DNA of 64,000 nt, taken from Clostridia bacterium. GTDB taxonomy: Bacteria > Bacillota > Clostridia > Oscillospirales > CAG-272. The stretch's first letter is position 1; the number at the start of each line of letters is the position of its first letter. Below the pieces are notes generated by a model. The model was not told where the DNA came from. It saw only the letters and a program-made list of their open reading frames with translations, and ran no database searches. The DNA is taken from assembly GCA_017450965.1 (NCBI GenBank), contig JAFSSQ010000023.1:30074-94073 (forward strand), read 5' to 3'. Positions 1 to 64,000 of this stretch are shown one piece after another. The translations under genes and the position numbers were made by a program.

Positions 1-1
1 C

Positions 2-697
2 AAGGTAACCAAGGGCAAACTGATGTGCCCGACCATCCATGGCAATATGCTCGTTGGGCCGACCGCCGAGGATCTTCTCGACAAGGCCGATAAGAGCACC
101 AACGTTGAGGGGCTCGAGAGCATCGCGGCAGACGTTCGAAAGATGATCCCGGGCGTCAATCTCCGCGATACCATCACGCAGTATGCGGGGCTCCGCGCAC
201 AGCGCAACCCCGAAGGGCTCAACATTGACGTTTACGATGATCTCAAAGGATACGTCAACCTCTCGGGCGTTCGTTCCACCGGTCTTACCGCATCGGTCTC
301 GATCGCCAAATACGTGGTTGATCTGATGATCGAAGGCGGACTCCACGCAGAGTTCAAGACCGATTTCAACCCGATCCGTCACGGCACGCCTCGCTTTGCC
401 GAACTTTCGGCGGAAGAACGCGCGGCGCTCGTTGCAAAGGATCCGAGATACGGCAACATCGTCTGCCGTTGTGAGACGGTTACCGAAGGGCAGATCTGCG
501 ATGCAATTCATCGCACGCTTGGCGCCCGCTCGGTTGACGGCGTCAAACGCCGTCTGCGCGCCGGTATGGGGCGTTGCCAGGGCGGTTTCTGCGGTCCGCG
601 CGTGATTGAAATTCTCGCAAGAGAACTCGGCATTTCTCCCGAAGAAGTCCGCAAGAACGATCCGGGTTCCGAAATGCTTGTCGGCGAAGCCAGATAA
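2..697 (+). CDS. FAD-dependent oxidoreductase, GlpA-like glycerol-3-phosphate dehydrogenase family (N-terminus cut by window edge)
   Basis: Open from window start in frame 2. The C-terminal Cys pattern CRCE...C...GRCQGGFC is typical of the BFD-like 2Fe-2S domain of these flavoproteins. Followed by the usual partner genes. Confidence 0.7.
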   Translation, partial: KVTKGKLMCPTIHGNMLVGPTAEDLLDKADKSTNVEGLESIAADVRKMIPGVNLRDTITQYAGLRAQRNPEGLNIDVYDDLKGYVNLSGVRSTGLTASVSIAKYVVDLMIEGGLHAEFKTDFNPIRHGTPRFAELSAEERAALVAKDPRYGNIVCRCETVTEGQICDAIHRTLGARSVDGVKRRLRAGMGRCQGGFCGPRVIEILARELGISPEEVRKNDPGSEMLVGEAR

Positions 698-721
698 AGC
701 GCGAAAGGAAGGAAAACGAAT

Positions 722-1963
722 ATGAGCAACAAGATTTATGACGTCATTATCGTAGGCGGCGGCCCCGCAGGCCTTGCCGCAGCAGTAGGAGCCAAGGAAG
801 CAGGAGCAAAAGACGTGCTCATCGTTGAACGTGACGTCACGCTCGGCGGCATTCTGGAACAGTGCATCCACCCCGGATTCGGACTGAAAACCTTTGGCGA
901 AGAGCTGACCGGCCCGGAATATGCGCACCGCTATATTGAAAAAGTCCTCGCTCTCGGCGTGGAATATAAGCTGGAGACTATGGTTCTTGAAGTCGGGAAA
1001 GATACCGTGACCGGCATCAACTCGAAAGACGGTCTGTTCATTGCCAAAGGCAAGAGCATCATTCTTGCAATGGGTTGCAGAGAGCGCACCAGAGGCGCGA
1101 TCATGACCCCCGGCACGCGTCCGGCCGGCGTTTACACCGCAGGCGCGGCGCAGCGCCTTGTCAACCGTCAGAACATGATGGTCGGCAAACGCGTCGTGAT
1201 TCTCGGCTCGGGAGACATCGGTATGATCATGGCTCGCCGCATGACCCTCGAGGGCGCAAAAGTCCTCGCCGTGGCAGAACTTATGGACTACACCGCAGGT
1301 CTTACCAGAAACCGCGTTCAGTGCCTTGAAGACTTCGGTATTCCGCTTCTGCTTTCCCACACCGTGGTCGAGATCAAAGGCAACAAGCGCGTCGAAGGCG
1401 TTGTGATCGCGAAAGTGGATCCGGCGACCAAAAAGCCGATCGCGGGTACCGAAAAGCTCTATGAGTGCGACACGTTGCTCCTTTCCTGCGGGCTCATCCC
1501 CGAGAACGAGCTCAGCAAAGCCGCCGGGGTTAAGCTCAGTAGAATTACCAGTGGGCCAGAAGTCAACCAGTTCATGCAGACCAATCTTGGTTCGGTCTTC
1601 GCTTGCGGAAACGTCGTTCACGTCAACGACCTGGCCGACAACGTCTCGGAAGAGAGCGAACGCGCCGGAAAGTACGCCGCCCTCTACGCCGCAGGCAAAC
1701 TGCCCGCCGGCAAAGAGATCCCGACCATTACCGGCAGCAACGTCCGCTACATCTGCCCGCAAAGAATCAATCCGAATGAGCCCGCATCCCTCTTCTTCCG
1801 CGCCGCCGCGCCCCAGAAGAACGTGACCGTCAAGGTCTTTGCAGGCGACAAAGAGATTTACTCGAAAAAGCTCATCAAGATCAATCCCGGTGAAATGGAA
1901 AAGGTCGCGGTCAAACCCGAAGACATCGCGGGCGCTGAAGCCGTTACCATTCAAGTGCTCTGA
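722..1963 (+). CDS. NAD(P)/FAD-dependent pyridine nucleotide-disulfide oxidoreductase
   Basis: N-terminal dinucleotide-binding motif DVIIVGGGPAGLAAA and a second Rossmann motif ILGSGDIG. Purine-rich SD upstream. Confidence 0.75.
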   Translation: MSNKIYDVIIVGGGPAGLAAAVGAKEAGAKDVLIVERDVTLGGILEQCIHPGFGLKTFGEELTGPEYAHRYIEKVLALGVEYKLETMVLEVGKDTVTGINSKDGLFIAKGKSIILAMGCRERTRGAIMTPGTRPAGVYTAGAAQRLVNRQNMMVGKRVVILGSGDIGMIMARRMTLEGAKVLAVAELMDYTAGLTRNRVQCLEDFGIPLLLSHTVVEIKGNKRVEGVVIAKVDPATKKPIAGTEKLYECDTLLLSCGLIPENELSKAAGVKLSRITSGPEVNQFMQTNLGSVFACGNVVHVNDLADNVSEESERAGKYAALYAAGKLPAGKEIPTITGSNVRYICPQRINPNEPASLFFRAAAPQKNVTVKVFAGDKEIYSKKLIKINPGEMEKVAVKPEDIAGAEAVTIQVL

Positions 1964-1980
1964 GAAAGGGGAGATAGATT

Positions 1981-2355
1981 ATGACTACCGAAAAGAAAAT
2001 CATTTGCATCATCTGCCCGCAGGGCTGTAACATCACCGTGAAGGGCGACGCCGAAAAGGGGATCATCGAATCGGTCGAGGGCTTTACTTGCAAACGCGGC
2101 AAAGCTTATGCCGAAAACGAGTTCACCCATCCGCTCCGCATCCTGACCTCTTCGGTCAAGACCGAAGGCTCTTCCTTCCCGCTTGTTCCGGTCAGAACCA
2201 GAACCGCCATCCCGAAGGAACTCCTCTTTGAGGGCATGGAAGAGATCCGCAAGATCACCGTGAAGGGCAAAGTCTCTTGCGGTGACGTGATCGTTGCAAA
2301 CTTCCTTGGCACCGGCGTGGATCTGATCGCCTCGGGCGACGTCGAAGCAAAATAA
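1981..2355 (+). CDS. DUF1667 domain-containing protein
   Basis: 124 aa with an N-terminal CIICPQGC motif. Conserved third member of the flavoprotein/oxidoreductase/DUF1667 trio in Firmicutes (recalled family signature). Confidence 0.65.
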   Translation: MTTEKKIICIICPQGCNITVKGDAEKGIIESVEGFTCKRGKAYAENEFTHPLRILTSSVKTEGSSFPLVPVRTRTAIPKELLFEGMEEIRKITVKGKVSCGDVIVANFLGTGVDLIASGDVEAK

Positions 2356-2365
2356 AAAACAAGAC

Positions 2366-2395
2366 AAAACGCCTTGCAAAGCAGGGCGTTTTGTG
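2366..2395 (+). terminator. Rho-independent terminator after DUF1667 gene
   Basis: Stem ACGCCTTGC / GCAGGGCGT (one G-U), loop AAA, followed by TTTGTGTT. Confidence 0.55.
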
Positions 2396-2432
2396 TTACA
2401 ATGTGGAAAGAATCCTTTTTCGGGAGGCTATG

Positions 2433-3542
2433 ATGAATCCAACCGATCTGACAAACTATCTTGAAAAAATGCCCGAGCGCGGGATCCCTGCCTGCGACCT
2501 TGTCGTCACGCGTGACGGAGAGGTCGTCTATCGCCACGCGGTCGGCGCCGAAGCCGGGCGCGACCTCTACTACGTTTGCTCGATCTCCAAGATCACCACC
2601 TGCACGGTGGCAATGCGTCTTGTGGAAGAGGGCAAACTGGGGCTTGACGACCCGGTGGCAAAATATCTGCCCGCCTATCAGAATTTGCTGGTCAAAGAAA
2701 AAAAGACCGGCGAGATCCACCCGGCAGAGAATGTGATGACCGTGCGGCATCTCTTTACCATGACCGGTGGATTGAACTATAATCTTCGGCTCGATCCCAT
2801 TCTGCGGGCCCGGGAAAGCGATCACCCGACGACGCTGAACATCGTCAATTCCTTTGTCGAAAGCCCGCTCGATTTTGAGCCGGGAACAAAATTCCAGTAC
2901 AGCCTTTGCCACGACGTGTTGGCCGCAATCGTGGAAGTCGTTTCGGGCAAACGCTTCCGCGACTATGTCAAGGAGATCATTCTCGATCCGCTTGGTATGG
3001 GAACTACCGACTATCATCTGCGTGAGGGCTGGAACGAACGCATCGCAAGGCAGTACCGCAGTCTGCGTGGTCTGGCGAGAGCCGAAGAAAAAGAACCCGC
3101 CTGCGGGTTTATCCTCTCGGACGAATACGACAGCGGCGGAGCGGGACTGATCACGAACGGCGACGAGCAGATCAAGCTTTTGACCACACTCGCAAACGGT
3201 GGAAAAACTCCGGACGGCTATCAGCTCTTAAAACCAGAAACCATCGCCATGATGGAAAAAGGACAGCTTCCCGACGAAGTCCAGCGCAGTTTTATTCCCA
3301 CGCGCCTGTTCGGCTACAGCTGGGGACTTTGCGGAAGAGTCCATGTCAATCCGGTCGTCTCCATGGCGCGCTCGCCTTTGGGAGAATTCGGTTGGGACGG
3401 CGCGACAGGGCCTTTTGCGCTGGTCGATCGCAAAAACCGTCTGGCACTTTATTTCGGTACGCACATTTACGACTGCGACTACCTCCACCATCAAGTCCAT
3501 CCGACTCTGCGAGACATGGCCTACGAAATTTTCGTAAAATAA
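2433..3542 (+). CDS. serine hydrolase, beta-lactamase/PBP-like family
   Basis: SxxK active-site motif (CSISK) near the N-terminus, overall class-C-like length. Start moved from track ORF 2391 to the ATGATG at 2430/2433, which follows GGGAGG (2422-2427). Confidence 0.7.
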   Translation: MNPTDLTNYLEKMPERGIPACDLVVTRDGEVVYRHAVGAEAGRDLYYVCSISKITTCTVAMRLVEEGKLGLDDPVAKYLPAYQNLLVKEKKTGEIHPAENVMTVRHLFTMTGGLNYNLRLDPILRARESDHPTTLNIVNSFVESPLDFEPGTKFQYSLCHDVLAAIVEVVSGKRFRDYVKEIILDPLGMGTTDYHLREGWNERIARQYRSLRGLARAEEKEPACGFILSDEYDSGGAGLITNGDEQIKLLTTLANGGKTPDGYQLLKPETIAMMEKGQLPDEVQRSFIPTRLFGYSWGLCGRVHVNPVVSMARSPLGEFGWDGATGPFALVDRKNRLALYFGTHIYDCDYLHHQVHPTLRDMAYEIFVK

Positions 3543-3549
3543 TCTTTCA

Positions 3550-3588
3550 AAAAAAGAAGCAACCGCACTTTGCGGTTGCTTCTTCATT
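3550..3588. terminator. Bidirectional terminator between hydrolase gene and ppa
   Basis: 12-bp perfect stem GAAGCAACCGCA / TGCGGTTGCTTC flanked by an A-run and a T-run. Confidence 0.7.
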
Positions 3589-4119
3589 TTATTTGCAAAA
3601 GGTATTGACGTAGGTGTCGATCGCCTCTTGGATGATCTTCTCTGCCGTGGCTCTGTCATAGAGTGTCTGCACGTCGGTCTGCTTGTTTTCAAGCTGTTTG
3701 TAGACCGAGAAGAAGTGCATGATTTCGTCAAAGATGTGCGAGGGGAGTTGAGAAATCTCCTGCACGCCGTGGTAGGTCGGATCCGAGAAGGGAATGGCGA
3801 TGATCTTGTCGTCGATCCTGCCGCCGTCGATCATGCGCATGGCACCGATCGGAAAGGCGCGGATGAGCGTCATGGGGTAGATCGGGTCGGAGCAAAGAAC
3901 CAGCACGTCCAAGGGGTCGCCGTCGTCGGCAAAAGTCCTGGGGATAAAGCCGTAGTTTGCCGGGTAGTGGGTTGAGGTGTAGAGGACGCGGTCGAGGCGC
4001 AGAAGGCCGGTGTACTTATCCATTTCGTATTTGCAGTTGCTTCCTTTTGGAATTTCGATGACCGCATTGAAGTCGGAGGAAGAAACCTGCTTGGGATCCA
4101 TATCGTGCCAGATGTTCAT
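3589..4119 (-). CDS. ppa: inorganic pyrophosphatase, family I
   Basis: 176 aa. Motifs IEIPKGS..KYE, YPANYGFIP.T...DGDPLDVLVL are characteristic of soluble family I PPase. Confidence 0.9.
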   Translation of the reverse strand: MNIWHDMDPKQVSSSDFNAVIEIPKGSNCKYEMDKYTGLLRLDRVLYTSTHYPANYGFIPRTFADDGDPLDVLVLCSDPIYPMTLIRAFPIGAMRMIDGGRIDDKIIAIPFSDPTYHGVQEISQLPSHIFDEIMHFFSVYKQLENKQTDVQTLYDRATAEKIIQEAIDTYVNTFCK

Positions 4120-4130
4120 AGAGGACCTCC

Positions 4131-4796
4131 TTATGATTTTATTTTTTCCACATAGGTTTTAGACAGACGGAAGATGCCTTCAAAGTCATTTTTTTGCAGG
4201 AGCTCGCGATCGACGATGCCGCCTCCGATGCCAAAGCCTTTTGCGCCTGCGGCAAGATAAGCGGGAATCGAGTCAAGAGTCACGCCGCCCATGGCGATGA
4301 TGGGAATATAGGAGAGCGGGCCTAAAACCGCCTTAATGTAATCCGGCCCTGCGACCGATGCGGGGAAGAACTTGACAAAGTCGGCGCCCGCGTCATAGGC
4401 TTTTCGGATCTCGGTCGGCGTAAAGCCTGCCGGGATCGAGAGAAGACCGGCCGCTTTGGTTGCCCTTATGACAGCCTCATTCACGTCGGGCGAGAGCAAA
4501 AAAGAGCCGCCTGCGGCTTTTGTAAGCTCCACCTGAGACGAAGTTAGGATCGTTCCGCCGCCGATCTGCATGCGCCCGCGAAAAGCCTTGGCCAGAACGG
4601 CGATTTTTGCGGCATGATTCTTGTCGGATTCCGCGCCGGCATTTGCCGGGAAGGGAAGCTCCAAAAACCGCACGCCGGCAAAATAGAGCGCTTCGCCTAA
4701 GGGAAGCAGGGAGGGGGCCGGAATGTCGCGCGCGATGACGATGAGCCTCTCAGTGAGGAGCTGTTGTTTCAGTTTTCCCGATTCGGTTGGTTTCAT
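4131..4796 (-). CDS. eda: KDPG / 4-hydroxy-2-oxoglutarate aldolase family protein
   Basis: 221 aa. Pattern GGGTILT..Q...AGG.F.LSP....VI......G...IPG..TPTE...A...GADFVKFFPA matches the Eda/KHG aldolase fold signature. Confidence 0.7.
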   Translation of the reverse strand: MKPTESGKLKQQLLTERLIVIARDIPAPSLLPLGEALYFAGVRFLELPFPANAGAESDKNHAAKIAVLAKAFRGRMQIGGGTILTSSQVELTKAAGGSFLLSPDVNEAVIRATKAAGLLSIPAGFTPTEIRKAYDAGADFVKFFPASVAGPDYIKAVLGPLSYIPIIAMGGVTLDSIPAYLAAGAKGFGIGGGIVDRELLQKNDFEGIFRLSKTYVEKIKS

Positions 4797-4892
4797 GTTC
4801 CTATCGCTTTCCTTGTCGGCAATCGAAAGACTTGCCGTCGTTTTTTACAATATACCACAAAAAAGCCGGTTTGTACAGAGCTTTTTTTGAAA

Positions 4893-5741
4893 TTAGGCGA
4901 GATAGGGAGAGAGCAGATTCAGACAGTCGTCGAAAAACTTTTTTGCGATCATTCCGTCCGGATCCTTGAATTTCAGCCGATAGATCTTTTTGTAGCTGTA
5001 AAGCTCGCCCGGGATAAAATCGGTGTTTGGAGTCCCTATGGCAAGGCGTGTCAGACGCTCGGCTCCCTTCTCGGGGGAAATGGTAAAGGGATAGCGCAGA
5101 GGCGAGCGGTAGAACGCGCCGAGAAATCCCTTTGCGTCGGATGCAAAATTCGTCCTCGCCACGCCCGGCTCAAAGGCAACGGCATGGATCCCCTCTGCGC
5201 CGAAGCGCCGCTGCAATTCGCGCGTCATCAGAGCATCCTCGAGCTTGGAATATCCGTAGGCTTTGCGGACCGAGGCCGCATGCTCGTTTTGCAGGTCGCT
5301 TGGATCAAAGTCGGACCCGTAGAGGTTGGAGGCGATGCTCGAGGTCTGGATCACCGTTGCACCCGACTCGATGAGCTTTTCCTTCAAAAGAAGCGTCAAA
5401 AGAAGCCCCGCGAGCAGGTTGACCTGAAAGGTTTTGTCAAAGCCGTCTTTTGTTTTGGCAAGCGCCGTTTGCAGGCCGCCCGCATTGTTGGCAAGCACGT
5501 CGATGCGCTCATAGGCCGCAAGCTCCTCGGCAAGACGGACAACCTGCGAAAGATCTGCATAGTCGCAAAGGTGATAAGGGACCTCCAATTCTTTTGCCAC
5601 GGCCATGGTCTTTTCGGAATTTCTGCCGGTGATCACGACCTTGTGGCCGAGATTCTTCAACTGCTTTGCCGCGGCTTTTCCAATGCCGTCGCTCGCGCCG
5701 GTGATGACGACGGTTTTCTTTGCTTCATTCAAAAGGATCAC
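4893..5741 (-). CDS. SDR family NAD(P)-dependent oxidoreductase
   Basis: TGASDGIGKAAA cofactor motif and YGYSK (YxxxK) catalytic motif. Confidence 0.8.
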   Translation of the reverse strand: MILLNEAKKTVVITGASDGIGKAAAKQLKNLGHKVVITGRNSEKTMAVAKELEVPYHLCDYADLSQVVRLAEELAAYERIDVLANNAGGLQTALAKTKDGFDKTFQVNLLAGLLLTLLLKEKLIESGATVIQTSSIASNLYGSDFDPSDLQNEHAASVRKAYGYSKLEDALMTRELQRRFGAEGIHAVAFEPGVARTNFASDAKGFLGAFYRSPLRYPFTISPEKGAERLTRLAIGTPNTDFIPGELYSYKKIYRLKFKDPDGMIAKKFFDDCLNLLSPYLA

Positions 5742-5812
5742 CCCTTTTGTTTCAGTATAGCAAATTTTTTCTTTTTTCGCAAGCGCAAATTCTTTTTTCT
5801 TGCAAAAAGCTC

Positions 5813-5841
5813 TTGCCTTTTTTCTTCCCGTGTGCTACAAT
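5813..5841 (+). promoter_or_regulatory. sigma-A type promoter of pyk
   Basis: TTGCCT - 17 nt - TACAAT with TGc extended -10, about 70 nt upstream of the pyk ATG. Confidence 0.5.
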
Positions 5842-5911
5842 GATAATGGGGGAGATTGGTGCGCTCGGCGCATCTCCCGGAATTTTACGACAGATTATGG
5901 AGGGAATCCTC

Positions 5912-7321
5912 ATGCGTAAAACAAAAATCGTTTGTACCATCGGCCCTGCCAGCGAAAGCGAAGAAACGCTTGCCCAAATGCTGGAAGCCGGTATGAACAT
6001 CGCGCGCCTGAACTTTTCGCACGGCACGCACGAAGATCATCAGGTGAAAATCGACCGCCTCAAAAAGGTCAGAGCGGCTTCCGGCCGTCCGCTTGCCATT
6101 ATGCTGGATACCAAGGGCCCCGAATACCGCATCGGCGTCTTCAAGGACGGGAAATGTATGCTGAAGGAAGGCGACACCTTCACCTTTACGACGCGCGACA
6201 TCGAGGGCGACAACACCATCGTCTCGGTCAGCTATAAGGATCTTGCCAAAGAGCTTGTTCCCGGCGACAAGGTGCTGGTCAACAACGGGCTTCTCATCTT
6301 TACCGTTACCGAGGTCAAGGGAACCGATATCATCTGCCGGGTCGACGAGGGTGGAGAGATTTCCAACCGCAAGAGCATGAGCTTCCCGGGCAAGGTCTTA
6401 AAACAGGTTTATCTCAGCGAACAGGACAAAAAGGATCTGCTTTTCGGAATTGAAAACGACGTGGACTACGTTGCCTGCTCCTTCGTTTCCAGAAAACAGG
6501 ATCTTCTGGACGTTATGGATTTTTTGAACAAAAACGGTGCCAAGCAGATCAGCATCATCGCTAAGATCGAGAACCGTTCGGGTATTGAAAACATCGAGGA
6601 GATCTGCTCGGCCTGCGACGGCATTATGATCGGCCGAGGCGACATGGGCGTGGAGATTCCCTTTGAGGAATTGCCCGCCATTCAGAAACAACTCATCACC
6701 AAATGCCGCATGCTTGGCAAACGCGTCATCACCGCGACCGAGATGCTCGAATCGATGATCCAGAACCCCCGCCCGACCAGAGCCGAGATCTCCGACGTGG
6801 CAAATGCAGTCTTTGACGGCACCAGTGCCATCATGCTCTCGGGCGAGACGGCAGCAGGCAAGCACCCGGTTCTGACCGTGGCTACCATGGCGAAGATTGC
6901 CGAGGCCGCCGAAAAGAACATTCATTATAAAAAACGCTTTGCCAAGACCGATTTCCAGATCCGCAGTGAAATGGACGCCATCTCGCACGCGGTCGTCGGT
7001 ATGGCGATCGACATTGACGCCAAGGCGATCGTGGTCTGCTCGCTCTCGGGTACGACCGTGCGCATGGTCTCGCGTTTCCGCCCGCCCATGGATATTATAG
7101 GACTTTCGGTCAACGAAAAGACCTTCCAGCAGCTCGGCCTTTCCTGGGGCGTCCTTCCGGTCATGTGCGAGGTTTATCCCTCGATCGAAGTGCTCTTCTA
7201 CAACGCAAAGCAGATCGCCAAAAAGACGCTCGGGCTTCAGCCGGGAGACAGGATCATCATCACCGGCGGCACCTCCTCTCAGGTCGGAAGCACCAATACC
7301 ATCCGCGTGGAAGTCATTTGA
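5912..7321 (+). CDS. pyk: pyruvate kinase
   Basis: MRKTKIVCTIGPAS...NIARLNFSHG...MLDTKGPE signature. Start moved from track ORF 5720 to ATG 5912 (GGAGGG SD at 5899-5904). Confidence 0.92.
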   Translation: MRKTKIVCTIGPASESEETLAQMLEAGMNIARLNFSHGTHEDHQVKIDRLKKVRAASGRPLAIMLDTKGPEYRIGVFKDGKCMLKEGDTFTFTTRDIEGDNTIVSVSYKDLAKELVPGDKVLVNNGLLIFTVTEVKGTDIICRVDEGGEISNRKSMSFPGKVLKQVYLSEQDKKDLLFGIENDVDYVACSFVSRKQDLLDVMDFLNKNGAKQISIIAKIENRSGIENIEEICSACDGIMIGRGDMGVEIPFEELPAIQKQLITKCRMLGKRVITATEMLESMIQNPRPTRAEISDVANAVFDGTSAIMLSGETAAGKHPVLTVATMAKIAEAAEKNIHYKKRFAKTDFQIRSEMDAISHAVVGMAIDIDAKAIVVCSLSGTTVRMVSRFRPPMDIIGLSVNEKTFQQLGLSWGVLPVMCEVYPSIEVLFYNAKQIAKKTLGLQPGDRIIITGGTSSQVGSTNTIRVEVI

Positions 7322-7333
7322 CGATATCATAAA

Positions 7334-7368
7334 GAAAAGACCGCCGCAGATTTGCGGCGGTCTTTTAT
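7334..7368. terminator. Bidirectional terminator between pyk and HTH regulator gene
   Basis: 10-bp perfect stem AGACCGCCGC / GCGGCGGTCT, loop AGATTT, A-run before and T-run after. Confidence 0.7.
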
Positions 7369-7391
7369 GGAATCGTTTTTTAGAATCAGAC

Positions 7392-7949
7392 TTATTTTTT
7401 TTCAAAATATTCGTCCCCGTTTGCGGCGAGAGCCATGCGCGCGCGTTCGGTCACTTTTTCGCGGAGCCAGATCGGCTCGACAATGCGGAACTCGCTCCCG
7501 AGCGAAAAGAGCACGCCGATGAATTTTTCAATGCTGTGAAACTCGCAAAGGTATCTGCCGCCGTTCTTGTTTGCGATGACGTAGCGGCTGAGTTCGAGCG
7601 CCGTCAGCTTGTCCGGAATTTCGACGAGCGCCGAGTAGGGGATCTGCATCTGAATGATCGAGTCGTCGGCCTCCAGTTCACCGCTCTTTGCCGTCAGGAT
7701 CTCGCGGATGTAAAGCTCGTCGTTGTCCGAGGAGAGGAGCAGAGGCAGATTGAAGGGCTCGGTATAGTAAAATCCTTTGCGCTTGGGATCGTACGCGATC
7801 GGAGCGCCAACCGTTCGCCTCAGATAATCCAGATCCCGTTGCGCTTGCCGGTGCGAAATGCCAAAACGCTCGGAGAGGCGCTGCGCGTTTGGAAAACTGT
7901 TCATGGCGATCTTTTTATGGAGCCATTGAATTCGGGTGTTTGCGTCCAT
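7392..7949 (-). CDS. HTH-domain transcriptional regulator (YafY/DeoR-N-terminal-like, short form)
   Basis: The N-terminal segment FPNAQRLSERFGISHRQAQRDLDYLR is a typical winged-HTH. The C-terminal half is unassigned. Confidence 0.5.
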   Translation of the reverse strand: MDANTRIQWLHKKIAMNSFPNAQRLSERFGISHRQAQRDLDYLRRTVGAPIAYDPKRKGFYYTEPFNLPLLLSSDNDELYIREILTAKSGELEADDSIIQMQIPYSALVEIPDKLTALELSRYVIANKNGGRYLCEFHSIEKFIGVLFSLGSEFRIVEPIWLREKVTERARMALAANGDEYFEKK

Positions 7950-7982
7950 GAGGACTCCTTTCGTCAGAAGGAATTCTACCTA

Positions 7983-8762
7983 TTAAATATTGTCCTGCTT
8001 TTTGGCGGGGAAAAGATCAAACAGAAGCGAAATCTGCAGAGTCAGAAGAAGAATGGCGCCGAGGAGATAGTCGGTTCTTGTAAAGACGCCCGCAAAATAG
8101 GTGGATAGGATCATCCCGACGCCGATCGAGGCCGCGGGAAAGAGGGCCAGCCGCAAGCCAAAGAGCAGGCGGGGGAGCGGACGCCCCAGAAGACGGCGGA
8201 TCTCACAGAGAAACAGGGCCATCCCGAAAAGCAGACCGGTTTGCAGGGCAACTTTGAGAGGAGAATTCATCTCAACCGTCTTGTCAAAGTAATAAAGGAA
8301 GGCAAGCACGGCCGGCGCAAGAGTTGGGAAAAAGCCGAGGAGCGACAGAAGACCGCGATATTTGGGATCCTTCAAAAGGAAGGAGAGCAGGCAAAAGACA
8401 CAAGAGAACAACAGCAGAATCATGGAAATCACGGCAAGGATCAGCGATACCTTTGCCGGATAGGAGGGGAGAAAGAAGAAGACAAGGGCCGAGGCAAAGA
8501 AGCCTGGTGCCGCCGGTAAAAAGGAAGCGCGACGAGGCTCCGGGTGCTCGCTTTCGGGATTCAGAAAGCCGGCGGCAAGGGCCGCACAAACGCCTAAGAT
8601 CGCAAACACAGCCGACAGAACCGGCAAAACGGCTCCACGGAAAAAGTAATGGGTTCCGGATTCAAATTGCACAAAGCCTGCGATCAGAGCAAGCAGTCCC
8701 GCCGCAAGGCCAAGCCCAAATGCGGCATAGCGGAGAGAAAGAAAGGGAATTTTGCTTTTCAT
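7983..8762 (-). CDS. polytopic membrane protein, unknown function
   Basis: 259 aa, at least 7 hydrophobic helices, same strand and 33 nt upstream of the HTH regulator gene. No family recognised. Confidence 0.5.
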   Translation of the reverse strand: MKSKIPFLSLRYAAFGLGLAAGLLALIAGFVQFESGTHYFFRGAVLPVLSAVFAILGVCAALAAGFLNPESEHPEPRRASFLPAAPGFFASALVFFFLPSYPAKVSLILAVISMILLLFSCVFCLLSFLLKDPKYRGLLSLLGFFPTLAPAVLAFLYYFDKTVEMNSPLKVALQTGLLFGMALFLCEIRRLLGRPLPRLLFGLRLALFPAASIGVGMILSTYFAGVFTRTDYLLGAILLLTLQISLLFDLFPAKKQDNI

Positions 8763-9010
8763 AACGGAAGTTCCTTCTTTTGATTGGCATAGATTCTATC
8801 CTATTATAAAACAGAATTGTGAACAAAATGTTTCAAAACCGGCTTTTTGCAGGAAAAAACAGGGCAAATTCGGCAAAAACGGGACTTTTGCGCTTTCTGA
8901 ATCTACTGTTTTGCTTTTTCGATCCCGATTTTGCCTTATTTTTGTGAAAAATAGTATATTTTACACAAATTGTCAATCGAAAAATCTGCGAAATGCACAA
9001 AAGATTTTTC

Positions 9011-9039
9011 TTGATTTATTGGAAAATATTTGTTATAAT
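9011..9039 (+). promoter_or_regulatory. sigma-A type promoter of the S10-spc-alpha superoperon
   Basis: TTGATT (9011-9016) - 17 nt - TATAAT (9034-9039), preceded by an AT-rich UP-like region. Confidence 0.6.
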
Positions 9040-9045
9040 GATTGA

Positions 9046-9391
9046 GCTTGATATGCGAAGAAGCGAAAGGTTGCTGCAAAGGGACGCCTTTGCAGGGAAT
9101 TTTCGTGGAGTATGTCCGTTAAACCGGGCGAATGGTGTTCACCGAAGCACGAAAAACAATGCGAACGCGCATTGTGCTTCCGTATTCCCAACTTCTGAAT
9201 CCCCGGAATTTGTCCTCCCGGAATGCTGCCGGGTCGGCAAACTCCGTTTCTTTCGGAAAGGGGAAGAAACTCACGGAACAGTGTTGTAGGAAATGCCGGC
9301 CTTGCAAACTGCATCCTGCAGGCGGACGACTTCCATATTTATATATGTCGTCGCGCGCAGGCAAGCAAAATCTGATAAGGAGGCAAAATCA
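9046..9391 (+). promoter_or_regulatory. long structured 5' leader of rpsJ (unclassified)
   Basis: About 345 nt between the predicted TSS and the rpsJ ATG. At least five stable hairpins (9074-9095, 9144-9180, 9246-9270, 9309-9321, 9325-9352). No coding potential. Confidence 0.4.
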
Positions 9392-9703
9392 ATGGCAGTC
9401 AAAGAGAAGATCAGAGTCAGACTCAAGAGCTACGATCACGTTCTGATTGACACCGCCGCGAAGAAGATCGTGGAAGTGGCAAAGCGGAACGGTGCCGAAG
9501 TTTCCGGTCCTATCCCGCTTCCCACCGATAAGGAGATCGTTACGATCCTTCGCGCGGTGCACAAGTACAAGGATAGCCGCGAGCAGTTCGAGTATCGCAC
9601 GCACAAGAGACTCATCGACATCCTCAAGCCGTCCCAGAAGGTTGTGGACGCCCTGATGAGTGTCGAGCTCCCCGCCGGTGTTGAGATCGAGGTTAAGATC
9701 TAA
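9392..9703 (+). CDS. rpsJ: 30S ribosomal protein S10 (uS10)
   Basis: [18 protein letters not shown] signature. AGGAGG SD. Start moved from track ORF 9293 to ATG 9392. Confidence 0.96.
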
Positions 9704-9863
9704 GTTTTTAGGTCAAATATCAAGCAACCGAAATCGCGCACCGCAAACACAAAGACAACAGCCGAGTTGTCTGCCCCAAGGGCAGGAATGATCGGTAACT
9801 TTGTAAGTCATGTTGGCAGAGAACCCAACTGTCAACCAATAATTTACAGGAGGAAAAACAAAA

Positions 9864-10493
9864 ATGAAAAAGGGTATTATCGGTAAAAAAATCGGTATGA
9901 CGCAGATTTTCGACCAGGTCGGAAACGTCATTCCCGTTACCCTGATCGAAGCAGGCCCCTGCGTCGTGGCGCAGAAGAAGACCGTTGAAAAAGACGGTTA
10001 CGACGCGCTCCAGCTCGGTTTTGCCGAAGTCAAGGAAAAGCACCTGAACAAAGCTGAACAGGGTCACTTTGCAAAAGCAAATCTCCCCTTCAAGAAGCAC
10101 CTCAAAGAATTCCGCTTTGAGGATTGCGCAAAGGAAGTCGGCGACGTCATCACCGTCGAGACCTTCGCGGTCGGCGACAAAGTGGACGTGACCGGTCTTA
10201 CCAGAGGTCATGGATACACCGGCTCGATCAAGCGCTGGAACCACCACACCCTCTGCGCAACCCACGGCGTGGGCCCGATCCACAGAGAAGTCGGTTCCAT
10301 GGGCGCAAACTCCTCGCCGTCCCGCGTCTTCAAGAACAAGAAGATGGCCGGTCAGTACGGTAACGAGCAGGTCACCATTCAGAATCTGGCCGTCGTGAAG
10401 ATCGACGCAGAAAAGAACCTCATCGCCATCAAGGGCGCTGTCCCCGGCAACAAGAACGGCATCGTGTTCATCCGCGATTCCGTGAAAGCCTAA
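9864..10493 (+). CDS. rplC: 50S ribosomal protein L3 (uL3)
   Basis: [14 protein letters not shown]-terminus, GGAGG SD, operon order. Confidence 0.96.
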
Positions 10494-10511
10494 CGGAAGG
10501 AGGAAACCAAA

Positions 10512-11222
10512 ATGCCAGTTGTTAAGATCGTAAATATGTCCGGCAAGGAAGTTGGCAAGCTTACCCTCAGCGATAAGCTGTTCGCCGCCGACGTCAACGG
10601 CGCAGTCCTCCATGCCGCAGTCAGAACCTATCTGATGAATCAAAGACAGGGCACGCAGTCCACGCTGACCCGCACCGAGGTTTCGGGCGGCGGCAAAAAG
10701 CCCTGGAGACAAAAGGGAACCGGCAGAGCCCGTCAGGGTTCCACCCGCTCTCCTCAGTGGACGCACGGCGGCGTTGCTCTCGGCCCCAAGCCCAGAGATT
10801 ATCGCCTTGCTATGAACAAGAAGACCCGCAGAGTCGCTCTCTTCAGTGCTCACTCGGATAAAGTGGCAAACGGCAACCTCGTCGTGGTGGATTCCATCAC
10901 GGTGGAGAAGCCTTCCACCAAGACCATGGTCGGCATGTTCTCGGCCCTCGGTTTTGAGAAGAGCTATGAGAAGACCTACAAGACCATCTCTGTTGTGGAC
11001 GGCAAGCCTGTTTACGGCAAAGAGACCAGAACCGCAAAGAAGCCGATGAGCGCTCTCGTGGTTCTCGACACGGTTGACTCCGCAGTCATCAGAAGCTGCA
11101 ACAACATCCCCACCGCGAAGACCACCCAGGCAACCACCCTGAACGTTTACGACGTTCTCAATGCTGAGAAGCTGGTCATGACGGTTGAGGCGGTCAAGAA
11201 ACTTGAGGAGGTGTACGCATAA
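10512..11222 (+). CDS. rplD: 50S ribosomal protein L4 (uL4)
   Basis: GGGKKPWRQKGTGRARQGS motif. Carries an internal insertion of about 30 aa relative to typical L4. Confidence 0.95.
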   Translation: MPVVKIVNMSGKEVGKLTLSDKLFAADVNGAVLHAAVRTYLMNQRQGTQSTLTRTEVSGGGKKPWRQKGTGRARQGSTRSPQWTHGGVALGPKPRDYRLAMNKKTRRVALFSAHSDKVANGNLVVVDSITVEKPSTKTMVGMFSALGFEKSYEKTYKTISVVDGKPVYGKETRTAKKPMSALVVLDTVDSAVIRSCNNIPTAKTTQATTLNVYDVLNAEKLVMTVEAVKKLEEVYA

Positions 11223-11521
11223 TGAAATTCGCTCAGGATATTATTTTGCGCCCGATCATCACCGAGGCCGCTATGGATGCCATGCAGGCAAAGACCTACA
11301 CCTTTGAAGTCAGAAAGGACGCCACCAAGCCCGAGATCGCAAAGGCTGTGGAAGAGGTTTTTGGCAACAAGGTCAAGGTTGCAACCGTTCGCACCATCAA
11401 CATGAAGAAAAAGCCGAAGAGACTCGGCGTGCACATGGGATATACCTCCGAATGGAAAAAGGCCATCGTTACTCTGACGGCCGATTCCGGTGCCATCGAG
11501 TTCTTCGAGGGCTTGAACTAA
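11222..11521 (+). CDS. rplW: 50S ribosomal protein L23 (uL23)
   Basis: TAATG overlap with rplD stop. Conserved L23 sequence and position. Confidence 0.95.
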   Translation: MKFAQDIILRPIITEAAMDAMQAKTYTFEVRKDATKPEIAKAVEEVFGNKVKVATVRTINMKKKPKRLGVHMGYTSEWKKAIVTLTADSGAIEFFEGLN

Positions 11522-11539
11522 GAGTAGGAGGAAACGAAA

Positions 11540-12373
11540 ATGCCTACAGTGAAGTATAAACCCACAACTCCGGCAAGACGGAATATGTCGGTTCCTTCCT
11601 TCGAAGAGATCACTAAGTTTTCTCCCGAGAAGAGCCTGATCGTTACCAAGAAAAAGCATGCCGGCCGCAACAGCTACGGCCGCATCACCGTCCGTCACAG
11701 AGGCGGCGGCAACAAGATCAAATACCGCATCATCGACTTCAAACGTCAGAATGCAAATCCCAACACGGTCGTTGGCATCGAGTACGATCCCAACCGCACC
11801 GCTTACATTGCACTGCTGGAAGACACCGAGGGAACCAAGAGCTATATCATTGCTCCCGACGGTCTGCATGCAGGCGATGTGATCTACTCCGGATCGGATG
11901 CTGACATCAAGCCGGGCAACACCCTGCCGCTTGCCAACATTCCCGTGGGTACTGTCATCAACAACATCGAGCTTTATCCCGGCAAGGGCGCACAGCTTGT
12001 CCGCTCTGCAGGCGCTATGGCTCAGCTCATTTCCAAGGAAGCCAACGGAATGGCGCAGATCCGTCTGCCCTCCGGCGAGACCCGTTACGTTCGCCTCAAC
12101 TGCAAAGCGACGATCGGTCAGGTCGGCAACCTGGAGCATGATACCGTGAAAGTCGGTAAAGCCGGCAAAACCAGACACAAGGGCTTCCGCCCGACCGTCC
12201 GCGGTTCTGTCATGAACCCCTGCGATCACCCTCACGGTGGTGGTGAAGGCAAGTCTCCGATCGGTCATCCCGGCCCTGTAACCCCTTGGGGTAAACCGGC
12301 TCTGGGCTACAAGACCCGTAACAAGAAGGCCCGCACCAACAAATTCATCGTGAAGCGCAGAAACGCTAAATAA
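11540..12373 (+). CDS. rplB: 50S ribosomal protein L2 (uL2)
   Basis: [16 protein letters not shown] and HPHGGGEGK motifs. Confidence 0.97.
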
Positions 12374-12387
12374 GGAGGGAATAGAAG

Positions 12388-12669
12388 ATGAGCAGAAGTT
12401 CGAAAAAAGCTCCCTTTGTGGAAGCGAAACTCTTCGATCGCATTTGCCAGATGAACGACAAGGGCGAAAAGAAGGTTCTCAAGACCTGGTCTCGCGCGTC
12501 CACCATATTCCCGGAATTTGTGGGGCACACCATTGCCGTTCACGACGGCAGAAAACACGTCCCGGTGTATGTGACCGAGGACATGGTGGGACACAAGCTC
12601 GGCGAGTTTGCTCCTACCCGTACCTTCAAGGGCCATGCAGGCTCCAAGACTTCCAACAACGGCAACTGA
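12388..12669 (+). CDS. rpsS: 30S ribosomal protein S19 (uS19)
   Basis: [17 protein letters not shown] motif. Confidence 0.96.
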
Positions 12670-12687
12670 TAAGAGGAGGAAACAGAC

Positions 12688-13023
12688 ATGGAAGCGAAAG
12701 CTTATTTGAAATACGCCAGAATTTCCCCTCGCAAGGTTCAGTATGTTCTTGACCTCATTCGCGGCAAGAACGTTGACGTTGCCATGGGAATTCTGCAGAA
12801 CAAGCCGCGCGCTGCCTCCGAACTGCTTGTCAAGCTGCTTGGAAGCGCAATTGCAAACGCGGAGAACAATTTCCATATGGACGCATCGAAACTGTACGTT
12901 TCGGAATGCTTCGTTTGCCCCGGCCCCACGCTCAAGCGCATCATGCCGAGAGCAAAGGGAAGCGCAGATCGCATCCTGAAGCGGACCAGCCATGTGACCA
13001 TGGTGGTCAAGGAAAGAGACTGA
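12688..13023 (+). CDS. rplV: 50S ribosomal protein L22 (uL22)
   Basis: ARISPRKV...IRGK motif, operon order. Confidence 0.95.
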
Positions 13024-13042
13024 GAGAGGAGGAAACAACAGA

Positions 13043-13855
13043 ATGGGTCAGAAAGTCAATCCCCACGGTTTGAGAGTGGGCGTAATTAAAGGCTGGAATT
13101 CAAGATGGTTCGCAAAGGACGAAGTCTTTGGAGATACCCTTGTTTCCGACTACAACGTCAGAAAGTACCTCAAGAAGGAACTCTATGACGCAGGCATTTC
13201 CAAAATCGAGATCGAGCGCGACGCAAGCAGAGTCCGCGTCTTCGTGAACTGCGCAAAGCCGGGTATGGTCATCGGCCGCGGCGGCTCGGAAATCGAGAAA
13301 TACAGACTGGCGATCGAAAAGATCGTCGGCAAACCCACCGTGCTCAACGTGGTTGAGATCCGTCAGCCCGATCTGGACGCACAGCTGGTCGCTGAGAACA
13401 TTGCCCGTCAGCTCGAGGGCCGCGTTGCCTTCCGCAGAGCGATGAAAATGGCGATCCGCAACACCATGCGTCTGGGCGCAAAGGGTATCAAGATCAACTG
13501 CGGCGGCCGTCTCGGCGGTGCCGAGATCGCACGCAGCGAGCACTATCACGAAGGAACCATTCCGCTTCAGACCCTTCGTGCCGACATCGAGTACGGTTTT
13601 GCAGAAGCAAACACCACTTACGGCAAGATCGGTATCAAGGTTTGGATCTACAAAGGTGAGATTCTGAACGAGGTCACTCGTCCGGGCAGCCAGAGACGCG
13701 ACAATCGCGGTGATCGCAGAGATCATCGTCCGGATCGTCGTGACGGCGGCCGTCCGGCAGGAGCCCGCTTTGACCGCCGCGACGGCAACCGTCCGCAGGG
13801 TCAGAGAACCGGTGAGCGCCGCGACAGAACTCCCAGAGAAGGAGGCGCAAAATAA
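13043..13855 (+). CDS. rpsC: 30S ribosomal protein S3 (uS3) with Arg/Asp-rich C-terminal extension
   Basis: [14 protein letters not shown]-terminus, KH domain. 270 aa, i.e. a tail of about 55 aa beyond the usual length. Confidence 0.96.
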
Positions 13856-13857
13856 TT

Positions 13858-14280
13858 ATGTTAATGCCGAAAAGAGTAAAATTCCGTCGTGTTCAGCGCG
13901 GAAGACTGAAAGGCAAAGCCTCCAGAGGTACGACACTCAGCAACGGCTCCTACGGCCTTGTTGCCCTTGAGCCTTCCTGGATCACCAGCAACCAGATTGA
14001 GGCTGCCCGTATCGCTATGACGCGTTACATCAAGCGTGGCGGTCAGGTCTGGATCAAGATCTTCCCGGATAAGCCCATCACAGAGAAACCGGCCGAGACC
14101 CGTATGGGTTCCGGTAAAGGTTCGCCCGAGTACTGGGTTGCAGTCGTCAAGCCGGGCAGAATTCTGTTCGAGATGGACGGCGTGGCCGAAGACGTTGCAA
14201 AAGAAGCAATGCGTCTTGCAGGACACAAGCTTCCCATTAAGACCAAGTTCGTTTCCAAAACCGAAGAAAAGGAGGGTTAA
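13858..14280 (+). CDS. rplP: 50S ribosomal protein L16 (uL16)
   Basis: [12 protein letters not shown]-terminus. Confidence 0.96.
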
Positions 14281-14283
14281 GCC

Positions 14284-14481
14284 ATGAAAGCAGCAGAACT
14301 CAGAAGTATGTCTGTGGACGCGCTGGAGGCAAAACTGAAGGATCTCAAAACCGAGCTCTTCAACCTTCGCTTTCAGCATGCAATCAACCAACTTGACAAC
14401 CCTCACAAAATGACCGAAGTAAAGCACGACATCGCTCGTGTCTTGACGGTCCTTCAGGAAATGAAGAAGAAGGAGGCGTAA
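14284..14481 (+). CDS. rpmC: 50S ribosomal protein L29 (uL29)
   Basis: 65 aa, ELFNLRFQ motif, operon order. Confidence 0.93.
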   Translation: MKAAELRSMSVDALEAKLKDLKTELFNLRFQHAINQLDNPHKMTEVKHDIARVLTVLQEMKKKEA

Positions 14482-14484
14482 GTC

Positions 14485-14739
14485 ATGGAAGAAAGAGCAT
14501 TGAGAAAAACCAGAGTCGGTATCGTTGTCAGCAACAAGATGGAAAAGACGGTTGTCGTTGCCATTGAGGACAACGTGAAGCACCCGATTTACGGTAAAAT
14601 CGTGAAAAGAACCTTGAAGGTTCACGCGCAGGACGACATGAACTGCGGCGAGGGCGACAAGGTCAAATTGATGGAAACAAGACCCCTTTCCAAAACGAAA
14701 AGATGGCGTGTTGTCGAAATCATTGAAAAAGCAAAGTGA
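14485..14739 (+). CDS. rpsQ: 30S ribosomal protein S17 (uS17)
   Basis: [16 protein letters not shown] motif. Confidence 0.95.
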
Positions 14740-14800
14740 TTTGCGTTCATTCGAATAGTAAATACGTCGTAGCGTATTGAATCAGTAGGAGGAAAAGAAA

Positions 14801-15169
14801 GTGATTCAACAGCAATCGTTAATGAAGGTTGCCGATAACACGGGCGCCAAGGAACTGATGTGCATCAGAGTCCTCGGCGGCACTGGCAGAAGATATGCCA
14901 ACATCGGTGACGTTGTGGTTTGCGCGGTCAAAAAAGCAACTCCCGGCGGAGTTGTGAAAAAAGGCGAGGTCGTCAAGGCCGTCGTCGTCAGAACCGTGCA
15001 CGGTGTCAAGAGAGCAGACGGCTCCTATATCAAGTTCGACGAGAACGCGGCTGTCATCATTCGTGAAGACAAGACCCCTCGCGGAACCCGTATCTTTGGG
15101 CCGGTTGCAAGAGAGCTTCGCGACAAGGATTATCTCAAGATCCTGTCTCTCGCTCCCGAAGTGCTTTGA
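14801..15169 (+). CDS. rplN: 50S ribosomal protein L14 (uL14)
   Basis: GTG start. [17 protein letters not shown] signature. AGGAGG SD. Confidence 0.96.
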
Positions 15170-15184
15170 TGGAGGATAACGACA

Positions 15185-15502
15185 ATGGCTAAACTGCATA
15201 TCAAAAAAGGCGATACCGTTGTGGTTCTCTCCGGAGATGACAAGGGTGTTCAGGGCGAAGTGATCGCCACCTCTCCCGCAGAGGGAAAAGTGCTCGTCAA
15301 GGGCGCTAACATCATTCACAAGCACCTTAAGGCCCGCAAGCAGGGCGAGACCGGTGGAATCGTGGACGCCGAAGGCGCCATCTACGCTTCCAAGGTCGCC
15401 CTCTATTGCCCCAAGTGCAAAGCCGGCGTCCGCGTCAAAAACGTGATGGACGGCGACAAAAAGGTTCGTGTCTGCGCAAAGTGCGGATACAAATTCAACT
15501 GA
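15185..15502 (+). CDS. rplX: 50S ribosomal protein L24 (uL24)
   Basis: IKKGDTVVVLSGDDKG KOW motif. Confidence 0.95.
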   Translation: MAKLHIKKGDTVVVLSGDDKGVQGEVIATSPAEGKVLVKGANIIHKHLKARKQGETGGIVDAEGAIYASKVALYCPKCKAGVRVKNVMDGDKKVRVCAKCGYKFN

Positions 15503-15516
15503 GGAGGGACTAAGCA

Positions 15517-16059
15517 ATGGCAAGACTGAAAGATCTTTATAAATCCGAAATTGCTCCCGCCCTCATGAAGCAGTACAACTACAAGAGCGTGATGCAGATC
15601 CCGAAACTCGACAAGATCGTGATCAACGTCGGCGTCGGCGAAGCCAAGGACAACACCAAGGCGCTCGACGCAGTGCTGAACGATCTGGCTCAGATCTCGG
15701 GTCAGAAGGCAGTCCCCACCTACGCAAAGAAGTCCGTGGCAAACTTCAAGATCCGTCAGGGTATGAAGATCGGCGCCAAGGTCACTCTGCGCGGTGACAG
15801 AATGTATGAATTCATGGATCGTCTCTTCAACTTTGCTCTTCCGAGAGTCCGTGACTTCAAGGGAATCAACCCCAACGCGTTCGACGGTCGCGGCAACTAT
15901 GCTCTGGGACTGAAGGAACAGTTGATCTTCCCCGAAATCGATTACGATAAAGTGGAAAAGATCCGTGGTATGGACATCTGCTTCGTTACCACCGCAACGA
16001 CCGATGAAGAAGCCCGCGAGCTGCTCAAGCTCTTCGGCGCTCCCTTCGCAAAACTCTAA
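15517..16059 (+). CDS. rplE: 50S ribosomal protein L5 (uL5)
   Basis: Conserved L5 sequence (MARLKDLY..., [10 protein letters not shown]). Confidence 0.96.
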
Positions 16060-16071
16060 GGAGGAACGACA

Positions 16072-16257
16072 ATGGCAAAGAAGTCCATGATTCTCAAAGG
16101 GCAGAAAGAGCAGAAGTTCTCGACCAGAGAGCACAACCGCTGCAAGATCTGCGGCCGTCCTCACGCTTATCTCCGCAAGTTCGGCATCTGCCGTATTTGC
16201 TTCCGTAATCTTGCCTACAAGGGCGAGATCCCGGGCGTGAGAAAGGCATCCTGGTAA
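16072..16257 (+). CDS. rpsN: 30S ribosomal protein S14, type Z (zinc-binding)
   Basis: 61 aa with CKICGRP...CRICFR (CxxC...CxxC). Confidence 0.95.
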
Positions 16258-16394
16258 TCTGTCGTTACCAAACACCCCCCAACGATCGGAAGGAAATTAG
16301 ACCAGCCCATGGCAGTTCGATTTAACCGCCGATTGGCCGCCGCCCGCGAGCGGCAGCAAGAATACTTTTAACTTGCATAAGGAGGATAAATACT

Positions 16395-16793
16395 ATGCAA
16401 ATGTCTGACGTGATTGCCGATATGCTCACCCGGATCCGCAATGCGAACAACGCAAAGCATCCCACGGTCGACATTCCGGCATCCAATCTGAAAAAGGCCA
16501 TCGCCGAGATCCTCGTCAAAGAGGGTTATGTAAAGTCCTACGAAGTTGTCGACAACGGCAACCAGGGCATCATCCGCATCACTCTGAAGTATCTTCCCGG
16601 TAAGGGCAAGGTCATCCGCGGCATCCGCCGTGTTTCCAAGCCCGGTCTGCGTATCTACGCCGGCTGCGAGGATATGCCCAGCGTGATGAACGGCCTCGGC
16701 ATCGCAATCGTTTCCACATCCAAGGGAATCATGACCGGCAAAGAGGCGAAAGCCCAGAACGTCGGCGGTGAAGTCCTTGCGTTTGTCTGGTAA
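16395..16793 (+). CDS. rpsH: 30S ribosomal protein S8 (uS8)
   Basis: [14 protein letters not shown]-terminus. Confidence 0.96.
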
Positions 16794-16814
16794 TCGGAAT
16801 AGGAGGTACTGACA

Positions 16815-17387
16815 ATGTCTAGAATTGGAAGAATGCCTATTACGATCCCTGCAGGCACAACGGTTACGGTCGGCGAGGGCAACCTCGTTACCGTAAAAGG
16901 GAAACTCGGAACGCTCACCGAGAAAATGAGCGATCGTATGACCATCAAAGTGGAAGGCACTGAGCTGACCGTTTCCCGTCCCACCGACGAGAAGGAAGAC
17001 AGAAGCCTCCACGGACTTACCCGCGCACTGCTCTTCAACATGGTGGAAGGCGTTACCAACGGCTTCTCGAAGAAACTCGAGATCGTCGGCGTCGGCTACA
17101 AAGTGGTCAAGCAGGGCAAAGAGCTTCAGCTCTATCTGGGACATTCGCTGATGCCCGGAACCGGTAAGCCTCAGGAAAAATTCATTCTGTCCGAAGGCAA
17201 CGGCATCACCTTTGACGTTCCGGATGCGAACACCATCATCGTCAAGGGCATTGACAAGCAGTTGGTCGGTCAGACCGCAGCCGTGATCCGCGGCAAGCGC
17301 CCGCCTGAACCCTATCATGGCAAGGGCGTGAAGTACGCCGACGAGCATATCCGCCGCAAGGCTGGTAAGGCCGGCAAGGGTAAATAA
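16815..17387 (+). CDS. rplF: 50S ribosomal protein L6 (uL6)
   Basis: MSRIGRMPITIP N-terminus. Confidence 0.95.
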   Translation: MSRIGRMPITIPAGTTVTVGEGNLVTVKGKLGTLTEKMSDRMTIKVEGTELTVSRPTDEKEDRSLHGLTRALLFNMVEGVTNGFSKKLEIVGVGYKVVKQGKELQLYLGHSLMPGTGKPQEKFILSEGNGITFDVPDANTIIVKGIDKQLVGQTAAVIRGKRPPEPYHGKGVKYADEHIRRKAGKAGKGK

Positions 17388-17406
17388 GAGAAAGGAGTGA
17401 CATGAC

Positions 17407-17766
17407 ATGGTATCGAGAAAAGATGCAAACAAGGCTCGTCTCAAGAGACATAAGAGAGTCAGAGCAAAGATTTCGGGTACTGCTGAGCGTCCCCGTCTTG
17501 CCGTGTACCGTTCCAATGCGAACATCAGTGCACAGATCATTGACGACGTGAAGGGCGTGACGCTGGTCAGCGCTTCCACTTTCGGAAACGGATTTACCGC
17601 TAACGGCGGCAACAAAGCCGCAGCCCGCGAGATCGGCAAACAGATCGCAGAAAAAGCAATTGCAGAGGGTATTACCGAAGTCGTTTTCGACAGAGGTGGC
17701 TACCTGTATCACGGACGTGTATCGGAACTGGCTGAAGGCGCTCGCGAGGGCGGCCTGAAGTTCTGA
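17407..17766 (+). CDS. rplR: 50S ribosomal protein L18 (uL18)
   Basis: RLKRHKRVR...[10 protein letters not shown] motif. Confidence 0.95.
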
Positions 17767-17824
17767 TTTTCCGGTTTATACACTGTTCAAGTTATATTGA
17801 ACATTTTGGAGGAAAATAGTTATT

Positions 17825-18328
17825 ATGGCTGAAAAATTCAACCCGGCTGAGCATGACTTGAAAGAATCGCTCGTCGCTCTGAACCGTGTATCCAAGACCG
17901 TCAAAGGTGGTCGTATCGCTCGTTTTGCCGCTCTCATGGTGGTAGGCGACGGTGCAGGTCACGTTGGCGTGGGCCTTGGTAAGGCAGCAGAAGTTCCCGA
18001 AGCAATCCGCAAGGGAATCGAAGATGCAAAAAAGAATATGGTCAAGGTTTCCATCAAGGGAACTTCGATCCCCCACCAGGTCATCGGTGAATTCGGCGCC
18101 GGCAAGGTTCTTCTGAAGCCCGCCGCTCCCGGTACCGGTATCATCGCAGGCGGCAAGGTCCGTATGGTCCTTGAAGCTGCCGGCATCAAGAACATTCGTG
18201 CAAAGTGCCTGCGCTCCAACAATCCGACCAACGTCGTCAAGGCGACCATGGAAGGACTCAAGTCGCTCCGCACTGCCGAGGAAGTCGCAAAGATCCGCGA
18301 CATCCCGGTCGAACAGATCAAAGACTGA
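17825..18328 (+). CDS. rpsE: 30S ribosomal protein S5 (uS5)
   Basis: [23 protein letters not shown] motif. Confidence 0.96.
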
Positions 18329-18343
18329 TGGGAGGGTGACAAC

Positions 18344-18526
18344 ATGAAAAAAGTAACTCTCGTAAAAAGCCTCATCGGCGGCAAGCCGAACCAGAAGGCA
18401 ACCGCAAAGTCTCTCGGTCTTGTTAAAATCGGTGATTCCATCGTTCACGAAGACAACGCAGTCCTCGCCGGCAAGGTGAGAATTCTCGCGCACCTCGTGA
18501 AGGTGGAGACCGTAGAAAACGCATAA
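18344..18526 (+). CDS. rpmD: 50S ribosomal protein L30 (uL30)
   Basis: 60 aa, position between rpsE and rplO. Confidence 0.92.
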
Positions 18527-18540
18527 GGAGGGAACCGAAC

Positions 18541-18981
18541 ATGAAACTCCATGAATTGAGCCCGGCTGAAGGTTCGGCAAAAGCGGCCTACAGAAAGGGC
18601 AGAGGACCCGGATCCGGAAACGGTAAAACCGCCGGTAAGGGCCACAAGGGTCAGAACGCGCGCTCCGGCGGCGGTGTCAGACCCGGATTTGAGGGCGGCC
18701 AGTTCCCGATTTATCGTCTGCATCCGAAGCGCGGCTTCAAGAATCCCTTTGCAAAGAACTATGCAATTGTGAACGTGAAGGATCTCGAAGCTTTCGTGGA
18801 TGAAACCGTCGTTGATCTGGATCTGCTCCTGGCAACCAGAAAAGTTCGCAAGCCGCTTGACGGCCTTAAGGTCCTCGGTGGTGGCGAACTCACCAAAAAA
18901 CTCACTGTTAAGGCGAAGGTCTTTACGGCTTCCGCCAAGGAGAAGATTGAATCGGCAGGCGGCAAGGTAGAGGAGGTGTAA
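18541..18981 (+). CDS. rplO: 50S ribosomal protein L15 (uL15)
   Basis: [12 protein letters not shown]...[11 protein letters not shown] motif. Confidence 0.95.
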
Positions 18982-18984
18982 AGG

Positions 18985-20298
18985 ATGTTTCAAACCTTCA
19001 AGAACGCATGGAAAACACCCGAACTGAAGAAAAAGCTCCTCTTCACCATCATGATCATTTTGCTCTATCGTATCGGTGCAAACCTTTATGTACCTTTCAT
19101 TGATGTCAATGAAGTACAGAACCTGGCCACCTATTACGAAGGCAGTATCTTCCAGTTTGTCAGCCTTTTGTCGGGTGACGCCTTCAGCAAAGCAACCTTC
19201 TTTGCTCTGTCGGTCACGCCCTACATTACCGCATCCATCGTGATGCAGCTGCTTACCATCGCCATTCCCGCTCTGGAGAGACTCTCCAAGGAAGGCGAGG
19301 AAGGCCGGAAGAAGATCAACAACTACACCCGTTTTGTTACGGTTGCTCTTGCACTCGTTACCGCTTACGGTTACGTGAAGCTGCTTGGCAACTACGGGAT
19401 CCTGACCATCGACAAATCGGTCGATAAAGCCGGTTACTACTTCGGTATGGCTGTTATGGTCGCCTGCTTCTGCACCGGCGCCGCAGTCATCATGTGGCTG
19501 GCAGAGAAGATCAACGATCACGGTATCGGCAACGGCATCTCCATGATCCTGTTTGCCAACATCATTTCGCGCGGCGCCGCCATGGTGCAGGGCCTCATTG
19601 GAATGGTGTCTTCCGCAACCGACGCCAAGGGTTATATCTTCGGCGGACTCAAGATCCTTCTCTCGGTCGTTCTTACGATCGCCGTTATCGGTCTTATCGT
19701 CTGGTTCACCAATTCCGAGCGCCGCATTCCGGTCCAGTACGCAAAGCGCGTGGTTGGGCGTAAAATGTACGGCGGTCAGAACAGCAACCTGCCCCTGAAG
19801 ATGAACATGGCGGGCGTTATGCCGGTCATCTTTGCCAGCTCGATCGTGTCGATCCCGGCAACGATTGCAGGCTTCATGAGCGAAAACGGCTTTACCAAGT
19901 GGGTTTCTACCTGGTTCAACTACAATTCGGCGCTCTATATTGTTCTCTTCATCGTTCTCATTGTTCTGTTCTCTTACTTCTACATTATGATTTCGTTCAA
20001 TCCGGTTGAAGTATCGAACAACATCAAGAACCAAGGCGGTTCGGTTCCCGGCATTCGTCCCGGCAAACCCACTGCCGACTATATCAAGAAGATCCTTAAC
20101 CGCATCACGTTGCTGGGAGCAATCTTCCTCATCGTGATTTCCGGCGGTCCTCTGATCGTTGGTGCTTTGGCTCCGAACTTCCAGAGTATTGCATTCGGCG
20201 GAACCTCGCTGCTCATCGTGGTCGGCGTTGCACTTGAGACCGCTCAGGATCTCGAGGCTCAGCTTTCTATGAGAAACTACAAGGGCTTCCTTGATTGA
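18985..20298 (+). CDS. secY: preprotein translocase subunit SecY
   Basis: 437 aa, 10 TM, conserved SecY motifs, spc-operon position. Confidence 0.96.
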
Positions 20299-20318
20299 TC
20301 CGCTTTTCGGAGGAATTT

Positions 20319-20957
20319 ATGAATCTGATTTTGCTTGGAGCTCCCGGTGCGGGCAAAGGTACCCAATCCGCGAAGATCTCGGAAAAATTTCAAATTCCTG
20401 CCATCGCGACCGGAGATATTCTCCGGTCCGCGATGAAAGCGGGCACCACTCTCGGCCTTGAGGCAAAAGCCTACATCGACGAGGGCAAGCTGGTTCCGGA
20501 CGCAGTCGTGATCGGAATCATCAAAGAGTATCTTGCATCCGACGCCTGCAAAAAAGGCTTTATCCTCGACGGTTTTCCCCGCTCGATCCCCCAGGCAGAA
20601 GCTCTGGACGAGATGGGCGTAAAAATCGACGTGGTGCTGAGCATTGAAGTGCCGGATGAAAAGATCGTGGCTCGCATGAGCGGGCGCAGAGTTTGCTCCT
20701 GCGGCGCATCCTACCACGTGGAGCACAATCCACCCAAAGTGGCAGACGTTTGTGACAACTGCGGCAGTGCTCTTTATGTAAGAGCCGACGACGCACCCGA
20801 AACCGTGAAAAAGCGTCTTTCCACCTTCCACGCGCAGACCGAACCCCTCAAAGAGTATTATGCAAAGAAGGGGATCCTTGCAACCGTTGAAGGACAGGAA
20901 AAGGTAGAGGACACAACATCCCTTGTGTTCCGTGCGCTCTCGCGTTTCGAGGCATAA
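20319..20957 (+). CDS. adk: adenylate kinase
   Basis: P-loop GAPGAGKGT and zinc-lid CSCG...CDNCG. Start moved from track ORF 20295 to ATG 20319 (GGAGG SD). Confidence 0.95.
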
Positions 20958-20959
20958 AA

Positions 20960-21721
20960 ATGATCCACTTGAAGAACGCCGCGCAGATCGCGGCGATGAA
21001 GGACGCAGGCCGGATCACAGGCGAGGCTTTGCTTGTTGCGCGTGATCTGGTCCGCCCCGGCATTACCACCTACGAGATCGACGAGGCGATCCGGCGCTAC
21101 ATTGAAAAGTGCGGCGCGACGCCGACTTTTCTCGGCTACGGTGGATTTCCTGCCAGCGCATGCGTCAGCATCAACGACGAAGTGATCCACGGGATCCCGT
21201 CAAAGACGCGCGTTTTGCAGGAAGGCGATATCGTGAAGATCGACACCGGCGCAACCTACCACGGCTATGTGGGAGATTCCGCCAGAACCATTCCGGTCGG
21301 CAAAGTCAGCGAAACGGCAATGAAACTCATTGACGTCACGCGGCAGAGCTTTTTTGCCGGTGTGGAACAAGTACAGGCAGGCAACCGCCTTGGCGATGTT
21401 GGCTCTGCCATTGACACCCTGGTCCGCAAAAACGGTTTTTCCACGGTCAAACGCTATGTTGGACACGGGATCGGAACCGATATGCACGAGGAACCCGATG
21501 TTCCGAACTACGGCACGCCCGGCAGAGGCCTCCGCCTCTCCGCAGGCATGACCATTGCGATCGAACCCATGGTCAACGTGGGAAAAGACGCGGTTCTGGA
21601 GCAAAAGGACGGGTGGACGGTGAAGACGGCCGACGGCTCTCTTTCCGCCCATTACGAAAACACGGTTGCTCTGACCAGCCAAGGGGTGTTGATCCTCACG
21701 CAAGTGGAACGAGATTTTTGA
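20960..21721 (+). CDS. map: type I methionine aminopeptidase
   Basis: 253 aa. Conserved metal-ligand context (DIVKID, GHGIG, EPM, ENT). Confidence 0.93.
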   Translation: MIHLKNAAQIAAMKDAGRITGEALLVARDLVRPGITTYEIDEAIRRYIEKCGATPTFLGYGGFPASACVSINDEVIHGIPSKTRVLQEGDIVKIDTGATYHGYVGDSARTIPVGKVSETAMKLIDVTRQSFFAGVEQVQAGNRLGDVGSAIDTLVRKNGFSTVKRYVGHGIGTDMHEEPDVPNYGTPGRGLRLSAGMTIAIEPMVNVGKDAVLEQKDGWTVKTADGSLSAHYENTVALTSQGVLILTQVERDF

Positions 21722-21789
21722 TTCTTCTTGTTTCAATTCTCAGTCAAATGAATTCACAAAACGAAAAACTGCCATAGGGAGGGATTATT

Positions 21790-22011
21790 CTGGCACAAAA
21801 GGATGATGTCATCGAGTTTGAAGGCACGGTGGTGGAGGCACTCCCCAACGCATGCTTCAAAGTCAAATTGCCGAATGGTCACATGGTGACAGCTCATATA
21901 TCCGGCAAACTTCGAATGAACTACATTAAGATTCTGCCCGGCGATCGCGTGACCATCGAGGTCTCGGTCTATGACCTGACCAAGGGCCGCATTACCTGGC
22001 GGGCAAAATAA
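21790..22011 (+). CDS. infA: translation initiation factor IF-1 (non-AUG start: CTG 21790 or ATT 21787)
   Basis: Conserved IF-1 N-terminus [20 protein letters not shown] lies upstream of the track start (GTG 21829). In-frame TAG at 21775 leaves only ATT/ATT/CTG as possible starts. GGAGG at 21778-21782. Confidence 0.85.
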
Positions 22012-22052
22012 GCAGCATTCAAATTACAGCAAGAAAGGTATGGTAGAACACA

Positions 22053-22166
22053 ATGAAAGTCAAACCATCCGTGAAAAAGATCTGCGAGAAATGCAAGATC
22101 ATCAAGCGTAAAGGCAAAATCATGGTCATCTGCGAAAACCCCAAGCACAAGCAGAGACAAGGTTAA
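22053..22166 (+). CDS. rpmJ: 50S ribosomal protein L36 (bL36)
   Basis: Hand-translated as [37 protein letters not shown] (37 aa, zinc-ribbon CxxC...C..H). Too short for the ORF track. Confidence 0.95.
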
Positions 22167-22208
22167 GCAGATTATCCTGCAAAATCAACAGAAAGGTGAT
22201 AAAACAGA

Positions 22209-22577
22209 ATGGCTCGTATAGCTGGTGTTGACATTCCCAACAACAAACGTGTGGAAATCGCCCTGACCTATATCTATGGCATCGGGCGCAAAAGTGCAAA
22301 CGATATCCTTGCGGCTACCGGCATCAATCCGGATACCCGCGCAAAGGATCTGACCGAAGCAGAAGTTGCCAAACTCCGTGACGAGATCGAACGCTCCCAC
22401 ACTGTGGAAGGCGACCTGCGCCGCGACGTGGCGATGAATATCAAGAGAATGGTAGAAATCAACTGCTACCGTGGTATTCGCCACAGAAAAGGCCTGCCGG
22501 TAAGAGGGCAGAGAACCAAAACCAATGCAAGAACCCGCAAAGGTCCCGCAAAGACCATTGCGAACAAGAAGAAGTAA
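22209..22577 (+). CDS. rpsM: 30S ribosomal protein S13 (uS13)
   Basis: [11 protein letters not shown]-terminus. Confidence 0.96.
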
Positions 22578-22592
22578 AGGAGTGGCATAGCG

Positions 22593-22991
22593 ATGGCAAA
22601 AGTTACAGCAAAAAAAGTTGTAAAAAAACGTCGTGAGAAAAAGAATATTGAGAAGGGCGCCGTGCACATTCAGGCAACCTTCAACAACACGATCGTGACG
22701 ATCTCCGACGTCTACGGCAATACCATTTCCTGGGCTTCCGCAGGAGAACTGGGCTTCAAAGGCTCCAGAAAATCGACTCCGTTTGCCGCACAGTCGGCAT
22801 CCGAGACCGCAGGTCGACTTGCCGTTGACCAGGGCCTGAAGTCGGTTGAAGTGTACGTCAAAGGACCCGGCTCCGGACGTGAATCTGCAATCCGTGCGCT
22901 CGAGACGGTTGGACTCCAGATCACCATGATCAAGGACGTTACCCCGGTTCCGCACAACGGCTGCAGACCGCCCAAACGCAGACGCGTTTAA
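22593..22991 (+). CDS. rpsK: 30S ribosomal protein S11 (uS11)
   Basis: [16 protein letters not shown]..., [13 protein letters not shown]-terminus. Confidence 0.96.
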
Positions 22992-23015
22992 TTATTCTTG
23001 GAGGTATCATAAGTT

Positions 23016-23642
23016 ATGGCAAGATATACTGGACCTGTATGCAGACTTTGCCGCAGAGAGGGCACCAAGCTCTTTCTTAAGGGCGACCGCTGCACCACCG
23101 GTAAATGCGCGCTTGACCGCAGAAGCACTGCTCCCGGTCAGCATGGCGCTGCAAACAAGAAAATGAGAGAATACGGAATGCAGTTGCGCGAAAAGCAGAA
23201 GACCAGAAGATACTACGGTGTCCTCGAGCGCCAGTTCGTCAACTACTTTGAAGAAGCCGACCGCAAAGAAGGCATGACCGGTGAAAACCTGATTTGCCTC
23301 TTGGAGCGTCGCCTTGACAATGTGGTTTACAGAATGGGCTTTGCTTCTTCCCACAAGGAAGCTCGCCAACTCGTTCTGCACGGTCACTTCACCGTGAACG
23401 GCAAAAAGGTCAACATTCCTTCCTTCATCGTGAAGGCAGGCGACGTTGTTGCCGTGAAGGATAGCAGCAAAGAGTCTCCCAAATTCAAGGGACTTGCCGA
23501 AGCTGCCGACGGTATGACCGCTCCCAAGTGGCTGGAAGTCAATGCCGAAGGAATGACCGCAAAGGTCGTTGCTCTTCCCGAGAGAGAAGACGTCAACTTC
23601 GACTTCAACGAACAGCTCATCGTCGAACTTTATTCCAAGTAA
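23016..23642 (+). CDS. rpsD: 30S ribosomal protein S4 (uS4)
   Basis: [16 protein letters not shown]...KGDRC N-terminal zinc-type motif. Confidence 0.96.
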
Positions 23643-23738
23643 TTTGCAAGATCTTGGGCATTGTTCGAGCAAGAGGTTCGTCATTGCCCTTCTCGCCCCA
23701 CCCTGAATCGGATTTGAATATTAGGAGGTTTATTTGGA

Positions 23739-24713
23739 ATGATTGAGATTGAAAAGCCGAATATTTCTACTGTAGATTTGAGCGAGGACGGTTCCCACGG
23801 TACCTTTATCGTGGAGCCTCTGGAGCGTGGCTACGGCATCACCCTCGGCAACTCTCTGCGCAGAGTTCTGCTTAGCTCTTTGCCCGGCGTTGCCGTGAAC
23901 AGCATTAAGATTGACGGCGTTCTCCATGAATTTTCCACCATCCCCGGCGTGACCGAGGATGTTACCGAGATCGTGCTCAACGTCAAAGGCATCACCGCAA
24001 GACTGCACTGCGCAGGCCCCAAGACGGTGGTCATTGACGTGACCGGCGAAAGAGATGTGACTGCGGGAGACATCAAGCAGGATTCGGATATCGAAATCCT
24101 CAACCCCGAGCATCACATTGCTACCGTCGGAGAAGGCGAACGCTTCTACATGGAGCTTACCTTTGCCGCAGGCCGCGGATACGTTTCTCAGGAGCGCAAC
24201 AAACAGCTCCATACGCAGATCCTCGGCAGCGCGACCACGGCTCCCATCGGAACCATCTACACCGACTCGATCTACACGCCTGTCTACAACGTGAACTACA
24301 CGGTAGACAATACTCGTGTCGGCAACATTACCGACTACGATAAATTGACCCTTGAGATCCTCACCAACGGAACCATTTCCGCAAAAGAGGCCATTTCTCT
24401 GGGCGCCAAGATTCTCAACGAGCATCTCAACTTGTTCGTCGAACTCTCCGAAGAGGCGATCAAGGCTGACATCATGGTCGAAAGAGAAGAAACCATCAAA
24501 GAAAAGGTCCTTGAGATGACCATTGAGGAACTTGACCTGTCCGTGCGCAGCTTCAACTGCCTCAAACGGGCAAGCATCGATACGGTTGAAGATCTCGTCA
24601 ACCGTACCGAGGAGGATATGATCAAAGTCCGTAACCTCGGTAAAAAATCGCTGGAGGAAGTCATCCAGAAACTCCACTCGCTTGGGCTTGAACTCAAGAA
24701 AGAGGAAGAGTAA
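23739..24713 (+). CDS. rpoA: DNA-directed RNA polymerase subunit alpha
   Basis: 324 aa, LERGYG.TLGN.LRR.LLSS motif, C-terminal HhH domain ([14 protein letters not shown]). Confidence 0.96.
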
Positions 24714-24755
24714 AAACGGGATCCAAGTTAATTTACAGCACAAGGAGGGACTATC

Positions 24756-25256
24756 ATGCCCAGAAACAGAAAACTCGGCAGACCCACCGCGCACCGCAAT
24801 GCGATGCTCCGCGGCATGGTCACCCTGTTGCTTGAGAACGGACAGATCAAAACCACGCTCACCAGAGCCAAGGAAGTTCGTTCCATGACCGAAAAAATGA
24901 TTACGCTCGGCAAGAAAAACACCCTTGCCAGCCGTCGTGCAGCCCTTGCCTATATTACCAAAGAGGACGTTGTGACCAAACTGTTCTCCGAGATCGCTCC
25001 CCGCTATGCTACCCGTCAGGGCGGCTACACCCAGATCTTCAAACTGGGCGCACGCAGAGGAGACGCCGCTGAAATGGCGCTGGTAAAGCTCCTCACCGAG
25101 GAGACGGCAGAGGAAAAGAAGCCTGCCGCAAAGAAGGCTCCTGCCAAGAAAAAGGTTGAGAGCGCTCCCGCAGAGGAAGCTCCCAAAAAGCCGGCAACCA
25201 GAAAAAAGAAAGTTGAAGCTCCCGTAGCCGAAGCACCGGCCGAGGAGAACGCCTGA
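24756..25256 (+). CDS. rplQ: 50S ribosomal protein L17 (bL17) with Ala/Lys/Glu/Pro-rich C-terminal extension
   Basis: [15 protein letters not shown] motif. 166 aa, with a tail of about 54 aa. Confidence 0.95.
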
Positions 25257-25271
25257 TTTTTCCGGCAAAAA

Positions 25272-25312
25272 AGAACCGAGGGAATCCAACCGATTCTCTC
25301 GGCTCTTTTTGT
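25272..25312 (+). terminator. Rho-independent terminator of the ribosomal superoperon
   Basis: Imperfect stem of about 14 bp, AGAACCGAGGGAAT / ATTCTCTCGGCTCT, followed by TTTTT. Confidence 0.65.
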
Positions 25313-25329
25313 ATCACAAAAGTCCAACC

Positions 25330-25555
25330 GATCGTTGCATGGCAGAAAAAGTATATATCGGCGCAAAAAGCATGGAAAGGCGATTGTAGGAAAGGCTCCC
25401 TCCGGGAGGGAGCTGTCGCCGAATGGCGACTGAAGGAGCACGCGCAACAAATAGAATTTGTGCAAACTTAAAAGTCGCGCAGGCTTCTTCCGTCATTTTC
25501 CGGAGAAAAATGACACCTCCCTCTCGGAGGGAAGCTAAAAAGCACTTTTGCAAAA
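25330..25555. repeat. cluster of short GC-rich hairpins (REP-like intergenic element, unclassified)
   Basis: Hairpins GCTCCCTCC/GGAGGGAGC (25395-25413), GTCGCC/GGCGAC (25415-25430), GTCATTTTC/GAAAAATGAC (25492-25515), TCCCTC/GAGGGA (25518-25532). Confidence 0.35.
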
Positions 25556-25559
25556 GCTC

Positions 25560-25588
25560 TTGCAGTTTTATGAGAACTATGCTAAAAT
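25560..25588 (+). promoter_or_regulatory. sigma-A type promoter of the zinc-ribbon/L12-CTD gene
   Basis: TTGCAG - 17 nt - TAAAAT with TGc extended -10. Confidence 0.45.
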
Positions 25589-25630
25589 AAAATATATAAA
25601 GCTACAATAGTAGGATTGGAGAACGCAAAT

Positions 25631-26128
25631 ATGGCTTTGATTATTTGCCCGGAATGTGGAAAAGAAGTTTCTGATAAGGCTGCTGCGTGTATTCATTGTG
25701 GGTTTCCTTTTGAAAAGGGCGATTCAAAATCCACAACGCCGCTTTCATATAAAGTGACGATTCCAACTTGCAGAGATAATAAGTTGGCAGCGGTCAAAAT
25801 TGTTTGTGATGTAACCGGCTTGAGTTTGGTTGACGCGAAGAATCTTGTCGAGAGTCCTTCCCCCGTTATTGTAAAGGATACGACTCTCGATCGAGCAAAA
25901 GAGATCGCAGATCGCTTTTTGAAGGCACGCATTGATGCCCAAATCGTTGATTCAAACGGAACCGTTCTTGCGGAGGATGCTCAAAAAGCGGTTCGTTGCC
26001 AAAATTGTGGCGCAACTTCCATTGCGACCCTTGCAAGAGGATATTCTGCTCTCTGGGGCTTTTTAGGGAGCGGAACGCCCGTGAATGTTTGCCAATCATG
26101 TGGGTATAAGTTCAAGCCCGGAACATAA
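25631..26128 (+). CDS. zinc-ribbon / ribosomal L7-L12 C-terminal-domain-like / zinc-ribbon protein
   Basis: N-terminal CPECG..x..CIHCG. The central segment [29 protein letters not shown] aligns with the L7/L12 CTD core. C-terminal CQNCG...CQSCG. ATG 25631 preferred over TTG 25616 (GGAG SD). Confidence 0.7.
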
Positions 26129-26167
26129 ATATCAAGCTTTGAAAACAAGTAAAAAGGGAAGTGCATA

Positions 26168-26692
26168 ATGAAAGTTTTAATTGCCTACGCAGGCGTGACA
26201 GGCACGACCGAGGAGTGCGTGCGCCGTCTTGCGGCAGAGCTCTCCAATCTGGATGTCACCGTAACCGATCTTGCAAAAGAGACGCCGGAGCTTTCCTCCT
26301 ACGATCTTGTTCTTGTCGGCGGGTGCGTGCGCCGCGGCAAATTATATGCACCCCTGCGCAGCTTTTTTGAAGAGCAGGGAAGGGATCTTCTCGATCGCCC
26401 GCTCGGGCTTTTCCTCGTTTGCGGCCTGGCCCACGAGTACGAATACTACTTTGAACGTCTTTTGCCCAAAGACCTGCGCGAGCATGCTTTTGCAACCCTC
26501 TACTTTGGCGGAGACCTGCACCCGAAACAGGCGGGGCTTTGGGATAAACTTTATCTGTATTCCATGCGTTCAAGGCTCCGCGAGAGCGAACTCTCCGACT
26601 TTGAATATACCCCCACGCTTCCCGGCATCCTGCCCGAATCTATCGAGAAAATGGCCTTCCTTTGCAAGCAGGCCTTGGATGCCAAAAAATAA
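26168..26692 (+). CDS. flavodoxin-domain protein (HemG/flavodoxin-like)
   Basis: MKVLIAYAGVTGTTEE N-terminal flavodoxin signature, 174 aa. Confidence 0.65.
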   Translation: MKVLIAYAGVTGTTEECVRRLAAELSNLDVTVTDLAKETPELSSYDLVLVGGCVRRGKLYAPLRSFFEEQGRDLLDRPLGLFLVCGLAHEYEYYFERLLPKDLREHAFATLYFGGDLHPKQAGLWDKLYLYSMRSRLRESELSDFEYTPTLPGILPESIEKMAFLCKQALDAKK

Positions 26693-26735
26693 AAAGCATC
26701 CAGCATAATTTTGTAAAATAAAAATGTAAAAAAGG

Positions 26736-26764
26736 TTGACAAGACCGCTTCTTTATGCTATACT
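26736..26764 (+). promoter_or_regulatory. strong sigma-A promoter of tRNA-Lys
   Basis: TTGACA - 17 nt - TATACT with TGc extended -10, 20 nt upstream of the tRNA 5' end. Confidence 0.65.
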
Positions 26765-26783
26765 ATTCGGGTAGCGCAAAAGC

Positions 26784-26859
26784 GACCCACTAGCTCAGGC
26801 GGTAGAGCACTTGACTTTTAATCAAGGTGTCCGGGGTTCGATTCCCCGGTGGGTCACCA
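26784..26859 (+). tRNA. tRNA-Lys (anticodon UUU), CCA encoded
   Basis: Hand-folded cloverleaf. Acceptor GACCCAC/GTGGGTC, D stem GCTC/GAGC, anticodon stem CTTGA/TCAAG with loop CTTTTAA, T arm CGGGG-TTCGATT-CCCCG. Confidence 0.95.
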
Positions 26860-26865
26860 ACAAAA

Positions 26866-26897
26866 AGGCACATCCTTCATGGGTGTGCCTTTTTGTT
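26866..26897 (+). terminator. Rho-independent terminator after tRNA-Lys
   Basis: 10-bp stem AGGCACATCC / GGGTGTGCCT (one G-U), loop TTCAT, then TTTTGTTG. Confidence 0.65.
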
Positions 26898-27014
26898 GTA
26901 ACCGGGAGAATCGAACCTCCGCCCAAAACGGAGAACAGAGCGAAAACGATGGATAAGGCCACAGACCGTTTTGGATGGGGTTCGGAACATTCAAGTTGCC
27001 GGTGGCAACTTGAA

Positions 27015-27038
27015 ATTCCCCGGTGGGTCACCAACAAA
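27015..27038 (+). repeat. exact 24-nt direct repeat of the tRNA-Lys 3' end (att-like)
   Basis: ATTCCCCGGTGGGTCACCAACAAA at 26841-26864 and 27015-27038. Confidence 0.85.
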
Positions 27039-27084
27039 TAGGGCGTGTCCGACAGGGCGCGCCCTATTTGTTTGGTGACCCACC
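27022..27084. repeat. 24-bp inverted repeat (long hairpin) built on the duplicated tRNA 3' end
   Basis: Left arm GGTGGGTCACCAACAAATAGGGCG (27022-27045). The right arm 27060-27084 is its complement with one bulged T. 14-nt loop. Confidence 0.8.
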
Positions 27085-27163
27085 CCGAGCCGAACCCGAT
27101 CCCCACAAGTGGGGATCGGAAAATGCGCTTGCGCATTTTCTCGACATTTCCGATGGGCCAAGC

Positions 27164-27202
27164 AAAACAAATCCGAACTTTCGAGTCCGGATTTGTTTTT
27201 TT
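27164..27202. terminator. Bidirectional terminator downstream of the 1145-aa gene
   Basis: 12-bp stem AAAACAAATCCG / CGGATTTGTTTT with T-runs on both strands. 37 nt past the stop at 27239. Confidence 0.65.
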
Positions 27203-27238
27203 GTGTCCCAATTGTCTTTGATCGTTTGATTTGACGAT

Positions 27239-30200
27239 TTATTTACCGGTTGCTGCGCTCGGCAACGGCGGATCTTTCGGGATATCCACAACGGCGCTTG
27301 CTGTCGGAATATCGCCGCAAAGCTGTTCGTAGAGCCATCCGAAAATGCCGCACGAAGTGTTCGAGAGTATTTTCGTAATGTTCAGTTCTACCGGGAATGG
27401 AGCTTTATCCCACCAGGTTACGGTGAAGGTATAGGTGAGATTGCCTTTTGCGTCCGCTTTGAAGCCGAGCGTCGGATTTTCGACGAGCTTCGCTGCGCCC
27501 TCACCGCAGAGCGACGAGAGATAATTTTCAATAACGTCTTTCGCCTTGAAGAACACGAGTTCTCCTTTGTCGTCGAGCCAATCCATTTCCACGTCTTTGA
27601 ATACTTCGGGCATTTTGCCGCCGCCGACTTTATCGGAAATATACTTTTGGATCTTGGATCCGATATTCTTCTGGAAACTCTCGCTCTGGAGCCATTTGCC
27701 CATAAGCGCGCTGATGCATCCTTTCAGGAAGTTGGTCGTCAGATCTTTGAGTCCGTCGGTAAGCGCTTTCCAGATGCTTGCTTTTTCGGGTTCTTCGTTT
27801 AGTTGTTTCAGATAATTGCTGACGCAAAGGTAAATCAGATATGCCGCAAGCGCACCTGCCACCATACCGGCTTTTGCCTTCCACGACGAGCCGGTTTCAA
27901 GAATGGATTTGACTCCGTCCGAAGCCCAGTTGCCGACGATGTTGTCACCCGCCGTTCTGATTGCGGCAAAGCATTCGAGATTGTCTATATTGAATTTTGT
28001 GCCCCATACGATATTGACGCCGACCTCTCCGACAAACGCCGTGAAAACGTCTTTCGCCGGAGAAAGAATCGCGTCTGCAACCGGTCCGGCGTACAGACTC
28101 ACAAGCATCGAGAACGCGCAGTCGCCGATCCATTTCGTCCACTCCGCGCCGTAAACCATCCAGTCCCACGCGTTTGCCCACCATTGGGCGTTCTTTCCTT
28201 GCTGCTCCCAGTATTGTATGTAAGCGCGGACGATATCTTTGCTCATTAGTCGCAACTCGTAGACCGATTTGCGCGGCTCTTCGGATATTCTCTTTACTTT
28301 ATCGAGATATTCGTGCCAATGGTCCTGCGGAACATATTTTTTGATACGGTTGATCAGTTTTTCATGCTCCGCGTTCCATTCCGCCATGGGATCGGAGGGC
28401 TTTCCGAGCAGACGCAGATAAACGCGCGCCTCGTATTTTTTGCCCTCGTAATTGCATTCGACGGGTATATACATCTGGATCCCCGCCGCGTCGTTCGGCT
28501 CCCAAAGCATCGTCATCGGCTCGAACGCGCCGTCGTTGTCGTCGGAAACGGTCATCTTATAGTTTTCGTTTATCAGATATTTATCCGCTATGCACATATC
28601 GCGCGAAACGCTTCCGACCATCTTTTCGAATTTGATTCCGGCGTCTTTGACCTTTATGAATTTTGCACAGGTTTCCGTCCTTACTGCAAGCTTATAGAAG
28701 AAGCGCGTCTGCGAGAATTTTGCGTCGAGATCTCCCGCGTATTCTTTTTCATACGCTTTCGTTTTTGCCGACGGAACGGGATTCGTTTCGTCAAGCTCGG
28801 CGTCCGTATCGACGGAAAGCCCCTCGGGATACATAAATCCTTTTATCGTCCCGTACGGATTCTCCTTGTTTTCATAGACTGCCTCTATATTGACCGCGTA
28901 CCTGTCGGGCTTTGTAAAGCCCTCTTTCCTCTCCGTTGGCGGAGTGTTGTTCTTTATCACCGCCCAATAGGTATACTTTGTATCGGCAGGCTCGAATTTG
29001 ATCTCGAAAGGATCCTTTGGATCGTATTTGAATTCCTTTGGCTCTTCCGTCGCGTCAACGATCATAAACCGGAATTTATACGTAAATCTGTCGCCGCCGA
29101 TCGCCTCGAACGCAGTGGAGTTCCCGAGATGATGTATCGTCCCGGGCGTGTCGCCGTCTTCGATGAACTGCAGATACGGCTCTCCTACAAGCCGGAATAC
29201 CACCGTGTTTCTGAAAGCGGCCTCGTTTCCTTCGAGAATGAATGTAAGCTCGCCCGTCTTGTCGTTGTCGTCGGGATCCGCCGACACTTTGGCAACGACG
29301 TATCGCCCCGAAACCGTAAGACTGTGTACCGTCAGCCCGCTTCCCGAAGCCGAGATGAGCCTCGTGAGGTCGTCTCTGTCGTGTTCGTTGCCTTTTTCGT
29401 CGATCTCGGCTATTCTCGCCTTTACGAGAACGGGCGGATCTCCTTTGCGTATCGCGTCGCCGAAGTCTTTTGCGACGTACATTTTATACTTCTTTTTCTT
29501 GTCGTCGTCGGTTTCACCGTCATCCGAAGCGCCGGCGATCGCGGCTGCTGCCGCGCCTCCCGAAAGAACGCTTATGATAATGCCCGCGGGGATCGAAACG
29601 TCGACCTCTCCCTCCTCCGTCGATGCGGGATTTTCAACCTCCACCGTGCCGGCGGGAGCGACCGTCCCGTGCGGGATGATACCGTTCACGAGGAACATAA
29701 GCTTTATGCCGTTTTCTTCCACTTTAAGAAGAAGGTTTTTACCGTCGCTTCCCTCGATATCGCAAAGCACGAATTCTCCGCGCGCGCCTTTCAAAGCGAA
29801 CGTCCTCTTGGTTTCTTCCACTTTTACGCTCTTTTCGGTAGTCGCTTTGAAGTTTTTATATTTTTCCCATTCTTCCTCATACAGCTTTTTTTCTTCATCC
29901 GGTACGTATGACATTCCGTGATGGAAATTGTCGTTCATATCGGTCCTTACCGAATAGCTGTAGCTTTCCTCCCCGTCTATGTCCATATATATTTTATTAT
30001 CTTTGAACGTTACGTTGGATATCGAAAAATGAATATTGTATGACGCGTCGTACAGAACGACGTAATCGATACTGTAATCGCGCATATCTCCGCTATAATC
30101 AAGCGTCCATTCTCCCGCCTTTATGCACGGATTATAGTTGAATTCTATATGCCCGTAATAATCATTGAACGGGTTTTCGCCTTTGCGGGAGATCGCGATG

Positions 30201-30676
30201 CCGCTCCTCCAGATCTGATCCGAAAGAGTATCTTCTTTTATCGTATACCATTCGGAAGACGAATATCCGGAAAACATGGAATCTTTGTTGAGCCCTCCGA
30301 ATCCGCCTTTTTCATATCGCTCTCTTATCGGAAGTTCACTGAATTTTTTATCGTATGTGTTCGGAGCAAGCGTTTCGGCTACATCCAATACTTTGCTTAC
30401 GTTGCTGCTCCAAACCGCAGCTTTAAGCAAATGCACTCCGTCCACTTTGTCCGAGGAGAAGTTTTTATCGGATACGCCCTTTTCATAGTCAAAGCATTTT
30501 TCGGGGGAGCTGTATCCTTGCTCCGTTAAATATGATTTCTCCTGCGTTATGTCCCAGTCTTCATACATACCGCCCGTAGACCACAGGTATTTGTACGTCG
30601 CGGCGTTCGCAGCGAGCGCAAGCGAGGACGCGAGGATAACCGAAAGCAATACGATCGCAACGGTCTTCTTCATCAT
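27239..30676 (-). CDS. 1145-aa secreted/membrane-spanning protein of unknown function (signal peptide, mid-protein TM, C-terminal TM cluster)
   Basis: The coupled ATG at 30676 overlaps the upstream stop (ATGA), with AGGAGG 7 nt upstream. Signal peptide MMKKTVAIVLLSVILASSLALAANA. TM IPAGIIISVLSGGAAAAAIAGA followed by DDDKKKK. No domain recognised. The track start 30868 was rejected. Confidence 0.75.
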   Translation of the reverse strand: MMKKTVAIVLLSVILASSLALAANAATYKYLWSTGGMYEDWDITQEKSYLTEQGYSSPEKCFDYEKGVSDKNFSSDKVDGVHLLKAAVWSSNVSKVLDVAETLAPNTYDKKFSELPIRERYEKGGFGGLNKDSMFSGYSSSEWYTIKEDTLSDQIWRSGIAISRKGENPFNDYYGHIEFNYNPCIKAGEWTLDYSGDMRDYSIDYVVLYDASYNIHFSISNVTFKDNKIYMDIDGEESYSYSVRTDMNDNFHHGMSYVPDEEKKLYEEEWEKYKNFKATTEKSVKVEETKRTFALKGARGEFVLCDIEGSDGKNLLLKVEENGIKLMFLVNGIIPHGTVAPAGTVEVENPASTEEGEVDVSIPAGIIISVLSGGAAAAAIAGASDDGETDDDKKKKYKMYVAKDFGDAIRKGDPPVLVKARIAEIDEKGNEHDRDDLTRLISASGSGLTVHSLTVSGRYVVAKVSADPDDNDKTGELTFILEGNEAAFRNTVVFRLVGEPYLQFIEDGDTPGTIHHLGNSTAFEAIGGDRFTYKFRFMIVDATEEPKEFKYDPKDPFEIKFEPADTKYTYWAVIKNNTPPTERKEGFTKPDRYAVNIEAVYENKENPYGTIKGFMYPEGLSVDTDAELDETNPVPSAKTKAYEKEYAGDLDAKFSQTRFFYKLAVRTETCAKFIKVKDAGIKFEKMVGSVSRDMCIADKYLINENYKMTVSDDNDGAFEPMTMLWEPNDAAGIQMYIPVECNYEGKKYEARVYLRLLGKPSDPMAEWNAEHEKLINRIKKYVPQDHWHEYLDKVKRISEEPRKSVYELRLMSKDIVRAYIQYWEQQGKNAQWWANAWDWMVYGAEWTKWIGDCAFSMLVSLYAGPVADAILSPAKDVFTAFVGEVGVNIVWGTKFNIDNLECFAAIRTAGDNIVGNWASDGVKSILETGSSWKAKAGMVAGALAAYLIYLCVSNYLKQLNEEPEKASIWKALTDGLKDLTTNFLKGCISALMGKWLQSESFQKNIGSKIQKYISDKVGGGKMPEVFKDVEMDWLDDKGELVFFKAKDVIENYLSSLCGEGAAKLVENPTLGFKADAKGNLTYTFTVTWWDKAPFPVELNITKILSNTSCGIFGWLYEQLCGDIPTASAVVDIPKDPPLPSAATGK

Positions 30677-31686
30677 TTCGCCGCCTCCTTTCCGGGTTTT
30701 ATAACACCCGTCTTCTGAAGTATTGTGAGTACAAGTCCCGCAATCGCGAGTATCGCGCCCGTTATGACAAGTACGGGATCGATATTGAACAATCCGAGAA
30801 ACGCCGCAACCGTAAAGCCTGTCGTCAGCCCGCGGATAAAGCCGGATCCGCTGCCGGTTTTTCCGCATTTGAATTTGCTTGATACGGCGCCCGTGAGTTT
30901 TTGCAGGAATCCGTTATTCAGCGCCGCTTTGCCTGCGAGGAATGCCGCCGCGACGCCGCCCATGAACGAATACCTGCCGATAACTCCGCCGGACATAACG
31001 GCAAGGGAAAGGATTGCGGAACCGATTCCGAACAGCCACGGGAAGAGCGTTTCGAGCGAAACGCCGAACGCGCCCTTTATTTTCTGCCCGAAAGATCGCT
31101 TTTCGCCTTTGTTTTTTCCCGCTATTGTCGCGATGAGCGAAGTAAGCGCTCCGGCAAATATGCCTCTTCCGATAATACCGCCTATCGCGCCGAAGAATCC
31201 TCCGCTCATTCCCGCCTCGGCAAACGTAAGAAACGCCGTCATTTTTATCGGGAACGGGTTGAATCCGGCCGCCTGCATGATTGCGAGCGCAAGCCATATA
31301 ACGAACAGAACGATCGCCGGTATCAGTTTTTTCGGGTCCTTGAACGAGGATTTGATCGAGGAGAAAAACCGCTTTATTCCTCCTCCTATCGTTTTGAAAA
31401 CGCCGAGGGTTCCCACCGGGATTCCGACGCTCATTGTCCCGACGGCAGCTTCGCCGGCGGAGGTCTGCGCCGCCGTTGAAAACAATCCGGGCAACGCTCC
31501 CGCATTCCTTTCGCGCGCAGCCGAGCCCGAATATGCCGTATTTGCCCCGGATACGCCCGTTCCAGCGTTAACTTCCGACAGGCTTTCGGTCGGTGATTGC
31601 TTTATACTGAGTTTAGCGCCGCAGGTTCGACAAAAGTTTTCGCTTGCCGAAACGTCAGACCCGCATCTCGGACATTTTTCTGGCAT
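30673..31686 (-). CDS. zinc-ribbon domain polytopic membrane protein, Gly-zipper-rich, unknown function
   Basis: N-terminal CPRCG-x11-CRTCG, a low-complexity S/G/A linker, and about 6 hydrophobic helices rich in GxxxG. GGGAGG SD upstream of ATG 31686. Confidence 0.75.
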   Translation of the reverse strand: MPEKCPRCGSDVSASENFCRTCGAKLSIKQSPTESLSEVNAGTGVSGANTAYSGSAARERNAGALPGLFSTAAQTSAGEAAVGTMSVGIPVGTLGVFKTIGGGIKRFFSSIKSSFKDPKKLIPAIVLFVIWLALAIMQAAGFNPFPIKMTAFLTFAEAGMSGGFFGAIGGIIGRGIFAGALTSLIATIAGKNKGEKRSFGQKIKGAFGVSLETLFPWLFGIGSAILSLAVMSGGVIGRYSFMGGVAAAFLAGKAALNNGFLQKLTGAVSSKFKCGKTGSGSGFIRGLTTGFTVAAFLGLFNIDPVLVITGAILAIAGLVLTILQKTGVIKPGKEAAK

Positions 31687-31721
31687 AGAAGACCTCCCTT
31701 AAACTATAATTATACACTTTA

Positions 31722-31750
31722 ATTGTATCAATAACACTTTTGTTAGTCAA
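31722..31750 (-). promoter_or_regulatory. sigma-A type promoter of the two-gene membrane module
   Basis: On the minus strand: TTGACT (31750-31745) - 17 nt - TACAAT (31727-31722), in an AT-rich block about 35 nt upstream of the ATG. Confidence 0.55.
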
Positions 31751-31784
31751 TAGAAACCGAAAATATATCCCTTCAAAATTGTAG

Positions 31785-31828
31785 CCCAAAACGGCCGGAT
31801 CCTTTTCGGGATCCGGCCGCTTGTTTTT
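31785..31828. terminator. terminator of the corrinoid operon (also insulates the downstream module)
   Basis: 11-bp perfect stem CGGCCGGATCC / GGATCCGGCCG with T-runs on both strands. Immediately past the stop at 31832. Confidence 0.7.
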
Positions 31829-31831
31829 TCG

Positions 31832-32896
31832 TTATACCGCGGACGGCTTTTCCGGCGCGTTGGAAAGATGCGGGAGCGAGGGGGGAACGCACAGCACGAG
31901 GCGTTCTCCGCCGGAGATGCGGATCGCCTCCTCCGCGCTCATCTCCTTGCATGGGTTGAGGTAGATGATCTGATCCTCCCGCAGACCTTTGAAGTAAGCT
32001 TCAAAATCGCCGGCGGCGCGGTCGTTGAGCTGGACGGCGCGCAGGTGCTTCATCGTCCGGAACGAGGAAAGGTGCTGGAGATGGGAGCCGCACAGGTGGA
32101 TCATGCCGCCGTGCGGGTAGTCGCCGAGCAGCGCGTCGTCGAGATCCCGGATATACGTTTCGTACATCGCGCCGGAGATCAGATGCGTACTGCATCCGCA
32201 GAGCTGTCCGTATCCGGGCGGCTGGGTACGCGCCCAGGAGATCACGGGCTGCAGCTGCCGTTCGGGGAGGTGTTCCCGGTACCAGCGGTGCAGGGCTCGG
32301 ATCAGGTCGTTGATGACCGCCAGATCGTGTACGACCCCTTCCTCCTCGTCCGCCATGGCAAAGAGCGCCTCCTGCCCGTAGAGGTTGATCAGGATATTCA
32401 GGGCGCTCGAGAGCGTCGGCAGCCCGAAGAGGGGGAGCTTTACGCCGGCGGCGAGGAACGCCTCGGTCGCCCGCCGCGCCAGACCCCACGTTTCGTCCTG
32501 TTCCAGATCCGGGAACGCAAGCTCCCCGATCGGCGTCGTCAGATAGGAGGCGTTCCATTGCCCGTCCTTGAAGAAGACATTGGCGCCGAGGATCCGGTCG
32601 ATGAAATGGACGCCGTAGATCGGGTATTCCACGCAGGCGGGTGAAAAGCGGTTCTCAAGGCACTCCGGCTGGGCGGCGATCAATTCCAGACACTCCTCCA
32701 CCCAGCGCTCCGGCTCGGTGTAGGGGAGGTTCCGGTCCGCGGGGCGCGGGACGGTCCCTCGCAGGGTAAAGACGTATCGGTCGTTATAGGGATTTTTCCT
32801 GCCGTCGAAGAGGTCGGACATCCGGGAGAACCACTCGTCCCGGCGCGCGATCCTGCCCTCGTCGTTCAAAACGGCGCGCGCTTGTTCGCTTAACAT
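31832..32896 (-). CDS. uroporphyrinogen decarboxylase (URO-D)/MtaA-like family protein, divergent
   Basis: 354 aa. IHLCG (H-x-C) plus downstream NPC cysteine resembles the MtaA/MtbA zinc motif. AGGAGG SD. Last gene of the operon. Confidence 0.55.
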   Translation of the reverse strand: MLSEQARAVLNDEGRIARRDEWFSRMSDLFDGRKNPYNDRYVFTLRGTVPRPADRNLPYTEPERWVEECLELIAAQPECLENRFSPACVEYPIYGVHFIDRILGANVFFKDGQWNASYLTTPIGELAFPDLEQDETWGLARRATEAFLAAGVKLPLFGLPTLSSALNILINLYGQEALFAMADEEEGVVHDLAVINDLIRALHRWYREHLPERQLQPVISWARTQPPGYGQLCGCSTHLISGAMYETYIRDLDDALLGDYPHGGMIHLCGSHLQHLSSFRTMKHLRAVQLNDRAAGDFEAYFKGLREDQIIYLNPCKEMSAEEAIRISGGERLVLCVPPSLPHLSNAPEKPSAV

Positions 32897-32933
32897 AATT
32901 TCCTCCTTTTATCTGCGGATCGGCCGGAGCGCG

Positions 32934-34349
32934 TCAGCGCGTCTCCGGGAACAGTAGATTGTCCACGAACAGCTCGGCAAAGAGCGGATCGGGGGAAAGA
33001 TCGAGATATCCGGCGTGAGCGGTGTAGGCCGAGAGGTCGTTTTGCCGGCAGGCGTAGGCGGCGGTCCCGAGCAGACTGCTGTTGTTGACCGCGCGGCACC
33101 GGTCCCCCAGCTCGGCCGGCAGAAGACCGGTCCTGACCGCGTTTTTGACGTTGATAAAGGCGGAAAAACCGCCGGAGAGGCAGAGCGAGTCGATCTCGTC
33201 AAAGGAGACGCCTTTGCGCTCCATCAAGGTAAGGACGGCGGAGCAGACCGCCGATTTGGCAAGCTGGAACTGGCGGACGTCCCGCCCGGTGAGGAAGATC
33301 CCGTCGGCAAGCGGATAGGGGGAAGGGGAGAGAAGTCCGCTTTCGTCGATCGCGCCGCGATCGAGAAGCGCGGCGATTACGTCGATCAGCCCGGTGCCGC
33401 ACAACCCTTTCGCGGGAGCGTTATTCACAGTCCGGATGTGCCTGCCGCCCTCTTCATCGAAGGAAAAGGCGGAGATCGCGCCGCTCGTGGCGCTCATCCC
33501 GCAGGAGATGTTCGCCCCTTCAAAACAGGGGCCGGCCGCCGCGGCGGTGCAAAGGGCGGAATCGCGGGAAAAAAGCACGATCTCCGCGTTGGTCCCGAGA
33601 TCGACCAGAAGACGGTGCATCCCTTCCCGCGGCATTCCGATCAGGTTCAGACCGGCGACGAGATCCGCCCCGACAAAGGCGGAGATCCCGGGCAGGGTGA
33701 CGACCTCCCGCACGCCGCTCAGTCCGAGTATTTGCGCTTCGGCCCGCCGCGTTTTCAAAAAGACCGGCGTATAGGGAGCGGCGCCGAGCGAGGAGCAGTC
33801 TTCTCCCAAAAAGAGATGGAGCATCGTCATATTTCCCGCCGCGTAGAGTGTGGGGACCTCGGGGATTTCCATCGTTTCGATCAGGCGGTTGATCTCCTCG
33901 ACCAAGACCGATTGGAGCTTTTGGGGGCCGTGTGCGGCGCAATACCCGATCCGGGACATCACGTCCGCGCCGAACGCGGCTTGGGGATTGGCGGCGGTCA
34001 GGACGCGCGCGATCCGCCCCTCGTCGAGCGAGACGAGCGCCAGCGCCAGCGTGGTGGTCCCCACATCCAGCGCGAGCGCGAGACGCCCGGCGGCGCACCC
34101 GCTTTCTTCCGCGCCCGAAACGGAGAGGATCTCGCCGTCCGGCTCCGGCGTTTCCACGGTGCAGTCGGAGAGGATGCGGTACCGGCAGGCGCGTTCCTTT
34201 TTGCCGTTGACCAGCACCACGCATTTTCCGCATTTGCCGAGGCCGCCGCAGGGCAGGAAAAGATCCAGAAGATCCGAGAGGCGGCTCCCGATCGCGGCGG
34301 TTTTCGTTTCGCCGTTCACCGTGACCGCGGCCGTTTTCTGTTCCGCCAC
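32934..34349 (-). CDS. corrinoid reductive activase-like protein (2Fe-2S ferredoxin + ASKHA ATPase domain; RamA/RACo family)
   Basis: N-terminal plant-type ferredoxin Cys cluster (PCGGLGKCGKC...C). ASKHA phosphate-1 motif LALDVGTTT. GTG start at 34349. Confidence 0.75.
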   Translation of the reverse strand: MAEQKTAAVTVNGETKTAAIGSRLSDLLDLFLPCGGLGKCGKCVVLVNGKKERACRYRILSDCTVETPEPDGEILSVSGAEESGCAAGRLALALDVGTTTLALALVSLDEGRIARVLTAANPQAAFGADVMSRIGYCAAHGPQKLQSVLVEEINRLIETMEIPEVPTLYAAGNMTMLHLFLGEDCSSLGAAPYTPVFLKTRRAEAQILGLSGVREVVTLPGISAFVGADLVAGLNLIGMPREGMHRLLVDLGTNAEIVLFSRDSALCTAAAAGPCFEGANISCGMSATSGAISAFSFDEEGGRHIRTVNNAPAKGLCGTGLIDVIAALLDRGAIDESGLLSPSPYPLADGIFLTGRDVRQFQLAKSAVCSAVLTLMERKGVSFDEIDSLCLSGGFSAFINVKNAVRTGLLPAELGDRCRAVNNSSLLGTAAYACRQNDLSAYTAHAGYLDLSPDPLFAELFVDNLLFPETR

Positions 34350-34363
34350 GAAGGCCCCCTTTC

Positions 34364-34903
34364 TCAGAAGAACACCGCGCCGAAATAGGTGACGGTATTC
34401 TGTCCGTTGACGTATTTCATCCCCGCCGACGCCGCCAGAGCGGAAACGTTGATCCCGTATCCTTCGAGGGAAGCGACGGCGCGGTCCGGATGGCGGCAGG
34501 GCAGATCGTCACGTTTGGCGCACACCCGGCAGAGACCGCAGCCGCCCGCCCCGAGGTGGAGCATGGACGGATCGGGGTATGCCTTTTTGACGCTTTGGAT
34601 CAGTTTGGTGAAGTCTTTTTTCGCGTCCCGTATCCCTTCCATATCGAAACTATCGTCGAGCGGATAGACCTTCTGATAGACCAATACACGGGTATAGGTT
34701 TGGAGCGTCGCCATTACCTCGTCGATCTCTCCAATGTCAGGTGGGCACATCCAGCATTTTCCGTAGAGCCCGCAGCGGTTGGAGGCGCAGATATCGCGGA
34801 ACGCGGCGTCGGTGACAACGGCGTCCGCGCCGATGACGGCGGCGCGAAAAGCGCCGAGCGAGAGCGCTTTTTCGATTTTTTCCTCCCACCGGATCTCAGC
34901 CAT
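34364..34903 (-). CDS. DUF2284 metal-binding protein
   Basis: 179 aa with Cys motifs CGLYGKCWMCPP and GGCGLCRVC. A family commonly next to corrinoid methyltransferase genes (recalled). Confidence 0.6.
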   Translation of the reverse strand: MAEIRWEEKIEKALSLGAFRAAVIGADAVVTDAAFRDICASNRCGLYGKCWMCPPDIGEIDEVMATLQTYTRVLVYQKVYPLDDSFDMEGIRDAKKDFTKLIQSVKKAYPDPSMLHLGAGGCGLCRVCAKRDDLPCRHPDRAVASLEGYGINVSALAASAGMKYVNGQNTVTYFGAVFF

Positions 34904-34921
34904 CGTGTTTCCCCTTTGCCG

Positions 34922-35950
34922 TCAGGAGTCCCGCGCGGCGCGCGCCATCGCGCGCAGGTTTTCAAGCGGGATATTCGGCGAGAGATCGCAGCCGGGCGCA
35001 AGGATAAAGCCGCCGTAGGGCTTCATCTGTTCGCAGAGCGTTTTGCTGATTTCATAAACCTCGTCCGCGCTTTTTGCCGCCAGGATCCCGGCGGGGCTGA
35101 GATTTCCGAACAACGCGCACCGTCCCGCGGAATCTTCCTGCGCCCGGACCATATCGATCGAGTCGACGGAGAACACGTCAAATCCCGCGTTTGCCACGAT
35201 CGGCACGAGTCGGTCGGTCCTGCCGCAGATATGCGTCAGAAAATACGGGCATCTGTCCGCCAGCCGTTCTTTGACCTTCCGGTCCGCCGGCAGGACGAAC
35301 GTTTCGTAATAAGAGGGGCTGATCAGATCCCCCGAGGCGACCGGCTCCGGCACGGTGATGAGATCCAGCCCCCGCGCCGTGAGATCCTCGAGATACGCGA
35401 TCACGATCTCCGCCGCAAAATCGATCGCCTGCCGCACGTCCTCCTCTTCGCCGTCGATCATTTCGACGAGAAAGTTTTCCACGCCGAGCATCTGCGCCGC
35501 CATGGTGAATGGCCCGAAGAAACCGCCGCCGATCATGGTTTCATCGCCGACAAGTTCCCGCATCTTTCCCATCTGGATCAGCGTGCGCTGATAGTAATGA
35601 TCCTTCCTCATATCGGCAATGACGGTTTTCACGTCAAAGCCGCGGATCTCGTCAAGGGATTTCAGAGGGCGGGCGAGGATCTCCGCCGAGAGGACGTCCA
35701 TCTCGACCCTGCCGCCCATTGCCTCCATCATCGGCCAGGCGGCGGCGCAGCCGGAGGTCATGATCTCCGTCCCGATCTCCCGATAAGTGTCGACAAGCAG
35801 CCGCGCGCCGGCGTCCGGCAGGTCAAGCAGCCCCGCCATGGTCAGTCCGTTTTGGGCAGCGATCCACATTTGCCCGTTCAAAACGGCAAACGGCGTATGA
35901 TCGGTCCTTTCAAAGGCCAACGTTTTCAGCACTCTTTCCTTGTTTGTCAT
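34922..35950 (-). CDS. URO-D/MtaA-family methylcobamide methyltransferase-like protein
   Basis: 342 aa. THICG (H-x-C) and APGCD zinc-ligand pattern. AGGAGG SD. Confidence 0.7.
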   Translation of the reverse strand: MTNKERVLKTLAFERTDHTPFAVLNGQMWIAAQNGLTMAGLLDLPDAGARLLVDTYREIGTEIMTSGCAAAWPMMEAMGGRVEMDVLSAEILARPLKSLDEIRGFDVKTVIADMRKDHYYQRTLIQMGKMRELVGDETMIGGGFFGPFTMAAQMLGVENFLVEMIDGEEEDVRQAIDFAAEIVIAYLEDLTARGLDLITVPEPVASGDLISPSYYETFVLPADRKVKERLADRCPYFLTHICGRTDRLVPIVANAGFDVFSVDSIDMVRAQEDSAGRCALFGNLSPAGILAAKSADEVYEISKTLCEQMKPYGGFILAPGCDLSPNIPLENLRAMARAARDS

Positions 35951-35972
35951 CTTTTTTTCCTCCTTTAGAAGG

Positions 35973-37535
35973 TCAATCTTTGCAGAACGCCACCGCCGCT
36001 TCCGCCGCGCTCACCGCGTCCGGCGTGTAGCAATCCGCGCCGATCTGCCGGCAGAAATCCTCGGTGATCGGCGCGCCGCCGATCATGATCTTCACCTTGT
36101 CGCGGATCCCGGCTTCCTCCGCCTTCTTCACGACCTCTCCCATCACACCCATCGTGGTGGTGAGCAGCGCGGAGCAGCAGATCACGCGGCAGTTCTGCTC
36201 GATCGCGGTCTGGACAAAGGTCTCGGGCGAAACGTCGGTGCCGAGGTCGACGACTTCCAGTCCTTTGCCCTCCATCATCATCTTCACCAGGTTTTTGCCG
36301 ATGTCGTGGAGATCGCCTTGGACGGTGCCGATGCAAACCCGGCCGGCCGCCTGCGCGCCGTCCTCCGCAAGCAGGGGCTTGAGAACCTGCGCGCCCATGT
36401 TCATCGCCCGCGCCGCCACCAGCACCTCCGGGACGAAGACCTCATTGTTCTTGAATTTTTCGCCGATCACGTTCATCCCCGCGAGAAGCCCCTGATCCAG
36501 GATCTCCGAGGGCCGCGCTCCCTCGTCAACGGCCTGCTGCACCAGCTCCTTGACGACCTTCGCTTTGCCTTTTTGCAGGTTTTCCGAGATTTCGTTCAGG
36601 ATGCTCATTCGTTTTTCCTCCGTTCGGTTTTTGAGGGTTTCCGCTTCCGTCGCGCTTTGGCGGGCTGTCTGGCGGTATTCGGCCGGCGTCATTTTCAAAT
36701 ATCGGTTAAAATTCTTATAAAAAGAAGGAATGTCCCGCAGTCCGCAAAGGGGAACGATCTCCTCCACGGTCAGCGCGCTGTCCCGGAGGAGCCGGCACGC
36801 CTCGTCGAGGCGGACCGAGCGCAGAGTATCGGAAAAGAGACGTCCCGTCACGCTTTTGAAGAGCTTGCTGATGTGGGACGGACTGACGGAAAACAGTTCG
36901 GCGAGCGAGACGAGCGTCAGGTCGGCGTCGCCGTACCGCTCCTTCACGGTACGGAGCGCCGCCAGCACGATCTGGCTCTCCGCCGGGGAGACCGACGAGC
37001 CGTTTTTGATGCTGCAGTTGAGATAGCGCCCCACGTTGATCAAAAGCTGCGCCAGATCGAAGCGGACCGCTTCGGTCCATTCCGCTTTTTGCTCCGTCCG
37101 CTCGCTCTCGATATCGTCAAAGAGCGCGCCCACCTTTTCCTGCATCCGGACGTTGAGCGGAGCGCAGGCGAGGATGGCGTTGTCGTTGAATACGCCGTAG
37201 CAGTACCGCGGACTTTCCGGGCGGGCGATCTCACCCTCAAACCATTCTCCGATCCGGAACCGCAGCCGCCGGACGCTGAGCGATCCGTCCCTGTCCGCAA
37301 GGAAAAAACGGTGCGGCGTATTCGCAGGGATGATAAAAATATCGCCTGCCTTGCAAGGGAGCTCCTGATTGAGGACGCAGCAGACGCCGGCGCCCGAAAC
37401 GGCGAGACAGATCTCGGTCTGTTCGTGCATCATCAGGTTTTGAAACGCTCTCTCGGCGCGGTATACCTGATCGCAGGAAAGAAGGTCAAGGCGCACGTCC
37501 GATCCGTTGTCCGTTCCGGTGATCTCGCTTGGCAT
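35973..37535 (-). CDS. AraC-family regulator (cupin + HTH) fused in frame to a complete corrinoid (B12)-binding protein
   Basis: Residues 1-290 are a cupin plus AraC HTH (LAELFSVSPSHISKLFK...). Residues 310-520 start MSILNEISENLQKGK and carry DxHxxG (GDLHDIGK), SAL and IGGAP B12 motifs. Internal GGAGG + ATG at 36608. Confidence 0.7.
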   Translation of the reverse strand: MPSEITGTDNGSDVRLDLLSCDQVYRAERAFQNLMMHEQTEICLAVSGAGVCCVLNQELPCKAGDIFIIPANTPHRFFLADRDGSLSVRRLRFRIGEWFEGEIARPESPRYCYGVFNDNAILACAPLNVRMQEKVGALFDDIESERTEQKAEWTEAVRFDLAQLLINVGRYLNCSIKNGSSVSPAESQIVLAALRTVKERYGDADLTLVSLAELFSVSPSHISKLFKSVTGRLFSDTLRSVRLDEACRLLRDSALTVEEIVPLCGLRDIPSFYKNFNRYLKMTPAEYRQTARQSATEAETLKNRTEEKRMSILNEISENLQKGKAKVVKELVQQAVDEGARPSEILDQGLLAGMNVIGEKFKNNEVFVPEVLVAARAMNMGAQVLKPLLAEDGAQAAGRVCIGTVQGDLHDIGKNLVKMMMEGKGLEVVDLGTDVSPETFVQTAIEQNCRVICCSALLTTTMGVMGEVVKKAEEAGIRDKVKIMIGGAPITEDFCRQIGADCYTPDAVSAAEAAVAFCKD

Positions 37536-37579
37536 AGCTCTGTCCTCGTTTTGCGTCGTTCGGAGATTTTTCCACTTTT

Positions 37580-37608
37580 TTTATACCATACCGTCGGGAA
37601 AAAGTAAA
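37580..37608 (-). promoter_or_regulatory. candidate promoter of the corrinoid operon
   Basis: On the minus strand: TTTACT - 17 nt - TATAAA with TGg extended -10. Confidence 0.4.
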
Positions 37609-37712
37609 TAGGGTAAGATTTCCGTTTCACGCCTCCCGGAAAAGAATACCACAGAAGCGGGAACAGGAAAAAAGAAGACGGAACGCCGACCGGCGCTCCG
37701 CCCTTTCGTCTG

Positions 37713-38957
37713 TTATTTTTTGTACCCGTAAGCGGCGCTTTCCTTTTTCTCCACGCAGTCGAGCTCCAGCATATGCAGGAAGGACCCGGGCGTGTAGACG
37801 AGATAGTCGCCCACGCGGTCGCCGTTGTCGAGCGGGAAGGGCTTTCCCTCAAAAAAACCGAGGAGCTTCGCGGGGACGGGGTTGACGATCAGGATCTTTT
37901 TATCTTCCGTTTCGTATCCGAAGCGGTGGGTCGTGGACCAGGAAAAGAGCGTCACGCCGCGGATGCGGATATTGTGGATGTAGCGGGCGATCCCGTCGCC
38001 GGAGAGCTGCAGCGGCAGACCGCGCCGCACGGCGGGGATCAGCTTGCAGGAATACCGGACTCCCCGCGCCGTGACCGTGAAATCCTCCTCCGCCCGCAGC
38101 CGGAAGAGGGAGCGGTAGGGACGGCGGATCGGTGAAAGGGAAAAGCCGTTTTCCCGGCAGCTCTCCCGCAGACGGCGCAGAGCGCCTCTCCGCTTGGAAA
38201 GCGCGCGGATCCGCCGGATCAGGGCGACGAAGAGGAAAAAGGCGGCGATCCCCAAAAGGATCTTCAAAAACTCGGACCGGGTAAGCAGCGCGCCGAACGT
38301 GGCAAAATGGGGAACAAGGACCTGCCACAGCGTACCGACGAAGAGATAGAGGATGAAAACGGAGATCCATTCTTTGAGGAAGGTGGAGCGGCGCTTTTTG
38401 CGCGCCCAGGCGGTATCCTCCTCAAATTGCTTTTTCTCCGCGCTCCAGACCGCGGCGGCGGAGAGCCGCCCGCCCAGATCAAGCAGAAAAAGAAAGGGAA
38501 GCCAGACGGAGAGGAAGAGGGGTTTGACCGCCGGTCCTTTCCCAAACCATTCTTCTACCGCCGAATGGGAAAAGGAGAGGGGAAGAAGAACGAACGTGAG
38601 AACGACCGCCCCGAACTCGGCCCAGAAGCGGGGCGAGGAGAGAAAGAAACGGAGCTCTTCGAGAAGGGTAGCCGGGCGGCGCTTTGCCGTGTGGTAGCGG
38701 AGGTAGAAGGCGTCCCCGCAGAGCGTTTCGATCCGGGTAACGGAGTAAAAGATCCCGGCAAGGATCAACAGGCGGATCACAAAAAGCGCGATCCCGAAGC
38801 GGCCGGCGTCCGTCATATCCTCGTAGAAGGTCGTTTTGGCGAGAAGCCGGTGTACCTCCGCGATCGCGAGATAGGGAAGAAGACGGAAGAATACCGCGAC
38901 GAAAAAACGGAACGCGGAGAAAAGCCGACGTTCGACAGCCGGAAGCGAGATCTTCAC
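37713..38957 (-). CDS. membrane protein with C-terminal soluble domain, unknown function
   Basis: 414 aa, about 7 hydrophobic helices in the first 270 aa, then a basic linker and a soluble tail of about 130 aa. No family recognised. Confidence 0.5.
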   Translation of the reverse strand: MKISLPAVERRLFSAFRFFVAVFFRLLPYLAIAEVHRLLAKTTFYEDMTDAGRFGIALFVIRLLILAGIFYSVTRIETLCGDAFYLRYHTAKRRPATLLEELRFFLSSPRFWAEFGAVVLTFVLLPLSFSHSAVEEWFGKGPAVKPLFLSVWLPFLFLLDLGGRLSAAAVWSAEKKQFEEDTAWARKKRRSTFLKEWISVFILYLFVGTLWQVLVPHFATFGALLTRSEFLKILLGIAAFFLFVALIRRIRALSKRRGALRRLRESCRENGFSLSPIRRPYRSLFRLRAEEDFTVTARGVRYSCKLIPAVRRGLPLQLSGDGIARYIHNIRIRGVTLFSWSTTHRFGYETEDKKILIVNPVPAKLLGFFEGKPFPLDNGDRVGDYLVYTPGSFLHMLELDCVEKKESAAYGYKK

Positions 38958-39197
38958 GGTGCGTCCCCTCCTTTTTGGGTCGTTTTGCCCGGATACACCG
39001 CTATTATACGCCGCGGAACGCGGAAAATCAAGTTCCTTTTGCCGCCTCCGGCGCGATATTTTCCGTTCAATTCAACGTTTTTCGTTCCTTTTTCCGGGAA
39101 AAGAGGAAGCGCCGCCGCGTTTGCCCGGCAAAAGGATTTGACAAACCGGACCGGGTGTGATAGAGTAAAAAACAGAAAAGAAAAAGCGAGGAGCGAA

Positions 39198-39983
39198 ATG
39201 GAAACGAAAAAAGACGCCGCCTTCCTGATCACGGAGTTTTCGGTGCGGCATATGAAGTTCGATACCCGCCATCTCTGCGACGGCTCCGCCGGCAAACTCC
39301 ATACCAGCTTCGGTTATATCGTCAAGGGCTGCGATACGCTGACCACCGAACATCTTACCCTGGAGCTGAAGGAAGGGAGCTTTTTCTATCTGCCGGACGG
39401 GATCCGCTACCGCTCGGAATGGAAGGGTTCGCCCTCGATCGAGTATTATATGCTGCATATGACCTTTGCAAAAGGAGACGACCGGAAGTTTGAGCCGGCT
39501 GAGATCGCTCCGCTCTCCGGACCGGAGACGCTGGCGGTCATTTCACGGATCGAAGAGGGGTTATCCGGCGGAGAGGGAGAGCAGTTCGGCGCTCTCTCCT
39601 CGCTTTATCGCCTGGTCGCCCGGGCGTTCCCGTATCTCAAACCGTGGGAGAAGCCGGAGGGGAGCCCCGCGCTGAAAAAAGCGGTGGAATATCTGAAGGA
39701 GAATTACGCCCGCGATTTCAGCATGGCGGAGCTGGCCGGGCATTGTTTTCTGAGCGAGTCGCGCCTCTATCATCTTTTCGACAAAGAGCTGAAGATCTCT
39801 CCGCTGCGTTTGCGCAACGAGATCCGTGTCAATCGCGCGATGGCTATGCTTCGTACAGGCGAGGTGTCCCTGCGGGAGATCCTTGCGGAAACGGGTTTTT
39901 CCTCGGAAGCGTATTTCCGCAAGATCTTCAAGGAGCAGACGGGGATGACGCTTTCCGAATATGTCCGGATGCTGCAAAAATAA
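39198..39983 (+). CDS. AraC family transcriptional regulator (cupin + HTH)
   Basis: C-terminal AraC HTH (FSMAELAGHCFLSESRLYHLFDKE...EILAETGFSSEAYFRKIFK). Start moved from track ORF 38307 to ATG 39198 (GAGGAG SD). Confidence 0.8.
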   Translation: METKKDAAFLITEFSVRHMKFDTRHLCDGSAGKLHTSFGYIVKGCDTLTTEHLTLELKEGSFFYLPDGIRYRSEWKGSPSIEYYMLHMTFAKGDDRKFEPAEIAPLSGPETLAVISRIEEGLSGGEGEQFGALSSLYRLVARAFPYLKPWEKPEGSPALKKAVEYLKENYARDFSMAELAGHCFLSESRLYHLFDKELKISPLRLRNEIRVNRAMAMLRTGEVSLREILAETGFSSEAYFRKIFKEQTGMTLSEYVRMLQK

Positions 39984-40028
39984 CCGTAAAAAACAGCATA
40001 ATCGAGTAGTCCGTCGGGCAAAAGAAAA

Positions 40029-40056
40029 CGGGAAGTGTTCTTCCCGAGCGTTTTTT
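40029..40056 (+). terminator. weak terminator after AraC gene
   Basis: 7-bp stem CGGGAAG / CTTCCCG, then AGCG TTTTTT. Confidence 0.4.
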
Positions 40057-40080
40057 CGGCTTTTCTCAAACCGGAAGACA

Positions 40081-40147
40081 GCAGAAATGAGCAGAAAAAA
40101 GAGCAGAAAAGAACTGTGTTTCTTTTCTGCTTTTCTGTATAATAAAA
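40081..40147 (+). promoter_or_regulatory. GCAGAAA direct/inverted repeat array (candidate AraC operator) upstream of oxidoreductase operon
   Basis: GCAGAAA at 40081, 40091 and 40103. Inverted TTTCTGC at 40134-40140 and TTTCTG at 40142-40147. Abuts TATAAT at 40148-40153. Confidence 0.35.
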
Positions 40148-40176
40148 TCGGTAGCCTGTACAACGAGGTGGAAGAA

Positions 40177-41205
40177 TTGAAAACAAAAAACATCATATTT
40201 ACCAAACCGTATACCGCGGAGCTGACGGACGGCGATCTGCCGGAGACGCTCGGACCCGATCAGGTCCTTGTCCGCACGGTTTTCAGCACGGTCAGCCCGG
40301 GAACGGAGCGCGCCGTGATCTGCGACTCCCCCAACTGCGGCGGTTACCGCGAGCACGTTTTTCCGCGGCAGAGCGGTTATTCCTCCGCCGGATACGTCCT
40401 GCGCACGGGGGAGAAGGTCAAAAGCGTCAGCGCGGGCGACCGCGTGATCGTTTTCTGGGGGAAGCATTCCTCTTATAATCTTGTGCCGGAGCGTCAGGTC
40501 GTGAAGATCGAGGACGAGTTTGTCACGCTGGAGGAAGCGGCTGTCGTCTTCATTTCCACCTTCTCGCTCGCGGCGATCCGCAAATGCCGCCTCGAGATCG
40601 GGGAAAAGGCGCTGGTCATGGGCTGCGGTCTGCTCGGACAGTTTGCCGTGCGGCTTTTGCGTGCGGCGGGCGCCGCGCCGATCGTCGCCGTGGACACGGT
40701 CGCCGAGCGGCGGGCGGAAGCGCAAAGAAACGGCGCGGATTACGTGTTCGATCCGACCGACCCGGATTTTGCCGCCAAGGTCAAAGCCGTTACGGGCGGC
40801 GGCGTCAACGTTGCGATCGAGGTAACGGGCGTCGGCGCGGGACTGGACGAGGCGCTCGACTGCATGGCGCGTTACGGCAGGATCGCCCTGCTCGGCTGCA
40901 CCCGCGATAAAAACTTTACCATCGATTATTATCAGAAAATCCATACCCCCGGTATCACCGTCGTCGGCGCCCACACCAAGGCGCGCCCGGAGCACGATTC
41001 CCATCCGGGGTGGTTCACGCAGAGGGACGATATCAAGGCCGTTCTGCGGCTGCTTGCCGCGGGAAGGATCGACTTCCGTTCGATGCTTCCGGAGGCCCCC
41101 TTTTCTCCGGCGGAGTGCGGGGAGGTGTACGATCGCGTGATCCGCGACCGCTCCTTCCCGACGCTGGCGCAGTTTGACTGGCGTACTTTGGAAAGCGAGG
41201 AATAA
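40177..41205 (+). CDS. medium-chain (zinc-type) alcohol dehydrogenase family oxidoreductase
   Basis: MDR layout with GCGLLGQFAVRLL Rossmann motif. TTG start 40177 preceded by GAGGTGG. The track ORF start 39961 was rejected. Confidence 0.7.
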   Translation: MKTKNIIFTKPYTAELTDGDLPETLGPDQVLVRTVFSTVSPGTERAVICDSPNCGGYREHVFPRQSGYSSAGYVLRTGEKVKSVSAGDRVIVFWGKHSSYNLVPERQVVKIEDEFVTLEEAAVVFISTFSLAAIRKCRLEIGEKALVMGCGLLGQFAVRLLRAAGAAPIVAVDTVAERRAEAQRNGADYVFDPTDPDFAAKVKAVTGGGVNVAIEVTGVGAGLDEALDCMARYGRIALLGCTRDKNFTIDYYQKIHTPGITVVGAHTKARPEHDSHPGWFTQRDDIKAVLRLLAAGRIDFRSMLPEAPFSPAECGEVYDRVIRDRSFPTLAQFDWRTLESEE

Positions 41206-41209
41206 AACG

Positions 41210-42208
41210 ATGCAACGGATCAAGATTGGTCAGATCGGCGCGGAGCACGACCACGCCGGCGAGATCATGCGTACCCTGAAAAAATATCCCGAGGTTTTCG
41301 ATCTGGTCGGTTTTGCCGTACCGGAGGGGGAGAAGATCGCGGCGCCGAAGCAGTACGAAGGCGTTTCGCAGATGTCCGTAGAGGAGCTGCTCGCCGTCCC
41401 CGGTCTGCAGGCCGTCACGGTGGAGACCTACGAGCTGAATCTGACCAAATACGCGACGATGGCGATCAAGCGGGGGCTTGCCGTCCACATGGACAAACCG
41501 GGCGGCTCGGAACTGTCGGCGTTTGAGGAGATGATCTCCGCGGTGCAGGAAAACGGCGTCGTTTTTCACACCGGCTATATGTATCGCTACAATCCCGCCG
41601 TTCTCAAACTCAAGCAGCGGATCGAAAACGGGGAACTGGGCGAGATCTACAGCGTCGAAGCGCACATGGACTGCGGTCACAGCGCCGCGAAGCGCGAGTG
41701 GCTCGGCGCGTTCCCGGGCGGGATGATGTTCTTCCTCGGCTGTCATCTGATCGATATGGCGATCTTTTTGCGGGGCTTCCCCGAGGAGATCGTCCCCTAC
41801 AACGCTTCGACCGGGATCGGCGGCGTGACCGCGCCCGATTACGGCTTTGCCGTACTGAAATATCCGAACGGCGTTTCCTTTGTCAAGTCCTGCGCGGCGG
41901 AGGTCGGCGGCTATATGCGCCGCCAGCTCGTCGTGACCGGCAGCAAGGGCTCCGTCCAGCTGCTTCCTTTTGAGGCGATGGTCGATTACGGCCGCACAAC
42001 GGACATCTATACCGGCGTGCGCGAGTGCCTGGATACGAGCCGCAGCTGGTGGAACGACGGCTTCCGCTACACGACGCCTGCTTTCGACCGCTACGCCGCG
42101 ATGATGAAGGGTTTTGCCTCCTACGTCGCCGGGGAAAAGGAAAACCCCTTCTCGCCCGACTACGAGCTTGCCGTTTACCGCGCCATTCTTCTGGCGTGCG
42201 GGAGGTAA
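41210..42208 (+). CDS. Gfo/Idh/MocA family oxidoreductase
   Basis: N-terminal IKIGQIGAEHDHA Rossmann-type signature. Start ATG 41210. Confidence 0.75.
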   Translation: MQRIKIGQIGAEHDHAGEIMRTLKKYPEVFDLVGFAVPEGEKIAAPKQYEGVSQMSVEELLAVPGLQAVTVETYELNLTKYATMAIKRGLAVHMDKPGGSELSAFEEMISAVQENGVVFHTGYMYRYNPAVLKLKQRIENGELGEIYSVEAHMDCGHSAAKREWLGAFPGGMMFFLGCHLIDMAIFLRGFPEEIVPYNASTGIGGVTAPDYGFAVLKYPNGVSFVKSCAAEVGGYMRRQLVVTGSKGSVQLLPFEAMVDYGRTTDIYTGVRECLDTSRSWWNDGFRYTTPAFDRYAAMMKGFASYVAGEKENPFSPDYELAVYRAILLACGR

Positions 42209-42211
42209 GCG

Positions 42212-43252
42212 ATGGAAGAAAAAAAGAAAGTCCTCCTTCTCGCGGGCGGCGGAACGCTCGGCAGTTACACCGCGCTTGAACTGCTCAAGGCGGGGTGCTC
42301 CGTCGACGTTGTCTGCATGGAGGAGATCCGCTCCTACCAAAAAAATCTCCGGTATATCCGCGCGAAGATCGACGAAGCGTTCCTTCACGAGTTTCTCGGC
42401 GGGCGCCGCTACGACGCGATCGTCGACTTTCTCCATTACACGAACGTAAAGGAGTTTCCCCGCAAATTCGATTTTCTCTGTTCGCGGACCGACCGCTACG
42501 TTTTCCTCTCCTCCTACCGGGTTTACGCGGACGAGGAACATCCGGTACGTGAGACTTCGCCTCAGCTGCTCGATACGGTCGGGCGCACGGGGCTGCTCGC
42601 CCGCGATACCTACGGACTGACAAAATCGGAGAACGAGCGGTATATCCGCGTCTCTCCGCACAAAAACTGGACGATCGTCCGGCCGCTCATTTCCTTTTCC
42701 CGGTTCCGCTTTGACCTGGTGACCCTCGGCGGGCTCCATCTGATCCCGCGGTATCTCGCGGGCAAGGAGCTGCTCCTTCCCGAGGAGGCGAGAGACAAGC
42801 ACGCCGCGCTCGGCTGGGCGGGGAACGTTGGGATGCTGATCGCCCGTCTGCTCTTTGCGCCGGAGGCGGAGGGGGAGGACTTCATCGTCGGCAACGACGA
42901 AAACCTCACCTGGGAGGAGATCGCGCAGATTTATCACGAGGTGATGGGCCTCCGTTTCCGCTGGGTGCCCGCCGAGCTGTATCTGCAGGTCTGCACCGGC
43001 AATTCGGACGGCGACCGCATCATCCTCCTCCACGACCGGCTGTATGACCGCGAGATCGACAACGAAAAAGTCCGGCGCGTCACGCATACGAATCGGGAGG
43101 AGTTCGTCCCCTTCCGGGAGGCGCTGATGTGCGAGCTTGCCCGTCTCTCCGATTCGGAGGAATCGGTGAAACGTTTTACCGAGACCGAGGTCTCTTACCG
43201 CATCAACCGGCAGATGGACGCGTGGTTCGCCGCCCATCCGCAATCAGAATAA
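42212..43252 (+). CDS. NAD-dependent epimerase/dehydratase (extended SDR) family protein
   Basis: N-terminal VLLLAGGGTLGSYTALELL glycine-rich NAD motif. Confidence 0.65.
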   Translation: MEEKKKVLLLAGGGTLGSYTALELLKAGCSVDVVCMEEIRSYQKNLRYIRAKIDEAFLHEFLGGRRYDAIVDFLHYTNVKEFPRKFDFLCSRTDRYVFLSSYRVYADEEHPVRETSPQLLDTVGRTGLLARDTYGLTKSENERYIRVSPHKNWTIVRPLISFSRFRFDLVTLGGLHLIPRYLAGKELLLPEEARDKHAALGWAGNVGMLIARLLFAPEAEGEDFIVGNDENLTWEEIAQIYHEVMGLRFRWVPAELYLQVCTGNSDGDRIILLHDRLYDREIDNEKVRRVTHTNREEFVPFREALMCELARLSDSEESVKRFTETEVSYRINRQMDAWFAAHPQSE

Positions 43253-43271
43253 GAGAAACAAGGAATCAACC

Positions 43272-44261
43272 ATGAAAGCAATCATAATCCGGAAGGACGA
43301 AAACAGATCTCTCCGCTGGGAGGAGGTCCCCGCCCCGCAGACCAAAGCGGGCGAGATCAAGATCAAGGTCGCGTACGCCGCGCTCAACCGCGCGGATCTG
43401 ATGCAGAGGGAGGGGGACTACCCGCCGCCTCCCGGATGCCCCGAATGGATGGGCCTGGAGGTCTCCGGCGAGATCTGCGAGATGAGCGAGGAGGCAAAGC
43501 GCGAGTCCCCTTTTTCCCTCGGGGATAAGGTCTGCGCGCTGCTCGGCGGCGGGGGATACGCCGAATACGTGACCGTACTGTGGGATATGGCGATGCCGAT
43601 CCCCGAAAACACCTCGATGATCGAGGCGGCCGCTATGCCGGAGGCGTTTGCCACCGCCTATCTCAACCTCTTCTGGGAGGGAAAGATCGAGCCGGGCAAC
43701 ACGCTGCTCATGAACGCGGGCGCCTCCGGGCTGGCCAGCGTTGTGATCCCGATGGCAAAGGCGTTCGGCATCCGCGTGATCACCACCGTGATCTCGGACG
43801 AGATGGTAAAGGCGATCGCGCACCTCGGCGCGGACATCGTCGTCAACACCAGAAAGACCGATATCGTCAAAGTTCTTGAAGACGAGCTGGCGGCCGGGCG
43901 TGGCGTGGACGTGGCGATCGACTGTCTCGGGGGAGAGGTGATGGGTAAGTGCCTCTTCCATCTCACGCACGGCGCGCGCTGGATCGTGATCGCCGCCCTT
44001 GCGGGACAGGAAACGACCGTTGATCTCAAAAACATCTATAAGCGCAACGTCCGCATCGTCGGTTCCACCCTCCGCTCCAAGAGCCCGCAGAAGAAGGCGG
44101 AGATCCTTTCCGAGCTGGTGAAAAACGTCTGGCCGAAGGTCGCGAGCGGCGAGGTGAAGCCCACGATCTACAAGGTCCTCCCCATCACCGAGGCGGAGGA
44201 AGCGCACAATATCCTGAAACGCGGCGAAAACGCCGGAAAAGTCGTTTTAAAGGTGAACTGA
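43272..44261 (+). CDS. NAD(P)H:quinone oxidoreductase (zeta-crystallin/PIG3-like MDR)
   Basis: AALNRADLMQREGDYPPPPG signature and AGASGLASV cofactor motif. Confidence 0.75.
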   Translation: MKAIIIRKDENRSLRWEEVPAPQTKAGEIKIKVAYAALNRADLMQREGDYPPPPGCPEWMGLEVSGEICEMSEEAKRESPFSLGDKVCALLGGGGYAEYVTVLWDMAMPIPENTSMIEAAAMPEAFATAYLNLFWEGKIEPGNTLLMNAGASGLASVVIPMAKAFGIRVITTVISDEMVKAIAHLGADIVVNTRKTDIVKVLEDELAAGRGVDVAIDCLGGEVMGKCLFHLTHGARWIVIAALAGQETTVDLKNIYKRNVRIVGSTLRSKSPQKKAEILSELVKNVWPKVASGEVKPTIYKVLPITEAEEAHNILKRGENAGKVVLKVN

Positions 44262-44307
44262 GGTTCGCCGTGAATAAGAATTTGCCTTTGGCAGAAAGAG
44301 GTATCTT

Positions 44308-45657
44308 ATGAAAAACCGGAAACTCAAAACGGCGGCGGTCCTCCTGTTTGCCGTCATGCTGATCGGCGTCCTTCCCGTTGTCGGTTCTCACGCGGCGGGC
44401 GCTACCGTCGCCTATCTGATGGACGGCGGAGCAGGCCTTGCCGACGGCTCCTCCCCCGAGAACGCGGCTCCTTCGCTCGACGTCGCCTTTGCCGCGCTCG
44501 ACCTCAGTCAGGATTGCACCGTTGTGATCTGCGGACCCTTTTTGATGCTGGATGAGTGGAACTGGGGCGTCCCCTATACCGGCAGCGTGACCTACACCTC
44601 CGTTTACAACGGCATCGACTACCGCGAGACGGCGGGCGCCGTCTTCTCCACCGAGTATAAAAACTTCGTCTGCGCCGGCGCAACGATCTTTGAGAATATG
44701 ATCCTGAACTGCGTGACGGCCAACGGGATCCATATCGACTGCCAGTTCTATCCCTTTAAGATCGGGTACGGACTTGAAGTGCAGGGCGATTTTCTGACCG
44801 GTCTCTCCGACGCGAAGTCCGTGTTCATCGTCGGCGGCTTCCAGTCCGGCAAGGGCGAGGCGGTGATGGGCGCGACCCAGAACGACCGCAGCAGCACGAT
44901 CGAAGTTTATTCCGGCACGAACCTTCTCATCATTGCCGGCTCCCGCGGGTTTTCCGGTGAGATCTACACCGGTACCGTGAGTATCACGGTCGGCGGGACC
45001 GCCGAGGTCGGCGCCGTTTACACCGGCGGCCTCAAGAACAGCGAATGTCTCTTCGGCCGGACCAACCTCATCGTCCAGAGCGGCGGCGTGGTCAAAAATA
45101 TGTATACCACCACCAACAACCAGAAAAACTGCATCACCGACTCTCTGCACGTCTATTATTACGGCGGCTCGATCGGCGGCGTGAACGAGGCAGTCATTGA
45201 CGCGACCCACGAGGACGGCGATCCGATGACCTTCACCAACGGCAAGCATCTGCACGTGACGGCGGATATTGCCGCCGGGCTTTCCGATGATTTCAAGTAT
45301 TTCTTTAGCGATATGGAGACGGTCACGGCTCCCGCGATCGACGAGCCGAAGCCTCCGGTGATCGGTCAGAGTACGGAGACGGCGCCGGCGGAAACGCAGG
45401 ACGTCGGGACCGCCGCGCCCGAAACGGACAAGGCGACGGAACAGATCACCGATAAAGCGACGGAAAAAGTTACCGACAAAGCGACCGACAAAACGACGGA
45501 AAAACCCGGCACAGGCAGCACGCCCGCGTCAACGCAGGTTCCCGGCGGAGACGACGCCCCGTCCTCTTCGCTTCCGCTCATCCTCGGCGCGATCGCTGCG
45601 GCGATCGCCGTTGCCGCGGCGGTTATCGTCGTGATCCTGAAACGCAAAAAGGCGTGA
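44308..45657 (+). CDS. secreted, C-terminally membrane-anchored protein (putative parallel beta-helix; paralog 1 of 3)
   Basis: Signal peptide. The N-terminal segment ATVAYLMDGGAGLADGSSPENAAPSLDVAFAAL resembles the N-cap of pectate-lyase-fold proteins. TDKATEK repeats. C-terminal TM + KRKKA. Confidence 0.6.
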   Translation: MKNRKLKTAAVLLFAVMLIGVLPVVGSHAAGATVAYLMDGGAGLADGSSPENAAPSLDVAFAALDLSQDCTVVICGPFLMLDEWNWGVPYTGSVTYTSVYNGIDYRETAGAVFSTEYKNFVCAGATIFENMILNCVTANGIHIDCQFYPFKIGYGLEVQGDFLTGLSDAKSVFIVGGFQSGKGEAVMGATQNDRSSTIEVYSGTNLLIIAGSRGFSGEIYTGTVSITVGGTAEVGAVYTGGLKNSECLFGRTNLIVQSGGVVKNMYTTTNNQKNCITDSLHVYYYGGSIGGVNEAVIDATHEDGDPMTFTNGKHLHVTADIAAGLSDDFKYFFSDMETVTAPAIDEPKPPVIGQSTETAPAETQDVGTAAPETDKATEQITDKATEKVTDKATDKTTEKPGTGSTPASTQVPGGDDAPSSSLPLILGAIAAAIAVAAAVIVVILKRKKA

Positions 45658-45694
45658 TCTCTCCTCCGCGCATCCCTCTGTCAAGGAGAAATCC

Positions 45695-48600
45695 ATGAAA
45701 CGTTTTTATCCCGCGCTTTGCGCTTTCCTTGCGGTCTGCACGCTGTTTGTGCTGATCCGCATCCTCCCGGGTACGGCCGCGGCGGCGGGGACGACCGTCT
45801 ATCTCGACGCGTCCGCCGGCAGCGACGCCGCCTCCGGGGAGCGCTCTGCGCCGAAAAAGACGCTGAACGCCGCGATCGAAGCGCTCGGCGGCGCGGACGG
45901 CGAGATCCGTCTCCTCTCCGATACCAGCGTGACGGGTGAGTTTGACGAAGCGGATCACGCCGGTCGTATCACGCTCTCCTCGGAAGAGGGCGCCGCCCTC
46001 GTGCTCGCCGCCTCTTCCGTCTATCGGATGAACGGAGAAACGGTTTTCGGCGATCTGACGGTCCGCGCCGGATCCAAGGCGGTCATCGCCGCGCAGTTTT
46101 ACCCCGTTACCTTCGGGGAAGGGGTCAACATTCAGAACGGCGCGCAGAATCTCTTTGTCAACGGCGGGTATGAAAAGCCCTCCGGCACGCATCCCACCGA
46201 CCGCGACGCCCATATAACGATCCATGGAGGCGATTTTTACGCCGTTTGCGGGTTTACCCGCACCAAGGGCGCGGCCAGTACCTACTACTCCGGCACCGCC
46301 TATCTCACGGTGACCGGCGGCACCGTCGCCCTCCTTTACGGCGGGCCGCTCTATAACCACGCGGGCGGCAGCGCCGACATCTCGGTCACGGGCGGGACGG
46401 TCAATACCCTCTATACCGCCGGAGACGTGACGCGCAAGCTGAGCGGCAGCGCAACGCTGCGCTTTGCCGGCGGAACGGTCCGTACCATCCGGGTCAACAA
46501 CGTGATCGGCAACGTCCGCGCCGTCTTCTCCGGCACAGCGTTCGACCGCGTGCTTGTCGAGTACGCAAGCGATGCGCTGAAAAGCGAGTCGGAGAAAAAC
46601 AGAAGCTATAAAACGGCGGAGTACGACGCCTCTCTCTACGACGAGGCGCATATCCGCCAGATCGTTTCCGCGTTTGACGAGACAAAAAATCTCTCCCGTC
46701 TCCGCGTATCTCCGGACGGCTCCGTCCGGACGCTGGAGGAAGGGTTCCGCCTTCTCTCTCCCGCGGACGGCGAGCTGATCGTTGCCGGTACGACCTCTCT
46801 TTCCTCCTGTACGCTGAAGGAGACCGAGGTCCCCGTTACCGTGCGGGGCGAGGAGGGAGCCAAACTGATCCTGGAACGGGGGGCGGTCGTGGAGATCCCG
46901 TCCTCTCTGACCCTTGAAAACCTGACGGTCTCCGCGCCCGAGGGCGCTACGCTCCGGCTGCGTTCTTCCTTTACGGCGGCGGAGAGCGTAACGACGGAGG
47001 GCGATCTTGCGATTGTGATCGAGCCGGAAGAGTCTTCCGCCGTGATCCTTTCCGGCGGCCGTTACGCTTCCGTTTCCGTCTCCGGTCAGGCGGTCTTCGC
47101 CTGCGCGGGATCGGAAGTCGCCTCCGTGACGGCGGAAAACGCGCCCGACGCCGTGATCGACGTTGCGGACGGCAGGATCGGATCGCTTAACCTGAACGGG
47201 CAAACCGCTCTCCGCTGCTTTGGCGGGGAGATCGGGACCCTGACCGCCTCCGGTACGCTTGTGATGTACCGCGACAAAACGGTGATCGGCGGCGCCGCCC
47301 TTACTTTATCCGCCGACAGCAGACTTCTGCTTGCGGACCGGGCCGGGGGAGGGGAAGAACTCCGCGTTTCCTTTCCGCGGACGGAGGAGCGGACCTTCTG
47401 CTATCTTGCCGATTCCGGCAAGGGCGACGGATCCTCTCCTTACGCTCCCCTCTCCAGTCTGAAATCGGCGGTCGCCGCGCTCCCGGACGGCGGAAAAGTC
47501 GTTCTCTGCGGCGACTATACCCACAACGAACTGCGTATGGGCGAGCACGCCTTTCCCGTTACGATCACGGCAAACGACGGGTTTACCGACTACGGCGCTC
47601 GTCTCGAACTGCAGACCAGCTTTATCGCGGGCGGGGATACGCTTTTTGAATTCCTGACGATCACGGCGCCGAAGGCGGACCTTCGCATCTACGGCGCGGG
47701 ACACAGCCTCACCGTCGGAGAGAACGTTTCCACCGAGCTGATCGACGCCAATACCTCCTGGCCGAACCTGTGCGGCGGCAGTCCGAACGCGGCGGAGCTC
47801 GGCGGGAAGATCTCGGTCACCGTATGCAGCGGGGAATGGGGCTGGCTGACCGGCGGCTCGATCGTAACGGATACGAACCTCCCGCAAAACGGCGGCGAGA
47901 TCGAGATCACGATCAACGGCGGGATCTTCCACAAATACGTAACGCTGTCCGCCGCGCGGTTCGTGCGCGGCAGCGCCAAGCTGACGGTCAACGGCGGCAC
48001 CCTTTACGGCGGGATCTTTGGACTCCGCGAAACGAGCGCCGCGATCACCGATATTTTCAACTGGGATTTCGACGTGACGGTCAACGGCGGGCAGATCTGG
48101 TTCGAGATATCTCCCGCCTATCTGCGGACCACCCGCCAGAACGGCAGCTGGAAGGTCACCTTGAACGGCGGCGACTTCTCCCACCTTACCGATCTGAATG
48201 GTTCGGAGAAATTTGCCGGTAAACTGACAAGCGAGCTTGTCGTCTCGGACGGCGTAGATCTGACCCGCGAGGAGAGCGGAGAGATCGCCTTTGCCAACCC
48301 TCTGCGCGAGGGCGCCGATCCCTGGATGTTCTATTACGGCGGTTTTTACTGGTACGCCGCGACCGGCGGGGTCTTGCATAAGCTGGCCAATCCCTCCGAC
48401 CTCGCCTATTCGGCCGGGCATCAGATCCTGTTCCCGAAAGCCAACACCGACTATTCCCGCAAGATGTGGTCTCCCGAGATCCACTATTTCACCGAGGAGG
48501 AAGCGGGCGAGGGCAACGGCGGCTGGTATCTCTTTATCGCGGCGGATAACGGCGCGGACACGGCGGAGTTTATCAGCGCGTTCGTCTATAAATGCCTCGA

Positions 48601-49528
48601 CGGCGACGATCTGCTCGGCAGATGGGGGCACCCCGAAACGGGAGAAGCAAACGTCCCCGCCCGGATGTCCAACGCGGACGATCCCACGATCAACGCGGGC
48701 ACGACGCTGTTTGGCGGGATGTCGGTCCTCAAGGTGAACGGAAAAGCCTATATTACCTACGTCAGCGAAGAGGGAAGAGGCACCAAGGACTTTTATCAGA
48801 CGATCAATATCAGCCGGTTCCTTACTCCCTGGAAGCTCTGCGGCGAACCGACGGTGATCTGCGTTCCCGAGTACGACTGGGAACGAGGCGGTTACGGCTA
48901 TTCCGCCGCCAAGGGAACGTGGTATCCCGCGGTCGTCGAAGGCAGCACCGCCGTCTACGGCGACAACGGCGAGATCTTTGTGATCTATTCCGGCAGCGGC
49001 TACTGGACGACCAAATACTGCCTCGCCCAGCTCACCCTGACGGGGGACGATCCGATGATTGCCGCTAACTGGGAAAAAGAGAAAAAGCCCTTTTTCACGC
49101 TTTCCTCCGAGGTAAACGGATGCGGACACGCCTCCTATTTTACCGATCACGAGGGGACCCGCTGGGTCTGCTATCACGCCTATATCGGCTCGGATACCTC
49201 CAGCGGACGTTTCGCCTTCTTGGAGCCCTATACGATCCGGGACGGCAAGATGGTCGTCGGCAACGGCAGCGGACACCCGAACGCCCTCTCGACCTCGTAC
49301 ACGGTCTCCCTCAACCCAAAACCGCTTGCCGACAAGATCTCCGGCTTCGGCAAAACCAGCGTCTCCGCAAGCCCGCAGACGCCGGAGGATACGACGGGGA
49401 ACGTTCCCGCCGTTCCGGATCCGTCCGAACCTTCCTATCTGATCTGGTATATCTTCTTCGGTCTTCTGATCGCGGCGGCGGTCGCGGTCATCCTCTTCAC
49501 CATCCGCAAACCCAAACAAAAATCCTGA
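45695..49528 (+). CDS. 1277-aa surface-anchored protein: beta-helix-like repeats + glycoside hydrolase family 43-like domain + C-terminal TM anchor
   Basis: Signal peptide. N-cap TTVYLDASAGSDAASGERSAPKKTLNAAIEAL. GH43-type motifs GADPWMFYYGGFYWY, MWSPEIHYF, EGSTAVY. C-terminal TM + RKPKQKS. Confidence 0.7.
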   Translation: MKRFYPALCAFLAVCTLFVLIRILPGTAAAAGTTVYLDASAGSDAASGERSAPKKTLNAAIEALGGADGEIRLLSDTSVTGEFDEADHAGRITLSSEEGAALVLAASSVYRMNGETVFGDLTVRAGSKAVIAAQFYPVTFGEGVNIQNGAQNLFVNGGYEKPSGTHPTDRDAHITIHGGDFYAVCGFTRTKGAASTYYSGTAYLTVTGGTVALLYGGPLYNHAGGSADISVTGGTVNTLYTAGDVTRKLSGSATLRFAGGTVRTIRVNNVIGNVRAVFSGTAFDRVLVEYASDALKSESEKNRSYKTAEYDASLYDEAHIRQIVSAFDETKNLSRLRVSPDGSVRTLEEGFRLLSPADGELIVAGTTSLSSCTLKETEVPVTVRGEEGAKLILERGAVVEIPSSLTLENLTVSAPEGATLRLRSSFTAAESVTTEGDLAIVIEPEESSAVILSGGRYASVSVSGQAVFACAGSEVASVTAENAPDAVIDVADGRIGSLNLNGQTALRCFGGEIGTLTASGTLVMYRDKTVIGGAALTLSADSRLLLADRAGGGEELRVSFPRTEERTFCYLADSGKGDGSSPYAPLSSLKSAVAALPDGGKVVLCGDYTHNELRMGEHAFPVTITANDGFTDYGARLELQTSFIAGGDTLFEFLTITAPKADLRIYGAGHSLTVGENVSTELIDANTSWPNLCGGSPNAAELGGKISVTVCSGEWGWLTGGSIVTDTNLPQNGGEIEITINGGIFHKYVTLSAARFVRGSAKLTVNGGTLYGGIFGLRETSAAITDIFNWDFDVTVNGGQIWFEISPAYLRTTRQNGSWKVTLNGGDFSHLTDLNGSEKFAGKLTSELVVSDGVDLTREESGEIAFANPLREGADPWMFYYGGFYWYAATGGVLHKLANPSDLAYSAGHQILFPKANTDYSRKMWSPEIHYFTEEEAGEGNGGWYLFIAADNGADTAEFISAFVYKCLDGDDLLGRWGHPETGEANVPARMSNADDPTINAGTTLFGGMSVLKVNGKAYITYVSEEGRGTKDFYQTINISRFLTPWKLCGEPTVICVPEYDWERGGYGYSAAKGTWYPAVVEGSTAVYGDNGEIFVIYSGSGYWTTKYCLAQLTLTGDDPMIAANWEKEKKPFFTLSSEVNGCGHASYFTDHEGTRWVCYHAYIGSDTSSGRFAFLEPYTIRDGKMVVGNGSGHPNALSTSYTVSLNPKPLADKISGFGKTSVSASPQTPEDTTGNVPAVPDPSEPSYLIWYIFFGLLIAAAVAVILFTIRKPKQKS

Positions 49529-49636
49529 CGGAGGACGATCCCATCCCGCGGCGGGAGGAAAAAAGATCCTTCCCGCTCTCCCACACGTTACGCAAACGCA
49601 AAATGCGTAAAATATTATAGAAAAGGTGGTAAAACC

Positions 49637-50791
49637 ATGAAAAAGGCGCTTACTCTTTGTCTGGCACTGATCGTCATCTTTGCAATGGCGGCATTTCCCG
49701 CATCTGCCGCAACAAAGGATCTCTATGTGGCGGCCGGCGGCACCGGAGACGGTACGCAGGCCTCCCCCCTCGGCACTCTTGAAGATGCGTACGCTGCGGC
49801 GGCCGCGCTGACCGACGACGTTGTGATCCATCTGGATAACGTCTCAACGGCGACGACCGGCAACTTCACCGCTCCCGCGCACACCAACGCGATCACCCTC
49901 ACCGGTACCCTCACGGATGCTCACACCGCGGACTGGTTCTTCATCTCCGGCGGCCCTCTGACGCTCAAGAACCTCACCATCACGGCGGGCGCGAAAAACC
50001 TTCTCTTCCTTGCCGGCGTCAATCCCTTTACCGTTGACGAAGGCGTTGTGACCACGCTCGGCAAGACTTGCATCTACGCTCTCGGTTCCGTTTCCACGGC
50101 TATCACCGCGGGCAACATCGACATCACCGTCAAGTCCGGTTCGTTCAGCGATGTTGCGGTTTTCCGCAACAAAGCGCCCAATAACATCGAAGGCAACGCC
50201 AAGATCACTGTTTCCGGCACCGCCGAGATCAACAACCTCGTCGTGGCCCGCAACAACTGGACAACCATCACCAACGCCGAGATCATTCTGGAAGGCGGCA
50301 AGGTCAACCGTTTTGTCGGCAACTGCGACCGTACCGTGAACACTCTTCTCGGTGAGAGTAAGACCGGGGTTTCCGGCAAGTTCACGCTGACCGTCAAGAC
50401 CGGCTTCAACTTTGCCGACTCCTTCAATGAAACCAATTCTTCCACGACCTTCTTCGGTCTCTCCGGTTCCACCGTCGCCGTTTCCGGGAAGGACGCCGTC
50501 GGCGTTGCGGAATACGTTCTCTTGATCGACGAGGCAATCTATGACACCGTGAAGAACAACACCGACAAGTGCCAGGCCGATTCCTTCGATTCGATCGAAA
50601 AGATCGCGGCCGCCGGCACAGGCACGGACACGGGTACGGATACCGGCACGGGAACCGGTACCGGCACGGGGACGGGAACGGATACGCCCGCGCCCGCGAC
50701 CGGCAGCACGACCGTGACCGTTGCCGCTGTGGCTGTCTGCTCGCTTCTCGGCGCCGCACACCTTCTCAATAAGAAGAAGGAAAACGCCTGA
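49637..50791 (+). CDS. secreted, C-terminally anchored protein (putative beta-helix; paralog 3 of 3)
   Basis: Signal peptide. N-cap KDLYVAAGGTGDGTQASPLGTLEDAYAAA. (GT/DT)12 linker. PATG + hydrophobic segment + KKKENA tail. Confidence 0.6.
   Translation: MKKALTLCLALIVIFAMAAFPASAATKDLYVAAGGTGDGTQASPLGTLEDAYAAAAALTDDVVIHLDNVSTATTGNFTAPAHTNAITLTGTLTDAHTADWFFISGGPLTLKNLTITAGAKNLLFLAGVNPFTVDEGVVTTLGKTCIYALGSVSTAITAGNIDITVKSGSFSDVAVFRNKAPNNIEGNAKITVSGTAEINNLVVARNNWTTITNAEIILEGGKVNRFVGNCDRTVNTLLGESKTGVSGKFTLTVKTGFNFADSFNETNSSTTFFGLSGSTVAVSGKDAVGVAEYVLLIDEAIYDTVKNNTDKCQADSFDSIEKIAAAGTGTDTGTDTGTGTGTGTGTGTDTPAPATGSTTVTVAAVAVCSLLGAAHLLNKKKENA
50615..50686 (+). repeat. 72-nt dipeptide-coding tandem repeat (GT/DT x12)
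   Basis: GGCACn/GGnACG/GAnACG hexamers encoding GTGTDTGTDTGTGTGTGTGTGTDT. Confidence 0.85.
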
Positions 50792-50807
50792 GAATCCGAA
50801 AAACAAG

Positions 50808-52349
50808 ATGAAAAAACAAAATCAGACGATCCTTGCTTTTCTTCTGGCCTGTCTTCTCGCTCTTCCGCTTCTTTCCTTCGCCGGGTGCGTGAACAAGCCA
50901 AACGATCCCGTGACGAGCGATTTCTCCGGTCCGGGCGGGAGCGATACCGCGGAGCCGATCCCCGCCTCGGACGAGTATACCGCGCCGGACGAGGATATGG
51001 AAGGGTATGAATTCATCGCCTATGAGGTCATGTTCAACGAAAGCGAGTTCATCAATGACTTCAGGGTCGAAGAGAACGCGATCACCGTCATTGACCAGGC
51101 GATCTTTAACCGCAACACCGCGGTTGAGGAGAAGTACAAGATCAAGATCAGTGAGGTATACAAAAAAGGCGACAAAACCGACGGTACCACAGCGGGCTAC
51201 GGCGGACTGATCCAGCTGCAGACCTCGGGAGACACGCTCTATGACTGCGCGGTCCTCCCGGGCTACGACTGCGCCAAGCTGGCGCACGCCGGCGCTTTGA
51301 CAGACCTTGCCTCCTTTGATCCTTCGGTGCTGGATTTCACGCACAGCTGGTGGGATCAGCAGGCGCGCGAGTCGTTTACCATCAAGGATATGCTTTTCTT
51401 CACGACCGGCGATTTCAGCGTGGATATCCCGAACGCAACGGTCGTTGTCACCTTCAACAAAAAGCTGGCCGGGCAATACGAGATCAAGGATCTGTATCAG
51501 CTTGCGGAGGAAGGAAAGTGGACGATGGACAAGTGGATGGAATACTCCTCTCTTGTCCATGACGATCTGGACGGAGACGGCTTCCGCACCGAGAAGGATC
51601 TGTACGGCTCCCTCTTGTGGGACGACTCGATCTACGCCGCGGTCAACGCCGCCGGCGAGCGCTGCTGCGACCTTGACTCGGACGGTAATCTCGTCCTCAC
51701 GATCGCGACCGAGCGCCTTGTCTCCGCGTTCCAGAAATACGTGGATTTTGCCAAGACCGAGTCCTGCCTGCGCTATCAGCAGACCTTCAACGCTTCGACG
51801 GGCGAGGGGACCAGTTCTCCCTTCTCCGGTCACGAAACGCGGATGTTCCCGAACGATCAGGGACTTTTTCTGATCACGTGCCTCAGCGTTGTGACCCGTA
51901 ATTTCCGCGATATGGACACGGACTACGGGATCCTGCCGATGTTCAAGTTCGACGATGCACAGGATCGCTATTACAACAACATCGCGCCTTGGTCCTCCCG
52001 CTTCCTCTGTATGCCTGTCAATCTTGAGGACGGGGATCGCAGCGCAAAGATCCTGGAGGCGGTCGGACATTTCTCGACCAAGACGGTCATGAACGCTTAC
52101 TACGAGAAGACCCTGCACGGCTCCACCGTCCGCGACGAGGAGAGTCTGCCGATGCTCGAGCTGATCAACCGGACGAGAATGTACGATCTCGGACTCTATT
52201 ATCAGCCCGCCAACATCAACAAGCAGATGATCATCCTCTTCCGCGCTTTCAATTCCAACTGGATGTCCCGCTACAACACCTATAAGATCACGGCGGAAAG
52301 CCAGCTGAAAAAGATCAACGAAGCGTTTGACGCGCTCAAAGAATCCTGA
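50808..52349 (+). CDS. extracellular solute-binding lipoprotein (family-1 SBP, LipO/LplA-like), orphan
   Basis: Lipobox LSFAGC. DLDGDGFRTEKDLYG and SWWDQ motifs typical of large sugar SBPs. Start ATG 50808. No permease/ATPase genes nearby. Confidence 0.6.
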   Translation: MKKQNQTILAFLLACLLALPLLSFAGCVNKPNDPVTSDFSGPGGSDTAEPIPASDEYTAPDEDMEGYEFIAYEVMFNESEFINDFRVEENAITVIDQAIFNRNTAVEEKYKIKISEVYKKGDKTDGTTAGYGGLIQLQTSGDTLYDCAVLPGYDCAKLAHAGALTDLASFDPSVLDFTHSWWDQQARESFTIKDMLFFTTGDFSVDIPNATVVVTFNKKLAGQYEIKDLYQLAEEGKWTMDKWMEYSSLVHDDLDGDGFRTEKDLYGSLLWDDSIYAAVNAAGERCCDLDSDGNLVLTIATERLVSAFQKYVDFAKTESCLRYQQTFNASTGEGTSSPFSGHETRMFPNDQGLFLITCLSVVTRNFRDMDTDYGILPMFKFDDAQDRYYNNIAPWSSRFLCMPVNLEDGDRSAKILEAVGHFSTKTVMNAYYEKTLHGSTVRDEESLPMLELINRTRMYDLGLYYQPANINKQMIILFRAFNSNWMSRYNTYKITAESQLKKINEAFDALKES

Positions 52350-52400
52350 CAAAAGAAAAAAAGCTCTGCAAAAGCAAGGTACTCTTAAGGACAGTTAATG

Positions 52401-52448
52401 AAAACCGGCTGAGGTAAGGAACAAAATCCTTATTTCAGCCGGTTTTTT
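52401..52448 (+). terminator. Rho-independent terminator after SBP gene
   Basis: Outer stem AACCGGCTGA / TCAGCCGGTT with inner TAAGGA/TCCTTA, followed by TTTTTT. Confidence 0.65.
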
Positions 52449-52486
52449 GTCGCTGATCGGCGCAAGCAGGACGTTTGTGTGCCAAT

Positions 52487-52709
52487 CGTCAAAAATCATG
52501 ATGTTTGCCCTGAAGGGCAAATGATGATTTTGCCTTACGTCAAAAATGATGATGCTCCTTTCAGTTGCAATGATGAGATGCATTCCGCCCGTGCGCGTAG
52601 GCGCTCATCATTCGGCGCCAGCCGATCATCATGCGCGCATGCGCTCATCCTATTCCGTGCAAGCGGAATGCATCATATGCCGAGTGTCCTTAAGAACACT
52701 CGGCATATG
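52487..52709. repeat. nested palindrome cluster punctuated by ATGATGA/TCATCAT heptamers (unclassified)
   Basis: 11-bp arms 52578-52588 / 52663-52673 enclose three tetraloop mini-hairpins separated by TCATCAT. A 14-bp hairpin lies at 52674-52709 and another hairpin at 52504-52521. Confidence 0.6.
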
Positions 52710-52724
52710 CAGAGCTTTTTTCTT

Positions 52725-53675
52725 TTACAGGATAAGGAAAAGATAGACGGCATAGGAGAGAAGGAGGAGGATCCCCTGCCATTTTGCGGCTTTCTGCCGG
52801 AGAAGCAGAGGCAGAAAGGAAAGGAGCGTCACGCCGAGGCAGAAGGGAAGATCCAGCGCGAGGAAGCCCGCCGCGGGGACGGGCAGCGGCTTTTTTGAGA
52901 TCAGAGAGCAGAGCGGCAGGATCAGGGAGAGGTCGATCACGTTCGCTCCGATGATATTCCCGACCGAGAGGCCGGCCTCCTTTTTCAAGATCGCCGTTAC
53001 CGTCGTGACCAGCTCCGGCAGGGAAGTGCCGATCGCCACGAGCGTGAGCGCGACGACCCGCTCCGGCACGCCGAGCCGGAGGGCGATCTCGCCGCCGCTG
53101 TCCACCATCAGGCGGCTGCCGACCACGATCCCGGCGGCGCCGAGCAAAAACAGAAGAACGTTTTGCAGCCGCTCTTTTCGGCTCTGCTTTTCTTCCGGCT
53201 CGCTCGTCTTTTCCCGCGCCTCCCGCCTTCCGGCGCGGAGATTTCCGATCATAAAGAGAAGAAAGATCCCGCCGAGGATCACGCTCCCGGGGACGGAGAG
53301 CTCTCCGCCGAGCGAGGAGAGAAGGAGCGTGACGCAGGCGGCGACAAGGAGCAGAATCGGGCGCAGAAAACGCTTCCGGTCGCAGAAGATCGGCATGGCG
53401 ATCATCGCCGCGGCCAGGACCAGCGCGGTATTCGCGGTTACGGAGCCGACCGCGTTCCCGATCGCCATCTCGTTTTTTCCCTCCGCGGCGGCAAGCGCGG
53501 AGACGATCGTCTCCGGCATGGTCGTGGCAAGGGAGACCACCGTCGCTCCGATCACAAAGGTCGGGACCCGCAGCGCCCGGGCGATCCGCGCCGCCGCGTC
53601 GACAAAGTAGTCTCCGCCCTTGACGACGAGGACGACTCCGCACAAAAAGAACAAACAGCAAAGCAGCATCGGCAC
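52725..53675 (-). CDS. calcium/sodium:cation antiporter (CaCA family, YrbG-like)
   Basis: 316 aa. Alpha-repeat motifs GATVVSLATTMPE and GNAVGS / GTSLPELVTT and GNIIGAN. Confidence 0.8.
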   Translation of the reverse strand: MPMLLCCLFFLCGVVLVVKGGDYFVDAAARIARALRVPTFVIGATVVSLATTMPETIVSALAAAEGKNEMAIGNAVGSVTANTALVLAAAMIAMPIFCDRKRFLRPILLLVAACVTLLLSSLGGELSVPGSVILGGIFLLFMIGNLRAGRREAREKTSEPEEKQSRKERLQNVLLFLLGAAGIVVGSRLMVDSGGEIALRLGVPERVVALTLVAIGTSLPELVTTVTAILKKEAGLSVGNIIGANVIDLSLILPLCSLISKKPLPVPAAGFLALDLPFCLGVTLLSFLPLLLRQKAAKWQGILLLLSYAVYLFLIL

Positions 53676-54012
53676 CCTCCGCGGTCAACTGAAAATCAAC
53701 AGCCGGCCGTCCGCCGCAGAAAACGACAAACTCGCGGCCGCGGCGGCCTCTGTCTATCTATATGTAGGAGATCGCCGGAATACGCCTTTCCCGGCGGTCC
53801 CGCTCTGCCCCCCGAATTGTGAATTTTTTGTAAATATTTGAAAAAAATGAATCATTTTTGCTTTCTGAAACGTTTTTATATATGAAAGAGCAAGATCCGC
53901 TTTTTTTCTCTCTTTTCCCGCTGATCCGACCCACGCCTCCCCGCGGGTTTCAGACAGGCGCTCCCCGGAGCCGAAAGGACGTCCGCGCCGCCGCGGCGCC
54001 TGTCTGCCGACC

Positions 54013-54041
54013 TTGACACGGTCTTGTTTCTTTGTTATACT
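54013..54041 (+). promoter_or_regulatory. sigma-A promoter of the lipoprotein cluster
   Basis: TTGACA - 17 nt - TATACT, about 48 nt upstream of ATG 54090. Confidence 0.6.
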
Positions 54042-54089
54042 GGAACCGAAGAAGACGTCCGCCACGACCGATAGGAAGGAACAACAGAA

Positions 54090-56015
54090 ATGAAACAGAA
54101 ACGAACGCTCTCTCTTTGCCTTGCTCTCCTGCTTCTTCTTACGACCGCCCTCTCCGCCTGCGCCGAAAAAGAACCGGCAGACGGCACCGATGCGTTGATG
54201 ACCGCGCCGGAAACGGCGCCCGAGACCACGCCGGAAACGGCGCCGGAGACCGCCCCGGAAACGACGCCGCCCGAGAGCGAGCCGACGGTCGTTTATCCGC
54301 TTGCCACCCGCTTAAACATGAGTTTTCCCCGTACCGACGGTTCTACCTCCACCCTCCCGCTCGACAACGCGATCCGGGAGGCGCTTTGCGGTCCGAACTA
54401 TTATCCCGCCAAACACACCTCCACCCATACCGCCTTTGACAATCTGATCGCCAAGAAGGTCGATCTGATCTTCTCGGTCCCGACCTCTCCGGAACAGGAG
54501 GAAAAAGCGAAAGAGGCCGGCGTTACCCTGAAAGAATATGCGATCTCCAAGGAGGCGTTCGTCTTCGTCCTCAACGCCGAGAACCCGGTAAACGCCCTGA
54601 CGCAGGAGCAGCTGCGCGGCATTTACAGCGGGAAGATCACCAACTGGAAGGAGGTCGGCGGGGACGACGCGCCGATCACCGCCTTCCAGCGCAACGAGGA
54701 CAGCGGCAGCCAGAACTATATCAAGACCTTTATGGGCGATACGCCCCTGATGGACGCGCCGAGCGAACTGCGCCCGACGATCATGTCCGGTCTGATGGAC
54801 GCGCTTCGCACCTACGATAACGCCAAGTATTCGATCGGTTATTCCTACTACGCCTACGCCGCCAATATGTACGGCACGGGCAGCGAGCTGAAGTTCGTCG
54901 CCGTGGACGGCGTTTATCCGGACGAAACGACGATCGCCGGGGATACCTATCCGCTGATCGTCCGCAATTATGTGATCGTGCGGACCGATTCCGCGGATTC
55001 GGCGTTCGATCTGGTCGAGTGGATCCTCTCGCCGCAGGGACAGCGAATCGTGGAAAAAAACGGCTATTTCGCGGCGACGGGAGAGCCGGAGCCCGGCGAA
55101 CAGATCTACGGCACCGGCCGCGAACTGCCGGAAACGCCCGTTCTGCTCGACCGCGTGTATACAGCCGAGTGGAACCCGGAGGGCGGCTGCCTGAAAAACA
55201 AGGCGGTCGAGGAAAAGCTAAACGCCGTTTACCGGGAGATGAAGAAGGACGAAACGGCGTCGGTCTGGAGCTGCGTGTTGAACGGATATCTCACCTTCGG
55301 TTCCCGTATCAGCTCTCAGTATACCACTCGCGTCTTCGACCTCCGGACGGGGGAGGAGATCACCGAAGTATCCGATCTTTTTTACAAAGGAACGGACTTT
55401 ATGAAAAAGATCGAGGAAAACTCCCCAGGTCTGATCTGGCTCTACGAGGAGAGGGGGGCGGTCCGCTATGAGGAGATCGAGATGCACTTCCTGTTCGGAT
55501 CGTTCGATCGGAACGGATGGGCTTACGATTTTTCGCAGTTGATCAATCCTCTTTATTTTATCCCGATGACGCCCGACGCAATGGAGGGGCTGTGGGAGGA
55601 TCCGTCCGCCGTTCAGTGCCACGCCCGGACGTTAGCCGCCCACACGGCGTACCGGCACGATCGCGGGATCATCTTCCAGTTCGACGAGGAGGACGGACTT
55701 TCCGCCGCGGACCGGGAGCGGATCAATCGCTTTGTCAGCGAGTATATCGAAAGCGAGGAGGGCTACGCCCGCCTCTGCGAGGTGTATTACAAATCCTTTT
55801 CCTCTCACTATCAAAAAACGATCGACCAGAACGCCGAGCGCGGAGAGCCTTCCCCTCTCGCGGTGCCGACGCAATTCCGGCTGTACGAGGTCGGATACCG
55901 CTGCCTTCAGATCATGGCGACCCTACCGAGCATCGATTCCGGGTATCTCTATTTCGATTTTGACACGCTGGCGCCGCTCGACGAAGCGCCGGATCTGACA
56001 GGGATCTTTTCCTGA
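54090..56015 (+). CDS. lipoprotein: PstS-type periplasmic-binding-fold domain + uncharacterised C-terminal domain of about 300 aa (paralog A)
   Basis: Lipobox LSAC. PETA linker. PBP_like_2-type motifs DGSTSTLPL, LRGIYSGKITNWKEVGG, RNEDSGSQ. Confidence 0.7.
   Translation: MKQKRTLSLCLALLLLLTTALSACAEKEPADGTDALMTAPETAPETTPETAPETAPETTPPESEPTVVYPLATRLNMSFPRTDGSTSTLPLDNAIREALCGPNYYPAKHTSTHTAFDNLIAKKVDLIFSVPTSPEQEEKAKEAGVTLKEYAISKEAFVFVLNAENPVNALTQEQLRGIYSGKITNWKEVGGDDAPITAFQRNEDSGSQNYIKTFMGDTPLMDAPSELRPTIMSGLMDALRTYDNAKYSIGYSYYAYAANMYGTGSELKFVAVDGVYPDETTIAGDTYPLIVRNYVIVRTDSADSAFDLVEWILSPQGQRIVEKNGYFAATGEPEPGEQIYGTGRELPETPVLLDRVYTAEWNPEGGCLKNKAVEEKLNAVYREMKKDETASVWSCVLNGYLTFGSRISSQYTTRVFDLRTGEEITEVSDLFYKGTDFMKKIEENSPGLIWLYEERGAVRYEEIEMHFLFGSFDRNGWAYDFSQLINPLYFIPMTPDAMEGLWEDPSAVQCHARTLAAHTAYRHDRGIIFQFDEEDGLSAADRERINRFVSEYIESEEGYARLCEVYYKSFSSHYQKTIDQNAERGEPSPLAVPTQFRLYEVGYRCLQIMATLPSIDSGYLYFDFDTLAPLDEAPDLTGIFS
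54201..54284 (+). repeat. Pro-Glu-Thr-Ala linker-coding repeat (copy in paralog A)
   Basis: Encodes TAPETAPETTPETAPETAPETTPPESEP. Confidence 0.8.
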
Positions 56016-56034
56016 CGGAAAGGAGTTCTGAGAA

Positions 56035-57981
56035 ATGAAAAAAGAAAGAGTCCTTCTTCTTATTCTCTCTTTCCTTCTGGCGTTTTCCCCGCTGACCGCC
56101 TGCGCCGGAAAAGAACCGGCAAACGGCACCGCCGCGGTGACGACGGCGCCCGATGCAACGCCGGAAACGACGCCGGAAACGGCGCCGGAGACCACGCCGG
56201 CCGAGACCGGGCCGGCGGACGGTCCTGTCCTCTCGCCGGATGAGCTTGCCCTGCTGAAAAAGAACTACCCCCGTACCGACGGCTCCACCTCCACCCTCCC
56301 GCTTGACAATGCGATCCGGGAGGCGATCTGCGGGCCGGATTACACGCCCGCTTCTCATTCTACGACCCACACGGCTTTTTACCGGCTGATCCACAAAAGC
56401 AGGGATCTGATCTTCTCGGTCCCGATCTCGCCGGAGCAGGAAAAACAGGCAAAAGACGCCGACGTGACGATCGAGCAGTACGCGATCTCCAAGGAGGCGT
56501 TCGTCTTCGTCCTCAACGCCGAGAACCCGGTGGACGCCCTCACGCAGGATCAGCTGCGGAGGATTTACAGCGGGAAGATCACCAACTGGAAGGAGGTCGG
56601 CGGGGACGACGCGCCGATCACCGCCTTCCAGCGCAACGAGGACAGCGGCAGCCAGAACTATATCAAGACCTTTATGGGCGATACCCCTCTGATGGACGCG
56701 CCGAGCACGATGCGCCCCGGGTCTATGGGAGCCCTGATGGACGCGATCGCGCTTTACGATAACGCGAAATACTCGATCGGCTATTCCTACTACGCCTACG
56801 CCGCGAATATGTACGGCACGGGCACAGAACTGAAGTTTGTCGCCGTGGACGGCGTTTACCCGGACGAAGCGACGATTGCCGACGATACCTATCCGCTTTT
56901 GCCCCGCAATTACGCGATCATCCGCGGGGACGCTCCGCAGACGGCGCGCGACCTTGTCCGGTGGATCCTCTCGCCGGAAGGACAGAAGATCGTGTCGGAA
57001 AACGGCTATTTCTCGCTCGGCGGCGAGGGAACGCTCCCGCCGCTGGCCGCGCCGCCGGAGCAGGTCTTCGGCACCGGCCCCGAACTGCCGGAAACGCCTC
57101 CCGTTCTTGACCGCAGATACGTTGCCGAGTGGAACCCGGAGGGCGGCTGCCTGAAGGATCAGGGCGTCGAGGAAAAGCTCAACGCCGTTTACCGGCAGTT
57201 AAAGGAAGAAGAAAAAGAATCGGTCTCCGCCGTCGTGCTCAACGGGTATTTCTTGATCTCTTACCGGTTAGAATCTCATTCTTACACCCGCGTCTTCGAC
57301 CTCCGGACGGGGGAGGAGATCACCGAAGTGTCCGACCTTTTCTACAAAGGGACGGATTTTATGAAAAAGATCAGGGAGACGGTTCCGCCCCCCACGGAGG
57401 AGACTTCGACCTCCTATGATACGATCACGATGTCCACGCTTTTCGGGGACAGCGTGGACAGTTTTAGGGTCAAAGAGGACTATTACGGTTTTTCACAAAA
57501 GATCAATCCGCTGTACTTTCTCCCGATGGCGCCCGACGCGATGGAGGGACTGTGGCAGGATCCGTCCGCCGTCGAAGTTTCCGTTCTCCGGCTATACGCT
57601 CGCACGGGTTATCGAAGCGAACGCGGGAAGGTCGCCCAGTTCGACGAGGAAGACGGACTCTCTGCCGCGGACCGGGAGCGGATCAACCGCTTTGTCAGCG
57701 AGTATATCGAAAACGAGGAGAACTACGCCCGCATCTGCGAGGCGTATTACAACGCTTTTGTCACCCGTTCTCCCGGAGCGGTCGAGCAGTTTACCGAACA
57801 CGGGCAGCCGATCCCGGAGTCGTTTTGCACGCCGGATCAATTCGATCTGGCCGTGGTCGGCTGGCGTTATTTGATGATCACGGCGCAGCGTATCATGATC
57901 AATGGCGTTACGTTCTATTTCGATCTCGATACGCTCACGCCGCTCGACGGGGCGCCGGATCTGACCGGGGTTTTTGCGTGA
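56035..57981 (+). CDS. lipoprotein: PstS-type binding fold + uncharacterised C-terminal domain (paralog B, tandem duplicate)
   Basis: Lipobox LTAC. Colinear with paralog A and shares 122-nt and 50-nt identical tracts. Confidence 0.7.
   Translation: MKKERVLLLILSFLLAFSPLTACAGKEPANGTAAVTTAPDATPETTPETAPETTPAETGPADGPVLSPDELALLKKNYPRTDGSTSTLPLDNAIREAICGPDYTPASHSTTHTAFYRLIHKSRDLIFSVPISPEQEKQAKDADVTIEQYAISKEAFVFVLNAENPVDALTQDQLRRIYSGKITNWKEVGGDDAPITAFQRNEDSGSQNYIKTFMGDTPLMDAPSTMRPGSMGALMDAIALYDNAKYSIGYSYYAYAANMYGTGTELKFVAVDGVYPDEATIADDTYPLLPRNYAIIRGDAPQTARDLVRWILSPEGQKIVSENGYFSLGGEGTLPPLAAPPEQVFGTGPELPETPPVLDRRYVAEWNPEGGCLKDQGVEEKLNAVYRQLKEEEKESVSAVVLNGYFLISYRLESHSYTRVFDLRTGEEITEVSDLFYKGTDFMKKIRETVPPPTEETSTSYDTITMSTLFGDSVDSFRVKEDYYGFSQKINPLYFLPMAPDAMEGLWQDPSAVEVSVLRLYARTGYRSERGKVAQFDEEDGLSAADRERINRFVSEYIENEENYARICEAYYNAFVTRSPGAVEQFTEHGQPIPESFCTPDQFDLAVVGWRYLMITAQRIMINGVTFYFDLDTLTPLDGAPDLTGVFA
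56143..56208 (+). repeat. Pro-Glu-Thr-Ala linker-coding repeat (copy in paralog B)
   Basis: Encodes TAPDATPETTPETAPETTPAET. Confidence 0.8.
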
Positions 57982-58005
57982 TCTGAAAAAGGAGTAAGAC
58001 ACCAT

Positions 58006-59787
58006 ATGAAATCAACCAGGATCGGACTGTTTTTCGCTGCTTTTCTGTCGCTCTGTCTTCTTTTCGCTTCCTGCGGGGAGACGCCGCCGGCGGAAACCGC
58101 CGCCGCGGTGACGACGGCGCCCGATACAACGCCGGAAACGGCGCCGGAGACCGCCCCGGAAACAACGCCCGAAACGACGCCGGAAACCGCACCGGAAAGC
58201 GCATGGGAAACAACGCCGGAGACAACGCCGGAGACAACGCCCGAAACGGCGCCGGAGACGGAGCCGCCCGCGCCGCTCGAGCCGTTTTCCTTCGATTTTT
58301 CGCTTTCCTCCCTCGGGACGGCGGAAACGCCGGTCGTCTCCCGCTACCGGGACGAGGCGGTCAATACCGTCAAGGAGGCGCTCTTCGGAGATAATCTCGC
58401 CTGGCGCGGCAACGGCTACGGCGTCTGGGACGAAAAGACGGGGAAACTCAACGCCTCCCTTGTCGAGGCGATCCGCCGCTGCGGCGTCACCCAACTGCGC
58501 TATCCCGGCGGGATCGAGGGGGATTACTTCCACTGGCAGGAGAGCGTCGGAGAAAACCGCGTGCCGCAGATCGACCCTTTTTCCGCCGATTATCCGACGA
58601 GGGCGGCGACAAGCGGCGTGCGTTACCTCCCCTCCTTCGGGTTTGACGAGTTCGTCTCTCTCTGCCGCGCGCTGGAGATCCCCGCTACCGTCCAGCTCAA
58701 CGCCGGCAACGGGACCCCCGCCGAGGCGGCGGATTGGGTCCGCTACTGTCTCGATCACAACGTGGAGGTCGCCTCGTTTGCGATCGGCAACGAGCCGAAC
58801 ATGGCGGCGGAGAAGGTGGACGGGATCCGCGTGACCAAAACGCCGGAGGAATACGTCGCCTTTGCCCGGGAAACGCTCGATCTGCTCGGAGAGGACCGGG
58901 AAAAAGTTGAGATCGGCGTTGTGGCGCTCACCTCCCGCCACCCGCTCTGCAAGTACGCCGCGTGGGACAAGACCGTTCTCACCGCCCTCGGGGAACGGAT
59001 CGACTTTATTGACTGCCACCTCGGCTACGCGCCGCTCTACACAAGGGACGGGGATACCGACGGGGAGATCTTCAAAGCGTACATGGCGGCGCCCGACTGG
59101 ATCGCCGGCCTCCTCACGACGACGGAAAAGGAGATCGACGCCTACGCCGGCGAAAACGCAAAGAATATCTCGATCCAGATCACCGAATACGGCCCGATGG
59201 GGACCTACTATAACGGCACGGTCGGCTCGGTCTTCCTTGCGTCCTTTTTCCATACGGTAACGAGAGATCCGCGCGTCAGCGCCGCCAATCACCTTCCGAT
59301 GCTCAATCACCCCTACGCCGCCCTGCTGGTCGGCTATTACCGGGTGAACGGCGTCGATCATTTCTGGGACAATATCTGTTCCTACGTTTTCCGCTGGTAC
59401 GCGGAGCAGGCGGGCAGGGACGTGCTCGCCGCCGAGGAAACGGCGGAGAAAGTCAAAAGCGAAAAGAAGGTCGGCGTCGTCCCCGCGATGAACTACCGAT
59501 CCGGGGAAACGGCGGTCTACCTCGACCGTGAGACCCGCAAGGGGACGCTTTTCGTTATCAACCGCGACACGGAGGAGAACCGCCGTTTTGAGATCGCCCT
59601 CCCCTTTGACGCGGTCACGGTCACCGCTATCTCCCGCATCCGCGCCGACGATAAAACGCTGGCGAACACCTGGGATCACCCGGACCGAGTCACCCCGATC
59701 ACGCAGATCCTCGGGGAGCGCGGCGCCGGCGAGATCCTTCTCACCGCCGAGCCGATCTCCCTTGTCCGGATCGACTTTACCTATTGA
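58006..59787 (+). CDS. lipoprotein with glycoside-hydrolase-like (beta/alpha)8 domain (clan GH-A, GH51/arabinofuranosidase-like)
   Basis: Lipobox FASC. Long PETA linker. LRYPGGIEGDYFHW, the GNEP acid/base-like motif and ITEYG nucleophile-like motif. Confidence 0.5.
   Translation: MKSTRIGLFFAAFLSLCLLFASCGETPPAETAAAVTTAPDTTPETAPETAPETTPETTPETAPESAWETTPETTPETTPETAPETEPPAPLEPFSFDFSLSSLGTAETPVVSRYRDEAVNTVKEALFGDNLAWRGNGYGVWDEKTGKLNASLVEAIRRCGVTQLRYPGGIEGDYFHWQESVGENRVPQIDPFSADYPTRAATSGVRYLPSFGFDEFVSLCRALEIPATVQLNAGNGTPAEAADWVRYCLDHNVEVASFAIGNEPNMAAEKVDGIRVTKTPEEYVAFARETLDLLGEDREKVEIGVVALTSRHPLCKYAAWDKTVLTALGERIDFIDCHLGYAPLYTRDGDTDGEIFKAYMAAPDWIAGLLTTTEKEIDAYAGENAKNISIQITEYGPMGTYYNGTVGSVFLASFFHTVTRDPRVSAANHLPMLNHPYAALLVGYYRVNGVDHFWDNICSYVFRWYAEQAGRDVLAAEETAEKVKSEKKVGVVPAMNYRSGETAVYLDRETRKGTLFVINRDTEENRRFEIALPFDAVTVTAISRIRADDKTLANTWDHPDRVTPITQILGERGAGEILLTAEPISLVRIDFTY
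58114..58266 (+). repeat. Pro-Glu-Thr-Ala linker-coding repeat (longest copy)
   Basis: Encodes about 51 aa of (T/A)PET units. Shares the 24-nt GCCGCGGTGACGACGGCGCCCGAT lead-in with paralog B. Confidence 0.8.
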
Positions 59788-59793
59788 AAAAAC

Positions 59794-59826
59794 AAAAAAC
59801 GGCGCGGAGCCTCCGCGCCGTTTTTG
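59794..59826. terminator. Bidirectional terminator between GH lipoprotein and hemolysin-III genes
   Basis: 9-bp stem CGGCGCGGA / TCCGCGCCG flanked by an A-run and a T-run. Confidence 0.65.
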
Positions 59827-59832
59827 CTTTCT

Positions 59833-60504
59833 CTAAACGACGTAAAAATACACGCACAGATACTGCAGGACGCTGCCCGCGATCACAAAGAGATGGAAGA
59901 TCGCGTGCATCCACCGCTTCTTTTTTCCGATCCCGTACAGTACGGCGCCGACCGTGTAAGCGATCCCGCCGGAAAGGAGCCACAAAAGCCCGGGCAGGGG
60001 GATCGCCTCGATCGCCTGTTTCGCCGCGAGCAGGATGCACCAGCCCACGCCGATATAGCAGACCATCGCCGGCGCGGCGTACCGGCGCAGGTCGATCGCG
60101 GTCAGAGTGCATCCGATCAGGCAAAAGCCCCACACGACGCCGAAGATGCTCCACCCCCAGCCGGGGGAAACCCCGCGGATCGCGCAGAGGGCGACGGGCG
60201 TGTAGGTCCCCCCGATCAGAAAGAAGATCGTGCAGTGATCGAGGACCCGCATCACCCGCTTCGCCGCCGGCGGGCGCAGTCCGTGATAGAGCGCGGACAT
60301 CGTGTAGAGGAGGATGAGGGAGGCTCCGTAGATCGCACAAGCGGCGACCGCCGTCCCGCTCCCGCCGCGCGCGGCGCGGACGAGAAGGAGCGCCGTCCCG
60401 AAGACGGCAAGTCCCCCGCCCGCGGCGTGGGAGATCCAATGAAAACGTTCCTCGCCGCGCGTATAAGAGGGAAGCTCTCTCTCTTTTTTTCTGACCTTTT
60501 TCAT
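59833..60504 (-). CDS. hemolysin III / PAQR family membrane protein
   Basis: 223 aa, 7 TM. Motifs SALYH, HCTIFFLIGGTYTP, HLFV. Start moved from track 60747 to ATG 60504. Confidence 0.8.
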   Translation of the reverse strand: MKKVRKKERELPSYTRGEERFHWISHAAGGGLAVFGTALLLVRAARGGSGTAVAACAIYGASLILLYTMSALYHGLRPPAAKRVMRVLDHCTIFFLIGGTYTPVALCAIRGVSPGWGWSIFGVVWGFCLIGCTLTAIDLRRYAAPAMVCYIGVGWCILLAAKQAIEAIPLPGLLWLLSGGIAYTVGAVLYGIGKKKRWMHAIFHLFVIAGSVLQYLCVYFYVV

Positions 60505-60719
60505 CGGGTTCCCCCCTTTCCCTTTCATTGTACGCGGCGGGGAGGGAAAAGGCAACCTACCCTTTCCGCGCGGCGCGATACCTTTCGTAGAATGCCCCGC
60601 TCCCGCCGGTAGAGAAGCTCTACCGGCGGGAGAGCCGCCTGATTCTTCCGTTTCCAGCGGCGGGAGGAGGGCTTTTTTTGCGTTTTTCCGGTTTTTTCCG
60701 TGATCTTTTGCCGGAAGGA

Positions 60720-60748
60720 TTGAAAAAAGCGCGCGCCCGTGGTACAAT
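60720..60748 (+). promoter_or_regulatory. sigma-A promoter of the M16 peptidase pair
   Basis: TTGAAA - 17 nt - TACAAT with TGg extended -10. Confidence 0.5.
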
Positions 60749-60780
60749 AAAAAAATGCAGACAAACGACGGAGCGATACG

Positions 60781-62073
60781 ATGAAACAGACAAGGATCTC
60801 ACTTTCCGGCGGTGTTGCGCTGACCCTTATCCCGACCGACCGGTTCAAAACCGAATGTATCTCCCTGCATTTTCTCCTTCCGCTGGAGCGGGAGACCGTG
60901 ACAGCCGTCTCCCTTTTGCGGGGACTTCTTTTGCGCGGATGCGAGGGGTATCCCTCCTTTGAAAAGATCAGCTCCCGCCTGGACGACCTGTATGGGGCGG
61001 AGATCACGGTGGAGACGAAACCCCTCGGCTCCGTCCTCGCCCTTGCCGTAACGGCGGAGTATCTCGCCGGGCGGTTTTCCGCGGACGGGACCGACATCGT
61101 CGGCGGCGTGCTCGATCTCTTCCGCCGCATCCTCTTTTCTCCCGTGAAGCTCACCGACCCCGCCACCCTCGAGAGCGAAAAAAAGCATCTCGCCGACGAG
61201 ATCGCCGCCGGGATCAACGAAAAAGGCGCCTACGCCCGCCGTCGCCTCTACGCGGCGATGTTCGAGGGGGAGTGCGCGGGGATCGATCCCCTCGGCTACC
61301 GCGAGGATCTGGACGCGATCACGCCCGAGAGGGAGGAGGCGCTTTACCGCTCGCTCCTTGTTTCCGCTCCCGTCGAGATGTTCGTCGTCGGAGATCTCAC
61401 GGAGGAAACGGCGAAGCGATACGCCGACGCGCTTTTTGGCGGCGCCGCGCGCTCGCCGCGCGCCCTTCCCGCCGCCGCCCCCGTCCCCGGAAAAGCGCCG
61501 GCGGCGCTCCGCACCGTTTTCGAGGAAGAAAAGGTGCAGCAGGCGCGCCTTGCCATCGGCTACCGGACGCGGGCGGTCCTCGCCCCGGACAAGGCGTATA
61601 CCGACTTTCTGCTCGCCTGCGAGATCCTCGGCGGGGCTGCTTCGTCCAAGCTCTTTATGCACGTCCGGGAGGAGCTGAATCTCTGCTATTACTGCAGCAG
61701 CGACTACCGCGGCAGTCTCGCCGCGATGTTTATTTACGCCGGGATCGACACCGCTAATCTGAAAAAAACGCTGGACGCCGTCCGGCGCGAGATCGACGCC
61801 GTCGCCGCGGGCGAGATCACGGACGCGGAGCTGACCGCCGCCAAAAAAACGCTTTGCAGCGCGGTCCTCTCGGGGCTCGACTCAGCCCGCTATCTGGTCG
61901 CCTATACCCTCTCCCGAGCGCTCGCCGGCTTTTTTGAGGAGCCGGAAGCGCTGGTCGCGCGCATCGGGGAGGCGACGAAGGAGGACGTGGCCGCCGCGAT
62001 GCGCGGCGCCTTCCCCGATACGCTGTATTTTCTTTCCGACAATAAAGCTCTTGCCGAGGAGGCGCTCAGATGA
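60781..62073 (+). CDS. M16 (pitrilysin) family protein lacking the HxxEH motif (YfmF-like, probably non-catalytic subunit)
   Basis: 430 aa, M16 fold-like sequence, no HxxEH. ATGA overlap with the next gene. Confidence 0.65.
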   Translation: MKQTRISLSGGVALTLIPTDRFKTECISLHFLLPLERETVTAVSLLRGLLLRGCEGYPSFEKISSRLDDLYGAEITVETKPLGSVLALAVTAEYLAGRFSADGTDIVGGVLDLFRRILFSPVKLTDPATLESEKKHLADEIAAGINEKGAYARRRLYAAMFEGECAGIDPLGYREDLDAITPEREEALYRSLLVSAPVEMFVVGDLTEETAKRYADALFGGAARSPRALPAAAPVPGKAPAALRTVFEEEKVQQARLAIGYRTRAVLAPDKAYTDFLLACEILGGAASSKLFMHVREELNLCYYCSSDYRGSLAAMFIYAGIDTANLKKTLDAVRREIDAVAAGEITDAELTAAKKTLCSAVLSGLDSARYLVAYTLSRALAGFFEEPEALVARIGEATKEDVAAAMRGAFPDTLYFLSDNKALAEEALR

Positions 62074-63347
62074 ACGGACCGATCCGCCGGTACGACCCCT
62101 ATCTCGACGAGGAATATACCCTGATCCGCCACGAAAGCGGTTTGAAGATCTACGTGATCCCGAAAAAGCTCTCCGCCTCTTACGGCGTGCTGACCGCCGC
62201 CTACGGCTCCTTTGACAACTGTTTTTCCGCCGGCGGGGAGGAGCCCTCTCCCGTCCCGATGGGCGTGGCGCATTTTCTCGAGCATAAACTCTTTGAAAAC
62301 GAGGACGGCAGGGACACCTCCGCCGCGTTCGCCGAGCTCGGCGCGTTTTCGAACGCCTATACCTCCTTTGACCGGACCTCCTATCTCTTTGCCGCGACCG
62401 AAAACGAGAACGCCTGTCTCCGCGAGCTTCTCTCCTTCGTTTACGCGCCGTATTTCACCGAGGAATCGGTCCGGCGGGAGCAGAAGATCATCACCGAGGA
62501 GATCCGGATGGGGCAGGACAGCCCCTCCCGCCGCCGCTTTATGCTGCTTTCCTCGCTGCTCTATCACGACCATCCGATCGCGGAGGAGATCGCCGGGACC
62601 GAAGAGTCGGTCCTTGCCATCACGGCGGACACCCTGCGCCGCTGCTACGACGCCTTTTACGCTCCCTCCAATATGATCCTGACCCTGTGCGGGCGTTTCA
62701 CGCCGGAGGAGGCGATTTGCGCGGCGGACGAGCTGGTCCCCCGCCGTCCGGCGCCCGTTCTGCGCCGCGGGACGGTCTCCGAGCCGCCGGAGGTGAAAGC
62801 CTCCTGCGGCCGTCGCGATCTCCCCGTCTCCAAACCGCTCTTTGCCCTCGGATTCAAGGACCGGGCGGGAGAGCTCCCGCCCCGCGAGGCGCTCTCCCGC
62901 GGGCTGGCGGCCTCCGTTGCGGCGGAGGTCCTGTTCGGCAGTACCTCGCCGTTTTTCTCCCGGATGCTGGAGGAAAATCTGGCGGAGGGGATCGCCGCCT
63001 CCTATTTTTCCGTCCGGGACGTCGGGATGGGGGTCCTCACCGGCTCCGCCGACGAGCCGGAGCGGATCCGGGAGGAGGCGTTTGCGGTGCTGGAACGGGC
63101 GAAAAGGGAAGGGCTGGACCCGGCGGCCTTCGCCCGCGCCAAAAAAGGTCAGCTCTCCGATCTGATCCGTTCCTTCAATTCCGCCGAGGAAGCGGGGGAG
63201 CTTTCCCTTGACTGCGTCCTTTGCGGCTGCGATTTCATCGATTACGCAAACGCGCTCCGCGCGCTCTCCCCGGAAGACGCGCAGCGCGTGCTGTCCGAGA
63301 TATTCGATCCCGCCTGCTCCGCGCTCGCGGTGATCGGGAGAAAGTGA
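62070..63347 (+). CDS. M16 (pitrilysin) family zinc peptidase (YfmH-like)
   Basis: HFLEH zinc-binding motif (HxxEH) plus downstream E ligands. 425 aa. Confidence 0.75.
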   Translation: MNGPIRRYDPYLDEEYTLIRHESGLKIYVIPKKLSASYGVLTAAYGSFDNCFSAGGEEPSPVPMGVAHFLEHKLFENEDGRDTSAAFAELGAFSNAYTSFDRTSYLFAATENENACLRELLSFVYAPYFTEESVRREQKIITEEIRMGQDSPSRRRFMLLSSLLYHDHPIAEEIAGTEESVLAITADTLRRCYDAFYAPSNMILTLCGRFTPEEAICAADELVPRRPAPVLRRGTVSEPPEVKASCGRRDLPVSKPLFALGFKDRAGELPPREALSRGLAASVAAEVLFGSTSPFFSRMLEENLAEGIAASYFSVRDVGMGVLTGSADEPERIREEAFAVLERAKREGLDPAAFARAKKGQLSDLIRSFNSAEEAGELSLDCVLCGCDFIDYANALRALSPEDAQRVLSEIFDPACSALAVIGRK

Positions 63348-63354
63348 GGTTTTT

Positions 63355-64000
63355 ATGCACCAGATTTCCTTCCCCGGGCTCGGGATCGGAGAGTTTACCG
63401 TCAAAAGCGAGGCGTTCTCGCTCTTTGGCAGGAGCGTGGCGTGGTACGGCGTTATCATCACCGTCGGCATCATCTGCGCCTATCTCTACGCCTGCCGCCG
63501 CGGGAAACAGTCGGAGGGCATCGATCCCGATACGATGACCGACCTGACCTTTTTTACGGTGATCATCGGCATCATCGGCGCCCGGCTCTACTATGTCCTG
63601 TTCAAGCTGGAGGAGTATAAGACCTTCTACGACGTGATCGCCGTCTGGAACGGCGGACTTGCCATCTACGGCGGGATCATCGCCGGTGCGCTGACGGTGA
63701 TCGTCTTCTGCAAGATCCGCCGCCTGAACGTGCTGAAGTTTCTGGACGCCGCCTGCCCGGGCGTGATGATCGCGCAGGCGATCGGGCGCTGGGGGAACTT
63801 CATGAACGCGGAAGCGTACGGCAGCGAGACGGAGATCTTCTGCCGGATGGGGATCCGGAACGTTTTCGGCGAGGTGCATTACTATCACCCCACCTTCTTT
63901 TACGAGTCCCTCTGGAACGTGATCGGCTTCGTTCTCATCAACCGGTTTTATAAGAAAAAGAAGTTCAACGGCGAGATCTGTTTCGCCTATTTCGCCTGGT
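63355..64000 (+). CDS. lgt: prolipoprotein diacylglyceryl transferase (3' end beyond window)
   Basis: Hand-translated from ATG 63355 as MHQISFPGLGIGEF...WNGGLAIYGGII...GRWGNFMNAEAYG (Lgt signature). Open to the window end, hence absent from the ORF track. Confidence 0.85.
   Translation, partial: MHQISFPGLGIGEFTVKSEAFSLFGRSVAWYGVIITVGIICAYLYACRRGKQSEGIDPDTMTDLTFFTVIIGIIGARLYYVLFKLEEYKTFYDVIAVWNGGLAIYGGIIAGALTVIVFCKIRRLNVLKFLDAACPGVMIAQAIGRWGNFMNAEAYGSETEIFCRMGIRNVFGEVHYYHPTFFYESLWNVIGFVLINRFYKKKKFNGEICFAYFAW

Follow-up and report, generated by a model that had tools for sequence, protein, structure and literature searches.

Introduction

Phage-encoded proteins that carry the C-terminal domain (CTD) of ribosomal protein bL12 (L7/L12) in unrelated frames were described by Mizuno et al. 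2019 (Nat Commun 10:752, PMC6375957). These proteins belong to phages of Proteobacteria, have frames of up to 724 aa in which the position of the domain is variable, and retain the residues that contact translation factors and uL11 (PMC6375957). Proteins named 'bL12 C-terminal domain-containing' are also found in UniProt/BFVD, in crAss-like and Ralstonia phages. When the literature was searched for a characterised L12-CTD decoy, for the zinc frame or for a function of phage bL12 proteins, nothing was found beyond the 2019 report.

The gene analysed here lies in the window, by which we mean the whole 64,000-nt stretch of a Clostridia bacterium contig that was analysed. The family to which it belongs shares with the Mizuno proteins a Ribosomal_L12 CTD that lacks the stalk-binding N-domain and is part of phage-encoded non-ribosomal polypeptides, as well as the retained contact residues, the existence of homologs that possess the flanks without the domain (here the protein P0216 and the members with other cassettes), and widely different genomic contexts. 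Unlike them, it uses a specific pair of zinc modules as its frame, has its hosts among gut Clostridia and carries from 0 to 3 cassettes; its phage copies lie beside the tape-measure gene, and some copies, including that of the window, are chromosomal. Phage proteins with a bL12 domain are a kind known since 2019, of which the two-zinc-frame version is a new variation.

Three further described systems are close to the window protein. The bL12 CTD itself (1ctf, PF00542) has the same fold as the window cassette, with 29% identity, the TGL.L.(E/D)AK.LVE core and most of the contact positions in common; the window protein differs from bL12 by its flanking zinc modules, by a Cys in place of Arg73 and by its location outside the rplJL operon. 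For phrog_2546 neither a function nor a modular architecture has been described, and the C-terminal module of the window protein lies outside the alignment to it. The N-degron adaptor ClpS (PDB 3o2b, 7d34) shares its alpha/beta fold class with the L12 CTD (target TM about 0.7) and provides a precedent for an L12 CTD-like fold that serves as a free adaptor; its identity to the window cassette is only 11-16%, and L12 chains match the cassette better in both sequence and structure. A ClpS-like adaptor was rejected on sequence, given this identity and the lack of any match to Pfam ClpS at E<=1.

Results

The window gene and the domains of its product

A sequence-only reading of the window had placed a 165-aa protein at 25631-26128. 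Its open reading frame is present on the + strand (Table 1), with a ribosome-binding sequence at a suitable position before an ATG that is shared by the homologs; the ATG was preferred over an alternative upstream start, TTG 25616, because the homologs begin MALI.CPECG. The low GC content mentioned in the same reading was borne out, the gene having a GC of 0.458 and a GC3 of 0.392, as compared to a GC3 of 0.58-0.80 in its neighbours (rpsM, rpsK, rpsD, rpoA, rplQ, the flavodoxin gene and genes farther downstream). The identical protein is entered at NCBI as MBQ7171101.1, 'MAG: ribosomal protein L7/L12 [Clostridia bacterium]', a name that claims too much for it.

The main proposal of the sequence-only reading was an L12 CTD in the middle of the protein between two zinc ribbons, and the two checks that it had suggested for the domain, a Pfam profile search and a structural superposition, both came out in its favour. 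In Pfam, residues 41-96 matched PF00542 (Ribosomal_L12 CTD) with E=7.8e-9 and 36.2 bits, above the gathering cutoff of 25.9. A model was computed with AlphaFold2 from 51 homologs; its pLDDT averages 85.8 and exceeds 90 across the middle domain, which is folded as a beta-alpha-alpha-beta-alpha-beta unit. Foldseek superimposed this unit on the E. coli L7/L12 CTD 1ctf with a target-normalised TM of 0.90 and an rmsd of 1.1 A (66 columns, 29% identity); the pTM of the model is 0.55, so that the geometry between domains is uncertain. The best phmmer match among PDB sequences was 1dd3 (E=8e-5), the matches being almost only L7/L12 chains, and a tblastn search of the window with E. coli L12 gave 18/44 identities (40.9%), in agreement with the approximately 18 that had been counted by hand. 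Both its sequence profile and its fold show the central domain to be a true homolog of the bL12 CTD.

Both of the flanking modules were also confirmed. Residues 4-27 matched the Pfam models Zn_ribbon_3/Zn_Ribbon_1 (PF13248, 33.6 bits; PF13240, 33.3 bits), in both cases above cutoff, and C6, C9, C20 and C23 are invariant across the 51 homologs. The same is true for C123, C126, C154 and C157 of the C-terminal CQNCG...CQSCG, together with G137, G146 and G158. Nothing else in the family is as well conserved as this CxxC...CxxC module, for which the Pfam copy searched had no matching model. In NCBIfam, the protein displayed a weak full-length likeness to NF049953, 'zinc ribbon-containing (seleno)protein DG' (E=0.015, 15 bits versus a cutoff of 130).

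A constant frame with exchangeable cassettes

A word-index search retrieved 251 relatives of the window protein. In a profile search, exhaustive over 1.84 billion 50%-identity representatives, 372 of these, matched over practically their whole length, lay within E<=1e-30. The number rose to 3,695 with the limit set to E<=1e-10 and to 28,427 with E<=1e-3, at which unrelated zinc ribbons and true bL12 are certainly included. The phage family phrog_2546 matched the window protein with E=1.6e-10 (residues 4-140 on profile positions 1-142 of 180) and its homologs P0029 and P0108 from end to end (E=5.5e-21 and 5.7e-11, respectively).

All of the invariant columns in the family alignment are located within the two termini, and the middle varies. 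The N-terminal ribbon is almost invariant, as is the C-terminal module (CPKCGSTSIAT.NRGYS...GF.GSG.P.NVCQ.CGHKFKPG), which is common to members with unrelated cassettes and to P0216, a member of 86 aa that has no cassette at all. The commonest middle cassette is L12-like: PF00542 was precomputed in 33 of the 120 matches listed and identified in 12 of 58 members in a sample of viral and genomic sequences, and a more sensitive family HMM, made from family cassettes and the E. coli and T. maritima CTDs, detected an L12-like middle in 87 of 189 members. Other cassettes consist of rubredoxin-like repeats, of two transmembrane helices, or of domains without a match. Two L12-like cassettes are present in P0040 and three in P0123, and a related protein, P0195, contains at least nine tandem, very bL12-like CTDs. 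Because the cassettes may be absent (86 aa), doubled (P0040) or tripled (P0123), the constant part of the family is the frame of two zinc modules and not the L12 domain, with zero to three exchangeable cassettes inserted into it. With a cassette of two transmembrane helices, the N- and C-terminus would face the same compartment, from which we infer a joint action of the zinc modules in the cytoplasm.

The predicted structure of the cassette in the P0108 group, the most abundant non-L12 type (pLDDT 72), had no PDB match below E=0.03 and only generic zinc-ribbon matches; there is therefore no sign that the other cassettes mimic host proteins. The sequence-only reading had missed that the L12 domain is only one among the cassettes that can be exchanged within the conserved frame.

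Occurrence in phages and in gut Clostridia

Relatives were found on 177 IMG/VR contigs, many of them 100-180 kb in length, and at least 532 matches were obtained among GTDB species representatives, nearly all from gut Clostridia (Oscillospiraceae, Lachnospiraceae, Eubacteriales and Christensenellaceae). Crude ORF calls were clustered for the 82 loci in which a motif located the family gene, and 62 of these have a giant ORF no more than four genes away, most frequently as the immediate neighbour. L12-type phage loci are arranged as a YomU-like tail tube ... a 213-254-aa ORF, the zinc-L12 gene, a 150-190-aa ORF and the tape-measure gene, which lies two genes downstream of the family gene (phrog_4211, E=2e-104); SPbeta-like tail genes are found near the phage family gene. 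One L12-type phage member in IMG/VR (L007) matched PF00542 with 53.6 bits. In other phage loci the family gene is divergent from the giant ORF, and a PhageMin_Tail tape-measure gene is located a few genes away. No family in PHROGs was found for the recurrent 213-254-aa and 150-190-aa neighbours or for the divergent giant ORF of locus L004.

Other chromosomal copies are intact. Their surroundings (metabolic genes, holA, a glycosyl hydrolase) are unrelated, and a tandem paralog is present at one locus. A tblastn search of the GenBank phage collection returned only two short matches to the N-terminal ribbon, and the family is therefore absent from deposited cultured phages at the tblastn sensitivity used. 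The family is mainly phage-borne (phrog_2546). An association with mobile elements, which the sequence-only reading had proposed to look for, was thus found, as seen in the phrog_2546 match, the 177 IMG/VR contigs and the position of phage copies in a tail-gene module.

The window locus and its natural variation

The alpha operon ends with rplQ (ORF 24756-25256, PF01196), and the terminator that the sequence-only reading had claimed upstream of the gene was located behind it (Table 1). A low-GC spacer of 374 nt separates rplQ from the gene. A GC-rich palindrome in this spacer has four strand-matches in the window, all of them in the spacer, a number reached in 0 of 100 shuffles. An Rfam search over 25100-27400 identified tRNA-Lys only and no family in the spacer. 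The claim that the gene has a promoter of its own was not upheld: a consensus promoter scan called none on the + strand upstream of the gene, and a weak candidate noticed by eye is only a possibility.

Table 1. Features of the gene and its surroundings, in window coordinates.
Feature	Position	Strand	Details
Alpha operon intrinsic terminator, after rplQ	25276..25302	+	11-bp stem, 6 GC pairs, then T-run
GC-rich palindrome CTCCCTC-N-GGAGGGAG, two copies	25396-25412, 25517-25533	.	in 374-nt spacer
Candidate weak promoter TTGCAG-17 nt-TGcTAAAAT, extended -10	25560..25588	+	by eye; not called by consensus scan
Shine-Dalgarno GGAG	25618..25621	+	9 nt before ATG 25631
CDS, two-zinc-module frame with L12-CTD cassette	25631..26128	+	165 aa
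N-terminal zinc ribbon, residues 4-27 (C6, C9, C20, C23)	25640..25711	+	PF13248, PF13240, pLDDT 93-95
Null allele site: 1-bp deletion at ~25708 and A>T at 25715	25708..25715	+	41-aa stub
bL12 CTD-like cassette, residues 39-107	25745..25951	+	PF00542, Foldseek 1ctf, pLDDT 88-96
C-terminal zinc module, residues 121-165 (CQNCG, 24 aa with RGYS..WGFLGSG, then second pair)	25991..26125	+	
Flavodoxin_5 gene	26168..26692	+	PF12724 E=1.8e-21; GC3 0.61, native composition; context only, no member of the family

The gene had been placed between the rplQ terminator and a tRNA. The terminator stands; on the other side, a flavodoxin gene intervenes before tRNA-Lys. This gene starts 39 nt past the stop codon, no terminator was found in the interval 26129-26167, and it is probably co-transcribed with the window gene. 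Downstream of it there are a strong promoter and then the tRNA-Lys, and an att-like duplicate of the 3' end of tRNA-Lys is found 0.9 kb downstream. No phage-type domains were detected in eight ORFs scanned beyond tRNA-Lys: two had no Pfam match (a 1209-aa signal-peptide protein and a 353-aa ORF), one encodes a zinc-ribbon protein and the others are corrinoid-methyltransferase-type genes. The window copy is outside any recognisable prophage.

The synteny of the locus was examined over 166 loci by tblastn with RpoA, RplQ, the flavodoxin and two more ORFs of the window, the 1209-aa one and a 336-aa zinc-ribbon one, and 0 of 165 other loci shared the neighbourhood; the sole match was a weak, RpoA-CTD-like one in L096. 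At least three same-species assemblies are identical to the window over the 911-nt interval from rplQ to the flavodoxin gene (L167 and L168, and in part L173-L176), and in these as in the window copy all eight cysteines and a good ribosome-binding site are kept. In two independent metagenome samples of the same species (L169, ERZ28018705; L170, ERZ28654060) the gene carries one and the same null allele (Table 1), which indicates that it confers no essential function. The import that the sequence-only reading had attached to a site right after the ribosomal superoperon therefore falls away, as none of the 165 loci share this site, the codons are foreign and the gene is frameshifted in two samples.

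Discussion

Identity and status of the window gene

One reading of the window protein is the one implied by its NCBI name, a genuine ribosomal paralog of bL12. Beyond the PF00542 match and the public annotation 'ribosomal protein L7/L12', and apart from the C-terminal alpha/beta domain with its factor-binding helices 4 and 5, the comparisons with bL12 turned out against it, and it is refuted to the point where we give it practically no chance. The bL12 equivalog model TIGR00855 scored 34.2 bits versus a cutoff of 84.4, with profile positions 50-118 of 125 covered; no match of the window protein to Ribosomal_L12_N was found in Pfam at E<=1; residues 1-27 are a four-Cys zinc ribbon, for which the model has strands and not a helical N-domain; and the gene is situated after rplQ, not in an rplJ-rplL context, with rplJ not adjoining it. 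The foreign composition, the phage-borne family and the natural null allele also argue against a paralog. The N-terminal dimerisation/L10-binding domain and the hinge of bL12 are absent from the window protein, and canonical joining of the stalk is therefore not to be expected; on both of these points the sequence-only reading was right. The window protein is not a ribosomal protein. A different possibility is that the window copy is a functionless relic of a past phage or island insertion which is drifting to loss, regardless of the family's role in phages, as might be suspected from its foreign composition, the lack of phage genes nearby, the frameshifted allele in two samples and the nearby att-like repeat of the tRNA-Lys 3' end. 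We regard such a relic as very unlikely, since the ORF is intact, with its eight cysteines and good ribosome-binding site, also in the at least three assemblies identical over 911 nt, the AlphaFold model is confident, and other chromosomal copies, in unrelated contexts, are intact as well.

Taken together, the foreign composition, the unique location and the segregating null allele indicate that the window gene was acquired horizontally as an accessory gene and is dispensable; its location after rplQ is an insertion accident. That it is all of these at once, namely an acquired accessory gene of phage type whose non-ribosomal product combines a two-zinc frame with an L12 cassette, we hold to be highly probable.

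A possible mechanism away from the stalk

Positions equivalent to E. coli bL12 residues, among them those that contact translation factors, were tallied over 85 unique L12-type cassettes, many of which are only about 30% identical to one another. The equivalent of K65 is K in 69% of the 85 cassettes, that of V66 is hydrophobic, that of I69 is I/V in 93%, of K70 is K in only 39%, of R73 is R/K in 78%, of L80 is L in 66%, of E82 is E/D in 90%, of A83 is A in 94%, of K84 is K in 84% and of P91 is P in 82%. At E. coli positions 65, 66, 69, 70, 73, 80, 82 and 84 the residues of the window cassette are K, L, V, K, C, L, D and K, respectively, and the TGL.L.EAK.LVE core is kept across cassettes. According to PMC5887453, bL12 touches the G' domain of EF-G with residues V66-V68, K70, L80 and E82. 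Another ligand captured by the stalk CTD is Cami1, a toxin of type III CRISPR systems (Mogila et al. 2023, cited in PMC12179292), and the Cami1-stalk structure PDB 8phj was among the PDB sequence and structure matches.

As the contact positions are mostly kept, our best guess is a competitor or adaptor that acts off the ribosome, which agrees with the decoy or adaptor suggested in the sequence-only reading, a reasonable hypothesis. The cassette would present, away from the stalk, the helix-4/helix-5 face with which bL12 catches translational GTPases, and the protein, being soluble, could compete for the ligands of the stalk CTD or act as their adaptor, be they EF-G, EF-Tu, IF2, RF3 or toxins captured by the stalk; the zinc frame would provide a conserved second contact. 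A phage may use such a protein for host takeover or for counter-defence, and the chromosomal window copy would be a captured or left-behind version. Taken by itself, this off-ribosome mechanism is put forward tentatively, with chances somewhat below even; for the best explanation as a whole, in which an acquired accessory gene is combined with the stalk-ligand mechanism, we consider the chances to be about even.

P0195, with its tandem CTDs, looks like a multi-copy mimic of the stalk and points toward this stalk-ligand reading. The kept positions are weak evidence for it, because the fold and the HMM match partly demand the same positions, and the Cys at R73 in the window copy and the 39% retention of K70 speak against it. 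On the ribosome, one free CTD has only a weak hold on factors, and the stalk brings 4-8 copies to bear at once; a monomeric protein should therefore compete poorly, except if its frame forms oligomers. The exchange with unrelated cassettes suggests that the L12 cassette may be a variable payload only. Also against the stalk-ligand reading, no families were found in PADLOC-DB v2 for the window protein, two phage homologs or the flavodoxin neighbour, the window copy is not within a recognisable prophage, and the frameshift allele shows that the gene is not essential.

Other functions that the frame and its cassette may have

An alternative function is that the fold has been exapted, the L12-like cassette being an interchangeable payload or specificity module for a partner unrelated to translation factors, and the conserved function residing entirely in the zinc modules. 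The pattern of invariant termini around cassettes that are swapped, lost or multiplied fits this explanation, as do the poorly kept K70, the Cys at R73 of the window copy, the modest Pfam score (36 bits) and the fact that ClpS, the second-tier structural match, uses the same fold for a different function. The sequence, however, points to bL12 specifically, with PDB phmmer matches that are almost only L12 and a ClpS identity of 11-16%; the TGL.L.EAK.LVE core and most contact positions are kept in cassettes that are ~30% identical, and the tandem bL12-like CTDs of P0195, at least nine in number, recall the multi-copy stalk. On balance we judge an exapted fold to be rather unlikely. Many ribosomal proteins are zinc ribbons. 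An additional scenario is accordingly a supernumerary stalk arm, in which the zinc modules dock on the ribosome (on rRNA or a ribosomal protein) and the L12-like domain recruits factors there as an extra or substitute arm; the window protein indeed gave weak, generic Pfam matches to L32p, L37e and S27e, and a single peptide of a phage bL12-domain protein was recovered in high-salt 70S preparations by Mizuno et al. (PMC6375957). These ribosomal zinc-ribbon matches are below threshold, ribosomes could not be purified via a tagged phage bL12 protein (PMC6375957), the protein has no L10-binding domain, and the two-TM or rubredoxin cassettes found in the same frame are ill-suited to a ribosomal role, all of which leave a stalk arm highly improbable.

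A broader proposal, and an unlikely one in our estimate, is that the two-zinc frame is a phage 'display scaffold' for mimics of host proteins, of which the L12 version and its relatives with up to nine tandem CTDs would be stalk mimics that titrate the ligands of the stalk. If this is true, the targets would be translational GTPases, and host translation would be reprogrammed or throttled; alternatively, the targets would be immune toxins such as Cami1, in which case the family would constitute a new class of anti-defence decoys.

Usefulness of the family

This is a large, modular family of small proteins (about 170 aa), and it comes with natural controls, namely the same frame with no cassette or with other cassettes and a frameshift allele within the same species. 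It is therefore a convenient system for studying the cellular role of a free stalk domain. Should binding to GTPases or to stalk-dependent toxins prove true, it would represent a new way in which phages of gut Clostridia manipulate or protect translation. The public naming of family proteins as 'ribosomal protein L7/L12' is flagged here as a systematic misannotation.

Number and nature of the cassettes in related proteins

The frame of two zinc modules to which the gene product belongs was found with different numbers of cassettes in related proteins recovered by the family searches. It occurs without any cassette in P0216 (86 aa), with two L12-like cassettes in P0040 (286 aa) and with three in P0123 (370 aa), and these three proteins constitute natural controls for function. 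A further relative, P0195 (1056 aa), contains at least nine L12-CTD-like domains in tandem and has no zinc ribbon; its C-terminal repeats are very near the CTD of genuine bL12, and the protein may be a multi-copy stalk mimic.

Two members of the alignment of viral and GTDB family proteins displayed weak matches to PF20276 (best E=3.4e-4), the model for C-terminal domain 1 in ABC-three-component conflict systems, a faint hint that some of the family cassettes were drawn from conflict-system repertoires. Near a family gene on another contig (L096), a 57-aa segment was found to match the C-terminal domain of the window RpoA with 40% identity; this segment could be another captured piece of a host-machinery protein. 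At locus L090, a tandem pair of family genes adjoins the gene of an SLH-domain protein.

Naturally occurring null allele

Within the species of the window, two independent metagenome samples (loci L169 and L170) carry a null allele, in which a 1-bp deletion and an A>T change leave a 41-aa stub. In other samples of the species the sequence was the same as in the window.

Features flanking the gene

Features of the window and of the compared loci, with their coordinates
Feature	Location	Strand	Remark
Palindrome, two copies	window 25396-25412 and 25517-25533		GC-rich
Null allele	window 25708-25715; L169 4876-5120		
Promoter TTGACA-17-TATACT with TG	window 26736-26764	+	near-consensus, 11/12; directly upstream of tRNA-Lys
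tRNA-Lys(UUU) gene	window 26784-26859		
tRNA-Lys(UUU) 3'-end repeat copies	window 26841-26868 and 27015-27042		
Terminator-like hairpins	window 26858-26898 and 27033-27072		one after each 3'-end copy
1209-aa ORF (1145 aa in another call)	window 27239-30868	-	signal peptide
336-aa protein	window 30673-31686	-	PF13240-type zinc ribbon at start
Tandem family genes	L090 6001-6519 and 6535-7041		Oscillospiraceae MAG
RpoA C-terminal-domain match	L096 7666-7836	-	Oscillospiraceae MAG

The low-GC spacer 5' of the gene contains two copies, 121 nt apart, of the palindrome CTCCCTC-N-GGAGGGAG. No match to it was found in Rfam; across the 64 kb it is confined to this spacer, and its observed count was reached in none of 100 shuffles.

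Downstream of the gene, the 3' end of tRNA-Lys(UUU) is repeated after 174 nt (28 nt, 96% identity). The arrangement has the appearance of an att-type scar left when an element once integrated or was excised at this tRNA. The promoter preceding the tRNA gene was the sole strong plus-strand call within 25000-27400.

Beyond this region, the 336-aa gene lies just upstream of the 1209-aa ORF on the minus strand, and the two overlap. The Pfam search found no domain in the longer ORF; the composition of both is native.

Follow-up and report, generated by a model that had tools for sequence, protein, structure and literature searches.

An AraC-corrinoid protein fusion gene conserved in gut and rumen Clostridia heads a methyltransferase operon and carries a predicted internal translation start

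On the minus strand of the 64-kb window (the whole stretch of DNA that was analysed), a 520-aa open reading frame with an ATG start (35973..37535, ~58 kDa) runs from an AraC-type regulator into a corrinoid protein, as the original prediction had read it, and its exact protein is recorded at NCBI as MBQ7171109.1, from a contig of 116,179 nt. The Pfam search confirmed the predicted cupin plus AraC-type HTH in the N-terminal part, placing a cupin/AraC-type ligand-binding domain at residues 36-125 (37161..37430; Cupin_2 PF07883, 32.2 bits with a cut-off of 27.2, and AraC_binding PF02311, 26.2 bits with a cut-off of 21.1) and a double HTH region at residues 211-289 (36669..36905; HTH_18 PF12833, 66.9 bits with a cut-off of 33.6, and HTH_AraC PF00165, 36.5 bits with a cut-off of 26.6). 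In the cupin domain G48, G50, C61, G64, D65 and H75 are invariant in the family and a CYG motif (C112, Y113, G114) is nearly so; AF2 modelled a beta-barrel in the N-terminal domain, followed by two long helices at 129-174. A variable, A-rich linker with weak mRNA structure (residues 290-309, 36609..36668), which holds the putative internal ribosome-binding site, leads into the coding region of a 211-aa corrinoid protein (35973..36608), at once the C-terminal half of the fusion and a predicted independent product. This half comprises a B12-binding_2 cap (PF02607, residues 313-386, 36378-36599, 73 bits) and a Rossmann B12-binding domain (PF02310, residues 399-504, 36024-36341, 89 bits), both scoring above their cut-offs. 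The junction, ...RQTARQSATEAETLKNRTEEKR-MSILNEISENLQKGK, is free of stops, which together with the Pfam matches agrees with the earlier reading that no stop separates the HTH from a complete corrinoid protein of ~211 aa. The cobalamin signature named there was likewise found in the window protein, as GDLHDIGK (the DxHxxG motif, D408/H410/G413, 36297-36314), S455-A-L457 and G486-G487, and DxHxxG/SxL/GG is intact in all 140 aligned family members.

The fusion departs from the usual AraC/XylS layout by 231 residues, linker plus corrinoid protein, that lie C-terminal of the HTH. In the AlphaFold model of the full-length protein the domains were confident, the linker appeared as a low-confidence helix (pLDDT 62-68), and a confident inter-domain arrangement was absent (pTM 0.48), so the model offers no clue to the way in which the HTH might come under the control of the corrinoid domain.

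The C-terminal half of the fusion is the sole corrinoid-protein coding sequence in the 64-kb window. It scored below the cut-offs of TIGR02370 (193.0 bits, cut-off 215.3), MtgC (211.7 bits, cut-off 370) and MtbC (170 bits, cut-off 350), and by these scores it is close to the TIGR02370 subfamily-domain model and a member of none of the named equivalogs. Its best PDB match was the carrier 1Y80 (E 3e-53), with MttC, MtmC and 4JGI also matching, and the CarH chains 5C8A/8C31 gave E values of 7e-4 to 8e-4. Pfam detected no MerR match in the fusion protein, the HTH being AraC-type, and its cap region lacks Trp, so the CarH motif, Wx9EH, cannot be present. Judged by these matches, the corrinoid half belongs with the methyltransferase carriers and not with CarH; the B12-sensing, CarH-like logic that the original prediction had attached to a genuine fusion is a conjecture.

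The fusion gene is followed on the minus strand by a gene for an MtaA/CmuA-family (URO-D) corrinoid methyltransferase (34922..35950; PF01208 153 bits, TIGR01463 172.6 bits, below the cut-off of 235), as in nearly all related loci, then by one for a DUF2284 predicted metal-binding protein (34364..34903; PF10050 145 bits), which is conserved in related operons and fused to RACo in L105, by one for a RACo/RamA-type reductive activase of corrinoid proteins (32934..34349; PF14574 191 bits, PF17651 132 bits, AcsV/RamA models), and by one for a second, divergent URO-D-fold protein of 354 aa (31832..32896). The last of these had no Pfam or NCBIfam match, and no sequence similarity was found between it and the divergent URO-D proteins of other loci; its fold was revealed by predicted structure only (AF2 pLDDT 95.5), with the M. 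mazei methyltransferase entries 4AY7/4AY8 and UroD as best PDB fold matches. This model and the invariant CGC and HxC residues suggest that it is probably a zinc methyltransferase, and an operon with such a protein recurs in L113 and L114. No other corrinoid-protein gene is present in the window operon.

Upstream of the fusion gene, alignment of four orthologous regions (those of the window, L081, L114 and L113) outlined a putative operon promoter and activator site (37580..37653, minus strand), with TTTACT as -35 (37603-37608) and TATAAA as -10 (37580-37585). Two blocks were conserved, TGTGGTATTCTTTT (37640-37653) and AAACGGAAATCTTACCCTATTTACT (37603-37627), the rest of the spacer much less so, and the conserved footprint overlaps the -35 region; its conservation suggests a promoter/activator role for these blocks. 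The sequence 5' of the gene also holds a short direct repeat (AAAAGAATAC/AAAAGAAGAC, 30-nt spacing), which is probably due to chance, the phylogenetic footprint being more informative. Within the AraC half, a consensus scan of the minus strand found no sigma-70-like site, so a separate transcript of the corrinoid part is not indicated; owing to the -10 of TATAAA, the same scan also misses what is likely the main promoter.

Among the matches listed, all 120 homologues (protein clusters at 56-87% identity, drawn from the NCBI, ENA, JGI and Logan collections and so from many independent assemblies) had the same domain architecture, and the fusion was present in 32 retrieved loci. Whether orthologues are fused or separate had been named as a check on the prediction, and fusion turned out to be the rule: all 23 metagenome loci that were found via the AraC half alone and reached far enough carried it in frame. 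The linker measured 9-26 aa across 121 homologues, always in frame and stop-free; indels in it are many across the family, the frame being kept nonetheless. Pairwise conservation was 81% for the corrinoid half versus 46% for the AraC half. The family's genes are currently labelled only 'cobalamin-dependent protein' or 'helix-turn-helix domain-containing protein'. On this comparative evidence the fusion gene is genuine and conserved in gut and rumen Clostridia.

A search of 50% representatives with the AraC half returned fused proteins (~505-535 aa) and ~300-aa proteins at 30-45% identity, and in more distant relatives the AraC and corrinoid-protein genes are distinct neighbours, spaced by -4 to 136 nt, and the ATG is preceded by an SD, an arrangement that makes a one-step fusion plausible. 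Several candidate unfused orthologues were set aside. P0123, P0125 and P0141 are truncated fragments of fused genes; P0131, the one complete-looking unfused protein traced, is uninformative, being a singleton on a 1,002-nt contig whose downstream sequence is not a corrinoid protein and whose closest relatives are all fused. None of the closest free-standing corrinoid proteins (L010-L027) is encoded directly downstream of a co-directional AraC gene, and they were for that reason rejected as the immediate unfused ancestor; four of them have a divergent upstream AraC gene.

At the junction, GGAGG (36621-36617) precedes the in-frame ATG of M310 (36608-36606) by a spacer of 8 nt, AAAAACGA, exactly as had been predicted. 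Free corrinoid proteins start with MSIL... at the position of this Met, which is present in 113 of 121 proteins (the 120 listed homologues plus the window); several more distant fused representatives are without it, and in one exception, L105, the codon is GTG behind an intact SD with a perfect AAGGAG. Residues -5 to -1, KGEKI, encoded by AAAGGAGAAAAAATC, are conserved amid an otherwise variable linker, and by information content the linker has diverged to saturation apart from AAAGGAGAAA and the ATG. The SD pairing energy at the window junction was -9.5 kcal/mol, compared with -5.9 for the gene's own start and -8.0 to -11.8 for the structural genes of the operon. For comparison, 28 related genes supplied 451 further ATG codons that are internal and in frame, and only 0.4% of these had a pairing energy of -8 kcal/mol or stronger. 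The mean energy was -8.9 kcal/mol for 19 distinct start-bearing junctions versus -1.8 for the 451 internal ATGs (p=1e-13), and the SD glycine codon was GGA in 16/16 cases versus 24% elsewhere (p=1.5e-10), both p-values overstating independence because the sequences are related. For nine start-less junctions the mean was -3.0 kcal/mol. GGAG or GAGG stood at -12/-13 in 19/19 distinct start-bearing homologues analysed, and GGAG did so in three codon phases and beneath differing residues (KGE, TEE, KEK, REE, GGE and IGE); GGAGG was also found in L113 (PEEE, at -16) and L114 (TGG).

Nowhere in the gene is the mRNA less structured than around the internal start (mean z +1.6), where the local folding energy is -4.1 versus a gene mean of -13.0 and the GC content 0.46 versus 0.61. 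The K/E-rich linker is A-rich anyway, which contributes to this 'open mRNA' signal. On the tree, the internal start changed state at least nine times; the SD decays upon loss of the start codon, except in the most recent case, and the two were lost jointly in several lineages. The internal start thus looks to be under selection, and the comparative pattern argues strongly that it is used for translation initiation. That part of the original prediction in which a genuine fusion also releases free carrier by internal initiation is therefore favoured, by the conserved start and SD, the codon-level signs of selection and the joint loss.

The genomic context differs between loci with and without the internal start. 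All 15 start-bearing loci with enough sequence carried the methyltransferase/DUF2284 operon with no separate corrinoid protein, versus one of six start-less loci (Fisher p=3e-4). In L106, where the internal start is lost, a separate 211-aa corrinoid-protein gene is present whose product is 85% identical to the locus's own fused domain, a natural 'split' control. For the start-less but fused L002, L005, L108 and L008, no separate corrinoid-protein gene was found within 6-8 kb; here either the full-length protein would suffice or the carrier is encoded elsewhere.

Taken together, we regard it as fairly probable that one gene yields two products, a scarce AraC regulator with a corrinoid domain and an abundant free carrier, in an operon that activates itself and whose regulator reports on the cofactor. 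The fusion gene would be the head of an operon for a corrinoid-dependent methyl-transfer system. Its weaker start at 37535 would give the full-length 58-kDa regulator, and from the same mRNA the strong internal start (GGAGG, 8 nt, ATG 36608) would give a 23-kDa corrinoid protein in free form, which would serve as methyl carrier between the two methyltransferases and as substrate of the activase. The full-length protein would most likely act at the conserved site that overlaps the -35 and from there activate the operon in which it is encoded, while the carrier domain attached to it would signal whether the cofactor pool is loaded or empty, or whether it is methylated. We infer such a regulatory role of the corrinoid domain, B12 sensing included. 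More tentatively, and with the odds against it, the AraC regulator may read whether its carrier domain, which is identical with the free carrier, is in the empty, loaded, Co(II) or methyl-Co(III) state; given that identity, the methyltransferases and activase of the operon would themselves place the signal on the regulator.

Members of gut communities compete for corrinoids, and a design of this kind, if true, could let anaerobes tie the expression of a methyl-transfer (demethylation) pathway to corrinoid availability or methylation flux. Among comparative cases of a bacterial gene that makes two functional proteins, the conserved internal start would also be unusually clean. For annotation, it means that no separate gene reveals the operon's carrier protein and that the second methyltransferase is without any Pfam model.

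The same data can be read in other ways. The regulator's stop may simply have been lost beside a corrinoid-protein gene, the halves remaining independent, the corrinoid domain playing no regulatory role and the carrier being supplied by the internal start. Such a passive joining fits the adjacent separate genes of distant relatives, the AlphaFold model without confident domain-domain contact and the AraC half's retention of its own cupin sensor. Under it, however, stops or frameshifts would be expected in a linker of ~20 codons rich in AAA, GAA and AAG, and none was seen in 121 clusters or in the 23 unbiased loci. Moreover, several lineages that lost the internal start keep the fusion with intact DxHxxG/SxL/GG, and L106 keeps its fused domain despite a separate carrier gene, so that we consider this reading unlikely.

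Alternatively, the full-length protein might be the only product, acting as regulator and methyl carrier at once, with the junction Met and SD as relics of a former gene start. Corrinoid domains do work as parts of larger fusions, the URO-D-corrinoid protein L067 being an example, and the start-less fused loci without another corrinoid-protein gene nearby would be served by such a protein. Relics, however, would hardly have been spared in a linker otherwise saturated with changes, nor would GGA have been kept in 16/16 cases at a synonymous site; the ATG-to-GTG change with retained SD in L105, the joint loss of SD and start codon elsewhere, and an internal SD stronger than the gene's own point the same way and leave a single product rather improbable. 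A highly improbable further reading takes the SD-like sequence as an intragenic translational pause site that helps the AraC domain to fold before the corrinoid domain emerges; a conserved element exactly at the domain boundary would suit it, but the element is coupled to an ATG/GTG at a fixed distance (GGAG at -12/-13 in 19 junctions), vanishes when that codon is lost, and in the alignment the codon falls where free corrinoid proteins naturally begin. Finally, the assembly or sequencing error, or very recent stop-codon loss in this genome only, that the original prediction had offered as its second reading was possible a priori and in keeping with the separate neighbours in distant relatives, but it is rejected as hardly credible given the fusion in 120/120 listed clusters from several collections and in 32 loci, the exact protein on an NCBI record, and an unfused near relative (P0131) that is a singleton from a 1-kb contig.

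In the full-text literature searched, the coverage of which is incomplete so that absence is not proven, no description of an AraC-corrinoid fusion was found, and an AraC-type regulator and a methyltransferase-type corrinoid carrier in one protein, as its sequence suggests, would have no published precedent among the texts found. CarH/LitR proteins, which join a MerR-type HTH to a B12-binding domain and act as AdoCbl-dependent light-sensing repressors, are the precedent for a cobalamin domain that controls a transcription factor; to our knowledge, such control has hitherto been essentially of the light-sensing CarH/LitR/AerR type. The fusion resembles them in the order of its parts, a DNA-binding domain and then a four-helix cap plus Rossmann B12-binding module with a His cobalt ligand. 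Unlike them, it has an AraC-type HTH with a cupin sensor, its B12 half is far nearer the carrier 1Y80 (E 3e-53) than CarH (E 7e-4), and its gene heads a methyltransferase operon; light sensing is implausible, since the hosts are gut anaerobes.

With the corrinoid proteins MtaC, MtmC, MtbC, MttC and MtgC (PDB 1Y80, 3EZX, 7XCN and 4JGI), the C-terminal 211 aa share both domains, the motifs and the length, as well as co-encoded URO-D methyltransferases and a RACo activase, and the product predicted from the internal start would count among them as an ordinary member. It differs in being encoded within a regulator gene with no preceding stop, and in scores just below the curated cut-offs. The operon content also recalls the mlp clusters and UroD-superfamily O-demethylase systems, which likewise have several URO-D-fold methyltransferases, one corrinoid protein and a RACo-type activase and, like the window operon, no obvious pterin methyltransferase; this likeness rests on operon content and not on placement of the methyltransferases in the Mlp1-3 clades. 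The mlp clusters are described as combining MtaA-like proteins, a corrinoid protein and Ram/RACE, and a regulator fusion is not mentioned for them (Kountz and Balskus, PMC10418091). In Eubacterium limosum and other acetogens, the AraC-type activator MtaR is encoded by the first gene of the methanol methyltransferase operon and acts from a site just 5' of the -35 region (PMC13602510). Both MtaR and the fusion are thus AraC-family proteins, the former an activator, at the head of a corrinoid methyltransferase operon; unlike the fusion, MtaR is a protein of its own, with a PocR sensor domain and no corrinoid domain.

In-frame internal starts are familiar from CheA-L/S, IF2 and ClpB. In SctQ/SpaO of type III secretion and in arcB, the latter from a ribosome-profiling study with retapamulin, they give the full-length protein and its C-terminal domain (bioRxiv 10.1101/520783). 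Like such genes, the fusion has an SD and start codon at a domain boundary and would place a free C-terminal copy beside the full-length protein. It differs in that its halves are clearly separate genes in relatives, that the case is known here from sequence, and that, as predicted, the short product would be part of an enzyme system and carry a cofactor, the long one being a transcription factor.

Ada, lastly, is an AraC-type HTH regulator that is activated by a methyl group accepted on a Zn-bound cysteine of its N-terminal domain. As in the fusion, an AraC-type DNA-binding domain and a methyl-accepting module lie in one polypeptide, but Ada has no corrinoid, the N-terminus of the fusion is a cupin and not a Cys4-Zn methyl-acceptor domain, and the Ada model matches the fusion in the HTH region only (30.7 bits, residues 203-294). 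By analogy we hypothesize that methylation might switch on the AraC activator here as well, which, if true, would make the fusion a B12-based analogue of the Ada methylation switch, combined with a conserved two-products-from-one-gene design.

The window ORF 35973..37535 (minus strand) encodes a 520-aa protein in which four Pfam domains score above the curated cut-offs, namely Cupin_2/AraC_binding (residues 36–125), HTH_18 (211–289), B12-binding_2 (313–386) and B12-binding (399–504). As described in the original prediction, a cupin plus AraC-type HTH regulator is followed by a corrinoid protein with zero stop codons between the HTH and the corrinoid part; the junction reads ...KNRTEEKR-MSILNEISENLQKGK, and the three expected corrinoid motifs are all found, DxHxxG as D408/H410/G413, SxL as S455/L457 and GG as G486/G487. 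The positions of the proposed internal start also agree, with the SD sequence GGAGG (36621–36617, minus strand) located 8 nt upstream of the in-frame ATG (36608–36606, minus strand) of M310; the original description is correct throughout. AlphaFold modelled the full-length protein with pLDDT 83 and pTM 0.48, in which the domains are confident and their mutual arrangement is not, and the linker forms a helix of low confidence. Opposite the fusion gene, a 555-aa ORF (35940–37607, plus strand) was rejected as a gene, as were further long antisense ORFs between 33000 and 36000; all have low-complexity, Arg/Pro/Gly-rich translations and are ascribed to the high G+C content.

A search of 5.8 billion proteins yielded 2,289 relatives, 120 of them listed, and the four-domain architecture was the same in 120/120 relatives among the matches listed (56–87% identity, 92–100% coverage), which are mostly about 505–530 aa long and derive from the NCBI, ENA, JGI and Logan collections. 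The exact window protein is in NCBI as MBQ7171109.1, titled 'MAG: cobalamin-dependent protein [Clostridia bacterium]' and encoded on a 116,179-nt contig; the family's public names go no further than 'cobalamin-dependent protein', 'helix-turn-helix domain-containing protein' and 'corrinoid protein of di/trimethylamine methyltransferase'. So as not to favour fused genes, the query run against metagenome contigs was an alignment restricted to the AraC half; among the 24 loci found, all 23 of sufficient length have the corrinoid part in frame and stop-free, extending to AraC identities as low as 35%. An assembly error or a recent stop-codon loss, the other reading originally offered, is rejected. 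Linker length ranges between 9 and 26 residues among the 121 family members aligned, the outcome of many insertions and deletions, and the linker is made of AAA/GAA/AAG codons, each one mutation away from a stop; as it nevertheless always stays in frame and stop-free, selection maintains the fusion. In distant relatives (HTH identity about 30–37%), the AraC and corrinoid-protein genes are separate but adjacent, with a gap of -4 to 136 nt and an SD preceding the ATG of the second gene, and this is probably the ancestral arrangement.

Methionine occupies the junction position in 113/121 proteins, and the five residues preceding it, K-G-E-K-I, are conserved, unlike the remaining linker. The underlying DNA is AAAGGAGAAAAAATC-ATG; information content is highest over -15..-6 and over the ATG itself, with lower and uneven values elsewhere in the linker. 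The start of GGAG/GAGG falls at -12 or -13 in 19/19 distinct start-bearing junctions, although its codon phase varies and the amino acids above it are KGE, GGE, RGE, IGE, TEE (window), REE or KEK; GGAGG also precedes the ATG in two orthologous loci, L113 (PEEE; from -16) and L114 (TGG). The SD glycine codon is GGA in 16/16 cases, versus 24% of the other glycine codons of the same genes (binomial p=1.5e-10). In the Met-less member P0085/L105, the junction codon is GTG and a perfect AAGGAG lies 9 nt before it, so a start codon is kept and the amino acid is not. SD:anti-SD pairing averages -8.9 kcal/mol at the 19 start-bearing junctions (range -7.3 to -11.5), compared with -1.8 kcal/mol at 451 other in-frame internal ATGs of the same genes (Mann–Whitney p=1e-13); just 0.4% of the latter pair at -8 or more strongly. 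Within the window, the internal site (-9.5) pairs more strongly than the gene's own start (-5.9) and about as strongly as the starts of the downstream structural genes (-8.0 to -11.8). Within each gene, the 50 nt round the internal start rank with the most weakly folded stretches (mean z=+1.6; for the window, folding energy -4.1 kcal/mol where the mean is -13.0, and GC 0.46 versus 0.61), to which the Lys/Glu-rich linker by itself would contribute. Taken as sequence comparison, these patterns show RNA-level conservation of the internal start.

Start codon and SD were also lost together. Nine distinct fused junctions are without ATG or GTG, and eight of them are also without an SD (mean -3.0 kcal/mol), typically having AAAGAAGAA where others have AAAGGAGAA. 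Only P0040/L107 (ATG to AGG) kept its SD despite start loss; lying at a distance of 0.14 from the nearest start-bearing relative, it is the most recent loss. A neighbour-joining tree with parsimony required at least nine state changes of start presence, the start-less genes forming one clade (P0070, P0120, L002, L005, P0121) plus scattered single losses, and Met is absent too in several more distant fused representatives. The cobalamin-binding signature is intact in 140/140 aligned sequences, the start-less ones included. A genuine fusion with internal initiation, one of the two readings originally offered, is well supported by the comparative sequence evidence.

The corrinoid half is of the methyltransferase-carrier kind in its best matches (PDB 1Y80, E 3e-53; MttC 7XCN, E 6.5e-45), also matching MtmC 3EZX and the Desulfitobacterium protein 4JGI, while CarH gave E 7e-4; scores on TIGR02370 (193 bits, cut-off 215) and the MtgC model (212 bits, cut-off 370) stayed under the cut-offs. 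Its mean pairwise identity is 81% versus 46% for the AraC half, as expected of a protein docking with two methyltransferases and an activase. Four genes follow on the same strand, overlapping or closely spaced: an MtaA/CmuA-family URO-D methyltransferase (34922–35950), DUF2284 (34364–34903), a RACo/RamA-type reductive activase (32934–34349) and a 354-aa protein (31832–32896), all minus. The last, with no match in Pfam or NCBIfam and at least 1,050 homologues named 'hypothetical proteins', was modelled at pLDDT 95.5 and pTM 0.92; the best solved matches of the model are Methanosarcina mazei methyltransferase entries 4AY7/4AY8 and uroporphyrinogen decarboxylases, and C-G-C and H-x-C residues are invariant in the family, so it is predicted to be the second URO-D-fold protein of the operon, its family probably representing unmodelled zinc corrinoid methyltransferases. 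Counterparts occur in the orthologous operons of L113 (13348–14448) and L114 (5699–6760). No second corrinoid-protein coding sequence was found within the 64-kb window besides the C-terminal half of the fusion ORF; the conserved fusion hence heads a corrinoid methyl-transfer operon without other carrier gene.

Identity to L081, the most closely related locus, is 76–88% in the flanking genes but only 35% in the URO-D methyltransferase (34922–35950 versus 1932–2954); the methyltransferase slot seems to have been exchanged cassette-like, with carrier, DUF2284 and activase kept. A second AraC-type regulator is encoded on the plus strand (38307–39983); the ORF as listed ends with its HTH, and the real start is probably near 39.2 kb. 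Next, at 39961–49528, come oxidoreductase genes of the zinc-dehydrogenase and GFO/IDH/MocA types and one for a large protein that contains GH43. Together they make up an unrelated sugar-utilisation cluster adjoining the methyl-transfer operon.

Operons of other family members follow the same plan, with at least two URO-D genes, DUF2284 and RACo. Where a start-bearing locus extends far enough downstream (15 loci), this operon is always present and a separate corrinoid-protein gene always absent. Among the six start-less loci compared, L002, L005 and L108, which form a clade, have the fusion and then a single URO-D gene, with no activase or DUF2284 within 6–8 kb, and L109, outside the start-less clade, has no methyltransferase gene nearby; these four may be purely regulatory versions. 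L008 has DUF2284 and two URO-D genes without a separate carrier. L106 combines a start-less fusion (6001–7572) and a full operon with a separate 211-aa corrinoid-protein gene (8935–9570) bearing its own SD, 85% (protein) and 75% (DNA) identical to its own fused domain; the 90%-identity cluster of this fusion has 12 members from several collections, and the locus looks like a natural duplication that gave each of the two proposed products a gene of its own. The operon contrast between start-bearing and start-less loci gave Fisher p=3e-4, which overstates independence because three start-less loci fall in one clade.

Other fusions and neighbours were seen as well. L105 (4025–6055) encodes one 677-aa protein of DUF2284 fused to the RACo activase, suggesting that DUF2284 works together with the activase. 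L067 (6981–8693) encodes another fusion of the same corrinoid domain kind, URO-D methyltransferase plus corrinoid protein (570 aa), resembling the fused methyltransferase/corrinoid proteins CmuA and MtsD/F/H. In L113, the minus-strand stretch 3678–8424, next to the operon and divergently oriented upstream of the fusion gene, encodes an ECF-type transporter (an S component, two ABC ATPase domains and a CbiQ-like T component) along with a DUF4430 protein, perhaps a corrinoid uptake system.

We strongly infer that translation of the fusion mRNA begins at two sites: a weak one at 37535 would give a scarce 58-kDa regulator and a strong internal one an abundant 23-kDa carrier, matching the differing needs for a regulator and an enzyme component. 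The full-length protein probably activates its own promoter. Upstream of the fusion gene on the minus strand, a candidate -35 (TTTACT, 37603–37608) and -10 (TATAAA, 37580–37585) accompany two blocks, TGTGGTATTCTTTT (37640–37653) and AAACGGAAATCTTACCCTATTTACT (37603–37627, overlapping the -35), both of them shared by four orthologous loci, with far weaker conservation elsewhere in the spacer; the stretch 37580–37653 (minus strand) is a candidate binding site of the regulator itself. More speculatively, we favour a model in which the appended corrinoid domain would tie activation to the presence, methylation or redox state of the cofactor, because the fusion outlasts loss of the internal start, the cobalt-binding motifs are intact in start-less lineages, and L106 retains the fused domain beside a free carrier; B12-sensing by the fusion protein is a hypothesis.

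CarH/LitR are the precedent for a transcription factor bearing a B12 domain, but they have a MerR HTH, whereas the window protein has an AraC HTH and a B12 domain of carrier-type lineage and so falls outside CarH/LitR. Ada, an AraC HTH plus methyl acceptor, is a conceptual analogue only, and SctQ, CheA, IF2 and ClpB are genes with internal in-frame starts. Further internal in-frame starts yielding a free C-terminal domain were reported in a retapamulin ribosome-profiling study (bioRxiv 10.1101/520783). In gene content the operon is similar to the mlp clusters described by Kountz and Balskus (PMC10418091), who do not mention a regulator fusion, and we found no description of an AraC–corrinoid fusion in the literature searched. 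MtaR, an AraC-type (PocR-domain) activator, is the first gene of the acetogen methanol methyltransferase operon (PMC13602510), with the AraC gene first and the corrinoid system after; this layout is therefore established, one step short of fusion. As read here, the fusion gene would belong both with transcription factors that carry a B12 domain and with genes that yield two products through an internal start.
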